A DNA stretch of 55,999 nt from Octopus sinensis. Its lineage: Eukaryota. This document shows positions 1 through 55,999 of this stretch, piece by piece. Every line of letters starts with the position of its first letter. Positions within the stretch are counted from its first letter, which is position 1. The stretch covers positions 1-55,999 of the forward strand of contig NW_021834565.1 of assembly GCF_006345805.1 (NCBI RefSeq), in the 5' to 3' direction. The position numbers and the translations under genes are program-made. Under the pieces are notes generated by a model. It was not told the origin of the DNA, ran no database searches, and saw nothing but the letters and a program-made list of their open reading frames with translations.

Positions 1-41
<41 letters not shown>

Positions 42-95
42 TAGTAGTATAGTAGTAGTAGTAGCAGCAGAAGCAGCAGGCAAGCAGACAGCAGC

Positions 96-139
<44 letters not shown>

Positions 140-435
140 CATCAGCAGCGTTGATTTTGCATGTTTGTTTTGCTTCTTGGTAATGTCACTTTTGGTAATG
201 ATGATACTGATGATGATGATGATGAAGAAGGCGGGCGAGGAGGAGGAGGAGGAGGAGAAGAAGAAGAAGAAGAAGAAGAAGAGCAACAACAACAGCAACA
301 ATATGGCGATGTTTTTCCTGATGTCAATGATATTATGGTATCGATGGTTGTGCTGGTGGTGGTGGTGGTGGTGGTGGTGGTGGTGGTGGTGGTGGTGGTG
401 GTGGTGGTGGTAGTGCTTTTACTGCTGCTGCTGAA
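1..435. repeat. Compound trinucleotide microsatellite (GCA/GTA, GAT, GGA, GAA, CAA, GGT)
   Basis: Directly visible runs; ORFs here are homopolymeric amino-acid tracts. Confidence 0.95.
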
Positions 436-589
436 TGTGCTGCTGGTGGTGCATCCTTCTCGTTTATGCTGTTATAGCCAGTAATTTATGTTGTGAACGC
501 AAACATTGCTCCGTGTATTTCTGGTGTCTATCAAGAATGAAATCTGTCTCATTCAGTTCGACAGTGTGTATATGCTTATATGGTTAGCT

Positions 590-637
590 CTCTATTTAGC
601 TATCCATCTATCAATCTATCTATCTATCTATATCATC

Positions 638-679
<42 letters not shown>

Positions 680-710
680 ATCTATTGTCTATCTATCTAT
701 CTATCTATTT

Positions 711-752
<42 letters not shown>

Positions 753-753
753 G

Positions 754-803
<50 letters not shown>

Positions 804-855
804 GGTCTGTCTCTATATATCAATCTATCTATCTATCGATCGATCGATCTATCTA

Positions 856-899
<44 letters not shown>

Positions 900-903
900 A
901 ATA

Positions 904-955
<52 letters not shown>
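590..955. repeat. (TATC)n, (TC)n and (TA)n compound microsatellite
   Basis: Directly visible. Confidence 0.95.
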
Positions 956-1035
956 GGATAAAGTAATAAGTAAACACATAAATGTGAAACAAGGTGGAAT
1001 AAAGAGTACTCAAATACCAGTGGTAGAGTAATATG

Positions 1036-1211
1036 CTTTATTTAAGCAGCAGAAAATTCAACAAAATCTGTTACTCTGAGCTTCTCGTTGCCGTTCATCA
1101 GGACAGTTTTTGCTAGAATGGACTAGCATTCTAGCAAAAAAACTGTCTGATGAACGGCAACGAGAAACTCAGAGTAACAGATTTGTTGAATTTCTGCTGC
1201 TTAAAATAAAG
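1036..1211. mobile_element. Fold-back (about 85 bp inverted arms, 6 nt loop) of a Penelope-like terminal repeat, flanked by (TA)n
   Basis: 1036-1120 is the reverse complement of 1127-1211 with a few indels; loop GACTAG; each arm contains a hammerhead-like motif. Confidence 0.75.
1143..1180 (+). ncRNA. Minimal type I hammerhead ribozyme-like motif
   Basis: CTGT-CTGATGA-ACG GCAA CGA-GAAAC TCAGA GTA-ACAG: stem I CTGT/ACAG, intact CUGAUGA and GAAA, stem III ACTC/GAGT, GUA site. Stem II is only CG/CG with a GCAA loop and an A.A closing mismatch. Confidence 0.6.
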
Positions 1212-1215
1212 TATA

Positions 1216-1271
<56 letters not shown>

Positions 1272-1685
1272 AACACACACCACACACACGAACACACACA
1301 TAGTTCGGTGTGAAATTGTGAAATGCCAAAATATTTCACTGTAGTAAGCTGCTATTGCAAAACAAATGTTTTTACATTCATCAAAGGAACAACAATAACA
1401 GTGACAAGAGGATGGCAGTTTTACCTGGAAACTATTTAATATGTGTATGTTTGATCGTTTCTTATTAATAATACAAACGTTTAAGCAAATCTAATCATTG
1501 ATTCCATATATTAAAAGACCACCCTGTCGGCTTTTGAAACAAGCGTCCATCGTTTAAATGAACTTATAGTGCAAGGTCATCACTTTACTTATTACGCTAA
1601 TAGCAAATAATATTTTGTTATGGTCTTTCTAAAGTTAATTAAGCAGGTGTTTCTATTAATTAAACAGGTATTTTCATTTTAATTG

Positions 1686-1837
1686 CCGTATTTTCCCGTG
1701 TATAAGCCGCACCATTTTGTAATTGATTTTAACTGGAAAAAAAAAACTGGGCTGTAACGGGGCAATGATAAAACTGAGAAATGTTGTAACTAGACATATT
1801 GTACATTGAGATGCGGCTTATACACGAGTATATACGG
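1686..1837. mobile_element. MITE with about 27 bp imperfect TIRs (Tc1/mariner-pogo style)
   Basis: CCGTATTTTCCCGTGTATAAGCCGCA at the left and TGCGGCTTATACACGAGTATATACGG at the right, followed by TA. Confidence 0.7.
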
Positions 1838-2250
1838 TAGGCCTCATATACCTCCACAAGGATGTTGATGCGTTATAAATTATTGATGAATTGCATCTAG
1901 CCGAAAAGATAATTTCTAGTAATAACTAATTTTATATTTTAATAGATATAGAAGTATTTTTATTTTGGAAATTTTCAGCCTCATTTTCACATGATGCGGT
2001 CAACCCGAATCAGAGAGGAAGAATATATTAGCCGAAAAACCCTTTCCTGAGATGTTCTTCCCGCTCTGAATACTAGCCTAATAGAAAACTCCAATGTTCC
2101 ATGAAATTTTGCCAGAAACACCTCAACAAGAAAATTTTAACGTTGACGATGACAATAAAGTTCGCGTCTTAAAGGAAATTTAGTAGTGCGTAATATTGAA
2201 TTGCTATCTACAGCAAAAAAATGCAATTTTTGCTAATAAAAATAAGCTAG

Positions 2251-2510
2251 AGGCGCGGGCGTGGCTACGTGGTTCCGGGTTCAGTCCCACTGCGTGGCAC
2301 GATGAGCAAGAGTCTTCTAACATTGTCTCAGTTTGACCAAAGACTTCTGTGTGAATTTGGTGGAGGGAAACTAAACGAAGCTCGACGCATATGTGTGTGT
2401 GTGTGTTTGTATTTATGTGTGTATGTCTTTGTGTGTGTATGTGTGTGTGTGTCCGTGTTTGTTTGCCCCCCACAATTTGAGAACCGATGTTGTTGAATTC
2501 TTTACGTTCC
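2251..2510 (+). mobile_element. tRNA-derived SINE family A, degenerate and partial
   Basis: GGTTCCGGGTTCAGTCCCACTGCGTGGCAC head as in the full copy at 14567. Confidence 0.75.
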
Positions 2511-2759
2511 CGAATTCTTGCTGTTCGACATATAGCTTCTTAACCCAACAGCTGTTTCAGGAAGTTCGAATTATATAATAATCACAATATTCATGATAAT
2601 TAGTAGAAGGAACGTGCAAACGTTCTGAATATGCAACCGGTGAATTATCGCGTGAACATATTACTGTAAGTCCTGCTTCCTTCGTCAAGAGAAAATTTAA
2701 GAGAATAGGTGCTCTATTCTTAGTATTCTGTATTTTACTTGCTCTCCGTAAATATGTTT

Positions 2760-2975
2760 GTACACACACACACACACCACACACACACACACAGAATCAC
2801 ACATACACACATATACATACGCATATATATATATAGATAGATAGATATACACATATATATATGTCTATGCCTGTGGATATATGTATATATATGTATATAT
2901 TTGTATACATATATAGATGTACATATCTATATATATAGATGTACACAGATGTATATGTAGATATATATATATATC

Positions 2976-3007
<32 letters not shown>

Positions 3008-3466
3008 TTATTTATGTATATATATATATAATATTGTCAGTAAATATGTGTGTATCTATGTAGACTTTTAACTGTATGTATATATATCTAAGATTGTATG
3101 TATGTATGCATGCATGTGTATATGTATGTATGTGTGTATGTATGTATGCATGCAGGTGTATATGTATGTATGTGTGTATGTATGTATGTGTATATGTATG
3201 TATGTGTGTATGTATGTATGTGTGTATGTATGTATATATATGTATGTATGTATGTGTATATGTATGTATGTGTGTATGTATGTATGTATGTATGTGTATA
3301 TGTATGTATGTATGTGTGTATGTATGTATGTGTGTATGTATGTATGTATGTATGTATGTATGTATGTGTATATGTATGTATGTATGTGTGTATGTATGTA
3401 TGTGTGTATGTATGTATGTATGTATGTGTGTATGTATGTATGTATGTATGTATGCATGCATGTATG
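2760..3466. repeat. (CA)n, (TA)n and (TATG)n microsatellite tract
   Basis: Directly visible. Confidence 0.95.
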
Positions 3467-3579
3467 AATATACAGTTACTGTAATAGATTTTGTGACGTC
3501 ATTCTCTGTATCATTGATACACTGGCATAGTTTTCGGATATGACGTAAGGTTGAATTGTGATGGATCAAAGATGGCAGC

Positions 3580-3937
3580 AGTGGTCGGATAATGCATGCG
3601 ATGGTAGTGATAAGATGGCGTGTGGGTGTGTGGCGGGGGATGGGGGTCATGTGGATAATGGTGATTGCAGTGGTTATATAAGCTGTGGTGACGGTGGCAA
3701 TGGTCTGTTATTGATACTATAATAATGATACGACTGGTATATATGGGATTTCACAGGAATGGTGGCGGTGGCGGCGGTGGCGGTGGTGGTGGTGGTGGTG
3801 GTGGTGGTGGTGATGATGAGATGATTGTGGCAGTGGCGGCGATAGGTTGAGAGCGGTGATGGCGGCGGTGGTGGTAGTAATGCTGCCAGTGATCTTGGTC
3901 GTAGTACTACTGGTAGCAGCTTTCATATAACTGCTGC

Positions 3938-3968
<31 letters not shown>

Positions 3969-4646
3969 GGTGATGGTGGTGATGATGGTGGTGGTGGCGG
4001 TGGCCGCGGTGGTAGTGGTGGTGTTTTAATAATGGCGACAGTGGTGGCCGTATTGGTAATAGTGAGTTTGATAATAGTTGTGATGCTGCTTATAAAAATT
4101 GATGTAAGCGGGGATGGTGAAGATGATGATGATAACGATGACGATGATGATGATGATGATGATAACTATGACGACGACGATGAGGATAACAACGACAATG
4201 ACGATGATGATTATTATGATGATGATATTAGTAGTGTTTGTGAAGGTGGTGGTAGTGATGATGGTGGTGATGATGATGAGATGACGACGATGTTGTTGAT
4301 GATGATGGTTATTATTATTATGATGATGATGATGATGATGTTGATGTTAGTGGTGGTGGTGGTGGTAGTGGTGGTTGTGGTGAAGATGAAGGTGATGATG
4401 ATGATGACGACGATGACGGCGATGACGACGATGAAAATGACTTCTATTATTATGATGATGATGATGACGATGTCGATGATGGTGATGGTGATGATGATGA
4501 CGATGGCGAGGACGGCTATGACGATGATGATAATTATGATGATGATGATGTTAATGGTGGTGGTAGTAGTGGCTTTTGTGATGGATATGGTGATGATGAT
4601 GAGGACGACGACAACGACGGCGACGATGACGATGATTATGTTAGTG

Positions 4647-4706
<60 letters not shown>

Positions 4707-4740
4707 AGGGGATGGTAGTGATAGTGATGGTTGTGCTGAC
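3580..4740. repeat. Degenerate (GGT)/(GAT)/(GTA) trinucleotide tract
   Basis: Directly visible. Confidence 0.9.
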
Positions 4741-5189
4741 GATTACACAGAACCTATTAACATCTGTAATTTCGTTTGTTTTTGTTTTGTATTGTTTCCT
4801 TTTGTGGGGTGGGAAGGAGGCGGGGTGGTTGCGCTTTTTCTTAACTTTTGGTTAACTCTGTCTCGCAACAAAAAAGCTTTCCAACCGTAAACATTGCCTC
4901 TCATTTTCAAAACATCTAGCTAGGACCTCATTATCTATTTTTGCCCCATCCGCTGTTGTTGTTGCTGTTTACGATGTTGTTGCTTCTTGCTTGTTTGTTT
5001 GTTGAGCGAAGCGGTCTTCGTCCCAGAGCTCGCAAGATCGCGCCTCAGGATCGTTTCTAGTGGGAAAAGTCCGAAACGTGGTCCTTTGCTATTCGTAAGA
5101 CCCGCAGAAGACAAAGCAGGTCAACCTCCGACACCGAGAACATCGATGGATGGATGAATGTGCATCCAGGCTCAGTGGTTGCGTAGGAA

Positions 5190-5395
5190 GTCGGGGACAA
5201 GGAACAGGAAGAAAGAGTGAGAGTAAGTCGGAGCGAAAGAGTACAACAGGGGTCGCCACCACGCCACTGCCGGAGCATCGTGGAGCTTTTAGGTGTTTTC
5301 GCTCAATAAACACACACAGCGCTCGGTCTGGGAATCGAAACCGCGATCCTCCGACCGCGAGTCCGCTGCCCTAACCATTGGACCATTGCGCCTCC
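5190..5395 (-). mobile_element. tRNA-derived SINE family C
   Basis: Minus strand GGAGGCGCAATGGTCCAATGGTTAGGGCAGCGGACTCGCGG...GGTTTCGATTCCCAGACCG with Pol III A and B boxes; second copy of the head at 51325-51513. Confidence 0.85.
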
Positions 5396-6521
5396 ACTGT
5401 TGTCGCTGCTGTTTTACACTGGGACAAGCTTTAGGCCAACGATAACATGTGCTCCTGTTTGAATCGTCTCAAATTTTGAGGAAATTGCCCACGACGGGAA
5501 CTGGTAGAGTTGTTAAATTGCCAACCGAAATATCTTGCCGTAATTACTGCCACCCCCTGTTCTCTGAATTCATATCACTCTGAGATGAACTCTCCGTTTC
5601 GCCCTTCCGGGTTTGACAAAATGAATAACCAATCTGCAGCAATGTACAGCAGGATACAAACAGAGTCTCTTACGGTACTTGCTCCGTCTCTTTACATTCC
5701 GCTTTCGATTTGTATCATGTCCTACCTGGTTGATAGATTAAACCCATAGCTCGATCGAAGACCTTCACTCGGTCCCTTTGGTGCTTTTATTTCAGTCTCT
5801 TCTGTTGCGACATTCGCGATCGACAAAATAAAGCTCCAGTCTGAAGCGGTGAAGTAGTGAAACCTTTACTGTGTCGCATTGGATCCCCTGTGCTGTTTAG
5901 TTTGACTCTTTGCATTTTGAGCTCAAATCCCACCAGATTCCATCGGATGGCAGACTAAACCTTTGGCTCAATTTAACATCATTAGCAGAACTTTGCACGC
6001 ATTTAGACGCATTCATTCTGTTGCAAGCACTCGGACCAAGTCATTGGTTAGAGGTCACTATATTCTTGAATCCCATCAAAAAGTGCCTATGGTCCTGAAA
6101 AGGGATCCAGAGAATGTCCTTCCTCCTGGAACATTATCTAACATGTCCTTCTCTCATTTAAGGTAGTAGTTCGTGACTTGGAGAGAGTTGTTGCTGTTAT
6201 TTCCAGTCTATCGCTCGACCTCAAACAGGCTTTCGTAAGATGAAGGCGAAGAAGATGAATACATGTATAAATGTGATTCAGGAATGTACAGTTAAGTGTC
6301 TGCGTGACCTCTGACCCTTCACCCTTCACCCTTATATCCCAATGGATTTCCCAGTCGTTCGTTTTCTAATTTATCAAAATGACTGAAGAGAATATTTCAG
6401 TAGAGTTTAGTTTTAATGGCTTCAATACTAAAGGTAGCGGTCAGCGTCTACGATATGTGTGTGTGTATGTGTGTGTGTGCGTGTGTATATTTATGTATAC
6501 ATACATACATACATATATATA

Positions 6522-6566
<45 letters not shown>

Positions 6567-6587
6567 GAGAGAGAGAGAGAGAGAGAG

Positions 6588-6995
<408 letters not shown>

Positions 6996-7089
6996 TATAT
7001 TTGTTTGTATATGCGTCGTATTTGACCCATATGTTTATATACATACATATATATATGGCTGCATGTGTGTGTGCATATTCTCTTATTAA

Positions 7090-7315
7090 ATATGTGGCTA
7101 CATAAATGGATACAGACCTACATACGTTGATATAACTGTATATATGTGGAATATGGTCAGTGTAGCTCTGAGAAGACCATTGTTCAAATATGGAATCAAC
7201 TCGCAACTCTGTAGAATGTAAGGTATGTATATGTATGTATGAGCTACACTGACCATATTCCACATACAGTTATATCAACGTATGTAGGTATGTATCCATT
7301 TATGTAGCCACATAT
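7090..7315. mobile_element. MITE-like element with about 76 bp inverted repeats
   Basis: 7090-7168 is the near-perfect reverse complement of 7241-7315, with a 72 bp spacer. Confidence 0.7.
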
Positions 7316-8003
7316 ATACACGTTACACCGCCACCTATATACACTTTCTAAAGGTCACGAAATTTGACCTTTTTTCCACCATGTCTTTCAGGTTATATTT
7401 TTCTTTTGTTTATTTGTTTCTAAAAACTCAACAATTCAAAGCGAGGCTTCTGGTTGGAGCCACGTGCTTAATTGAACTGTCACGTCTGTCGATTAACTCT
7501 TTTTCCGGCTCTTGTTCATCTTGATTTTGCTGTTGTTTTTTGTTGTTTTTTGTAGTTTTCGTTGTTGCTATAGTCACAGCTTATTTCGTATTTGATTTTT
7601 TTTGTTGTTATTTTCTAATTCTATTGTTTTTCTTTCGACGTTGTTACTGTTATTGTTGTTGTTGTCCGCTGTCGTCGTTTTGGCTGCCTGTGTGCCGGGT
7701 GTCAAATTTCTAATGGTAGGCCTTTTACTAAACAACATTCTTCAATACGGTTTCTAAACGTCGATGGATCCTTTTTCTTTAATTTAAGTCCGTTTAAATG
7801 TTTTAAAGACAATACAAATGTATACACATACAACTTTGTATTTCTCCCCTGAATAATAAAGACAGAAATTGTCAGCAATCTAGATTAGGACCCGTATATA
7901 ACCTTTGATTTTACATACCTTCTTAAAAATGGAGCATTACGTACCCAGACGTTTTGCTCACCTCTGTCACCAACAATTATTATTTTGATTTTGTATTTGG
8001 TTT

Positions 8004-8401
8004 AATGCGGCGAGCTGGCAGAATCATGAGCATGCCAGGCGAAGTGCTTAGCGGTATTTCGTCTGCCGCTACGTTCTGAGTTCAAATTCCGCCGAGGTCG
8101 ACTTTGCCTTTCATTCTTTTGGGGTCGATTAAATAAGTACCAATTACGCACTGGGGTCGATATAATCGACTTAATCCGTTTGTCTGTCCTTGTTTGTCCC
8201 CTCTGTGTGTAGTCTCCTGTGGGCAGTAAAGAAATAGGTATTCTGTCTGTCTTTATGTTCTGAGTTCAAATTCCTCCGAGATCGACTTTGCCTTTCATCC
8301 TTTCGGGGTCGATAAATTAAGTACCAGTTGCTTACTGGAGTCGATCTAATCGAATGGCCCCCCTCCCCAAAAATTTCGGGCTCTGTGCCTAGAGTAGAAA
8401 A
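8004..8401 (+). mobile_element. Dimeric tRNA-derived SINE (family B monomer + 5'-truncated B2 monomer) with a 17 bp TSD
   Basis: A box TGGCAGAATC, B box GAGTTCAAATTCC, core GTCGACTTTGCCTTTCAT; GATTTTGTATTTGGTTT at 7987-8003 and 8402-8418. Confidence 0.9.
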
Positions 8402-9399
8402 GATTTTGTATTTGGTTTGTGTTGTAGAAGGATCCTAACCATCCTCACGTGACTGAAAGTGGACTAACACATTTCATTAAAATAAAGAAATTGTGTCAAC
8501 TCTACCGCTGTCAACAAGTGACAATTCACAGTTTCTTTATTTTATAATCATATCCAAATATTTATTTGGGTAATACTATTTTTACACCCCTTGTGCACAA
8601 CTCATGACGTAACAGTTTGCAAGATTTTTTTATGTGATAACGTGTATTAAAACAACTTTGCTTGTACCTTGAGACGGTCATTATGCCAATGGTTAAATAC
8701 ACACGGGTTCTATTTTACTTCTTTTACTAATTTCTTTTAACTAGTTCGCTATTTAACTCATCAACGGATTTATTATTCGGTTAATAGTGCAGTTAATCAA
8801 CCAACCAAATTCGTCAGTGTCCTTTTGTCGTCATTCGTGATTTCGTCAATGATTTTGCTATACCAGATTTAATAAGTACTTTTTAATTTTTATTCCTTTA
8901 AAAATAGCGCAGCCCTAACAGCCATGAGACAAGTTCTTCACAACTAACTAATTATCTGTTTGTTTCTAATTCAAGTTGTAATATGTCGACAGAAACCACC
9001 AGGATTCAGGGTTCTAACGATTATGTTCCTCGTTGATTATCAAATAGCTTTCTATTAAACCTTGAAATATTTCATTGTTTGTTTCGAAGGATAGATTTAA
9101 TCCGTCACCTGATTTAACTCCATCACTTGGCATTTAGGTGTTTTGAGCGGAGCCCACAGAATCCCGTTCGCTGCAATCACTTAGTCTGGTTTGTGACTTG
9201 AGGATACCTTCCTCACATTCTCCATCCACTAGTCATGGAAGCCCTTAAAGAGCCAAAGGTACTGCTTTTCACGTTTGACAAAATGACATAAAAATACTTT
9301 GCTGTCTGTGAACTTGCAGTTCAGTTCATACTATTATAATAGATGTTTTGAATTTTGGTACAACGTGAGAATTTTTAGATGAAGGAGAATAACACAATT

Positions 9400-9790
9400 C
9401 CTCTGACCCCGATACATGACTGGTATTTTATTTTATCGACACCGAAAGGATAATAGGCCAAGTCACCGTCTGTGGAATTTGAACAGAGAACCTAGAGAAA
9501 CAAAGGAAGTAACGCTAAGCATTTTATCCGAGGCGCTGACGATTCTGGTAGCTTGCTACCTTGCAATATTAGGATAATCAAAGACGGTAAGCTAGCGGAA
9601 TCTGTAGCGCACCAAGGTAAGACACATAGCCGCATTTCATCAGTCTTTACGTCCTGAATCCAAATTCAGCCGAGGTCAGCTTTCATAAGGACCCCTTTCA
9701 TAATTTCGGGGGTCAATAAAGTAAGTACAATTTGATCACCGGCGTTAACTCCTCCTCCAAGCTTGCTGGCTTTGTGCCAAATTTTGAAAC
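9400..9790. mobile_element. Two degenerate family B SINE relics in opposite orientation
   Basis: TTTATCGACACCGAAAGGAT (minus) and AAATTCAGCCGAGGTCAGCTTT (plus) match the family B core. Confidence 0.55.
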
Positions 9791-10224
9791 CAATATTAAA
9801 ATAATAAAATGTGAAGAAAGAACTTGATGGGTTCATATAAAGGAGCACATGAATGAGGCCCTTGAAACACATTTACAGTAGAGTACGCTTCCAAACGTGT
9901 TGAGAGGAAGTTACTCAATTCAATATGGTCGCAATAAATTGCCGTATCACACGTGAGGAGATTAAGTTGCAATCAAAACTCGTTCAGAGTAAATTTCCCC
10001 TTCAAATATGTACAGAGCAGACCCATTCAGATATCTTTATAGTTGAAGGTTGTCATATGAGCATGTTCATAGCTGGCTCCCATCTAATCATGTTCAGTAT
10101 AGGATGGCCACTTAAATATAATCAGAAGAGGACTATTCCATTGTTTTTTTAGGCACAGGTATGGATTTGTGGAGATATATGTATGTGTGCATGAGTGTGT
10201 TCGTTCGTGTGTGTGTGTGTGTGT

Positions 10225-10239
<15 letters not shown>

Positions 10240-10260
<21 letters not shown>

Positions 10261-10430
10261 TTTCTCTCCTACCATCACTTGACAATCACTCTTGATAACT
10301 TAGTGGTTTGGCAAAAAAGACCGATAGAATAAGTACCAGGCTCAAAATATAAGCAATGTGGTCGATTCCTTCGGCTATAACTCCTCAGGACGTGCCCCAG
10401 TATGGGCACAGTCTACTAACTGAAATAAGT
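10240..10430 (+). mobile_element. SINE family A 3' half, degenerate
   Basis: GACCGATAGAATAAGTACCAGGCT...CCCCAGTATGG. Confidence 0.65.
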
Positions 10431-10968
10431 GAAAACTAAAAATAATATAAAGATTTAAATGCCTAAAACATTGAATGAAGATTTTTCAGCAGACTATTGG
10501 TGCTGCCGGTTTAGTTAAGTTCTCTCCGAGAGTACTTCAGGCGAGATTTCAAGTTACTGTTATTAGAGATTTAACAACGGATCTGTTTATTTAGATATTC
10601 TTTAGAGCGGATCTGGCCGATTATTTACTCACGACCAGAGAAGTGTTAATCTCGGCTCAAATGGATGTTACTTATACAAGGTTCAAGTGATCTGACGATA
10701 GTATGTTTGTATGTATTCGCTGCTTTCTTCCAAGGAATCTCGTAACCTTAGCTTAGTTTTTCCTTGGGGCTGACCAGATTGGAGCCATATCGAGTACAAC
10801 CAGCCGAAATTGCAAAGATAATCTGGAACTCGACTGAGGAAAGAAAACTCCTTTTTTCTTGTCTCATTTTTGTATCATCTATCTGGATGTTTTGCGTTCT
10901 TGTCCAATTTTTTTTATATCCCTTTACACACACACACACATATGTGTGTATATATTATATATATATAT

Positions 10969-11006
<38 letters not shown>

Positions 11007-11190
11007 TGAGTGAGTGAGAGAGAAAGAGTGACAGATAATGTCATTTATCGTCGTTTCAATTCATCTAGCGTAACATACCGGTCAAAGCAGAATATATTCC
11101 ATTCTTGAGACAGTTTGCGTGTTAAGTGTGGGCTAACGATAATAAACAAATGTGTGTGTGTGTGCGTGTGTGTATGTGTGTGTGTGTGTG

Positions 11191-11233
<43 letters not shown>

Positions 11234-11794
11234 CTTAGGTGATCAAATCATAAATAATCGACGCTAAATGGAATTTCTTCCTGGCTCAAGTGATATCTCT
11301 ATTTAAAAAATCGGTCACAGTGAAATATATACCTCGCTCAAATCATCAAGCTATTTAAATAAGCAAACACTAATAAAATAAAAATAAAAATTAAAAAAAA
11401 TTTAGGCTATCTTCTGGCACTTAACCAACTTTTCTCGTTCTACAGAATATTAGTGTCTTGCTATATTTAAGTTGCACTTTACACGGTTTCCTGTCCAATA
11501 ATGTCAGTATTTCACAACTCAAACTACAGTTGGGGCTGACCTTTACAATATAAAACTCTAAGTTTCATTCTCTCTCCCTCCATTTCTTTCTCTGTCCCTC
11601 CCTCTCTTTCCTTCTCCCTCTTTCTCTCTAACTCTCTCTCTCTCTCTCTCTCTCAGTTTCATCTATCCCCACACTCCTTCCTCTCATTGATATCCTCTGC
11701 ATGTCTCACTCTCTCTCTCTCTCTCATACTCTTTTACTCTTTCTCACTTTTTCTTTTTGTATTCGTCACTTCCTCCCTTCCTTTATATATATAT

Positions 11795-12192
<398 letters not shown>

Positions 12193-12408
12193 TTGTACGA
12201 GATAACAGAGATCCACAATATGAAAAGACTTAATGAGTCTATCAGATTAAGAATATTTGGTGCTTAATCTCTTCTTAAAACATATCTGGATGGCCGACTT
12301 TCGTCTCTACAGAGAAGACTAGTAAATGTGTGATTGCTGGCACTTAAAAATAATTATAAACCTATAGAATGAATCTTAGAGAAAACATTGCATAATTCCT
12401 TTTGCTAA

Positions 12409-12600
12409 CCCGTAAGAATCCACAAACATCAAATCCGACAAGACGAACTACGGATAATTCCACTGAGGAAACATTTAGAAATATGTAGAAAAGGAAAATT
12501 CAAGATCTTCCACTTTTATAAATGCTCAAGGAACGCCCCAAACTTCCGAAAGACAATGAAACTATATTTCATAGAAGTTCTCACCAAAATTAAACGTTTG
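12409..12600 (+). pseudogene. Penelope-like element ORF remnant, C-terminal half of a GIY-YIG endonuclease
   Basis: Hand translation PVRIHKHQIRQDELRIIPLRKHLEICRKGKFKIFHFYKCSRNAPNFRKTMKLYFIE resembles the PLE GIY-YIG pattern R..H..QI....IP...H...C....F..F.FYK......R...E..FI (from memory, not searched). Confidence 0.65.
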
Positions 12601-14566
12601 AAAAAAGGAAAGAAATATGTGGAGGAGCAAAATGTAAGGAACGACCCAAAGTGTCGAAAGACATCGGAATATTTTATAAAAACGTCCTCAACAAAAATTA
12701 AATGGTTGAGAAAACTACATCAGTATACACGGATGCTCCATCAAATCAAATGAAATAAATCGAGGGTACAACAACACCATACCATGATACCAACATTCCC
12801 AGAAAATATGTTGGGAAGAAGTAATGTGAATCCTAAATTATCCATGTTTGGCTCCCTCCAAACACAACATGTGTGAAACCAAGGATCACTGGGGAGAAGA
12901 TATATTTCCATGGATATTCCGACTGACCCCCTCCCCACCATTCAGGTTTTATTTATGATTCCTCGTGATATGTAGATTCTGATCCTTTGATTTCGATTGT
13001 ATTCCATAATTGTGAATGTATTCATTGACATTTACATTCCCACTGCCCCCCCCCCTTTTTATTAGACTCAGATCATATTTATGATTTTTTTAAAGACATT
13101 CAGATATCATATTTATTATTGAGAAGCACTTTCCCATACTTAGTCAGATTGTATTTAAAATTATAACTATACCTACTTAAAAATCACTCTTTCAAAAACA
13201 TAGCCATACACGGCTAAATATAAAAAAATAACATCTGGAATTTTAATTTTAAAAAATTGACCAGATCCATACAACCACTCACTCCCCCTTGCATTAATGA
13301 ATACAAAAGAATTAATAGAACAAGACCTTGAAACGTAATTATAATTCTTACTGGAGAAATCAAAACCAGCATCTGGTTTTCCAATTAAAAACTTCGACCA
13401 CTTGAATACAAAAATTCCTTTTCTACCCCACCATAACGCCACTAAGTGGACAAACAGCAGCATATTGAATCCTAATCAAACAAGTTTGACCCCCACTGAT
13501 GCAAAATCCACGCCTCCTTCACCTCCCGCTGCCTCTGAAACTTTCTTTCTTTTCTCTTCCTTCGCAACCCCAAAGATAACAAGAATACAATCCCAATACA
13601 CACTCCTACTTTTTTTTCTCTTCATTATCTCTTACTCTTTCCTCTTCTCTCACCTCTGCATTATCCTTTCTAATTTGTTCCTCTCCCTCTCTCTCCCTCT
13701 CTCTCCCTCTCCCTCTCTCTCCCTCTCCCTCTCACTCTTTCTCCCTTTACTAAAACATCATTAGTTTCAATTTTATATAAGATGGTGGAGCAAACTTAAA
13801 ATAAACCACTTTTTTGATGAATCCGATAACAGAAGAAAGCGCTCAAAATGTAAATAATAAATATAATCATCCGACATTCTGACTACTTTGTACATGGTGC
13901 GGCAACATAAAGCGAAAAGAGACTCATGTGCGAATTACGATGTCACGATATTTATGAAACCGCGTTCTCAATATAAAAGTTAGAAAATGTACAAAATGTG
14001 ACCTTCAACTTTGAATAAGTCAATTCATTATAATACGCTTCTTACCAATATATATATATATAAAAAACCTCTTTCACACTGCATGCAAATTACCCTGGTA
14101 ATAATAAAAACTGGATTTATGACGAAGTCGAATCTATATAACAACGAAAGTACGATATTGAAATATGATACGCGTTATGATACACACATTAATGGAATAG
14201 TTATCCGAATTAAACAAATTGTTACTAAATTATTTTTGATTGATTACTTGTAAATTTATAAAAATTATCATTCATAGATTGACATTAGTATTTGTACACA
14301 ACTGTTTTGTTAAAACTGAGTATACGATAATTAAACTTAATTAATTATTAATATAACTTAATTTCGATGAACTAACGAATTTTTTTGTGACAAAAAGATA
14401 CCGTAGAATGTACAACATATAATGATTCCAATATTTTTGGACAACAATGTTAGTCCCTTACTATTTAAGGTTTATTATATCATTTTGTAACCCTTTTGTG
14501 CGCGCGCAATTTTCAATTCGAGTTCCGTGCTTTTTAAGGCAACGCTTGTAATATTTTATATACGTA

Positions 14567-14979
14567 GGCGCAGGAGTGGCTGTGGTAAGTAGCTTGCTAA
14601 CCAACCACATGGTTCCGGGTTCAGTCCCACTGCGTGCATCTTGGGCAAGTGTCTTCTGCTATAGCCCCGGGCCGACCAATGCCTTGTGAGTGGATTTGGT
14701 AGACGGAAACTGAAAGAAGCCTGTCGTATATATGTGTATATATATAAGTGTGTGTGAATATGTTTGTGTGTCTGTGTTTGTTCCGCTAGCATTGCTTGAC
14801 AACCTATGCTGGTGTGTTTACGTCCCCGTCACTTAGCGGTTCGGCAAAAGAGACCGATAGAATAAGTACTGGGCTTACAAAGAATAAGTCCCGGGGTCGA
14901 TTTGCTCGACTAAAGGCGGTGCTCCAGCATGGCCGCAGTCAAATGACTGAAACAAGTAAAAAGAGTAAAGAGTAAAGAG
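14567..14979 (+). mobile_element. tRNA-derived SINE family A, full length
   Basis: A box TGGCTGTGTGG, B box GGTTCAGTCC, MIR/CORE-like CTTGGGCAAGTG segment, internal microsatellite, AAAGAGT tail. Confidence 0.92.
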
Positions 14980-15380
14980 TACCGTATTTCTCCTAATGAT
15001 GTGGCAGCCTCTAATAAACTGACACCCAGCGCCGTATTTGTTTATTATCATGCGGAGAGATACTGAACAGCAGCTAGTACATTATAAAGAAATGTATTTT
15101 TATAAATATTAATAATATTAATTTTTAGAAAATCATTACTAAAATCTAAAATGACATACCATGCAACGAAGAGAAAGCGAAAGTGAGTAAGACAAAATTC
15201 CCGAAGACAGCTGCATGCCAAACTAGCGTTCATCGGTTGATGATGATTGAAAATTAACCTAACACGATCACCACGCAAACAGCCACGACCCCATTACACT
15301 TACATTCGCAACCGAGGCATATATTGCCAAACACTCAGTAGACTCGACTATAACACTTTGTTGTCGGTCACTGCGTGCCT

Positions 15381-15420
<40 letters not shown>

Positions 15421-15634
15421 TAGATAGATAGATTTATCAAAAGAAAAACTGGATGCAAAGTATTTAACATCCTGTTTTTCTTTTGATAAATATACCTTAT
15501 CACCTACACCACTAACTGGCATATACAGGTGCTTACAGTTATCAAGTATTCACCCGGTATTCACCCTGAATCTTTTATATATAGATATATATAGATATAG
15601 ATATATACATGTACATATACATATACATATACAT

Positions 15635-15688
<54 letters not shown>

Positions 15689-16114
15689 AGAGAGAGAGAG
15701 AGAGAGAGAGAGTCAGGCATATAGATAGACAGATAGTTAGACATATATATATATATACAAATCTAAGCGCATTTTTATGAGACCAGTATGATGATACTGA
15801 ACACATTTTCAGTAGTGATTTAATCGAGATCACAATTGAATATCGTTTCTGTAGCACAGATACTTAGAAGACATGTTTGGTTATCACTAATTGTTATCTT
15901 ACCTTTATTTGATATAACATGCAGTCATCCATAAAATGCTTACGTATAACATTTTGGCACGAAATAAAACATCTGTCTGATATGTCTATGAAGCCTGGAA
16001 CACAAAAGATTCTATTTCGCAGCTTTTTTTTACTGCTTCTGTCGCCAATATAACTTGTACTTACGACATATAGTATCTCTGAGAACGGTTTAAGGAAGAC
16101 CATTCTTGTATATA

Positions 16115-16307
16115 CAGGCGTGGCTGCATGTATAGACGCTGACGTGACTGTGTGGTAAGAAACTTGCCTCCCAACCACATTGTTCTGAGTTCTGTCCCAC
16201 TGCGTGGAACCTTAAGCTAAGGTCTTCTATTACAGCCTTGTGAGTAGATATGGTAGATGGAAACTGAAACAAGCCCGTCGTGTATATATATACACACACA
16301 CATAAAT

Positions 16308-16338
<31 letters not shown>

Positions 16339-16348
16339 CATGCATACA

Positions 16349-16382
<34 letters not shown>

Positions 16383-16390
16383 CATATATA

Positions 16391-16423
<33 letters not shown>

Positions 16424-16530
16424 CTAGGTGTATATAGTTATATTTGTGTCTCTGTGTCTGTTTTCTCCCCACTATCGCTTGACAACTGATGTTAGTGTAT
16501 ATTCGTCCCAGTAACCAAGCAGTTCGGCAA
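16115..16530 (+). mobile_element. SINE family A, degenerate
   Basis: Same head, GGAAACTGAAACAAGCCCGTCG, and CGCTTGACAACTGATG. Confidence 0.8.
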
Positions 16531-16541
16531 ATTGGTACATA

Positions 16542-16609
<68 letters not shown>

Positions 16610-16956
16610 AGAATTTTCAACTTACGTGAATATGACATTTATAAATGCGACATAAATGCGACATCTATATACGGAATTGGAATCATGAACTAGTTAAGTG
16701 TGCTTCAAGAGGTTATAGGTTGGATTATAATGCTACCTATATAATGTTCTTCTAATTGTTCGGTATAATTTCATTATACGTTCTTTTAGCGATTTCTGCT
16801 GTTAAACCTCTAAAATGGGAAAAAATACATTTGGATGTTTCGCTAAAAGATTTTCCATTACCAACAAAAGCTGAGCTATATATAAACGCTTCATCTCAAT
16901 GTAAATTTTGTTCCTCGTATTAGCTAATGAAACATGTGTTATGGCGAATAATAATA

Positions 16957-16987
<31 letters not shown>

Positions 16988-17132
16988 TATATTCAGTTAT
17001 TTATATGTATATGTATATATATTCATGTAAATATATACGCAGGTACAAATCTAAATATGTATACATACATATATATATACGTGTATATGTATGTATGTAT
17101 ATATATATATACATACAACACACCACGCATAC

Positions 17133-17183
<51 letters not shown>

Positions 17184-17224
17184 TACATACATAGATACGT
17201 GTATAGCTTGACAGCTAGTTTACA

Positions 17225-17390
17225 ATTTTTTCTTTCTCTCTCTGTTTATTTTCTCTTCTTCCTTTCTGTTGAAGAGCGTAGGCTCGAAACGTTAAAGACT
17301 TCCTTATTTTCCTGAGCGTCAAACTATACACTTGCTTGTTGTTCGCACACCTGTCTTCGTCTCTTATTTTCCTATAAATTTCAACTACAT
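17225..17390 (+). mobile_element. Penelope-like terminal repeat fragment with a degenerate hammerhead (17262-17297)
   Basis: CTTT-CTGTTGA-A-GAGC GTAG GCTC-GAAAC GTT-AAAG; A6 changed to U; (TA)n on both sides. Confidence 0.6.
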
Positions 17391-17398
17391 ATTATATA

Positions 17399-17474
<76 letters not shown>

Positions 17475-17475
<1 letters not shown>

Positions 17476-17740
17476 TTATATAATTAGGGCTTAGTAAAAT
17501 AAATTACTTTGCCATATACTGAACTTGATAGAAATAGCAGCCAAAAAAAGGTTTTTTAGCTATTTCTACTACTTAAAGAAAATTTCTCTCAGATAATGTT
17601 TATATATTAGTAAACATTATCTGAGAGAAATTTTCTTTAAGTAGTAGAAATAGCTAAAAAAAAACTTTTTTTGGCTGCTATTTCTATCAAGTTCAGTATG
17701 TGGCAAAGTAATTTATTTTACTAAGCCCTAATTATATAAT
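17475..17740. repeat. Near-perfect 128 bp inverted repeat with an 8 nt loop
   Basis: 17475-17602 vs 17611-17740; differences limited to one transition and homopolymer length. Confidence 0.95.
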
Positions 17741-17831
17741 GTAATATTTTGAATTCGCCTTAAATGGTCCTTTTACATACTGAATACTTGGTGAAATTGA
17801 TTAATAACTAATTAATTTTACCCTCAATTGT

Positions 17832-17873
<42 letters not shown>

Positions 17874-18593
17874 TAATGTATGTATGTATGTATACATATA
17901 TATATAAGTATATATAAATACATATATGCTTATATATATATATATATATACATACATATATAAGTATATATAAATAAATAAATATATATATATGTATCTA
18001 TGAATCTATATATTTTTTTATTCCATTTGATTAATTTCCATTTACACGAGGCGCCTCCTATGTTATTGATGTCCCCCGCACTTCCAAGTTGCCCCCCCCC
18101 CCTGCCAACCATTCTCCACTCATTATACCGCCACAAAACAACTATCACTACCAATGCCACCACCACCACCACTGCTACCACCACCGCTACCACCACCATC
18201 GTTATCACTATCATCACCTTCAATATCATGCTACAGGACGGCGTCTATCACCACCTCCACCACTGACACCAACACCACCAACACCACTCCTACTAACAAC
18301 AACAACAACAATTACGGCAACAGCAGTAGCAACAACATGAACATTCACAATTACAACTTATCAATTACTCTGTTATTTTCCTCCGAAAACCTCAAAGCAT
18401 AAAAACAAAACACATTTTGAACGTGTTCCACAGAAATTGGTTCTCCCTCTACCTTGTTCTCTGCCTTTCTTTCTTTCTCTCTATCCTATCTTTCTCTCTT
18501 TCTTTCTTTCTTCGCCTAATCACAAAACATCCTTCTATCTTTCTAAGTCGCATACATCTCCCCCGCACCTCAGAGCTCCTTCCTTCACCGTTT

Positions 18594-18626
<33 letters not shown>

Positions 18627-19259
18627 CTCTCTTTCTCTCTCTTTCTCTCCCCCTCTCTCTCTCTCTCTCTTCTTTCTTTCTCTCTCAGCCATTTTACTTT
18701 CCATTGATATCACGCCATATTTGACCAGCCTGAATTCCAATCCCCCCCTATTTACAAACAGTTGTAATTATCGTCACCAATCAACAAGATCTTGCCCTAA
18801 TTAATGAACGGTCCATTTATTATACTGTTCAACCAATTAACTTTCACATTTTAGGGTAAAATCATAGCTGAATTGATCTTTTCCGAAACTATATCAAAAC
18901 TAACAACAGCCGATGTACTGTCGCCATCTTGACTTAATTCAGAAACAGATGAAAAAGAAACAGGATCTGAGGGAGGCCAATTATGTCCTTTTTACGTGGG
19001 CACGATGACTAACTTTTCATGTCAGAAACATGAGCAAGAGTCGCTCATGAGTGTCTTACATGTTTTGACTTGATAAAGCTAATGCCTGTCGTTGGCCTTG
19101 AGCCAACGATGTGGTGTTCTATGTGGTTGATCGCTTAAATAGAGGAAGGACAACTTTAAGTGTGTCGTCCTCAAAAACGCCTGCAATCGATGAAATGGTC
19201 ATTGGGTAGAGGGCATTTGTTAATAGGTTTACAGGCTCAATGAAGGCCTAAAATTGAAC

Positions 19260-19392
19260 AAGAAAACAGAAGAAGAAGAAGAAGAAGAAGAAGAAGAAGA
19301 AGAAGAGAAGAAGAAGAAGAAGAAGAAAAGAAGAAGAAGAAGAGCAACAACAACAACAACAATAACAACAATAATGACGACGGCGACAACTA

Positions 19393-19438
<46 letters not shown>

Positions 19439-19439
19439 T

Positions 19440-19472
<33 letters not shown>

Positions 19473-19510
19473 CGATGATGATGATGACGACGACGATGAT
19501 GATGATGATA
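19260..19510. repeat. (GAA)n, (CAA)n and (GAT)n compound microsatellite
   Basis: Directly visible. Confidence 0.95.
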
Positions 19511-19946
19511 TGTAGTTAAGACCCGGCACAGAGACGGTTTTATAATATTAATTTGATGAGATACACAGAAATATTAATCCTAGATAAGTCGATAGTTTTT
19601 CGTAAAGAAATTCGCCGAAGTCTTCCAACCTTCTGGCGAAATATTGTTATCATAAGGCAATAAAGAATTACATGGACTTCCCACTTATAAATACAATAAA
19701 AGGCCGGGTCTTTATAGGAAATTGAACATACGACTATTTTTCTTATTTCTTTGTTTAGCATCTACGAAGTGAAACAGCTTTAGTTGAAGTCTGTGAGGTG
19801 TGGCACAGCAAAATCTGGAAGCATTCTACTGTGTTTTCTTAACTAAACAGAAAAGTTTCTTAGAGATTTATTTCAGAGATTAGTGTCCCCTTCTCTGAGC
19901 AAATGCGCCGCAATTCTTCGACTAAAAACCTTAATCGCTATATATT

Positions 19947-20166
19947 TATTTCTTTATTGCCCACAGAGGGGTAAACATAAAGGGGACAAACAAGGGGATT
20001 AAGTCGATTACATCGACCCCAGTGCGTAACTAGTTCTTATTTAATTGACCCTGAAAGGATGAAAGGCAAAGAGAACCTCGGTGGAATTTGAACTCAGAAC
20101 ATAACGGCAGACGAAATACCACTAAGCATTTCGCCCGGCGTGCTAACGATTCTGCCAGCTCGCCGC
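19947..20166 (-). mobile_element. SINE family B
   Basis: Reverse complement of the 8007-8237 monomer. Confidence 0.9.
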
Positions 20167-20851
20167 ACTTATATATATTGCAATAGTTTATTAGAATTGC
20201 GACTCTGTATACTAGGACAATCTTTTATCCGCCGTTTATGTGGCTTTGTTGTGTATTGAGTAACCCGTTGTTTTCTTCTGAACAAACGAACCCATGAGAG
20301 TTTTTCTTCTTATCTTCTAAAATTGCTTCAGTTATATTCGCCTTTCCCGGGATGTTACTTTTTATTCCAATCACCCGACAGTTTGTTAAATAACGATTTC
20401 ATCAGACAGAAAACAAGGTTATTTTGATAAGGAAGTTTCTTTCCAGATATTACGATCTACCTTAGTCTGGCTCTTCGACTCATAATGGGGTTGTTGGGAC
20501 GCTGTGGTGACATTCGGCGTCTCTTAGGCATTATTTTAGACCAGGTAGAACCCAGAAACAGAGAAATAAACAGAACGATAGAGAGGAGAAGATAGATTGA
20601 TTGATAAACCGTAGGATCACTACTTTATTTATCGATACCAAAAGAGTGAAAGGAAAAGCTGGTCGCAGCTGGATTTGAAACCAGAGCACGGAGAGCAAAA
20701 GCAAATATTGCAAGGATAGTCTACCGAATCACCCAGTTTGCTGCCATTTTGTAGAATATGCTGCATACAGAACGCTATACTTTGATTTTAATATCTATTC
20801 TCTGGAGTTTAACGAGAGATATTCAGCAACAGTACTTTGGAGTAAAGATTG

Positions 20852-21035
20852 TTTGCCAGCATAACATGGCAGTCCTGATTAGGACGAATGTTGCTATTAT
20901 TTAGCCACAGTAGATATTGTTTTGAGCTGAATTGGGGTGCTAGATTCGCTTGTTAGAAAATATAAGGACACAGATCGTGTCGTATATTACAGCAACATTC
21001 GTCCAAAACCAGGACTGCCATGTTATGTTGGCAAA
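20852..21035. mobile_element. MITE-like element with about 44 bp inverted repeats
   Basis: TTTGCCAGCATAACATGGCAGTCCTG..GGACGAATGTTGCT vs AGCAACATTCGTCC..CAGGACTGCCATGTTATGTTGGCAAA. Confidence 0.65.
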
Positions 21036-21574
21036 TTATTTTTATTTTCTGGAGGACACAGAACTCTTAGAGAAATAGCTTCAGCTTACAATACAAGCAT
21101 TCGTAGAGTGTCACAAAGGTAAGAATGGTCACATGATTAATTTCAATCAATTGAGATTATTTATGCGATTAATAGGGGAAAATGTTTTAACTTTACGGGT
21201 ATTTAAAATTTTTAGAAAATCAAACAAAAGGGGTTACTCTTATTAGATCAGTTAATTAAAATGCTCAGAAAATAGAGGTGATACAGACAGAAGTAGCTCT
21301 GGTTTAAAAGCCAACGGATGGCGTTCATTGATGAAGTGGAACGAGGAACGGCTGATGCTAGAATTAATAACTCAAAGGACTAGGGTTCGATTCCTGATGA
21401 CCACAACTTCATTCCGTTGAAACCGAGGTTCCCTTGTTACAATTGTTGTTGTTTAACCCACAAGTTAGCTTTGATTGAACACGAGTATGATCAAGAGCGT
21501 TCCAGCCGTGACACACACAATTTCCTGTTTCAGAGTAAATTATTTAATGTGGTGACCGTTTTTAAAATGTATCA

Positions 21575-22244
21575 AAGTAGCGAGTTGGCAGAAACGTTAG
21601 CACGCCGGGCGAAATGCTTAGAGGTATTTCGTCTGTCTTTACGTTCTGAGTTCAATTTCCACCAAGGTAGAATTTACGTTTCATCCTTTCGGGGTCGATA
21701 AATTAAGTACCAGTTACGCACTGGGGTCGATGTAATCGACTTAATCCCCTTGTCTGTCCTTGTTTGTTCTCTCTATGTTTAGCCCCCTGTAGGCAATAAA
21801 GAAATAAGAAACCTTGGCACGCCCGTGCGAAATGCGTAGCCGTATTTCGTCTGCCGTTAGGTTCTGAGTTCAAATTCCGCCGAGGTCGACTTTGCCTTTT
21901 ATCATTTCGAGATCGATAATTTGAGTACCATTTGCATACTGTGGTCGATCTAATTGACTGGCCCCTCCCACCAAAATTCGAGCCTTGTGCCTAGAGTAGA
22001 AACATTATTTAAAAGGCGGCGAGCTGGCAGAATCGTTAGCGCGTTGGACGAAATGCTTAGCGGTATTTTGCCCGTCGCTGGATTCTGAGTTCAAATTCCG
22101 ACGAGGTCAACTTTGCCTCTCATCCTTTCGGGGTCGATAATTAAAGTACCAGTTTCACACTGGGGACAATGTAATCGACCTAATCCGTTTGTCTGTCCTT
22201 GTTTGTCCCCTCTATGTTTAGCCCCTTGCGGGCAATAAAGAAAT
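21575..22244 (+). mobile_element. Three tandem family B/B2 SINEs
   Basis: Monomers at about 21575-21809, 21810-22003 (B2 tail GTGCCTAGAGTAGAAA) and 22015-22244. Confidence 0.9.
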
Positions 22245-22299
22245 ATATAGTTATTTTTTTATTGTGAAACAAAGCGTTGCTGCTCCTGCTGCTAGTTAG

Positions 22300-22650
22300 T
22301 TAAATTTTTGGCTCAAAAAGCAAAAAGCAAGGCCATGTAGGGGGACATGGAGTTATGTACAGGGTGGTGTTCATGTAAAGAGTTCAGGCCACTTGTGGTC
22401 AAGGGAGACTTTGAACCGAGCGGTCGTCGGCATCTTCACCATCTCGTCCGGCAGCTTATTCCACGTATCCGCAACCCGGACGGAGAAAGCCCCTCTCCTT
22501 CGATTGAGATGAAATCGTCGCAGATAGAGCTTTTCGGAATGACCCCACAACCGACGCTCTGGAGCAGGAGTGAAGAACAGCTCTTTCGAGAGGTTACACT
22601 TTCCGCTTATGATGTTGTGAGCAAGAATGAGATCACCACGGCGTCGTCGT
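22300..22650 (-). mobile_element. CR1-clade LINE 3' end (5'-truncated), open frame 22649-22371
   Basis: Hand translation RRRRGDLILAHNIISGKCNLSKELFF...RLWGHSEKLYLRRFHLNRRRGAFSVRVADTWNKLPDEMVKMPTTARFKVSLDHKW*; RRRGDLI and FS.RV...WN.LP are CR1 C-terminal motifs. Confidence 0.88.
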
Positions 22651-23790
22651 TGATGTTGTTTGTTGTCGTTGTCCTTGTGTTTACAGACTTTCCAGATTTT
22701 CTTGCTTTTTCCTTTGATTTCTTTATGAAGTGTTGTTGTTGCTGCTAGTGTTGCTAATGTTTATGTTACTGTTGCGTTACTGCTGTTACTGGTGCTGCTG
22801 CAGTCGTTGTTCTTATGGATGTTGTTACTGTCGCTAATATTTTTATTACTGCTGCTGTTGTTGTTATTGCTAACGTTGCTGTTGTTGTTGTTCGTTTTTG
22901 CTAATGCTGTTGTTCCTGTTATTGGTGCCCCTGCTGTTGTTGCTGCAGTGTCTGCTGCATTTAATGCAGATGCCAATGTTGCTAACATCGTTGTTGCTGC
23001 TGTTTTTGTGGCTCTGAACATTGCTAATGCTGTTGTTCTTCCTAATATTACTACCGCTCAATATATTGCTGCTAATAATGCTAACGTTGTCATTACTGAA
23101 GCGTGTTATCAATACTGTTGCTAACACAAGTGCAATTGCCAAACCCATTCATATTATTGATAGCTGTTGCTAATTCTGTTGCGATTCCTATTTCTGCTGG
23201 CGTTGTTCGACTTCATAGGCTTATCTTGTCTACAACTCTATATGTAATGTTAACATTTCTCTTGTTGCTATTGTTTATGTTGCTAATATTATAATATAAT
23301 GTTCGTCCGTCGTTGCCGACGATGACCAAATATTATTGTTTTTTGTGATTATCATTGTTATTTTTCTTGTTTTTACTGTAGTATTTTTCTTTTTGTTCTT
23401 GTTTACATTGCTGTTATTAATAGTGATGGTCGTTGCTGTGGTGGCGATTGTAGTGGTGGTGGTGGTGGTGTGGTGACAGTGATAGTGTAGCGGTGCTGGT
23501 ATCAGTGGCATTGGTGCTAGTTGTTGTAGTGGTGATGGTGGTGATGGTAGGAAGAGTAGTGTCAATAGTAGTAGTAGTAGTAGTAGTATGGTGTTGCTGT
23601 CAAGTTTGTTGTAGCTGTTGTTGTTGATGTTGCTATTGCTGTTGTTGAGCCGGCGTCATATACCCTACCCCCGCCCGTCCCCACACCACCAAACCACTAC
23701 CACCGCCGCCGCCGCCACTGCTTCTGTGTCTCCTACTCCACCACTTCCCACCACCACCACCACCATCACCGCCACCACCCCTCCCGCTCT
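22650..23790. repeat. Degenerate (GTT/GCT/GGT/CCA) low-complexity tract
   Basis: Directly visible. Confidence 0.85.
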
Positions 23791-23927
23791 CTCAATCCCT
23801 CCCCCAACCCTCCCCCCTTCTTCCAAGTACTTTCACTAAAAGTCGGCTGGCATCACATAATTGCTCTATAATTATCTGTCTTTCATTCCATTTCTTTTCA
23901 ACTCTTTTTACTCACTCACACACCTAC

Positions 23928-23961
<34 letters not shown>

Positions 23962-24094
23962 ATACTCAGTCTCGAGCCAACTCCGTTACTCCACAGATCC
24001 TCACTCCACACCACCCCCACTCACCGTCACTTACCTCCATACCACTCAACCATTCAACTTCACTCAACTTAATACACTTAGATTTTTTCTTCAT

Positions 24095-24235
24095 GTGGAG
24101 GTGAGTGGCCTAGTGGTGAAGAAGTTTGACTCACGGCCATGAGATCACGAGTTCAATTTCTGAGCGGAGCAACGTGTAATGTCCTTGAAGTAGGCATTTC
24201 GTTTCAGGTTGAACCAGTTTACTCTGCTGCAAACC
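24095..24235 (+). mobile_element. SINE family D head, degenerate
   Basis: GTGGCCTAGTGGT...GAGTTCAATTTC...GTCCTTGAAG matches the 43181 element head. Confidence 0.6.
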
Positions 24236-24395
24236 GTATCCAAAATCTTCACCGTAATCGTTTTTTCCGTGGGAAGATACACTGGAAGAAATTTCGCCAT
24301 ATAGGAATCTTCACAACAATACAAATTCGCCGCATGGACAATGGCAAAGAGTATTATATCAGTAATCTTAAAATAAAAGAAAAAAAGCGAGAATA

Positions 24396-24546
24396 TTCTT
24401 TTATTCTTTCATTCGTTTCAGTCATTTGACTGTGGCCATGCTGGAGCACCGTCTTAGTCGAACAAATCGACCCCAGGACTTATATTTGTAAGCCTAGTAC
24501 TTATTCTATTGGTTCCTTTTTGCCGAACTGCTAAGTTACAGGGACG

Positions 24547-24549
<3 letters not shown>
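24396..24549 (-). mobile_element. SINE family A, 3' half
   Basis: Reverse complement of TTACGTCCC...GAAACGAATGAAAG. Confidence 0.85.
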
Positions 24550-24629
<80 letters not shown>

Positions 24630-24637
<8 letters not shown>

Positions 24638-25683
24638 GAGATAGGGGTTGTAAATTCAACCATCCATGGGATAACATATATCCAATATACTGCTAGAGAA
24701 GTACCCAGCAAAGCTAATACATAAATGTTAAAAATTGCGATGCAATTAATTCATCTACTGCATTATGTGGTCAAAGGTAAAATTATTACCGTAAATTAAT
24801 AATACAAAATCAGAAAATGGAGAAACATACCTTAATCAATCATCAACCATCAGATAATACCCAATCAATACTTTATTAAACCATTACACCACAGCAATGA
24901 TATTATACATTGATATAGTACAAATATAACAAGACATAGAAATAGAAATAGAAAATACATTTACATTGTAGCTGACAGCTGTTTCGGCCGTGAATACAGG
25001 TATGTCCCATTTAACCTATTAGCCATATAAAGCAGGTATAAATGAGACATTAACAAGAATGTCTCACGGCCTCTTCAGAGAATTTAATGTAAGTATGAAA
25101 AAAATTTACATATAAATATAAATATGTGTGCATACACACTCATATTCCTACATATATATATATATACACAATAATACAATATAAACAATATAGAACAATA
25201 TACATTAACAAACACAATAGTGTTCCATATTGAACTCCACAGCTCTATAACCAACATTAAGGTAATACAACATGTACACTCACATTTAAAGCAGGCATAT
25301 ATATTGAACAGTCCAATCTATTAAAATGTGTTACCACACAAAAAGTCAATAAAATTGATATTAATATTAATAATAATAATGACAACCACTATTTGTACCA
25401 TCCAAAGCAAGCGGACATCCACATATATACTCAATCAGTCGAATTCCTCTGCCCGCATATTATATGGCTAATAGGTTAAATGGGACATACCTGTCTTCAC
25501 GGCCGAAACAGCTGTCAGCTACAATGTAAATGTATTTTCTATTTCTATTTCTATGTCTTGTTATATTTGTACTATATCAATGTATAATATCATTGCTGTG
25601 GTGTAATGGCTTAATAAAGTATTGATTGGGTATTATCTGATGGTTGATGATTGATTTAGGTATGTTTCTCCATTTTCTAATTT

Positions 25684-25690
<7 letters not shown>
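24630..25690 (-). mobile_element. Penelope-like element with 229 bp inverted terminal duplication, inserted in (TA)n
   Basis: 24802-25030 and 25460-25688 are inverted copies (about 4 mismatches by eye); hammerhead-like motif at 25080-24972; (TA)n flanks. Confidence 0.7.
24972..25080 (-). ncRNA. Hammerhead-like motif with extended stem II
   Basis: CT-CTGAAGA-GGCCGTGA...70 nt...TCACGGCC-GAAAC AGCT GTC-AG; 8 bp stem II, palindromic ACAGCTGT stem III, GUC site; stem I only 2 bp. Confidence 0.55.
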
Positions 25691-25720
<30 letters not shown>

Positions 25721-25722
<2 letters not shown>

Positions 25723-25866
25723 CGACAGGCATTTTTCAGTTTCCGTCTACCAAAGCCACTCACAAGGCTTTGGTTGGCCCGAGGCTATAGTAGAAGACTA
25801 TAGTAGTGGGACTGAGCCGGAATCATGTGGTTTGTAAGCAAGCTACTTACCACACAGCCACTCCTT
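25721..25866 (-). mobile_element. SINE family A, 5' half
   Basis: Reverse complement of the GGAGTGGCTGTGTGGTAAG head through CCTGTCGTA. Confidence 0.85.
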
Positions 25867-26010
25867 GCGTTAGCAACAAGTATTGATAACACGCTTCGGT
25901 AATGACAACGTTAGCATTATTAGCAGCAATATATTGAGCGGTAGTAATGTTCGGAAGAACAGCAGCATTAGCAATGTTCAGAGCCACAAAAACAGCAGCA
26001 ACAACGACGC

Positions 26011-26160
26011 ATGGACAGAGTGTCTGGGGAAGAAGTAATGGACTGGGCTGCAGTAAATAGAAAACAGCTTCGTGAGATAAGCGCTGAGCAAATGAGATTT
26101 TTGGGTCATGTGATGAGGAAAGAGGGCCTGAACAATTTAGCGATGATTGGAATGAAAGAA
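26011..26160 (+). mobile_element. RTE-clade LINE fragment (post-RT C-terminus)
   Basis: DRVSGEEVM...RKQLREISAEQMRFLGHVMRKEGLNNLAMIG resembles the RTE motif RVSNEEVL...QL.FLGHV.R..GLE.L...G. Confidence 0.75.
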
Positions 26161-26232
26161 GAACGATTCCAACTTTGTGATATATTCCTTGTGAATATGA
26201 AAGGCCTGTTAGTCATGGAAAAGTTATTTGTA

Positions 26233-26397
26233 GGCGTAGGAGTGGCTGTGTGGTAAGTTGCTTGCTTACCAACCACATGGTTCCGGGTTCAGTCCCACTG
26301 CGTGGCACCTTGGGCAAGTGTCTTCTACTGTAGCCTCGGGCAGACCAAAGCCTTGTGAGTGGATTTGGTAGACGTAAACTGAAAGAAGCCCGTCGTA

Positions 26398-26438
<41 letters not shown>

Positions 26439-26667
26439 GGGGGGGGCGTATATGTTTGTGTGTCTGTGTTTGTCCCCTCCAACATCGCTTGACAACGGAT
26501 GCTGGTGTGTTTACGTCCCCGTAACTTAGCGGTTCGGCAAAAAGGAACCGATAGAATAAGTGCTAGGCTTACAAAGAATAAGTCCTGGAGTCGATTTGCT
26601 CGACTAAAGGCGGTGCTCCTGCATGGCCACAGCCAAATAACTGAAACAAGTAAGAGAGTAAAAGAGT
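26233..26667 (+). mobile_element. SINE family A, full length
   Basis: High similarity to 14567-14979. Confidence 0.92.
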
Positions 26668-27097
26668 AATAACATGGCGACTATAAGCTAAGAATTTGAT
26701 ACATCTTTTAATCCGGCAGAAAGAGTAAACCGAGATAAATATGGTCACAACGTGTTGCACTGGCAAATAATGGAACCTGCAATATTATGACCGTCGGCTG
26801 TAAAGCGGAGTAGCCATTAAAACATACTCCTTCACGAGAATATATCAGTTGCAAATAATGAACGAAATGTTACTCTTTTAAATATCAAATTTCCGGAAAT
26901 ATAGAAAACTCCGAATACATTGAGACTGGGAAAATAAATTCCTCGTTAATTGCCTCGCATTTTAAATTCGTTTATATTTATCTTCATTAAAATATTCTTA
27001 CATTTGTCCAGTAATGTTTTACCGAGCCGAAATTTCTAAGATACCGTCGTATCGCACGTTCGATGTACGATATAACGGGATAATAATAATAATAGCA

Positions 27098-27195
<98 letters not shown>

Positions 27196-27203
27196 TATAA
27201 TAA

Positions 27204-27760
27204 AATGCCCTGATGCAGTACCAGGCAGTGGCTCTCATGGCTTCTGATCTTAACTGATTGGAAGTGTCATCATGTACATTGTTTTGTCTTGGTATAAAAG
27301 ATGGGCTACAGCAAATATTCTGCTCAATACCACAGATTTGCTTGTCAGTTGTTTGACCATAACCAGTTGAGCATGTCCCTTAGTGGCTGACGATATGTGC
27401 ATCTCTGATCACGAGCAGAAGTAGTGGGGGAGCATCATAGCCATGTGTTGAGAGGGATTTTTTGGGGTTTGAATAATTCACCTCTGGATACATGGGTGGT
27501 TCTTTCAACATTCTTAAACAACCCTTATTCAGGGACCGTTTGAGCGGGATGGGCTACTCAACCTGAAGAAAATTCTAACTGGGCCCCACCTGCAAGGTCA
27601 TGTGCTGTTTATCTTGATATGAGATCACCATGTCGCGCACATATGGTTGTGATGCATGTGCCTGGTGTACCTTTATCAGATGGGTAGTCATGATGGGTAT
27701 ATTGGGCTTCGTATATTTTACCCCAGTGTGACTTTGATGGCATGAACTGCTCTCTCACTC
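27204..27760. mobile_element. Non-coding 557 bp interspersed repeat inserted in an (AAT)n array
   Basis: Complex, higher-GC block with (AAT)n directly on both sides; no TIRs or ORF seen; sequence recalled as a common octopus repeat (not verified). Confidence 0.6.
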
Positions 27761-28267
27761 AATAATAATAATAATAATAATGTCTTTGCAAATCGTTCTA
27801 CTCAAGATACTGGGAATAACCCTCGACAATACGCAGCTCCTGGTTTTACTCTGCTTCCAAAGACCTCTGCTGCGTATGTTCATTTATATTGTGGCACAGT
27901 CCATTAGGAGCCAACCAATAGGGGTATTCTACTTCCACACAACAGACACTATTAATAATATTTTTGCGTAAGAATACTAAGTTTATTCCTTACAAAAGTA
28001 TAAAGGAAACCCTCATATCACCCTGTACGCCATAACCAGTACTTTGCCCAAAACTGAAAAAAAAAGTCAACTGATTCATGTATGACAATTCTTCCGACCC
28101 CGTATTGAAGAAGTCATTGACGTTAACGGTTGATTCATTGAACAGGTGTGATAAAAGGGTTCTCAAGATTATTTGTACCAATTTGATTTCAAATACATTT
28201 TTCTTTGATGACGACATACGTCTTTTTCTGAATTCATACAAATGACCTGCAAAACTGACACACCCTG

Positions 28268-28302
<35 letters not shown>

Positions 28303-28357
28303 CCTTAAATCCTTAAAAATGTTTTAACCCGAAGGCCGCGGCCATATATATATATAT

Positions 28358-28607
28358 TATAATTATGAGTATAATTATAATTAGGGTCTAGCAAAAAAAA
28401 AAATTGCTTCACCACATACCGAACATTAGAAATAGCAGCCAAATAACGTAGCTATTTCTTCTACTATAAGAAGAAACACCCTCCTTTTTTGGCTGAACCC
28501 TAATTATAATAATACTCATAATTATAAAAAAAAATAGTAAGTTTACCGAAAATGGTCCTTTTAACATGCCGAATACTACTTGGTGGAATTATTAATTAAT
28601 TTTATCA

Positions 28608-28610
<3 letters not shown>
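28358..28610. mobile_element. Diverged relative of the 17475 fold-back element
   Basis: Outer inverted repeat ATAATTAGGG/CCCTAATTAT, shared AGAAATAGCAGCCAAA, and shared tail AAATGGTCCTTTTA..GAATACT..TGGTG. Confidence 0.7.
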
Positions 28611-28670
<60 letters not shown>

Positions 28671-28688
28671 CATACATACATACATACA

Positions 28689-28720
<32 letters not shown>

Positions 28721-29767
28721 CATGCGTTTGCATATATGTACATATTGCAGAAAAACCTAAAACTGTTAGGATTTTCTATGAAAGTGGAAAAAGGAATCGA
28801 CTCGTATCCTTCAACTCCAATCTATTACGGGAAGAATGGTTGTTTCTAAGACATTCCAAAGATTTTCCATCTGAGATTCTTTAAATTAATATCTGCAAGC
28901 ACACGCGCACACGCACACACGCACGGACACCTAAGCACTAAAGCAACATGTTTCGGCCTAATACATTTCATCGGATTGTGTGACGCTATAGCACAGTCTG
29001 ACGAAGGCTACCAGGTTGAAACTTCAAACGAAGTAAACGAGGACAATATTTCGCAGTTATTACTGAGCAGCGGTTTCGTGTACAGGTCTCAAATTCGAAA
29101 TAGCCAGCTAGAACTACATACAAGCAGTGTAAAATCTTTTTTGTTGACGTGCAATATCTATGTCAGAAGTAGTTGAGTAATGCAGATATCAATATCGCAT
29201 CTTTAATGCATGTTTTAAACACTAATCGCTGTGGTATTTGGTCTGAGATCCGTTTAAAGAAGTATACGGTTAAGAAACACAGCAAATACCAAAGCTAAGC
29301 GAGTAAACAACAACGGCAAATATCGATATTTCGTGGTTTTTGGCTGCTCATCAGTCTCGTGTACGCAGCTCGCTTCCAAAACGAATTCGAAATCAAACTG
29401 AAAATTTAATTGTTGATATACAAACATTCACACGTACACACATACACGCGCGCACGCGCGCACGCACACACACATACACACACACACAGATACACACACA
29501 CATACACACACACAAATACGCATGTGCTACAAAACTTCGTTAAAGTTTTACTGCACTGCATCGCAATTAATTAAATGTTACTGATGACGAGAGTAATGAT
29601 GATAACGATGTTGATTACGACGGTGTGGTGGTGGTGGTGGTGGTGGTGGCGCTGCTGCTGCTAATGATGATGATGATGGTGGTGGTGGTGATGATGATGA
29701 TGATGAAATCGGGTGTAACAAAAGAAGTCGGGTGCAACATCACTACCTCTATTACAACAACTAATAT

Positions 29768-29976
29768 TTATTTCTTTATTGACCACAGGGGACAAACAAG
29801 GATAGACAAAGGGATTAAATCGATTATACCAGTGCGTAACTGGTACTTATTTAATCGACCCCGAAAGGAAAAAAAGGCAAAGTCGACCTCGGCGGAATTT
29901 GAACTCAGAACATAAAGACAGACGAAATGTCGTGAAGCATTTCGCCCAGTGTGCTAACGATTCTGCCAGCTCGCCA
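29768..29976 (-). mobile_element. SINE family B
   Basis: Reverse complement of the family B monomer. Confidence 0.9.
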
Positions 29977-30263
29977 CACTCAAACTGCGACTAATATTAT
30001 TACAATTATTACTTCTAATACTACTACTACTGCTATTACTAATGTTACTACTGTTTCTACTACTAATACTAATATTATTGCAACTACTACTACAACTGCT
30101 ACTGCTACTTGAACAATAAGGCCTACATAACGCTGTAGCAACAGAGAAATGTGTAACATTGCTTTGGAAGTAAATTGAACGATGGAGAAGAGTTCAATAA
30201 AAGAAAGAGCAAGCGAGAGAGGGAGCGGGGGGGGGAATTGAGGTAGACCGACAGATAGACAGG

Positions 30264-30325
<62 letters not shown>

Positions 30326-30894
30326 TAGAGAGAAAGGGTTTAGATGAAGAGAGAGGGATAAAGAGGTTGAGAAAGATAAGTAAAGATGTAGGAGAGACTG
30401 AGAAACGATCAGAATGCGAGGACTGAAAAAAAATTCTTGTAAAATAAGGGAATTTAGGACATGAAGGTAATGGTTCGATGGTGAGGCGAAACCATCGCCT
30501 TACCACCAGCGGCCTCATCACCAATACCATCGCTGTCAGTACTACTACCACCACCACCACCACCATTACCACCACTGCCGCTGCCGCCACCACCACCACC
30601 ACCACAGACGTCCTCATCATTGATGAAAAATGAAGAACACTGAGGTGGGAGATGTTATTTTGTTTAAATTACAGGAATGAAGTGGGGGAGGTGGGAGGTA
30701 GTGAAAAGAGAGAGACAGACTGAAGAAATGATAGGCTTTGAAGAGGGGATGGGGAAGAATAGGTGGGGAGAAAGAGAGAGAGAGAGAGAGGGAGAGAGAG
30801 GGAGAGGAGAAAGAGAATGAGTGAGAAAGAATGAGAGTCGGTGCTGAAACGAAAGGAAAAGAAAACAAGGATTTGAGAAAAATACTACTTTAGA

Positions 30895-30895
30895 T

Positions 30896-30946
<51 letters not shown>

Positions 30947-30966
30947 TAATAATAATGATAATAATA

Positions 30967-31000
<34 letters not shown>

Positions 31001-31026
31001 GGATGATGATGATGATGATGATGATG

Positions 31027-31081
<55 letters not shown>

Positions 31082-31245
31082 AATAATAATGATGTAGGGT
31101 AAGAGAAGAGGGAAGGGAAAAACAAGAGAGAACAAAAGAAAGAAAGAAGAAAGAAAGAAGGAAGGAAAGAAGGAAAGAAAGGAGGAAAAATGAAGGGAAA
31201 AAGAAAGAAAGAGAGAAAGAAAGAAGGAAAGAAAGAAAGAAGAAA

Positions 31246-31306
<61 letters not shown>

Positions 31307-31380
31307 AGGAAAGAAGGAAAGAAAGAAAGAAAGAAAACAGAAAGAAAGAAAGAAAGAAAGGAAAAAGAGACGGTGGAAAC
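30895..31380. repeat. (AAT)n, (GAT)n, (AAT)n and (GAAA)n microsatellites
   Basis: Directly visible. Confidence 0.95.
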
Positions 31381-32009
31381 GAGATGATAGAAATAGTGAA
31401 GTGAAAAGTGAGTATGTGAAATAAAAAGTGAAAGAAAGGAAATGGGAAAGAGAGAAGAGAGAGGAGGAAGAGATGAAGAAAGACGGAGTGATGAAATAAT
31501 GAGAAAGAGTGGTAGGGGAATGGAATGAAAAAATGAGTGTTTTTCAATGAAAGGAGAATTAGTCTGAAAAAATGTGAAGGATGAAAGAAATGTAAAATTG
31601 GAAAGAACGAAAGAAAGAAAGACAAAAGAAAGAAAGAGGGAAGAAAACTTCTAATTTTGTGAAGAGTGAAATTAATAGAAAAAGAATTACGAAGAAAAAC
31701 AAATAAAAATAATAATATATGTAAAAAAAGTATGGAAATGGGAAAAAATAATTGGTTTAAAAAAAGATAGAAAAAGAGAACTAGGGGTGAAGAATGAGTG
31801 AGAGTAAGGAGAAAAAAGATTTAGAAAGGAGAGTAAAAAGAAGAAATGTAAAGGAAAAAAATTAGGGAAAATGGAGAGGATGTGACGTTTGTTGTTTTCT
31901 GGTGTCTGACTATATATAAGACTTGGCTTTGAATATCATAGCATAACAAACGTTCATTTGTTACGATAAGGTTGTATTTTGGATATTATAGGATAACAAG
32001 AGGAGATCA

Positions 32010-32345
32010 CTTGCTTGCTTTGCTTGTTTCATGCTCTTGTTTGATGGTGCTGGAATTATCCCAGGCTGGTGGTCCCAGAGGCATCATCGTGCGTAGAGCC
32101 GACCCGGTCAACCATTGCTAGCGGTTCCATACCAGCACTTCTGCACCTCCAAGATGACGTCGAGTCGCCAGAGATCTTTCTTAATCACGTCCAGCCATCT
32201 GGTGCGAGGCCTTCCACGGGGCCTCTTCCAGCTCGCAGCTGGTAGGATGATCCGGAAGGAGGTGGAAGACATATCCGCACCAGAGCATGCGACGATGGAT
32301 AGCTACGGTGAGCAGCTATATGCTGCAGGCTGAAGCAGGAGCGAA
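32010..32345 (-). mobile_element. RTE-like LINE 3' end, frameshifted, with short-repeat tail
   Basis: Minus translation IHRRMLWCGYVFHLLPDHP / WKRPRGRPRTRWLDVIKKDL; tail AAGCAAAGCAAGCAAG. Confidence 0.8.
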
Positions 32346-32779
32346 GGCAGTTGCTTGTTTGAAACGTGGTGATACCTACCATCTGATGTTCTCAGTTTGT
32401 TATCATATAGGTAGATTTGTTTTCATAAATTTTGTATTACATATTAGGTATCGATCAACAAACGGAGATTTGTTATAACAAAGTTGTCTTAGATATAGGA
32501 TAACCAATTTAAACAACATAGGACAAAGTTACATATCTTACATATATATATATATATATAATAATAATAAATCTCTGAGCGAGATATAAACAGTAACTGC
32601 TCTATAACATAAGGGGGATCAGCCATCTGAATGTGGCTAGGGTCAGGGCGGGGTAGTGGGGGTGTTACTGATGCATTTAGCCCCAGGCGATCATCAACGT
32701 CACCAGAAGGGCTGACACCATCTTGGTGTCCTTGCCAGCCTGCAAAGGGAGATCAGCCTCCCCGAAGATACGGATACTA

Positions 32780-32822
32780 CATACGGACCGGTTTCGAGGT
32801 TATTGCCTCTTGTCAACGCATG
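32780..32822 (-). ncRNA. Type I hammerhead ribozyme, U3-A8 variant (copy 1)
   Basis: CATGCG-TTGACAA-GAGG CAATAA CCTC-GAAAC CG GTC-CGTATG: 6 bp stem I (one G.U), 4 bp stem II, GAAA, palindromic ACCGGT stem III, GUC site; predicted cut between 32786 and 32785. Confidence 0.82.
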
Positions 32823-33139
32823 GTAAGCACCGTTCTTCGTTGAGGGACTTCCTCTACAGGCTGGATATATAGGGATTTTCACAGTAACCACAGTCACTGG
32901 CGTAGAAAATCCGTTCGAAAACAATAATAAATCTCTGAGCGAGATATAAACAGTAACTGCTCTATAACATAAGGGGGATCAGCCATCTGAATGTGGCTAG
33001 GGTCAGGGCGGGGTAGTGGGGGTGTTACTGATGCATTTAGCCCCAGGCGATCATCAACGTCACCAGAAGGGCTGACACCATCTCGGTGTCCTTGCCAGCC
33101 TGCAAAGGGAGATCAGCCTCCCCGGAGATACGGATACTA

Positions 33140-33182
33140 CATACGGACCGGTTTCGATGTTATTGCCTCTTGTCAACGCATG
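33140..33182 (-). ncRNA. Type I hammerhead ribozyme, U3-A8 variant (copy 2, stem II mismatch)
   Basis: Same as copy 1 except CCTC->CATC, giving a G.A mismatch at the third stem II pair; predicted cut between 33146 and 33145. Confidence 0.72.
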
Positions 33183-33699
33183 GTAAGCACCGTTCTTCGT
33201 TAATTCAAACATTTTGTAGTTATAACGAATGTCGATGGATTATAACCAGGTTCAAATCGTAGATATGACACATTAGTTATTAATTGCTTGTAGGAACACC
33301 GAATTTCGCTTTGCAACCATAATATGCTACCAAGTAAAGCGTTTATTAAGGGTTTATAAGTCAACAGTGTCCTATATTTTGAGTTAGCAGTCCGATTCAG
33401 TATCGTTTGCATTATCTCTACGTATTTTCTATTGAATTGGGAGCCAACACTGAAACTTGCAACGTTTCGTATAAGGAACGTCGTAAGTGTTAGCTCTGAA
33501 ATCAAAAGAATATTTGCAGAGCAAATTAAAAACGTAGATATTTTCGATATTTTTGAATAACAAATTTAGATGTTTTTGACATTTATTTCTCAATCTGCTG
33601 CTTGTTTCTTCCATGAATTTGAGGCTGGTGTTGACCTATTTTATAGTCTCTTCAAGTTGATGTTTATCATATCGCATTGCGGGTGTTTTGTCGCCCATG

Positions 33700-33900
33700 A
33701 GTTTAATGTGAAGATTGTAGTTTCGATTCATGATCCCGGGCAAAACAATTCATTCCACGCTTCTCCAGTTCAATTAGCTGGCAATAATGAGTAACCCTGC
33801 CACGGACCGGCGTTCCATCCAGTGGGGAAGCATATAGGTCCCAGAAACGGGAAACTGGCCTATAGAATCGTATGACTCGCGAAGACGCTCTCATCCTTTG
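33700..33900 (+). mobile_element. Degenerate SINE-like relic
   Basis: GTTTCGATTC B-box-like start; CCAGTTCAATTAGCTGGCAATAATGAGT resembles the family D body. Confidence 0.4.
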
Positions 33901-34109
33901 CCTGATGCATAACATACTGGAGTCACGCATATTCGTCTACAGAGTTGACCTTACATACACAGATAGATACACACACACACACACATAGTGTGTGACTATG
34001 CACATGAGTAAGTCTCCTTGAGTATAAATTTTAATGTTTCGTGTGTGAATGCGACTGAATGGTGAGACGACGAAACTCTGAGTAATATATGGGCGATATT
34101 GTTGGCGTA

Positions 34110-35420
34110 GTGGTAGTAGTAGTAGTAGTAGTAACGTTGGTTGTTGTGGTGGCGATGCTGGCGCTGATGTTGGTGTTGATGTTAGCTTCGGTGAATACAG
34201 AATGAGGTATAGTTACGACAGAGGCGATGATGATGATGATGATGATGATGGTTGTGGTCGTGGTGGTAGTGGTGGAGGCGGCGGCGGTGATGGCGGTGAT
34301 AGCTGTGGGTCATTGCTAGAACAACAAAAGCGTTGATGGCGATAGTGATGATGGTGGCGGCGGCATTGATGGTGGTGGTGGTGGTGGTGGTGGTGGTGGT
34401 GGTGGTTACGATGGTGTTGGAGGAAGTGATGGTGCTAGAGCTAATGTTGTTGTTGGAGGTGATCGTGGGGATGGCGGTGGTGGTGATGGCGATGGTAATG
34501 GCTGAGTTGTTGTTGGTGGTGGTGGTGTTTGTGGTGACGGATGAAGTGGCGGTGGTGGTGGTGGTGGTGGTGGTAATGAAAGTTAAGGTGGTGGAAAATA
34601 TGGTGTCGGTTGTTGTACGAATGGTAGTAACATTAATAGATACGGTAGTAGTGTCTGTAGGGTTTGGTGTTTTTGTCGTTGCTGTTGTCATTGATGGTGG
34701 TGGTGGGGATGGAGGTGGCGGCGTGTGAGGATCGCTGGTGGAATAGGAGGTAGTGCCCTCGGTGGTTGTAGTAATGGTGTTGTGCATGGATGATGGAGGT
34801 GGAATATGATGGTGGTGCAGTTTGCAGGAGCGGTGGTGGTGGTGGTGGTAGTGAAGATGACAGTGGTTGTAGTGGTATTGTAGGAGGTGGTTGTGGTGAC
34901 TCTAGAGGTTGTGGTTGTGGCGTTGGTGATGGGGTTGGAGTCAGTGTTGGGGTTTGGACTTGATGTTGTTGTTGTTGGAGGTGATGGTGGTGGAGATGGA
35001 GGTGCGGGTGGTGCTGGAGGTAGTGTCTTGTTGGAGCTGACATTGCTGATGGTGGTGGTAGTTGCGGTGGTGGTGGTGGTGGTGGTGGTGGTAGTGGTGG
35101 GGGTGGATGGTGGTGATGGTGGTAGTGGTGGTGGTGCTGGAGGTAGTGTCTTGTTGGAGCTGACATTGCTGATGGTGGTGGTGGTGGTATTCATGATGAT
35201 GATGGTGGTGGAGGTCATGGCTGTAGCAGTGGTGGAGGTGGTTGTGATGGTGGCGGCGGTCGTCTTGGTGGCGGTGCCGGTGGTTGTGATAGTTGTGTTG
35301 ATGGTTGTAGTGGTAATTGTGGTGGTGATGGATTTAGTGGTGGCGATGTTGGTGGTAGTGGTGGTGGTGGTGGTGGTGGTGGTGGTGGTGGTGGTAGTGG
35401 TAGTGATGTTGGCGATGCTT
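34110..35420. repeat. (GGT)/(GAT)-rich degenerate trinucleotide tract with an internal about 50 bp duplication (120 bp period)
   Basis: GTGGTGCTGGAGGTAGTGTCTTGTTGGAGCTGACATTGCTGATGGTGGTG near 35007 and 35127. Confidence 0.9.
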
Positions 35421-35709
35421 TTCACGAGGAACTCTCCCGCGCTACCCAAACATTGCTTACGACGACGGCGACGACGCAGTAGTAGCGAGCTATGCGTGTA
35501 TAATTCTCTAATTATAGACTACTCTTCACTGATCCTCCAAGACTGTCGACTGTTGGAGCCGGACAGCAGTAAATTGATGCCGTTTCTACACAGTTCTGCA
35601 GCACTACACCACCACCACCACCATCACCACACACACCACACGCTCCTCTTCGCGATCTTTCCCCAACCGCTTCGCAGACTCGGAGAAGATGGGAGACGTA
35701 AATGAATAC

Positions 35710-36227
35710 ACACACAGGTATATACATACATGCATTCATACATACATACAAACATGCATACATACATACATACATACATGCATACATTCATACATACATA
35801 CATACATATATATATATGTATGTATGTATCTATGCGTATATATACATATATATATATGCATGTATGTATGTAAATATATACATATGTGCAAATATAGATG
35901 CATATATACATATGTATAAGTATATATAAGCATGTGTATATGCATATATATGTAGATAAATATATGTATGCATATACTTATAACATACATGTAATGTATG
36001 CATATTGTATATATGTATTTATATGCACATATAGTTATATATGAATATATATACATATATACATATACCACTATATACGCAATATATCGTATATAGATGC
36101 ATACGCACTCACACATATATATTTATGTGTGTGTATATATATATATATATATACATATATGCACACGCACACATACACACAGATACACACACTCACACAC
36201 ACATACACACACATATATATATTTATA

Positions 36228-36296
<69 letters not shown>

Positions 36297-36440
36297 TATA
36301 TATACATATACATATACACACCCGATACACACCCAGCAAAAGAACATGATCTCTATCGATACACACTTATACATACATACAAATACACAGGCACGCGCAC
36401 GCGCGCGCACACACACACACACATACACACACACATATAT
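35710..36440. repeat. (CATA)n, (TA)n and (CA)n microsatellite tract
   Basis: Directly visible. Confidence 0.95.
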
Positions 36441-37819
36441 AATATCCTTTCTCTTTTTGCCTACGCTCTCTCTCTCTCCCTCTATCTATGTAGCTATCCG
36501 TTTCTTTTTATAGATAGACACATACGTAGGAACAGTCGCTTATGGAAATACTCTGTAACTCTGAGTTTCATGTAGCATTTCGCCTTATTTATTAATGATA
36601 TTTCACAGTGGGTACATTATACATACATCCAGATCCATTTATATATATATCGCTGAATGCCCGATGTCACTTCTAGCAACAACATGAGCCCCGCCTCGAC
36701 CAGTTACTGCTCAGCTCCCAGTAGCCATCTTTGACTTCCTGTATCTCTTTATTCGGGAATCTGTGCCCGAATAAGCTAGGTTTCTGTAACAAGTCTGCGA
36801 AACTATGAGTCGCCAGAAGCCGAATCAAAGTGTTTTAAATAATAACGATAAAAATGATTTCATTTATCTGTCACCAGGGCGAAGAAAACCATAAATAAAG
36901 TGTTGAGGTTTACAGATAATGAAATGATAGAAGGATTAAGCACCGAAACAAATGTAAGTATGCTCAGTATACAAGGAAAAGGAAGGAAAACATACACAGC
37001 ATACAAAGATTTAAAGAAAAAATGCGGGGACGGGGATGATAGAGATGTGGCCCTCTTGATACTCGATGACCCCCTACTGATAATCGAGGAACCCCACTGT
37101 CCGAGATTTTCCTGAACACCAAGTGCAGTTACCCTCTCTAATTCCTTCTCTACACTTAGAGAGGTACCATCTACTCTTGTTACTTTTGCAACTTTCACTC
37201 CCCTTTCAATAAACTCACTCGAGGACAGCACTTCCCTTTGCATCCTCCGTTTCCTTTTCGAGTGAATCTTGAAGAAATCAATGACATTTCTACCAAAGAG
37301 GAATATATCTGTCTTCATGCTTTTGAGCCTTGTCCCCCCTCAACACCACAAAACAACCTCTTTAAATGAAGTATTTTTCAAAGAACTGAGCTTATTTTCG
37401 TAGTTTAACAAAACGAAGTCCCTCCGTGGGTCGTTGAAAGTCTAAAGTTTCCCTTCTTCTCATTTCCATTTCCAATCAACACAAACGTCGATGCCAGTTC
37501 TCTGTCATTCTTTTGATATTTAGAAATATAATTTCAAAAAGATATGTAATTAGAAACAAAATCATCTATACGATGTAATAGGACGATGAAATTGTAATAT
37601 AGAAGCTACCAACGTCTACAAATCTTAACAACTTTATTTTATGTAAGAAACAAAATTAAGAATTAAAAATTATATATACAAGTACTTCAAATTAACTTAG
37701 TTTATTATAAAAGAGATTCTCTCTCCTTTAAAGGTAAATCACTACTAGAAGCACACTACGCGCTTGATATGTATTTATAATTATTGTTGTTTTTGTTGGT
37801 ATTATTATTATTATTATTA

Positions 37820-38126
37820 TTATTTTTTTTTTTTATTGTATTAAAACTCAGAGCATATTTTGCTGGGTATGATGGAAAGTGTCAGCTGTTCCACATCCAG
37901 CAGCCTAAGGTTTTGTTGGTCATGCTTCAAGAACCCTGCAAAGGATTCTTGCAGTTCCAATCAATGCTGATTTTCGTAGGTGTTCTACCTTCACACTTGC
38001 ACCAATCTTTTTCAGCCATGTTGGTAGTTGAATGCCGATACTCCCAAGAGCACCAATTTCTATTGCTATCACGTCTACTCCCTTCATTGACCACCAAACT
38101 TCGTATTTCGCAGTCCAAATAATCAT
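37820..38126 (-). mobile_element. R4/Dong-type (restriction-like endonuclease) non-LTR retrotransposon 3' end
   Basis: KYEVWWSMKGVDVIAIEIGALGSIGIQLPTWLKKIG...LRKSALIGTARILCRVLEA* matches the RLE C-terminus (KY..L..W....V.PIVIGALG...ALLGTARIL); poly(A) then (TAA)n at the 3' end. Confidence 0.82.
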
Positions 38127-38457
38127 AGCAGTTTATTTTTTTCTTCTTCTTTCTCTTTGATCCTGTTGTCACCGGAGTATGCTATGTTGATAATCATACA
38201 TGTTCTTTCTTTTTTAATCACCACAGCAGTGTCCGGTTTCCAACGTCTGGTCGGGTGATCGCACTGGATCATTGCATCCCACAGGATTTTACAATTCATA
38301 TTATTGGTGAATCTTTCTGGAATTTTCTCATACCACGTCTTTGCTCTTTGTAGGCCGTGATTTACACAGAGCTCCTAATGGAGCTCTCAGTTATTATGTG
38401 TTGTTATTATTATCATCATCATCATTGTCATCATCATCGTCATCGTCATCGTCATCG

Positions 38458-38489
<32 letters not shown>

Positions 38490-38514
38490 GTCATCATCAT
38501 CGTCATCGTCATCG

Positions 38515-38547
<33 letters not shown>

Positions 38548-38898
38548 CATCGTCATCATCATCATCATCGTCATCATCATCATCATTATCATTATTAATA
38601 TTATTATTATTATTATTTTTTTTTAAATTTTATTATTAATATTTTGTGGGGTTATTTTGGCGTTTATTATTCTTTCATACAGTCACATATATTACTTTAA
38701 AATTCTGATATTTAAGCACGCTTTCACGCATGCGCGTACATGGAAAAGGAACACACAAACACACTCGTACATACAAACAAATACCTTTATACACTCAAAT
38801 TCGTTTGCACGTACACCAGAGACATACCGTCTCTTTCACTGAAGCACACAAAAATAATTTTAAATACACACAGTACGAAATTACTTTTAGTTACACAA

Positions 38899-38937
<39 letters not shown>

Positions 38938-39208
38938 AACGCACATCATACATAAACACACAAACGCACACACGCACAAACACACACACAAACACACACA
39001 CATACATACATAAACACACACATGTAAATATATGTATATAAACATATGCACAAAACAATACACACACATGCACATAGACACACAAAGGTTCCATATGCCT
39101 AACAGTATAGTTTGCCACACACACACATATACGCATAAACGCATATTCTGACTCTCTTAACATGCACACATACATTGCAGACATACATTTCTTCAATACA
39201 CACGGACG

Positions 39209-39258
<50 letters not shown>

Positions 39259-39518
39259 CCAAGCATTTAACACACACATCTTTACACATCCATATATACA
39301 TATATGTACGCATCAGAACAAACACACACACAGACGTACACTATATATCTGTACACTTATACAAACACACATACTTACACATACACACACCTTTATACTC
39401 ACATCGTTTCTTTTTCTTTTTTTTTCCATCAAATTTCCCTTCATCTTCTATTTTATTTTCGTTCATATCATTACATCTCCCCAGATCTTTCAACTGAAAA
39501 AAAGAAGAGAAAATCGAC

Positions 39519-39580
<62 letters not shown>

Positions 39581-39885
39581 TCATGATGATGAAGATGATG
39601 ATGATGATGATGATGATGATGAGATGATGATGATGATTATGATAATGATGGTGGTGGTGGTGGTGATGATGATGATGATAATGATGATGATGACGATGAT
39701 GATGGTGATGACGATGATGACGATGATGTTTAGTCTTTCGTCTAAACACACCTTCCTTACTCCGCTCATCGGTTTGGTATCTTTTATATCCTCATTACAC
39801 TATTTCATCCTCCGACATCCAGCCTCCCTTTCTTCAATCTGAAAACGCACATACACACATACATACACACACCACACACACACAC

Positions 39886-39940
<55 letters not shown>

Positions 39941-40429
39941 ACACATCAAACTACAGACACCAACACGAAATACAGTGACACATTGCCCCACCTCCACAAT
40001 ATCCAGCATCAGTAATAACCACCACCATCATCATCACCACAACAACCACCATCATCACCACCACCACCACCATCATGCTCAACACATCACCACCGCTATC
40101 ATCACCACAACCAAGCATCATCCTCGTTATTGTCATCATTTCCAACACACCAAATATGACCACCACCACCACCACCACCAATACCAGGACTACCATGCCC
40201 ACCACAACAACACCTTCTTTACCTACACAATCACTATCAACTCCTTATCATATGTTCTTTCTGCCGTCCTTTGAAGCTGCATTACATGTCAAAAAGAACC
40301 CTCAATATGAAGAGCAAGGGCCCTCAAAATCAATGATTATCAGCCTGGGTCCACATGACCTTTGTGTGGGGGATCCATATAAGATTTCGTTGTTAAAATT
40401 TATGAGAAATCAAACGGTTAGACTTCCAT

Positions 40430-40885
40430 TGTTTTTTTGTCTCGGTCACTTGACTGCGACTATGCTGGAGCACCGCCTTTAGTCGAACAAATCGACCCCA
40501 TGACTTATTCTTTGTAAGCCTAGTACTTATTCTATCGGGTTCTTTTGCTTAACCGCTAAGTTATGGGGACGTAACCACACCAACATTGGTTGTCAAGCGA
40601 TGGTGGGGACAAACACAGACACACAAATACATACATACATACATGCATGCATATATCTATATATATATGCATGTATATATATAGGCATATATATATGTAT
40701 ATATATATATATGTATATATAAGTAAATATATATACGACAGGCTTTATTCAGTTTCTGTCTACTAAATCCACTCACAAGGCTTTGGTCGAGGCTATAGTA
40801 CCACTTGCCCGAGGTGCCGCGCAGTGGGACTGAACCCGGACCCATGTGGTTGGTAAGCAAACTATTTACTACACAGCCACTCCTT
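40430..40885 (-). mobile_element. SINE family A, near full length
   Basis: Reverse complement of the 14567 copy with an internal (TA)/(CATA) tract. Confidence 0.9.
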
Positions 40886-42177
40886 CGTATCTTAACAAGT
40901 CTTTTATACAAATGTTAATATTTAAGTATGAAAATATAATGAGACTTTTCCAACATGTGGGTCTAGGGGAGCGCCGTAGGAATCATTGGTTTCAACAGTA
41001 TTGTATTTCCTACTTCGGATAAAGCAATGCCATGGAACACGTAAATCGATGAGGAGAGCATAACTAGATTAGCGTTAGTCCTCAGGATCCGTCGAGGACC
41101 CGGGGCAATGCAGCGCATTACAGTCTTTCAATAAGCAACCACGGTATACCTTGCTTAGAAATTACAAACCACCTTTGATAAAGTGCAGAATTAGATGCAG
41201 AGTCTCGTTGGTAATGTGTTCTTCCCATGAATCCAACTGCTCTATCTTCGGCGGAATATTAAAAATCGATATTTTTTTCTACATTTATTTCCCAGAGAAG
41301 GTCAAAAAATGAGTTTAGTTCCCTGGTCAAATAATTTTCAGAATTTCACCTCAGAATTTGGCTTAACGATTCGTATCTGCATTTCTTAGGTTTTCACGGA
41401 CACGTAACAAATTAAATGCGAATAGTAATACTTTCACATTGTTTTCCTGCAGAATATGATTTTGATCTTTTTTTTAAATCCAAAATCTTAGCTGACCGAA
41501 GTGTACAATAGGAAATGTTCTAGAATATGCTATTTCTGTCGGGTTTATCTTTACTCTATCCATTTATGTGTTCAGGTTTGTGTGAGATATTTTTTAGCAG
41601 CTCATCGTATTTCATTAAAATTCTTTTTCAATTATTCTCCTACAATTTATATTAACTGATATTCAAATATGAACGTATATTTTATATTTTAACATTCGGG
41701 TGTACCACCCTGAGGAATTTTAATCGAATGGATCTACAAATATGAGAAATAAATAAAAGAATATAAGACTAATATGGAGAAAGTTCTTTTGGTTGAATTG
41801 GGGGAAACATTCCTCTCCAGATTTGGATTATCCTACATCTAGTTCACTTATGGTTTCTACAGTCAGACGGCAGGTGACACAACATTTCTTCCTTTTCTTC
41901 TCTTTTCTTTCTTATCCCGTATTTGTTCATCCTTCCACTCTCTGCATCAAACTTCTCGTTTGTTTCTCCTAGTTCCTCATGTACCAGTGTCCTGATTTTC
42001 AGATAGAACGGAACATACCATGTGCTCAGAGATCGAAGATTGCTTGAAGACACCGGGGATGTTATAATATCCTGACTAGACACGTGTTTTCACAGCAAGA
42101 AACTATTAGTAGCTCGCATATTTATACTGTTTACATAAATAACATATTTACTTATATACAATATATGTGTATGTATG

Positions 42178-42225
<48 letters not shown>

Positions 42226-42871
42226 TTATATACATATGTATATATATATACATATGTATAATATACATATATATATATATGCATATATATATATATATAT
42301 ATTATATTATATATATATATATATTATATATTATATATATATATATATATATACATATATAATAATGTATACACACATCTGTGTGTCTGTATGCATATAT
42401 ATATTCATACACTCACTTGTCGACGAATGATTTCAACATCTTTCATTTTGTACGTTTTTCCTTCCATTGCAGTTTTTTTTTTCGCCATTCTTTTCTTTCA
42501 CTTTTCTTTCTAATGTTTATCAAGAATTTTTAGTAAGACTATTTTTTGCACTCTATTGTCTGACAGTTACAAATTCTTTGCCTTCCTTTTTGGTTCCAAC
42601 TTAGATTAAATCAAATTTTTATATCTTCTTTCTATTATTTCCATAATAACTTCACTTTGTGCTATTCCCTCTATAAATCGTAGTTTTTTTTCTTATCCTT
42701 CGTTTGTTATGGCTTTGATGTTGCGAGTTCTGTAAATGTGTATATTCGTTTATAATCTCAAATGTATGTGTTTGAGTGTGCGTGCATGTAGGTGTGTATA
42801 TATATGTACGTATGCGTGGGCATAAGTGAGTACGTGTGTATGTGTTTGTATGAAGAACAAAAAAGAAAAGG

Positions 42872-43181
42872 AGCACTCTGTCGGTTACGACGACGTGGGC
42901 CCCAGTTGATACGATCAGCAGAACAGCCTGCTCGTGAAATTAACATGCAAGTGGCTGAGAACTCCACAGAGACGTGTACCCTTAACTTAGGTCTTAGGGA
43001 GATTCAGCGTGACAAGGCTGGCTATTTGGAATACAGGTACAACTCATTTTTGCCAGCTGAGTGGACTGGAGTAACGTGAAATAAAGTGTCTTGCTCAAGG
43101 ACACAACGTGTCGCCGAGAATTGAACTCACACTCTTACGACCGTGAGCCGAATTCACCAACCACTAAGCCACACCCATCTC
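42872..43181 (-). mobile_element. tRNA-derived SINE family D
   Basis: Head GTGGCTTAGTGGTTGG...GAGTTCAATTCTC, body GTGTCCTTGAGCAAGACAC, tail CGTCGTCGTAACCGACAGAGTGC. Confidence 0.85.
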
Positions 43182-43294
43182 GCGCTTGCATATATATATA
43201 TATATATATATGTATACATATATATATATATACATATACATATACATACATATATAATATATTAATATACGTTTAAATATTTGTTGTGCAAGAT

Positions 43295-43750
43295 TTTTTA
43301 TGTGAAGTCGTGTGTTGAAAACAGATATTGTTATAGTTCGGAATGTCATATTGCCAGTTTAGCCAATAAACACACGCGCACATATATTTGTGGTTTATTT
43401 TGGCTTCAGTGATTTTATTTTTACATTAATCTTCATCTTATTTCGGCCAAAGTTCTTTCGTCACGACTCCTGTGACGCATCAGTTGGTCCCCTTGTTTTC
43501 TTCTCACTTACCTTGTTCTCTCCTTACTAACCGTCAGCCATTGTTGTAGTTCTATTGTATGTCTTCATTTGCGCAAGTAAGTAAGAAGAAAACAAAGGAC
43601 CACTGATGCGTCACAGGATGTGACGAAAGAACTTTGGCCGAAATAAGATTAAGATTAATGTAAAAAATAAATATCACTGAAGCAAAAATAACACCAAATA
43701 TATAGTGGCGTGTTTTTTTATTGGCTAAATGGCATATGACCATTCCGAAA
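43295..43750. mobile_element. Penelope-like fold-back with about 175 bp inverted arms containing a hammerhead-like motif
   Basis: 43337-43511 vs 43577-43749; motif GGACCA-CTGATGC-GTCACA GGA TGTGAC-GAAAGAACTT-TGGCC at 43597-43639; (TA)n flanks. Confidence 0.65.
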
Positions 43751-43864
43751 TATAAAATATATATATATATATATATATTATTATATATATATATTACATA
43801 CATACATATATATATATACTATCATACGTATACATATATATATATATATATACCTATATATATA

Positions 43865-43906
<42 letters not shown>

Positions 43907-43991
43907 TTACACACACATGTATGTATGTAGGTATGCGTGTATAAAGTTCACAAAAAACAAAAGACGAAGACGGCTGGTGTAGACAACGAAC

Positions 43992-44033
<42 letters not shown>

Positions 44034-45237
44034 TATATATATCATGAGGGCACGCGAGGCGCCTACCTGCTAGAACCCTCTGTTAAACCACCTATAACAC
44101 TTAATAATAATGATAATATCTATATAAAAAATTCGCATTTGAATACTATTCCTTATGCATGTGAGTGTGTGTGTGTATGTGTGTGTAAAGAGAGAGAAAG
44201 AGAAATATGTATTCATTTGTGTTTATATTTAAAAGCATGTAAATAGATGTGTGTATATATATATATGTATAAATGTATATATATGTATGTAGGTATGTAC
44301 ATATGTATGTAGTTTAGTGTTATATGAAGCAGTGCGTATGTGTTTTGGTGGTCCTTTATATTTACCTTTCAAATACATCGAGTCAATTTGCTTCGATGCA
44401 AAACAGTGCGCGGATCCGCTGTACTCTATATTTACCACAAAGATTAATCGCAACCTCGATTTAAGATTAATCACAAATTGCACTCGTCTTATTCAGCGTT
44501 TAATTAGCACTCGTTTTCTCAATTTGTATTGCTAATGACAAGGTCATGTCACCGTGTTCACTATGAATTTAAATGAACAAGGAGAAACTGAATACAATGG
44601 CGTCAATGCTATATATTAACTAATTGCTGGTCGTGAGCTTGCTGCACCGGAAGTTCTTGCAGAGATCACGTGGTCCTTTTTTCATTCACATTCGATTATT
44701 TCTGCAACGCAACCGCATTATCGTTGTATTTCAAACTGTTCTAACCGTGTTTTGGACTTGGAAATTAAAATCGGATTCGGTTAAAAAAAAAAGAATAATA
44801 AAAACATCTGTTCTTTTATCTAAATATATAGCTGAACTTGTATTTCATTTCTCTTTCTGTCTGTCTGTCTCTCTATCTATCTACTTATCTAACTATCTAC
44901 CAATCTATCTATCTACCTATCTATCTATTTAGCTATTTATGCATCTATCTACTAATTTATTTATCTGTCTATCTTTCTCTCTATCCATCCATCAATCCAT
45001 CCATCTATCTACCTGTCTCTCTCTTCCTCTCTCTCTCTTTCTCTCTCTCTCTATCTATCTATCTAATTACCTATCTATCTATCTTTTTAATTATCTATCT
45101 ATCTAATTATCTTTCTATCTATTCACGTGTGTACCATTCTGATTGTTTATCTATCTGCCTGTCTGTTGGTAGATATATCGAATACTTACAAACAGGCGCA
45201 ACATATGTGTGATATATATATGTATGAATATACACAT

Positions 45238-45303
<66 letters not shown>

Positions 45304-46003
45304 TGTATATATGGTATGTATGTATGTATGTATGTATGTTGTATGTATTTTATGTATGGTAGGTTGTATGTATGTATGTATGTGTGTATGTATGTATGAC
45401 ACACGTCATATACATGACCTATTTCATACACATAACATAGGTCATGTATATGACCTGTGGCCAGCCCTTTTTTCTCTCTTCCTTTTTTAGGCCGGTGGCT
45501 AAGCTGACCGCTCGTCTATTTGTTGCCTTTCTAATCCTTTAGGATTGCCCTCTAAGCGTTACCCACCAATTGTTCGTTTGGCCCAAAGGCTGCATTTTGT
45601 TCGCTTCTCATTTATCTCGTCTTTGTCCTTCGTCCATCGCCTTGAATTACTTTTATTCCCTTTCGCATGGCCACTTCTGTATCGCTTGTTATCCATCTAT
45701 TGTTTGCTCTCGGACCTATATTCCCCGCAACTTTCGCAGGCACCGTCAGCATAGGAAGCCCCCTTCAGTCTTATCATCAATGGTGCGAAACTAATACCAC
45801 CTGGTTGATTACTAATGAAGGACTAGAAACCTTCTGTTTTTGTTTTCCGTCATGTTTCTGCACTCAGTATACGTTTTCCCGTTCGTCTGTGCATTCATTA
45901 TATCGTTTCTGCATTTACTATACATTTTTTCACTCATCAAGTAACGCAACGCGACGCCCCCTGACTTTTATTAACAGTATATATATATATATATAATTAA
46001 AAT

Positions 46004-46110
46004 CAGTCCCAATGCATGCACCTTGGGCAAGTGATTTCTACTATAGCCACGACCCGACCAAAGCCTTGTGAGTGGATTTGGTAGGCGGAAACTGAAAGAA
46101 GCCCATCGTA
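46004..46110 (+). mobile_element. SINE family A fragment
   Basis: CACCTTGGGCAAGTG...GGAAACTGAAAGAAGCCC. Confidence 0.8.
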
Positions 46111-46246
46111 TTTCTAGCGTTAGATTGACCACATGGTGGACTCTCTCTTATTATTTATATATATATAATAGAAATATTAAAATTACTAGTCTCTCTAAAG
46201 GAGATTACGGGCAGCGTTACTGGGATATGAATATGGCAGTCCATAA

Positions 46247-46277
<31 letters not shown>

Positions 46278-46278
46278 A

Positions 46279-46441
46279 TAAAATATTATTAGAGACAAAA
46301 CCACAATTGCAAACAAACAAGGAAGACTTAATCAATACATAAAATTTTAAGAAAGAGTCATTTATTAAAATTTTATGTATTGATTAAGTATTTCCTTGTT
46401 TGTTGCCAAAATAGTGGTTGTCTCTCATTTATAATATTTTA
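46279..46441. repeat. Imperfect fold-back (about 72 bp arms) beside (TA)n
   Basis: CAAACAAGGAAGACTTAATCAATACATAAAATTTTAA vs TTAAAATTTTATGTATTGATTAAGTATTTCCTTGTTTG. Confidence 0.75.
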
Positions 46442-46529
46442 CTATAAAATCGATTATCTAAATCTGATTTTTCCTGTAAAATTTGGATTTATTCCCTATA
46501 TTATATATATATATATCTATATATATTAT

Positions 46530-46569
<40 letters not shown>

Positions 46570-46571
<2 letters not shown>

Positions 46572-46790
46572 TTAATCCAAACATGAAAACACAAACAGAA
46601 AACGCAACAACACGAGGGGTGGAAGAAGTATAGTGTTATTGGACGCTCAGAAAAGGAAAGAAAGAAGGAGGATCTAATGTTTCGAGCGGAGCTCTCGTCA
46701 GAAACATAGGAAAAGGAAAGATCCATGGAAGGAAGACGAGGAAAAAAATCGCCAACGATACACCACCGGTCATACATATACACATATACA
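46570..46790 (-). mobile_element. Penelope-like terminal repeat with a minimal hammerhead motif (46705-46672)
   Basis: GTTT-CTGACGA-GAGC TCC GCTC-GAAAC ATT-AGAT; core intact, stems I and III partly decayed; same layout as 17262-17297. Confidence 0.6.
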
Positions 46791-46819
46791 CATCTATACA
46801 TACATAACATACTATATAT

Positions 46820-46873
<54 letters not shown>

Positions 46874-46935
46874 ACAACAATACCTGTTTCAACAGACGGT
46901 TTCACATCAGAAATCATGCATATATATATATATAT

Positions 46936-46994
<59 letters not shown>

Positions 46995-47119
46995 GTACAT
47001 ATATATGTATGTATTATAACTACATACATACATACATACATATACATACATAACATACATACATACATACATACATACATAACTACATATATATGTGTGC
47101 ATGTGCGTGAGTGAATTTG

Positions 47120-47310
47120 TGTTGCATGATTTCTGATGTGAAACCGTGTGTTGAAACAGGTATTGTTGTCTTTCAGGATGGTTATTTTTTTCTTCTTTTT
47201 CCAAAATAAACACACACATTACATACTACTATCCTTATTCTAACCCATGTCCAATGTCCGGAAATCTTTCGTCACACATCTGTGACCTCTTCAGCAACAC
47301 TTTCCATCTT
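47120..47310 (-). mobile_element. Relative of the 43295 family with a hammerhead-like motif (47300-47258)
   Basis: CTGAAGA-G-GTCACA GATG TGTGAC-GAAAG; shares GTGTGTTGAAACAG.TATTGTT and AATAAACACAC with 43310-43375. Confidence 0.55.
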
Positions 47311-47504
47311 CATGCGTGCTCCTGCTGTACTTAGTTCATTCTGTTCTTCTATGATGTGTATCCTTATATGCTCATGCATTTGCGTCTGTATTTGAGTGAG
47401 AGGTGTGAAGGAAGGAGGGGCGGTGAGTGCGCGGACATGTCTAATTATTTCGCATATGCCTTTCAGCTTGTTGTCACCTTTATTGTTATAGTGTTATGGG
47501 ATGT

Positions 47505-47697
47505 TCTGGAAGATGTAACTGTATTTCGAAAAGACCAGCCTTGTCACATTATGTTTCATGCTGAATCTGTCCGGGAACTACGTTAAGGGTACGCCTGCCT
47601 GTGGAGGGCTATGCCACTTGCACGATAATTTCACTAACAGACTGTTCCGTTGATCGCCTCAACCGAAACCCTCGTCGTCGTAACCGACGGAGTGCCA
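47505..47697 (+). mobile_element. Diverged family D SINE tail
   Basis: CCAGCCTTGTCAC...CTCGTCGTCGTAACCGACGGAGTGCC. Confidence 0.65.
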
Positions 47698-47749
47698 GTC
47701 ATAATTGTTCGATCAATTATACTTTATTATTCGCTTTTATATATTTATA

Positions 47750-47912
47750 GGCGCAGGAGTGGCTGTGTGGTAAGTAATTTGCTTCCCAACCACATGGTTC
47801 CGTGTTCAGTCCCAATGCGTGGCACCTTGGGCAAGTGATTTCTACTATAGCCACGGCCCGACCAAAGCCTTGGGAGTGGATTTGGTAGGCGGAAACTGAA
47901 AGAAGCCCGTCG

Positions 47913-47944
<32 letters not shown>

Positions 47945-48275
47945 TGCATGTATGTATGTATGTATGTATGTATGTATGTATGTATGTATGTATGTATGTA
48001 TGTATGTATGTATGTATGTATGTATGAATGTATGCATGTATGTATGTATGTATGTATATGTATGTTTGTGTGTGTATGTTTTTCCTCACCAACGCTTGAC
48101 AACCGATGCTGGTGAGTTTACGTCCCCGTAACTTAGCGGTTCGGCAAGAGACCGATAGAATAAGTACTAAACTTACAAAAAGTAAGTCTCGGAGTCTATT
48201 TGTTCAGCTAAAAGGCGGTGCTCCAGCATGGTTGCATTCAAATGGCTGAAACAAATGAAAGAATAAAAGAAAAGA
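47750..48275 (+). mobile_element. SINE family A, full length, internal (TATG)n
   Basis: High similarity to 14567 and 26233. Confidence 0.92.
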
Positions 48276-48594
48276 ACTTAATTTCATCAGAGAAAAAGCC
48301 GGAGAAACGTTTTCGCTTTTTTTTTGTGATTATTGAGAAGACATACCTTTTAAAAGTCAGTGAAGTCTCTAGGGAACATTGTTTAAATCAAAAAGAGGCC
48401 CTTGGCAATGAAAAGGTTTGAAGCCATTGGGATATGGTATAATACAATTATAGTTGCTGTTCTTTAGCTCCCGGTCAGTATTCCGCTGTGATCCACTTTC
48501 CCTTCCATCCTTTCGGGGTCAATAAATAATCTGATCAAAGCCGTTATCACTTTGATCAACCTTTAACCAAAATAAAACCTGTTATACTCTAGAG

Positions 48595-48877
48595 CAGTGG
48601 TACTCAACCCTTCTTTTACTTATGGACCCCTTTTGGTTCCTATTCTACAACGGTGGACCTTCAAACCCATTTGATCTTTGAAATATCCTATTATATGTTT
48701 ATAATTAATATCAATAAATACCGTTTTTATGATTAAATACCATTAGGAATTGTATAAAGAACGTAAAACATTTTAAGTATTGCAGAAGTACAAACGGTTG
48801 ATTGCACATAAATGCTAAGAACTAAATCTGATGCATGAACCCTGAAGGGCCATATGGTTCCCGGGTGGGAACCGCTG
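48595..48877. mobile_element. hAT (Charlie-type) MITE
   Basis: TIRs CAGTGGTACTCAACC / GGGTGGGAACCGCTG; 8 bp flanks CTCTAGAG / ATCTGGAC resemble the NTCTAGAN Charlie target. Confidence 0.7.
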
Positions 48878-49489
48878 ATCTGGACTGAAAGGGAAGCAAC
48901 AGTCAATATTCCCGTGGTTGTTAAGATCAAAGTTGTGTAATAATGCTTTCTAATTTTGACACGGGATAAACGATTTTAAGGGATGGGGTAAGTCGATTAG
49001 ATCTGCCCCAGTGCCGAATTGGTCCTTATGAAAGCCAGAGTCAACTACCGACGGCATTTGAAATGAGAATGTAAAGAGCCGGGAGATATGTCACTAAGCA
49101 TTTTGTCCAGCGCTGCAATGACGCTGCCCACTCGCCACCTTTACTGTGAAATGATAATAAAAGTACCTTGATGTGGTACCTTTGTACATCTAACAGTACT
49201 GAGCCAGTGCGAAAATGCTTTCCTGTTTAAAAACCAGATGGTAAGAATTACACCACTGGCAGTCGTATACTAAGAGGACTTGGTAAGACACTGTCGGTTG
49301 AAGAAGGGTCTTGGATGTAAAGATGCTGAACATTCGTAAAATGAATGATGCTGATGCTGATGCTGCCGTTGCTGCTGCTCTTACGAGAAGTGGTAGTGTA
49401 AGGTTTGGTTTTGGTGGCTGCATCTATGGTGGTGGACGGTGATGGTGATGGTGGCAGTGGTGGTAGCTATATTACTTATAGATGTAACT

Positions 49490-49557
49490 TGTTTATGGTG
49501 GTGATATGATAATGGTAGTGATGATGATGATGAAGATGATGATGATGATGATGATGT

Positions 49558-49595
<38 letters not shown>

Positions 49596-49800
49596 TTGAT
49601 GATGATGATGATGATGATGATGTTGATGATGATGATGATGATGATGATGATGACGACGACGATGTGGAAGAGGATGATGAGGAGGAGAAGGAGAAGGAGG
49701 AAGTGGACGAGGAGAAAGAGGACAAGGAGGAGGATAGTGATGATTAATAAGACGACGAGGATGATGATGAGGAGGGGGAGGAAGAGGAAGAGCAGTATAG
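49490..49800. repeat. (GAT)n and (GAG/GAA) microsatellite
   Basis: Directly visible. Confidence 0.95.
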
Positions 49801-50030
49801 TGCGATGGTTCCGCCCCAGTTAAAGAAAGCAAAATGAAATTACAGATTCCGTACAACTGTAAATCTAAGGGATGGACGCATGGCTATTGTGAGGGGTCGA
49901 GGCGGATGAGTAAATAACATGGCCGGATGCTTGGTGTGTGTGCGTAGAAGGTGGGGACTGGAATCATTTGTTGAGGGTGGTTGTCATATCATTATCTCTC
50001 ATGCATCAGGACGCATGAGTAATATATACT

Positions 50031-50088
<58 letters not shown>

Positions 50089-50137
50089 CAGTAGCTGTAG
50101 TAGTAGCAGCAGCTGTAATAGTAGTAGTAGTAGTAGT

Positions 50138-50171
<34 letters not shown>

Positions 50172-50759
50172 TTAGAGCAGCAGCCAGCCAGTTAGTGTAG
50201 TAGTAGCAGTAGTAGTAGTAGTAGTTAGTAGCTGTCTAGTAAGTAGTTAGTAGTAGTAGTAGTAGTAGTAGGAGTAGTAGTCAATGTCCGTCCGACCGGC
50301 TCTACATCTACGTCAATGTTATCGTTGTTGTCGTATTCACATCATTATCGTCATCATCATCAGCATGAGCGTGAATTTGATCTTGCTTGTCGTTGTCATC
50401 ATTAACATCATTCGAAATGCTACAGCAACAAGAGTTGATAACTAAAAACAACAACAACATCAACAACAGTTCACAAAAGGAGCAGCGACTGCAAAAGTGA
50501 TTCTATAATCAGCAAAACTCGAATCTCTCGGAAAACAACAGCAATGACCGTAGCAACAAAAATGGCAACAGGGTAGCAACAGTTACGCCACTAACAACAA
50601 CAATAACAACATCAACAATCTCAATTGCTTACATAAATAATTACGAAGCAACAACAACAAAAACAACAACAACGGTGACAAGAACAGAGACCGATAGCGA
50701 AAAGAGTGGCTGTAACAACTACAGCAACTACATTACTACCAACAGCTGCAATACCAATC

Positions 50760-51760
50760 ATTTGGGGGGAGGGGTTAAGTCGATTACATAGACCTCAGTA
50801 GGCTGCTGGTACTTATTTAATCAACCCTGAAAGGATGAAAGCCAAAGTTGGCCTCAGCGGAATACCTATTTCTTTATTACCCACAAGGGGCCAAACACAG
50901 AGAGGACAAACAAGGACAGACAAACGGATTAAGTCGATTATATCGACTCCAGTGCGTAACTGGTACTTATTTAATCGACCCCGAAAGTATGAAAGGCAAA
51001 GTCGACCTCGACGGAATTTGAACCCTAGAACGTAGCGGCAGACGAAATACCGCTAAGCATTTCCGTCCAGCGTGCATCATCATCTTCATCATTACCGCCA
51101 CCAATCATCGCCGCCTTAACAATACCTTTTTGGTTGGTACTCCGTCGGTTACGACGACGAGTGTTCCAGTTGATCCAATCAACAGAACAACCTGCTCGTG
51201 AAATTAACATGCAAGTGGCTGAGCACTGCACAGAAACGTGTACCTTTAACGTAGTTCTCGGGGAGATTCAGTGTGACACAGGGTGTGACAAGGCTGGCCC
51301 TTTGAAATACAGGTACAACAGAAACAGGAAGATAGAGTGAGAGAAATTCGTGGTGAAAGAGTACAGCAGGGTTTGCCACCACCCCTGCCGGAGCCTCGTG
51401 AAGCTTTAGGAGCTTTCGCTCAATAAACACTCACAATACCCGGTCTGGGAATCGAAACCGCGATCCTACGATCGCGAGTCCGATGTCCTAACCACTGGGC
51501 CATTGCGCCGCCACCTTAACAATACCTATTTCTTTACTACCCACAGGGGGCTAAACACAGAGAGGACAAACAAGGACAGGCATAGGTATTAAGACGATTA
51601 TATCGACCCCAGTGCGTAACTGGTACTTATTTAATCGACCCCGAAAGGATGAACGGCAAAGTCGACCTCGGCGGAATTTGAACTCAGAACGTTGCGGCAG
51701 ACGAAATACTGCTAAGCATTTCGCCCGGCGTGCTAACGATTCTGCCAGCTCACCACCTTA
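50760..51760 (-). mobile_element. Stack of minus-strand SINEs (B partial, B, C-head/D-tail chimera, B)
   Basis: Units at about 50760-50860, 50866-51118, 51136-51513 and 51524-51757. Confidence 0.85.
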
Positions 51761-51934
51761 ACAATACCAATCATAATGACAATAGGAACAACCACATTAC
51801 AACAACAGCAAAACCACCTGCTTTACTACCAGCGATAAGCGTACGTGTTATGATAACCACAAACATGAGACGTCCAACATCAAAACCGAAACTACGTAAC
51901 CACGTTGTACGGGGATTAATATACATGACATAGT

Positions 51935-53180
51935 AAGGCTACGAGATGGCAGAATCGTTAGCACGCTGGGCGAAATGCGTAGCCGTATTTCGTCTGCCGC
52001 TACGTTCTGAGTTCAAATTCCGCCGAGGTCGACTTTGCCTTTTATCCTTTCGCGGTCGATAAACTAAGTACCAGTTACGCACTGGGGTCTATGTAATCGA
52101 CTTAATTCGTTTGTCTGTCCTTGTTTGTCCCCTCTGTGTGTAGCCCCTTGTGGGTAATAAAGAAACATGTATAACCACGTTGTACGGGGATTAATATACA
52201 TGAGATAGTAAGGCTACGAGATGGCAGAATCGTTAGCATGCAGGGCGAAATGCTTTGCGCCATTTCATCCGTCTTTATGTTTTGAGTTCGTGATCGATTG
52301 ACGAAATAATACCAGTTGAACACGGAGGTCGACATAGTCGGCTTAGGCCCTCCCTCCAAAATTTCTGACATTTTTCCAAAATTTGAAACCAATACAAAAT
52401 ATAGTCCACTATTATGTTAGATCCTAAGGCTGTGAGTTGGCAGAACCGTTTTCACGCAGGGCGAAATACTTGCGGTCTTCCGCCTCTCGCTACGTTCTGA
52501 GTTCAAATTCCGCCGAAGTCCACATTGCTATTCATCCTTTCGGGGTTGATAAATTAAGTACAAGTTGCGTACTGGAGTCGATCTAATCGACTGGCCCCCT
52601 CCCCCAAAATGTCAAGCCTTGTGCCTAGAGTAGAAAAGAATAATGATTTCTGTTGTAATTGTATTAATTATATTGTATTAATTATTGTTATTGTTATTAC
52701 TATTACTGAGCCGGTCAAAGTGCAAAGATGCATTCCGTCCATGTTTTCCTCTTGAGTTCACGTGCCGCTGAGGTGAACTTTGCCGTTCATTCTTTCGGCG
52801 TCTTTACGTTCTGAGATCACATTCCGCCGTGGTCCACTTTGCTTTTCATCCTTTCGGGGTCGATAAATTAAGTACAAGTTGCGTACTGGAGTTGATCTAA
52901 TCGACTGGCCCTCTCCCCCAAAATGTCAGGCCTTGTGCCTAGAGTAGAAACGAGTATATAAGATCCTAAGGCAGCGAGCTGGCAGAACCGTTTGCACGTC
53001 GGGCGAAATACTCAGCAGCAATTCGTTCGTCTTCATTTTCTGAGTTCAAATTCCGCTGAGATCCACTTTACCTTTCATCCTTTCGGCGTCAATAAAACAA
53101 GTACCAGTTGCATACTGGGGGTCGGTGTGGTCGACGTCCCCTCTTCCCCGAACTTGCAAGTCGTGTGCCAAAATTGGAAA
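51935..53180 (+). mobile_element. Stack of plus-strand family B/B2 SINEs
   Basis: Repeated heads TAAGGC..GAG.TGGCAGAA at about 51935, 52210, 52426 and 52966; repeated B2 tails GTGCCTAGAGTAGAAA. Confidence 0.85.
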
Positions 53181-53459
53181 TTAATACGTAAGATATAATT
53201 CAATATAATATTTGGTCGCATTTACATTTCTCCCACCCCACCCTTCTTTCCCCATTCCTCTTCCTCTTCCTTTTCCTCTAAACCATCTTTCATCTAGCTA
53301 CTTCATTTAATCTCATTTATCATCTCCCGTCCCCCTCTCTCTCCTTCGCCTACCTCATTATTTCTTTATCTTTCTCACCAACATATGTTCCATCTTTCTC
53401 TCTTTTTCTCTTTCTCTTTCGCTTCCTCTCTTCCTCTCCACCCCCTCTCTCTCTCTCCT

Positions 53460-53521
<62 letters not shown>

Positions 53522-54687
53522 CTCAATCTTTCGCTCAATCTTTCTGGCTTTCCAAAACTTCATTATGCTATTGGCGTTGATGATAATGAAAATGATGATG
53601 ATGATGACGATTCAATTTCATGCAGTTTCGTTTTCTTAATCTCCCCCTCCCCGCCCTCTCTCTTTTCCTCTTTTCCTTTTCGTAAATCTTTATCCCTATC
53701 TTTCCCTCCACATTTCCTCCAATGGTAAATTTTCCAGTCAGTTCACCTTAATCTCTCTCTCTCTCTCATTCTCTATCATCTATCTATCTCTCTTTCTTTA
53801 TATCCCTCTCACCACACATCTATTCCTGCCCTTCTCTCTCACATGTTCAATACAGAGATATACACACACGTTTTTTTTCTTTCTTTCTTTCTATATCTCC
53901 TTAAAAAAAAAACAACGAGGTATAAACCGGATGTTGTCGATGTCATACCGGAACTAATCTCACTTGACCGAGAATTGCAAGCTGTACCGCAAGATTTCAA
54001 GATTTGAACCGAGTTCCTTTTTTCAAAAAATACTCTTTTTGAAGTCTCTTATTCATTTATTCCTAAATATTCCATCGATAAATTCTGCCACTCCACGAAT
54101 CCTTGAAGCAATGTCATCCGGTCGTCGAAATCACGGGAAATCGTGCAGAGAGGGTAAAGTTAGAAAATGGTGGACACAACCTAATCAAAAACGAAACAAA
54201 CAAACAAAAACATTTTATCTAACGCTCTGTCATGTCTATTTGCTATTCAGATGATATTTTTCAATATTATTATACTAAGCACTAGAGCTGTATATCGGTC
54301 AATGACATTGAATTTCTTTATTGCCCACAAGGGGCCAATTGGTCAATGACATTGGCAGAATTATTAGAATGGGTTCGGCAAGCTTCTTATATCATCCATG
54401 CAGGGTTTCGAGTTCAAATCTCGCCACAGGCATCTTTGGTTTCCCACCTTTTGATAAAATAAAGTAACAATCAAATATTACTATGGATATAACCAACAAA
54501 CACTCGTTCTTGAAAATTTTTGTATTGCCCCTAAATTAGACACCATTTGTTTTTGGAAAATTCCATTTTACCTTACTGCTTTCGGTTAGTAATAACATTT
54601 TTATGGAGAGAAGAGAAATTGATAAAATCTAAACCAAAAGGTATTGTATTCTGAAATGGTGTTTGTTTTAAGGATTTTGATATATAG

Positions 54688-54832
54688 ATGCAGGTGTGGT
54701 AGTGCGGTAAGAAGTTCGCTCCTCATCCACATGATTTTGGGTTCTGTCCCACTATATTGTACTTTTACTATAGCAAAGCTTTGTGAGTGGATCTGGTAGA
54801 CAGAAACTGAGAGAAGAAAATTGTATGTCTGT
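54688..54832 (+). mobile_element. SINE family A head, degenerate
   Basis: GCAGGTGTGGTAGTGCGGTAAG...GAAACTGAGAGAAG. Confidence 0.65.
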
Positions 54833-55244
54833 GTGTGTGGAAAACAAAGAAGTCACGTGTTGCTTAGAAAAAGTTTTAACGCCTTTTCGTTTTGCTGCTA
54901 AAAGAGTCCTTTTTTTTTCTTTGTATACACATACACACACACGCTCACATATATATACATACACATATACACGCACACACATACATACAGTTTTGTTTTA
55001 AAGATGCCAAATTAAACACGACTATGTTCAAATTTGAACGTTTTTTATTATCGTTTTTCCTATTTAAGTACCGGACTATGACATCTTATTTGGAACAATA
55101 AAATTCCCAAATTCCTTTTTAGCGATTTTCAGGCTCAGTTTTAATATTCATCATGTTAAGTGGTATAAGCTACTGTGTTACTATTTTAAAGTATTTGATT
55201 TATGTTTAAATGTGTGTTTTTGCGTGTATACAATACCGGTATTT

Positions 55245-55420
55245 CAGACATGTTTTTCTCCCATTTTTTTCTCTCTCAACCTGTTTTCTTTTCTCATTGT
55301 AGAAGACCGAAAACTCGAAACGTCAAAAACATATTCCATTCTTTCTGGACCTCAGAAACTGATACAACCTGCTTGCTGTCCTTTCACAGGTCTCTGCTTC
55401 TTTCAAATTTATGTATTCTT
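55245..55420 (+). mobile_element. Decayed relative of the 17225 Penelope-like repeat
   Basis: GAAGAC...CTCGAAACGTCAAAAAC, then CTGATACAACCTGCTTGCTGT, parallels CTCGAAACGTTAAAGAC...CTATACACTTGCTTGT. Confidence 0.5.
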
Positions 55421-55764
55421 TTATACGTGTGTATGTATGTATATGCATATATATTTTAGAAGGCGAGAAAACTAACATCATCGCCTATGGGAAATCACGC
55501 GTCTGCTGTGAACTGTATAACCGAGTAACCGCTAAACCATCGTGACATCACAACATCACCCGCTAAATTAGAAACAATAACCTACCCAGGAGTGCATGTA
55601 CAAGCGGTCTGCCAATGGGGTATTCAACCACAACAGTATGAAGGCACATCATTATGTACATAGACATACACATATGCACACATACAAAGATATACATGCA
55701 AATGCATACACATATATATATATATGTATGTCTGTGCGTGTCTGTGTATGTGTGTGTGTGTCTT

Positions 55765-55975
55765 TGAGTCTATATCTGTATGTGTCTCACCACTGCTTGA
55801 CAACCGGTGCTGGCGTTCTTTTTAAGTCTCCGTAACATAGTGATTCGGCAAAAGATTTCGATAAAATAAATACCATCTTTAAAAGCAAAATAAACAATAG
55901 CGTTGATTCATTCGACTTAGAATTCTTCAAAACGGTACCGCAACATGGCCACAGTCTAATGACTGGAACAACTCA
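55765..55975 (+). mobile_element. SINE family A 3' half, degenerate
   Basis: GCTTGACAACCGGTGCTGG...CAACATGGCCACAGTC...GACTGGAAC. Confidence 0.7.
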
Positions 55976-55999
55976 AATATATATATATATATATATATA

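What the first reader, a model, noticed from the sequence alone, without database searches (positions are those of the whole stretch)
32563..33201. Candidate cephalopod retrozyme: 360-nt repeat unit delimited by hammerhead ribozymes
Seen: two 279 bp direct repeats (3 differences, so very young) separated by 81 bp, GC-richer than the flanks, with no real ORF, ending at a (TA)n tract. Each repeat holds a complete type I hammerhead on the minus strand, and the two predicted GUC cuts are exactly 360 nt apart. The unit is also rich in hairpins (GACACCA/TGGTGTC, GGCTG/CAGCC, AGCCA/TGGCT, GGATTTTC/GAAAATCC, GAGG/CCTC). Known: retrozymes and newt satellite 2 / Schistosoma Sm-alpha-like repeats are non-autonomous retroelements whose hammerhead-cut monomers circularise, and Penelope-like elements carry the same minimal hammerheads in their terminal repeats. 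Inference: a read-through minus-strand transcript would be cut into a 360-nt monomer that could form an abundant circular RNA and be mobilised in trans, probably by a Penelope-type RT. I am not aware of this family being described in octopus, but cannot check.
Basis: partly seen in the sequence, partly recalled or inferred. Interest (0 to 1): 0.92.

Follow-up and report, generated by a model that had tools for sequence, protein, structure and literature searches.

The report
Octopus hammerhead-ribozyme repeat (retrozyme-type element)
A 639-bp insertion in octopus DNA holds almost two tandem copies of a 360-nt non-coding unit, each with a self-cutting hammerhead ribozyme, which is the layout of the known animal "retrozyme" elements that make small circular RNAs; it is a new example of a known kind, not a new kind.

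Summary
Window 32563-33201 contains two 279-bp direct repeats with 3 differences, 360 bp apart start to start (1.78 tandem units). GC is 50% against 37-39% in the flanks. There is no real ORF, and the left edge abuts an (AT)9 tract.

Each repeat carries a type I hammerhead on the minus strand. Helix I is 6 bp plus a closing stem, helix II is 4 bp, and helix III is the minimal palindrome ACCGGU. The GUC cuts fall at 33146|33145 and 32786|32785.

The core is UUGACAA, not CUGAUGA. This is the U3-A8 covariation of the C3-G8 pair, documented in nature and active in vitro. The 5' copy also has a G.A mismatch in helix II.

Because of the variant core, Rfam gathering thresholds and standard CUGANGA descriptors miss the motif. 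A strict descriptor still expects only 0.01 such motifs per shuffled window.

The 360-nt circle folds well on the ribozyme strand (z = -3.6). Two hammerheads cofold into the classic double hammerhead.

Shared SINE families place the window in an octopod, Octopus bimaculoides or a relative.

Best reading: a dimer-class genomic copy of a non-LTR retrozyme. Copy number, transcription, cleavage and circles could not be tested. New member of a known kind; moderate interest.

The parts
32563..33201 (-). Whole element: 1.78 tandem units (639 bp) of a 360-nt hammerhead-bearing non-coding repeat. The RNA sense is the minus strand.
   Evidence: Direct repeat with 360-bp spacing. The GC step is 0.50 against 0.38-0.39 in the flanks. 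There is no other copy in the window.
32786..33145 (-). The one complete 360-nt monomer, lying between the two predicted GUC| cleavage sites. It is the predicted linear, then circular, RNA.
   Evidence: Cut sites come from the motif positions. The circular fold is -115.2 kcal/mol, z = -3.6 against 200 dinucleotide shuffles, with 61% of bases paired. The antisense strand gives z = -1.4.
33126..33196 (-). Hammerhead A, the 5' copy in the RNA. Helix I 5' strand is 33182-33177 and the UUGACAA core is 33176-33170. Helix II spans 33169-33156 and has a G.A mismatch at 33158. GAAA is 33155-33152, followed by ACCGGU and C17 ending at 33146. Helix I 3' strand is 33145-33140.
   Evidence: Rfam HH9 scores 22.7 bits, E 0.0074, below the gathering score of 52. 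My own covariance model scores 105 bits. The helix II mismatch is shown.
32766..32836 (-). Hammerhead B, the internal copy, with all helices intact. Helix I is 32822-32817 paired with 32785-32780 (6 bp), plus a closing stem. The UUGACAA core is 32816-32810. Helix II is GAGG/CCUC at 32809-32796 with loop CAAUAA. GAAA is 32795-32792. Helix III and the cleavage triplet ACCGGUC end at 32786.
   Evidence: It is the only hit of the strict descriptor in the window, with 0.01 expected by chance. Rfam HH9 scores 27.2 bits. The minimum-energy fold forms helices I and II.
33146..33201 (-). 56-nt 5' leader that would be released by cleavage at site A. The element starts only 5 nt upstream of the first paired base of hammerhead A.
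   Evidence: Sequence and repeat boundaries.
32563..32785 (-). 223-nt 3' partial unit, left after cleavage at site B. It ends ...GAUUUAUUAUU at the (AT)n tract.
   Evidence: Sequence and repeat boundaries.
32842..32922 (-). 81-nt part of the unit that is present only once. It holds the GGAUUUUC...GAAAAUCC hairpin.
32542..32559 (.). (AT)9 microsatellite abutting the 3' end (RNA sense) of the element. It is the presumed insertion target.
   Evidence: Sequence. (TA)n is listed as the preferred target in the diagram of PLE clade structures and named for Naiads in the text of PMC8557442.

Best explanation
The locus is a genomic copy of a non-autonomous, non-coding retroelement of the animal (non-LTR) retrozyme type, sitting in octopod DNA.

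Shown here:
- 1.78 head-to-tail units of 360 bp.
- Each unit carries a type I hammerhead on the minus strand. It has 6 bp of helix I plus a closing stem, 4 bp of helix II, a U3-A8 variant of the catalytic core, and a minimal palindromic helix III (ACCGGU).
- The unit folds into a self-paired circle on that strand.
- Two hammerheads pair into a double hammerhead.

Inferred from the published retrozyme model:
1. A minus-strand transcript running 33201 to 32563 brings the two hammerheads together through the 6-bp ACCGGU/ACCGGU helix III.
2. Each ribozyme cuts after GUC (33146|33145 and 32786|32785). [quoted passage not shown]
3. A host tRNA ligase (RtcB type) closes it into a circle.
4. A reverse transcriptase supplied in trans, most likely from a Penelope-like element, copies the circle for more than one turn, primed at a nicked (TA)n site. 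That would give exactly this kind of >1-unit tandem insertion.

This particular copy is probably already decaying. Hammerhead A has a helix II mismatch, so release of the monomer from this locus may be inefficient.
For: Tandem register and boundaries.

Hammerhead anatomy.

Non-randomness: 0.01 strict-descriptor hits are expected per shuffled window.

Resemblance to type I hammerheads beyond the core: the helix I internal loop UUACC...GUA and the A-rich loop 2 align with the HH9 consensus.

Core variant: the U3-A8 covariation is documented as natural and active in vitro (PMC3088659). About 1,300 such motifs were found with that core in the Schistosoma genome, after the variant was first seen in the Cercyon Penelope-like element (PMC4209133).

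Canonical metazoan architecture: that paper describes helix I of 6 bp, helix II of 4 bp, and helix III of 1-2 bp capped by a 2-4-nt palindromic loop, active as dimers in tandem repeats. This matches the motif here.

Dimer: the cofold gives the double hammerhead at -46.7 kcal/mol, against 2 x -20.9 for the monomers.

Circle: z = -3.6 on the sense strand against -1.4 on the antisense strand. Helices I and II stay free to form in the circle, as reported for most metazoan retrozymes.

Family definition: type I HHR, 150-450-bp tandem units from dimers upward, no LTR/PBS/PPT, GC below 50%. Mussel units are 350-390 bp (PMC7229834).

More-than-unit-length cDNA is what the model expects from a circular template (PMC7761336).

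Octopod origin.

Penelope-like elements are among the recently active TEs of Octopus vulgaris (PMC13282606). A PLE-style minimal hammerhead motif lies in this same window and in O. bimaculoides.
Against: Only one locus is known. No second copy was found in the window or in 76 kb of O. bimaculoides, and none in viral or metagenome collections. So multi-copy status and covariation among paralogues are unproven.

The motif fails Rfam's curated thresholds.

One of the two ribozymes has a helix II mismatch.

There is no clear target-site duplication. At most there is AAT on both sides, and the flanks align no better than shuffles.

GC of 49.7% is at the very top of the range reported for animal retrozymes and well above the local genome.

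There is no sequence similarity to the mussel or coral retrozymes outside the ribozyme logic.

No expression data could be consulted.
Confidence: 0.72

Rival explanations
1. The locus is a remnant of an autonomous Penelope-like element. On this reading it is a partial tandem of PLE terminal repeats (pLTRs), which carry hammerheads, left after 5' truncation or internal deletion. It would not be a dedicated non-autonomous family.
For: PLEs insert as partial tandems with hammerheads in the pLTRs and favour microsatellite targets such as (TA)n (PMC8557442). The U3-A8 core was first reported in PLE hammerheads (PMC4209133). A 2026 preprint argues that animal retrozymes are themselves derived from PLE pLTRs, so the two readings shade into one another.
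Against: There is no RT or GIY-YIG remnant in or near the element, and no Pfam domain in the 150 longest high-entropy stop-free segments of the window. The two hammerheads are 360 nt apart with nothing resembling a truncated ORF between them. The hammerhead has the canonical retrozyme architecture: 6-bp helix I with a closing stem, 4-bp helix II and a palindromic helix III. It lacks the PLE 'min-HHR' features of a long helix II, a bulged base after A9 and no helix III.
Confidence: 0.13
2. The locus is an LTR-like arrangement rather than a tandem. On this reading two 279-bp terminal repeats flank an 81-bp internal region, as in a miniature of the plant LTR retrozymes.
For: From a single locus, a 1.78-unit tandem cannot formally be told apart from repeat-spacer-repeat.
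Against: The hammerhead is type I, not the type III of LTR retrozymes. The 81-nt segment shows no evident primer-binding site or polypurine tract (by inspection only). There is no 4-6-bp target-site duplication. Animal retrozymes are described as lacking LTR, PBS and PPT.
Confidence: 0.05
3. The locus is an ordinary local tandem duplication of unique DNA that happens to contain a hammerhead-like string. On this reading there is no ribozyme and no mobile element.
For: Only one locus is known. The motif is below Rfam thresholds. No relatives were found anywhere.
Against: The strict descriptor expects 0.01 hits per window by chance. The motif also has features the descriptor did not ask for: an 11-bp closing stem, an HH9-like UUACC/GUA internal loop, an A-rich loop 2 and a perfectly palindromic ACCGGU. 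The compensated U3-A8 pair is the one core change known to keep activity. There is a sharp GC step and a junction at (AT)n. The good fold is strand-specific.
Confidence: 0.07

Closest known systems
Non-LTR retrozymes of invertebrates, e.g. the Mytilus galloprovincialis 350-390-bp repeats (Cervera & de la Pena 2020, PMC7229834)
   Same: Both have a type I hammerhead in a short non-coding tandem unit, 360 bp here. Both belong to the dimer-to-multimer class of loci, lack LTR/PBS/PPT, have a self-paired predicted circle with the ribozyme free to fold, and occur in a mollusc host whose genome also holds Penelope-like elements.
   Different: There is no sequence similarity. The core here is U3-A8, whereas the published sets were restricted to CUGANGA. 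GC is about 50%, above the local genome rather than low. Copy number and circRNA expression are unknown here.
Newt satellite 2 and axolotl retrozymes (dimeric type I hammerheads)
   Same: Both have a weak, palindromic helix III, so that two tandem ribozymes must pair as a double hammerhead to cut. Units are about 330-350 bp.
   Different: The host is an invertebrate, and helix III here is the 6-nt palindrome ACCGGU. The amphibian families have up to about 10^5 copies, whereas only one locus is known here.
Minimal hammerheads of Penelope-like elements, including the U3-A8 variant first seen in the Schistosoma mansoni Cercyon PLE (PMC4209133)
   Same: Both are type I, carry the U3-A8 covariation of the C3-G8 core pair, are palindromic at 15.2-16.2, depend on dimer formation, and are associated with retroelements inserted as partial tandems.
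   Different: PLE min-HHRs typically have a longer helix II with a bulged base after A9, no helix III loop and a short helix I. This motif has the canonical 6-bp/4-bp architecture with a long closing stem. No RT/EN ORF is attached.
Rfam Hammerhead_HH9 (RF02275), with its Xenopus/Schistosoma-like type I relatives
   Same: It is the best Rfam match. The UUACC...GUA internal loop of helix I, the A-rich loop 2, GAAAC and the GUC site are shared.
   Different: The score is 22.7-27.2 bits against a gathering score of 52. The core differs (U3, A8), and helix III is 5 nt shorter. HH9 occurs as conserved single intronic copies, not as tandem units.

Membership tests
Animal non-LTR retrozyme | Type I hammerhead with a catalytic core and helices I-III able to form | tested here: met
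   Helix I is 6 bp plus a closing stem, helix II is 4 bp, followed by GAAA, ACCGGU and GUC|. The core carries the compensated U3-A8 pair, which is documented as natural and active. The chance expectation is 0.01 per window. One of the two copies has a helix II G.A mismatch.
Animal non-LTR retrozyme | Short tandem units of about 150-450 bp, dimer or longer, each unit with one hammerhead | tested here: met
   The unit is 360 bp and there are 1.78 units. Two complete hammerheads lie 360 nt apart.
Animal non-LTR retrozyme | No protein-coding capacity | tested here: met
   The longest ORF is 74 aa and the longest stop-free stretch is 92 aa. There are no exact or similar proteins and no Pfam hit. 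The two library hits are artefacts of internally repeated proteins.
Animal non-LTR retrozyme | No LTR, PBS or PPT | not tested
   By inspection only, nothing PBS- or PPT-like is seen in the 81-nt single-copy segment. No formal search was run.
Animal non-LTR retrozyme | Low GC content (<50% in the text, <45% in the figure legend) | tested here: inconclusive
   GC is 0.497. This is just under 50% but above 45%, and well above the flanks (0.38-0.39).
Animal non-LTR retrozyme | Monomer predicted to form a stable, highly self-paired circle | tested here: met
   The circular minimum-energy fold is -115.2 kcal/mol, z = -3.6, with 61% of bases paired. The antisense strand gives z = -1.4.
Animal non-LTR retrozyme | Multi-copy, dispersed family within the genome | not testable with these tools
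   No cephalopod genome can be searched by DNA here. There are 0 further copies in the 56-kb window or in 76 kb of O. bimaculoides, which only excludes extreme abundance.
Animal non-LTR retrozyme | Expressed as linear and circular RNA of unit length | not testable with these tools
   No transcriptome data are available.
Animal non-LTR retrozyme | Co-occurrence with Penelope-like elements in the host genome | tested here: met
   The literature reports 31 recently active PLE families in O. vulgaris. A PLE-style min-HHR motif in this window is conserved, with a compensatory helix II change, in O. bimaculoides. The evidence is indirect: no PLE ORF lies in the window.
Rfam Hammerhead_HH9 (RF02275) / hammerhead clan CL00010 | Score at or above the curated gathering threshold | tested here: not met
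   There are 0 matches at gathering score. The two copies score 22.7 and 27.2 bits against 52. The shortfall is explained by the U3/A8 core and the shorter helix III.
Autonomous Penelope-like element | ORF with RT and a GIY-YIG endonuclease between the terminal repeats | tested here: not met
   No RT or EN domain is found among 150 stop-free segments of the window. Only 289 non-ribozyme nt lie between the two hammerheads.
Plant-type LTR retrozyme | Type III hammerheads in LTRs, PBS, PPT and a 4-bp TSD | tested here: not met
   The motif is open at helix I, which makes it type I. There is no 4-bp TSD.

The most novel reading that the evidence does not exclude
Octopuses may carry an active retrozyme family whose hammerhead uses the U3-A8 core. 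On this reading the family has escaped both Rfam-based annotation and the CUGANGA descriptors used in every survey of animal retrozymes. It would produce an abundant 360-nt circular RNA in octopus tissues and would be mobilised by the Penelope-like elements reported as recently active in octopus. That would imply the census of animal hammerheads and retrozymes is systematically incomplete for core-covarying families.
Probability: 0.3. Interest if true: 0.55.

Novelty: new member of a known kind. Interest (0 to 1): 0.36.

Why it matters
Ribozyme-made circular RNAs can reach up to about 1% of total RNA in mussel tissues, yet their roles are unknown. Cephalopods, with unusual RNA biology and TE-rich genomes, have not been examined for them.

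This locus gives a concrete 360-nt probe and a testable ribozyme. It also shows that a canonical-architecture retrozyme hammerhead can carry the U3-A8 core. Searches that fix CUGANGA or rely on Rfam thresholds would therefore miss such families.

It does not change the picture of what retrozymes are.

Tried and rejected
1. Exact look-up of 16 ORFs from the element and its flanks in the 15-billion-protein collection found none.

2. A word-based homologue search with the 70-aa plus-strand ORF found nothing. A search with a LINE-tail fragment, meant to identify the organism, also found nothing.

3. A full HMMER scan of 1.84 billion representatives with the 92-aa stop-free minus-strand stretch gave two hits at E about 1e-7. 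Both are translations of internally repeated sequences. A single 30-bit chance alignment is counted 3-5 times in each, so I rejected them as artefacts.

4. A scan of viral contigs for the exact hammerhead pattern gave 0 hits. A metagenome scan for any U3-A8 core followed by CGAAACCGGUC gave 32 hits. That is about the number I estimated for chance, and none has both helix I and helix II.

5. I looked for a long target-site duplication or repeated flanks. The flanks align no better than shuffles.

6. I tested for sequence homology to the published mussel and coral retrozyme clones. There is none.

7. A covariance model built from the two hammerheads finds no further copy in the window plus the O. 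bimaculoides locus.

8. I looked for a Penelope-like RT/EN or any other protein domain in the window. There is none.

9. There are no tRNA genes in the window, so no tRNA-derived element was recognised.

10. I compared the sense strand by eye with pol III A/B boxes. The weak B-like and A-like strings are in the wrong order, so I did not pursue this.
Full report

Yes. The repeat finder reports one long direct repeat in the region, 32560-32841 and 32920-33201, 282 nt at 99% identity with 360 bp start-to-start spacing. A base-by-base comparison gives four differences. One of them (32562/32922) sits at the extreme edge. The structure is most simply 1.78 head-to-tail units of a 360-bp sequence.

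The unit has 49.7% GC, against 37.5% and 39.2% in the adjacent kilobases and 37.4% in the whole window. The left edge abuts (AT)9 at 32542-32559.

The longest ORF is 74 aa and the longest stop-free stretch is 92 aa. None is present in, or similar to anything in, the protein collections. The only two hits of the exhaustive HMMER scan are artefacts. Both are translated tandem repeats in which one 30-bit chance alignment is counted several times.

BLASTN at word size 7 finds no other copy of the unit in the 56-kb window.

**2. The hammerhead**

On the minus strand each repeat reads: 5'-...GGUGCUUACC-AUGCG... CAUGCG | UUGACAA | GAGG CAAUAA CCUC | GAAA | C CG G | UC^ | CGUAUG ...GUAGUAUCC-3'.

- Helix I has 6 bp. 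Then comes an internal loop (UAC / U) and a further 11 bp of closing stem.
- Helix II has 4 bp with a 6-nt A-rich loop.
- Helix III is A-U and C-G around a 2-nt CG 'loop'. A 2-nt loop cannot close as a hairpin, so the monomer has effectively no helix III. ACCGGU, however, is a perfect palindrome.
- Cleavage after GUC falls between 33146|33145 and 32786|32785, 360 nt apart.

Cervera and de la Pena saw the same covariation in the Schistosoma Cercyon Penelope-like element, and a descriptor with that core retrieved about 1,300 hits in that genome (PMC4209133). So the two 'mutations' are one compensated change.

That same paper describes the canonical metazoan type I hammerhead. Helix I is 6 bp and helix II is 4 bp. 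Helix III is 1-2 bp capped by a 2-4-nt palindromic loop. It is inefficient as a monomer and active as a dimer in tandem repeats. This matches the present motif feature for feature.

**3. Is the motif more than chance?**

Rfam finds nothing at gathering score in the whole window. With relaxed thresholds both copies match Hammerhead_HH9, at 22.7 bits (33124-33194) and 27.2 bits (32763-32834). The threshold is 52. The shared parts include features outside the core: the UUACC...GUA internal loop of helix I, the A-rich loop 2, and GAAAC...GGUC.

I wrote a strict descriptor requiring a C3-G8 or U3-A8 core, helix I of at least 5 bp, helix II of at least 3 bp, GAAA, a short helix III and UH. It finds the intact copy and nothing else in the window. 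It gives 0.01 hits per dinucleotide-shuffled window; 1 of 200 shuffles had any hit.

The other copy (33126-33196) fails the descriptor only because of a G.A mismatch in helix II, caused by the 32798/33158 difference. A chance motif is therefore very unlikely. It is all the less likely because the motif lies in register with a tandem repeat.

**4. Folding**

The 360-nt monomer folded as a circle has an MFE of -115.2 kcal/mol on the ribozyme strand. That is z = -3.6 against 200 dinucleotide shuffles, with 61% of bases paired. The complementary strand gives z = -1.4.

Helices I and II of the hammerhead are part of the circular MFE structure. The ribozyme is therefore not locked away, as reported for most metazoan retrozyme circles (PMC7229834 discussion).

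Two copies of the 73-nt hammerhead domain cofold into the textbook double hammerhead. It has a 6-bp intermolecular ACCGGU/ACCGGU helix III, two helix II hairpins and trans helix I. The energy is -46.7 kcal/mol against 2 x -20.9 for the monomers. With the mismatched copy A the heterodimer is weaker (-42.1) and A's helix II is not formed. This locus may therefore cut poorly at site A.

**5. Surroundings and organism**

The window is eukaryotic, AT-rich and full of microsatellites. None of its 150 longest high-entropy stop-free segments has a credible Pfam domain. In particular there is no reverse transcriptase or GIY-YIG nuclease.

It holds two SINE-like interspersed families at 69-88% identity and LINE tail fragments. 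One of these, with the motif WKRPRGRPRTRWLD, lies 290 bp left of the element.

A SINE-derived ORF hits 'uncharacterized protein LOC106868243 [Octopus bimaculoides]' at 73% identity. The 76-kb O. bimaculoides locus that encodes it (GCA_001194135.2, CM046612.1) shares the window's SINE families. There are 265 alignments of at least 100 bp at 70-93% identity, the same range as copies within the window. The window is therefore octopod DNA, from O. bimaculoides or a relative.

Neither BLASTN nor a covariance model built from the two hammerheads finds another copy in that locus. This only rules out extreme abundance.

**6. What it is**

The published definition of animal non-LTR retrozymes has these elements (PMC7229834; PMC7761336):
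- type I hammerheads in non-coding tandem units of about 150-450 bp, from dimers to long arrays
- no LTR, PBS or PPT
- GC below 50%
- self-paired circular RNAs of 170-400 nt
- co-occurrence with Penelope-like elements

Mussel units are 350-390 bp. The model predicts that reverse transcription of a circular template yields cDNAs longer than one unit. A 1.78-unit insertion is such a product.

The junction of the RNA-sense 3' end with (AT)9 fits the microsatellite target bias of Penelope-like elements. (TA)n is listed as the preferred target in the PLE structure diagram and named for Naiads in the text (PMC8557442).

Penelope-like elements are among the recently active TEs of O. vulgaris, with 31 families (PMC13282606).

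All features testable from sequence are met or borderline. GC at 49.7% is the borderline case. Copy number and expression cannot be tested with the tools at hand.

No clear target-site duplication exists. There is at most AAT on both sides, and the flanks align no better than shuffles.

The element is only 5 nt longer than the minimum needed to contain two complete hammerhead domains. This may be coincidence.

**7. Age**

Three differences in 279 bp is 1.1% between units. I used the octopus calibration quoted in PMC13282606 (JC 0.09 is about 25 My) and assumed the units were identical at insertion. This gives very roughly 1-2 My. The Poisson error is wide, and gene conversion between the units or a heterogeneous template could distort the estimate. 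This is inference.

**8. Rivals**

- A remnant of an autonomous Penelope-like element is the main rival. It overlaps with the best explanation, since a 2026 preprint derives animal retrozymes from PLE terminal repeats. Against it stand the absence of any ORF remnant and the canonical, not minimal, hammerhead architecture.
- An LTR-like reading (repeat - 81 bp - repeat) cannot be formally excluded from one locus. But the ribozyme is type I, and no PBS, PPT or short TSD is seen.
- A plain duplication with a chance motif is made unlikely by the descriptor statistics and by the extra hammerhead features.

**9. Novelty**

I found no paper that describes retrozymes or analyses hammerheads in octopus. 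The giant squid genome paper lists 235 Rfam Hammerhead_1 hits without comment (PMC6962438). Type I hammerheads in cephalopods are thus already on record at annotation level.

The surveys that defined animal retrozymes kept only motifs with the CUGANGA/GAAAY/RUH core (supplement of PMC7229834). A U3-A8 family would have been filtered out, as it is by Rfam's thresholds here.

The finding is therefore a new member of a known kind with a noteworthy core variant. It is not a new mechanism. Interest is moderate. It gives a ready probe for ribozyme-derived circular RNAs in cephalopods and a caution about descriptor-based censuses. But it rests on one possibly decaying locus.

**10. Seen in passing**

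A second hammerhead-like motif with a canonical core lies at 46705-46672 on the minus strand. It reads GUUU-CUGACGA-GAGC-UCC-GCUC-GAAAC-AUU|AGAU. A relaxed descriptor expects 0.04 hits per window.

The surrounding 85 bp recur in the O. bimaculoides locus at 79% identity (E 8e-13). There the motif reads CCGACGA-A-GGGC-UAC-GCCC-GAAAC-GUC|AUA. Helix II shows a compensatory A-U to G-C change. An extra A follows A9, as in PLE minimal hammerheads. There is also a U4-to-C core mutation.

Both copies are elements of about 200-250 nt flanked by TA/TG/CT microsatellites. They look like truncated Penelope-like tails or short PLE-derived elements. They give indirect support for hammerhead-bearing retroelements in this genome.

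Noticed in passing
window 46672-46705 (minus strand); L033 21588-21667: A second hammerhead-like motif has a canonical CUGACGA core, a 4-bp helix II, GAAAC, no helix III loop and a weak helix I, which is the look of a PLE 'min-HHR'. The surrounding 85 bp recur in O. bimaculoides at 79% identity. That copy has a compensatory A-U to G-C change in helix II, an extra A after A9 and a U4-to-C core mutation. Both copies are elements of about 200-250 nt flanked by TA/TG/CT microsatellites.
   Followed up: partly
window 8003-8241, 19946-20163, 21580-21806, 22013-22245, 29784-29978, 50761-51063, 51527-51759, 51934-52172, 52425-52592, 52800-53135: A SINE-like interspersed family of about 230 bp has at least 11 copies at 78-88% identity. 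One copy gave the protein hit that identified the host as an octopod.
   Followed up: partly
window 6586-6995, 14564-14975, 16134-16490, 24437-24633, 25702-25870, 26232-26669, 40462-40892, 47749-48107: A second interspersed family of about 400 bp has copies at 69-85% identity and is also present several times in the O. bimaculoides locus L033.
   Followed up: no
window 32108-32272 (minus strand): An ORF fragment with the motif WKRPRGRPRTRWLDVIKKDL, which from my own knowledge is typical of the C-terminal tail of RTE/CR1-type LINE ORF2. It is a 5'-truncated LINE copy about 290 bp left of the element, in the same orientation. It has no Pfam hit.
   Followed up: no
window 37923-38374 (minus strand) and 25972-26253 (plus strand): Further LINE-tail-like ORF fragments (...KILWD...IQCD...KPD......FLGHVMRKEGLNNL...). 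They have no Pfam hit and no homologue in the length-restricted search.
   Followed up: no
window 33196-33201: The element begins only 5 nt upstream of the first paired base of hammerhead A. It is therefore almost exactly the shortest piece that can hold two complete hammerhead domains. Whether this is chance or reflects where reverse transcription ends is unknown.
   Followed up: no
window 34099-34600, 31124-31368, 3012-4850: Long imperfect trinucleotide and tetranucleotide arrays, (TGG/TGA)n, (AAGA)n and others, generate most of the long 'ORFs' in the window, with strong GC skew.
   Followed up: no
library proteins P0001, P0002: The representative protein library contains 310-aa 'proteins' that are translations of perfect tandem repeats with periods of about 93 aa (P0001) and 59 aa (P0002). 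They inflate HMMER E-values for any query with a weak chance match to one repeat unit.
   Followed up: yes
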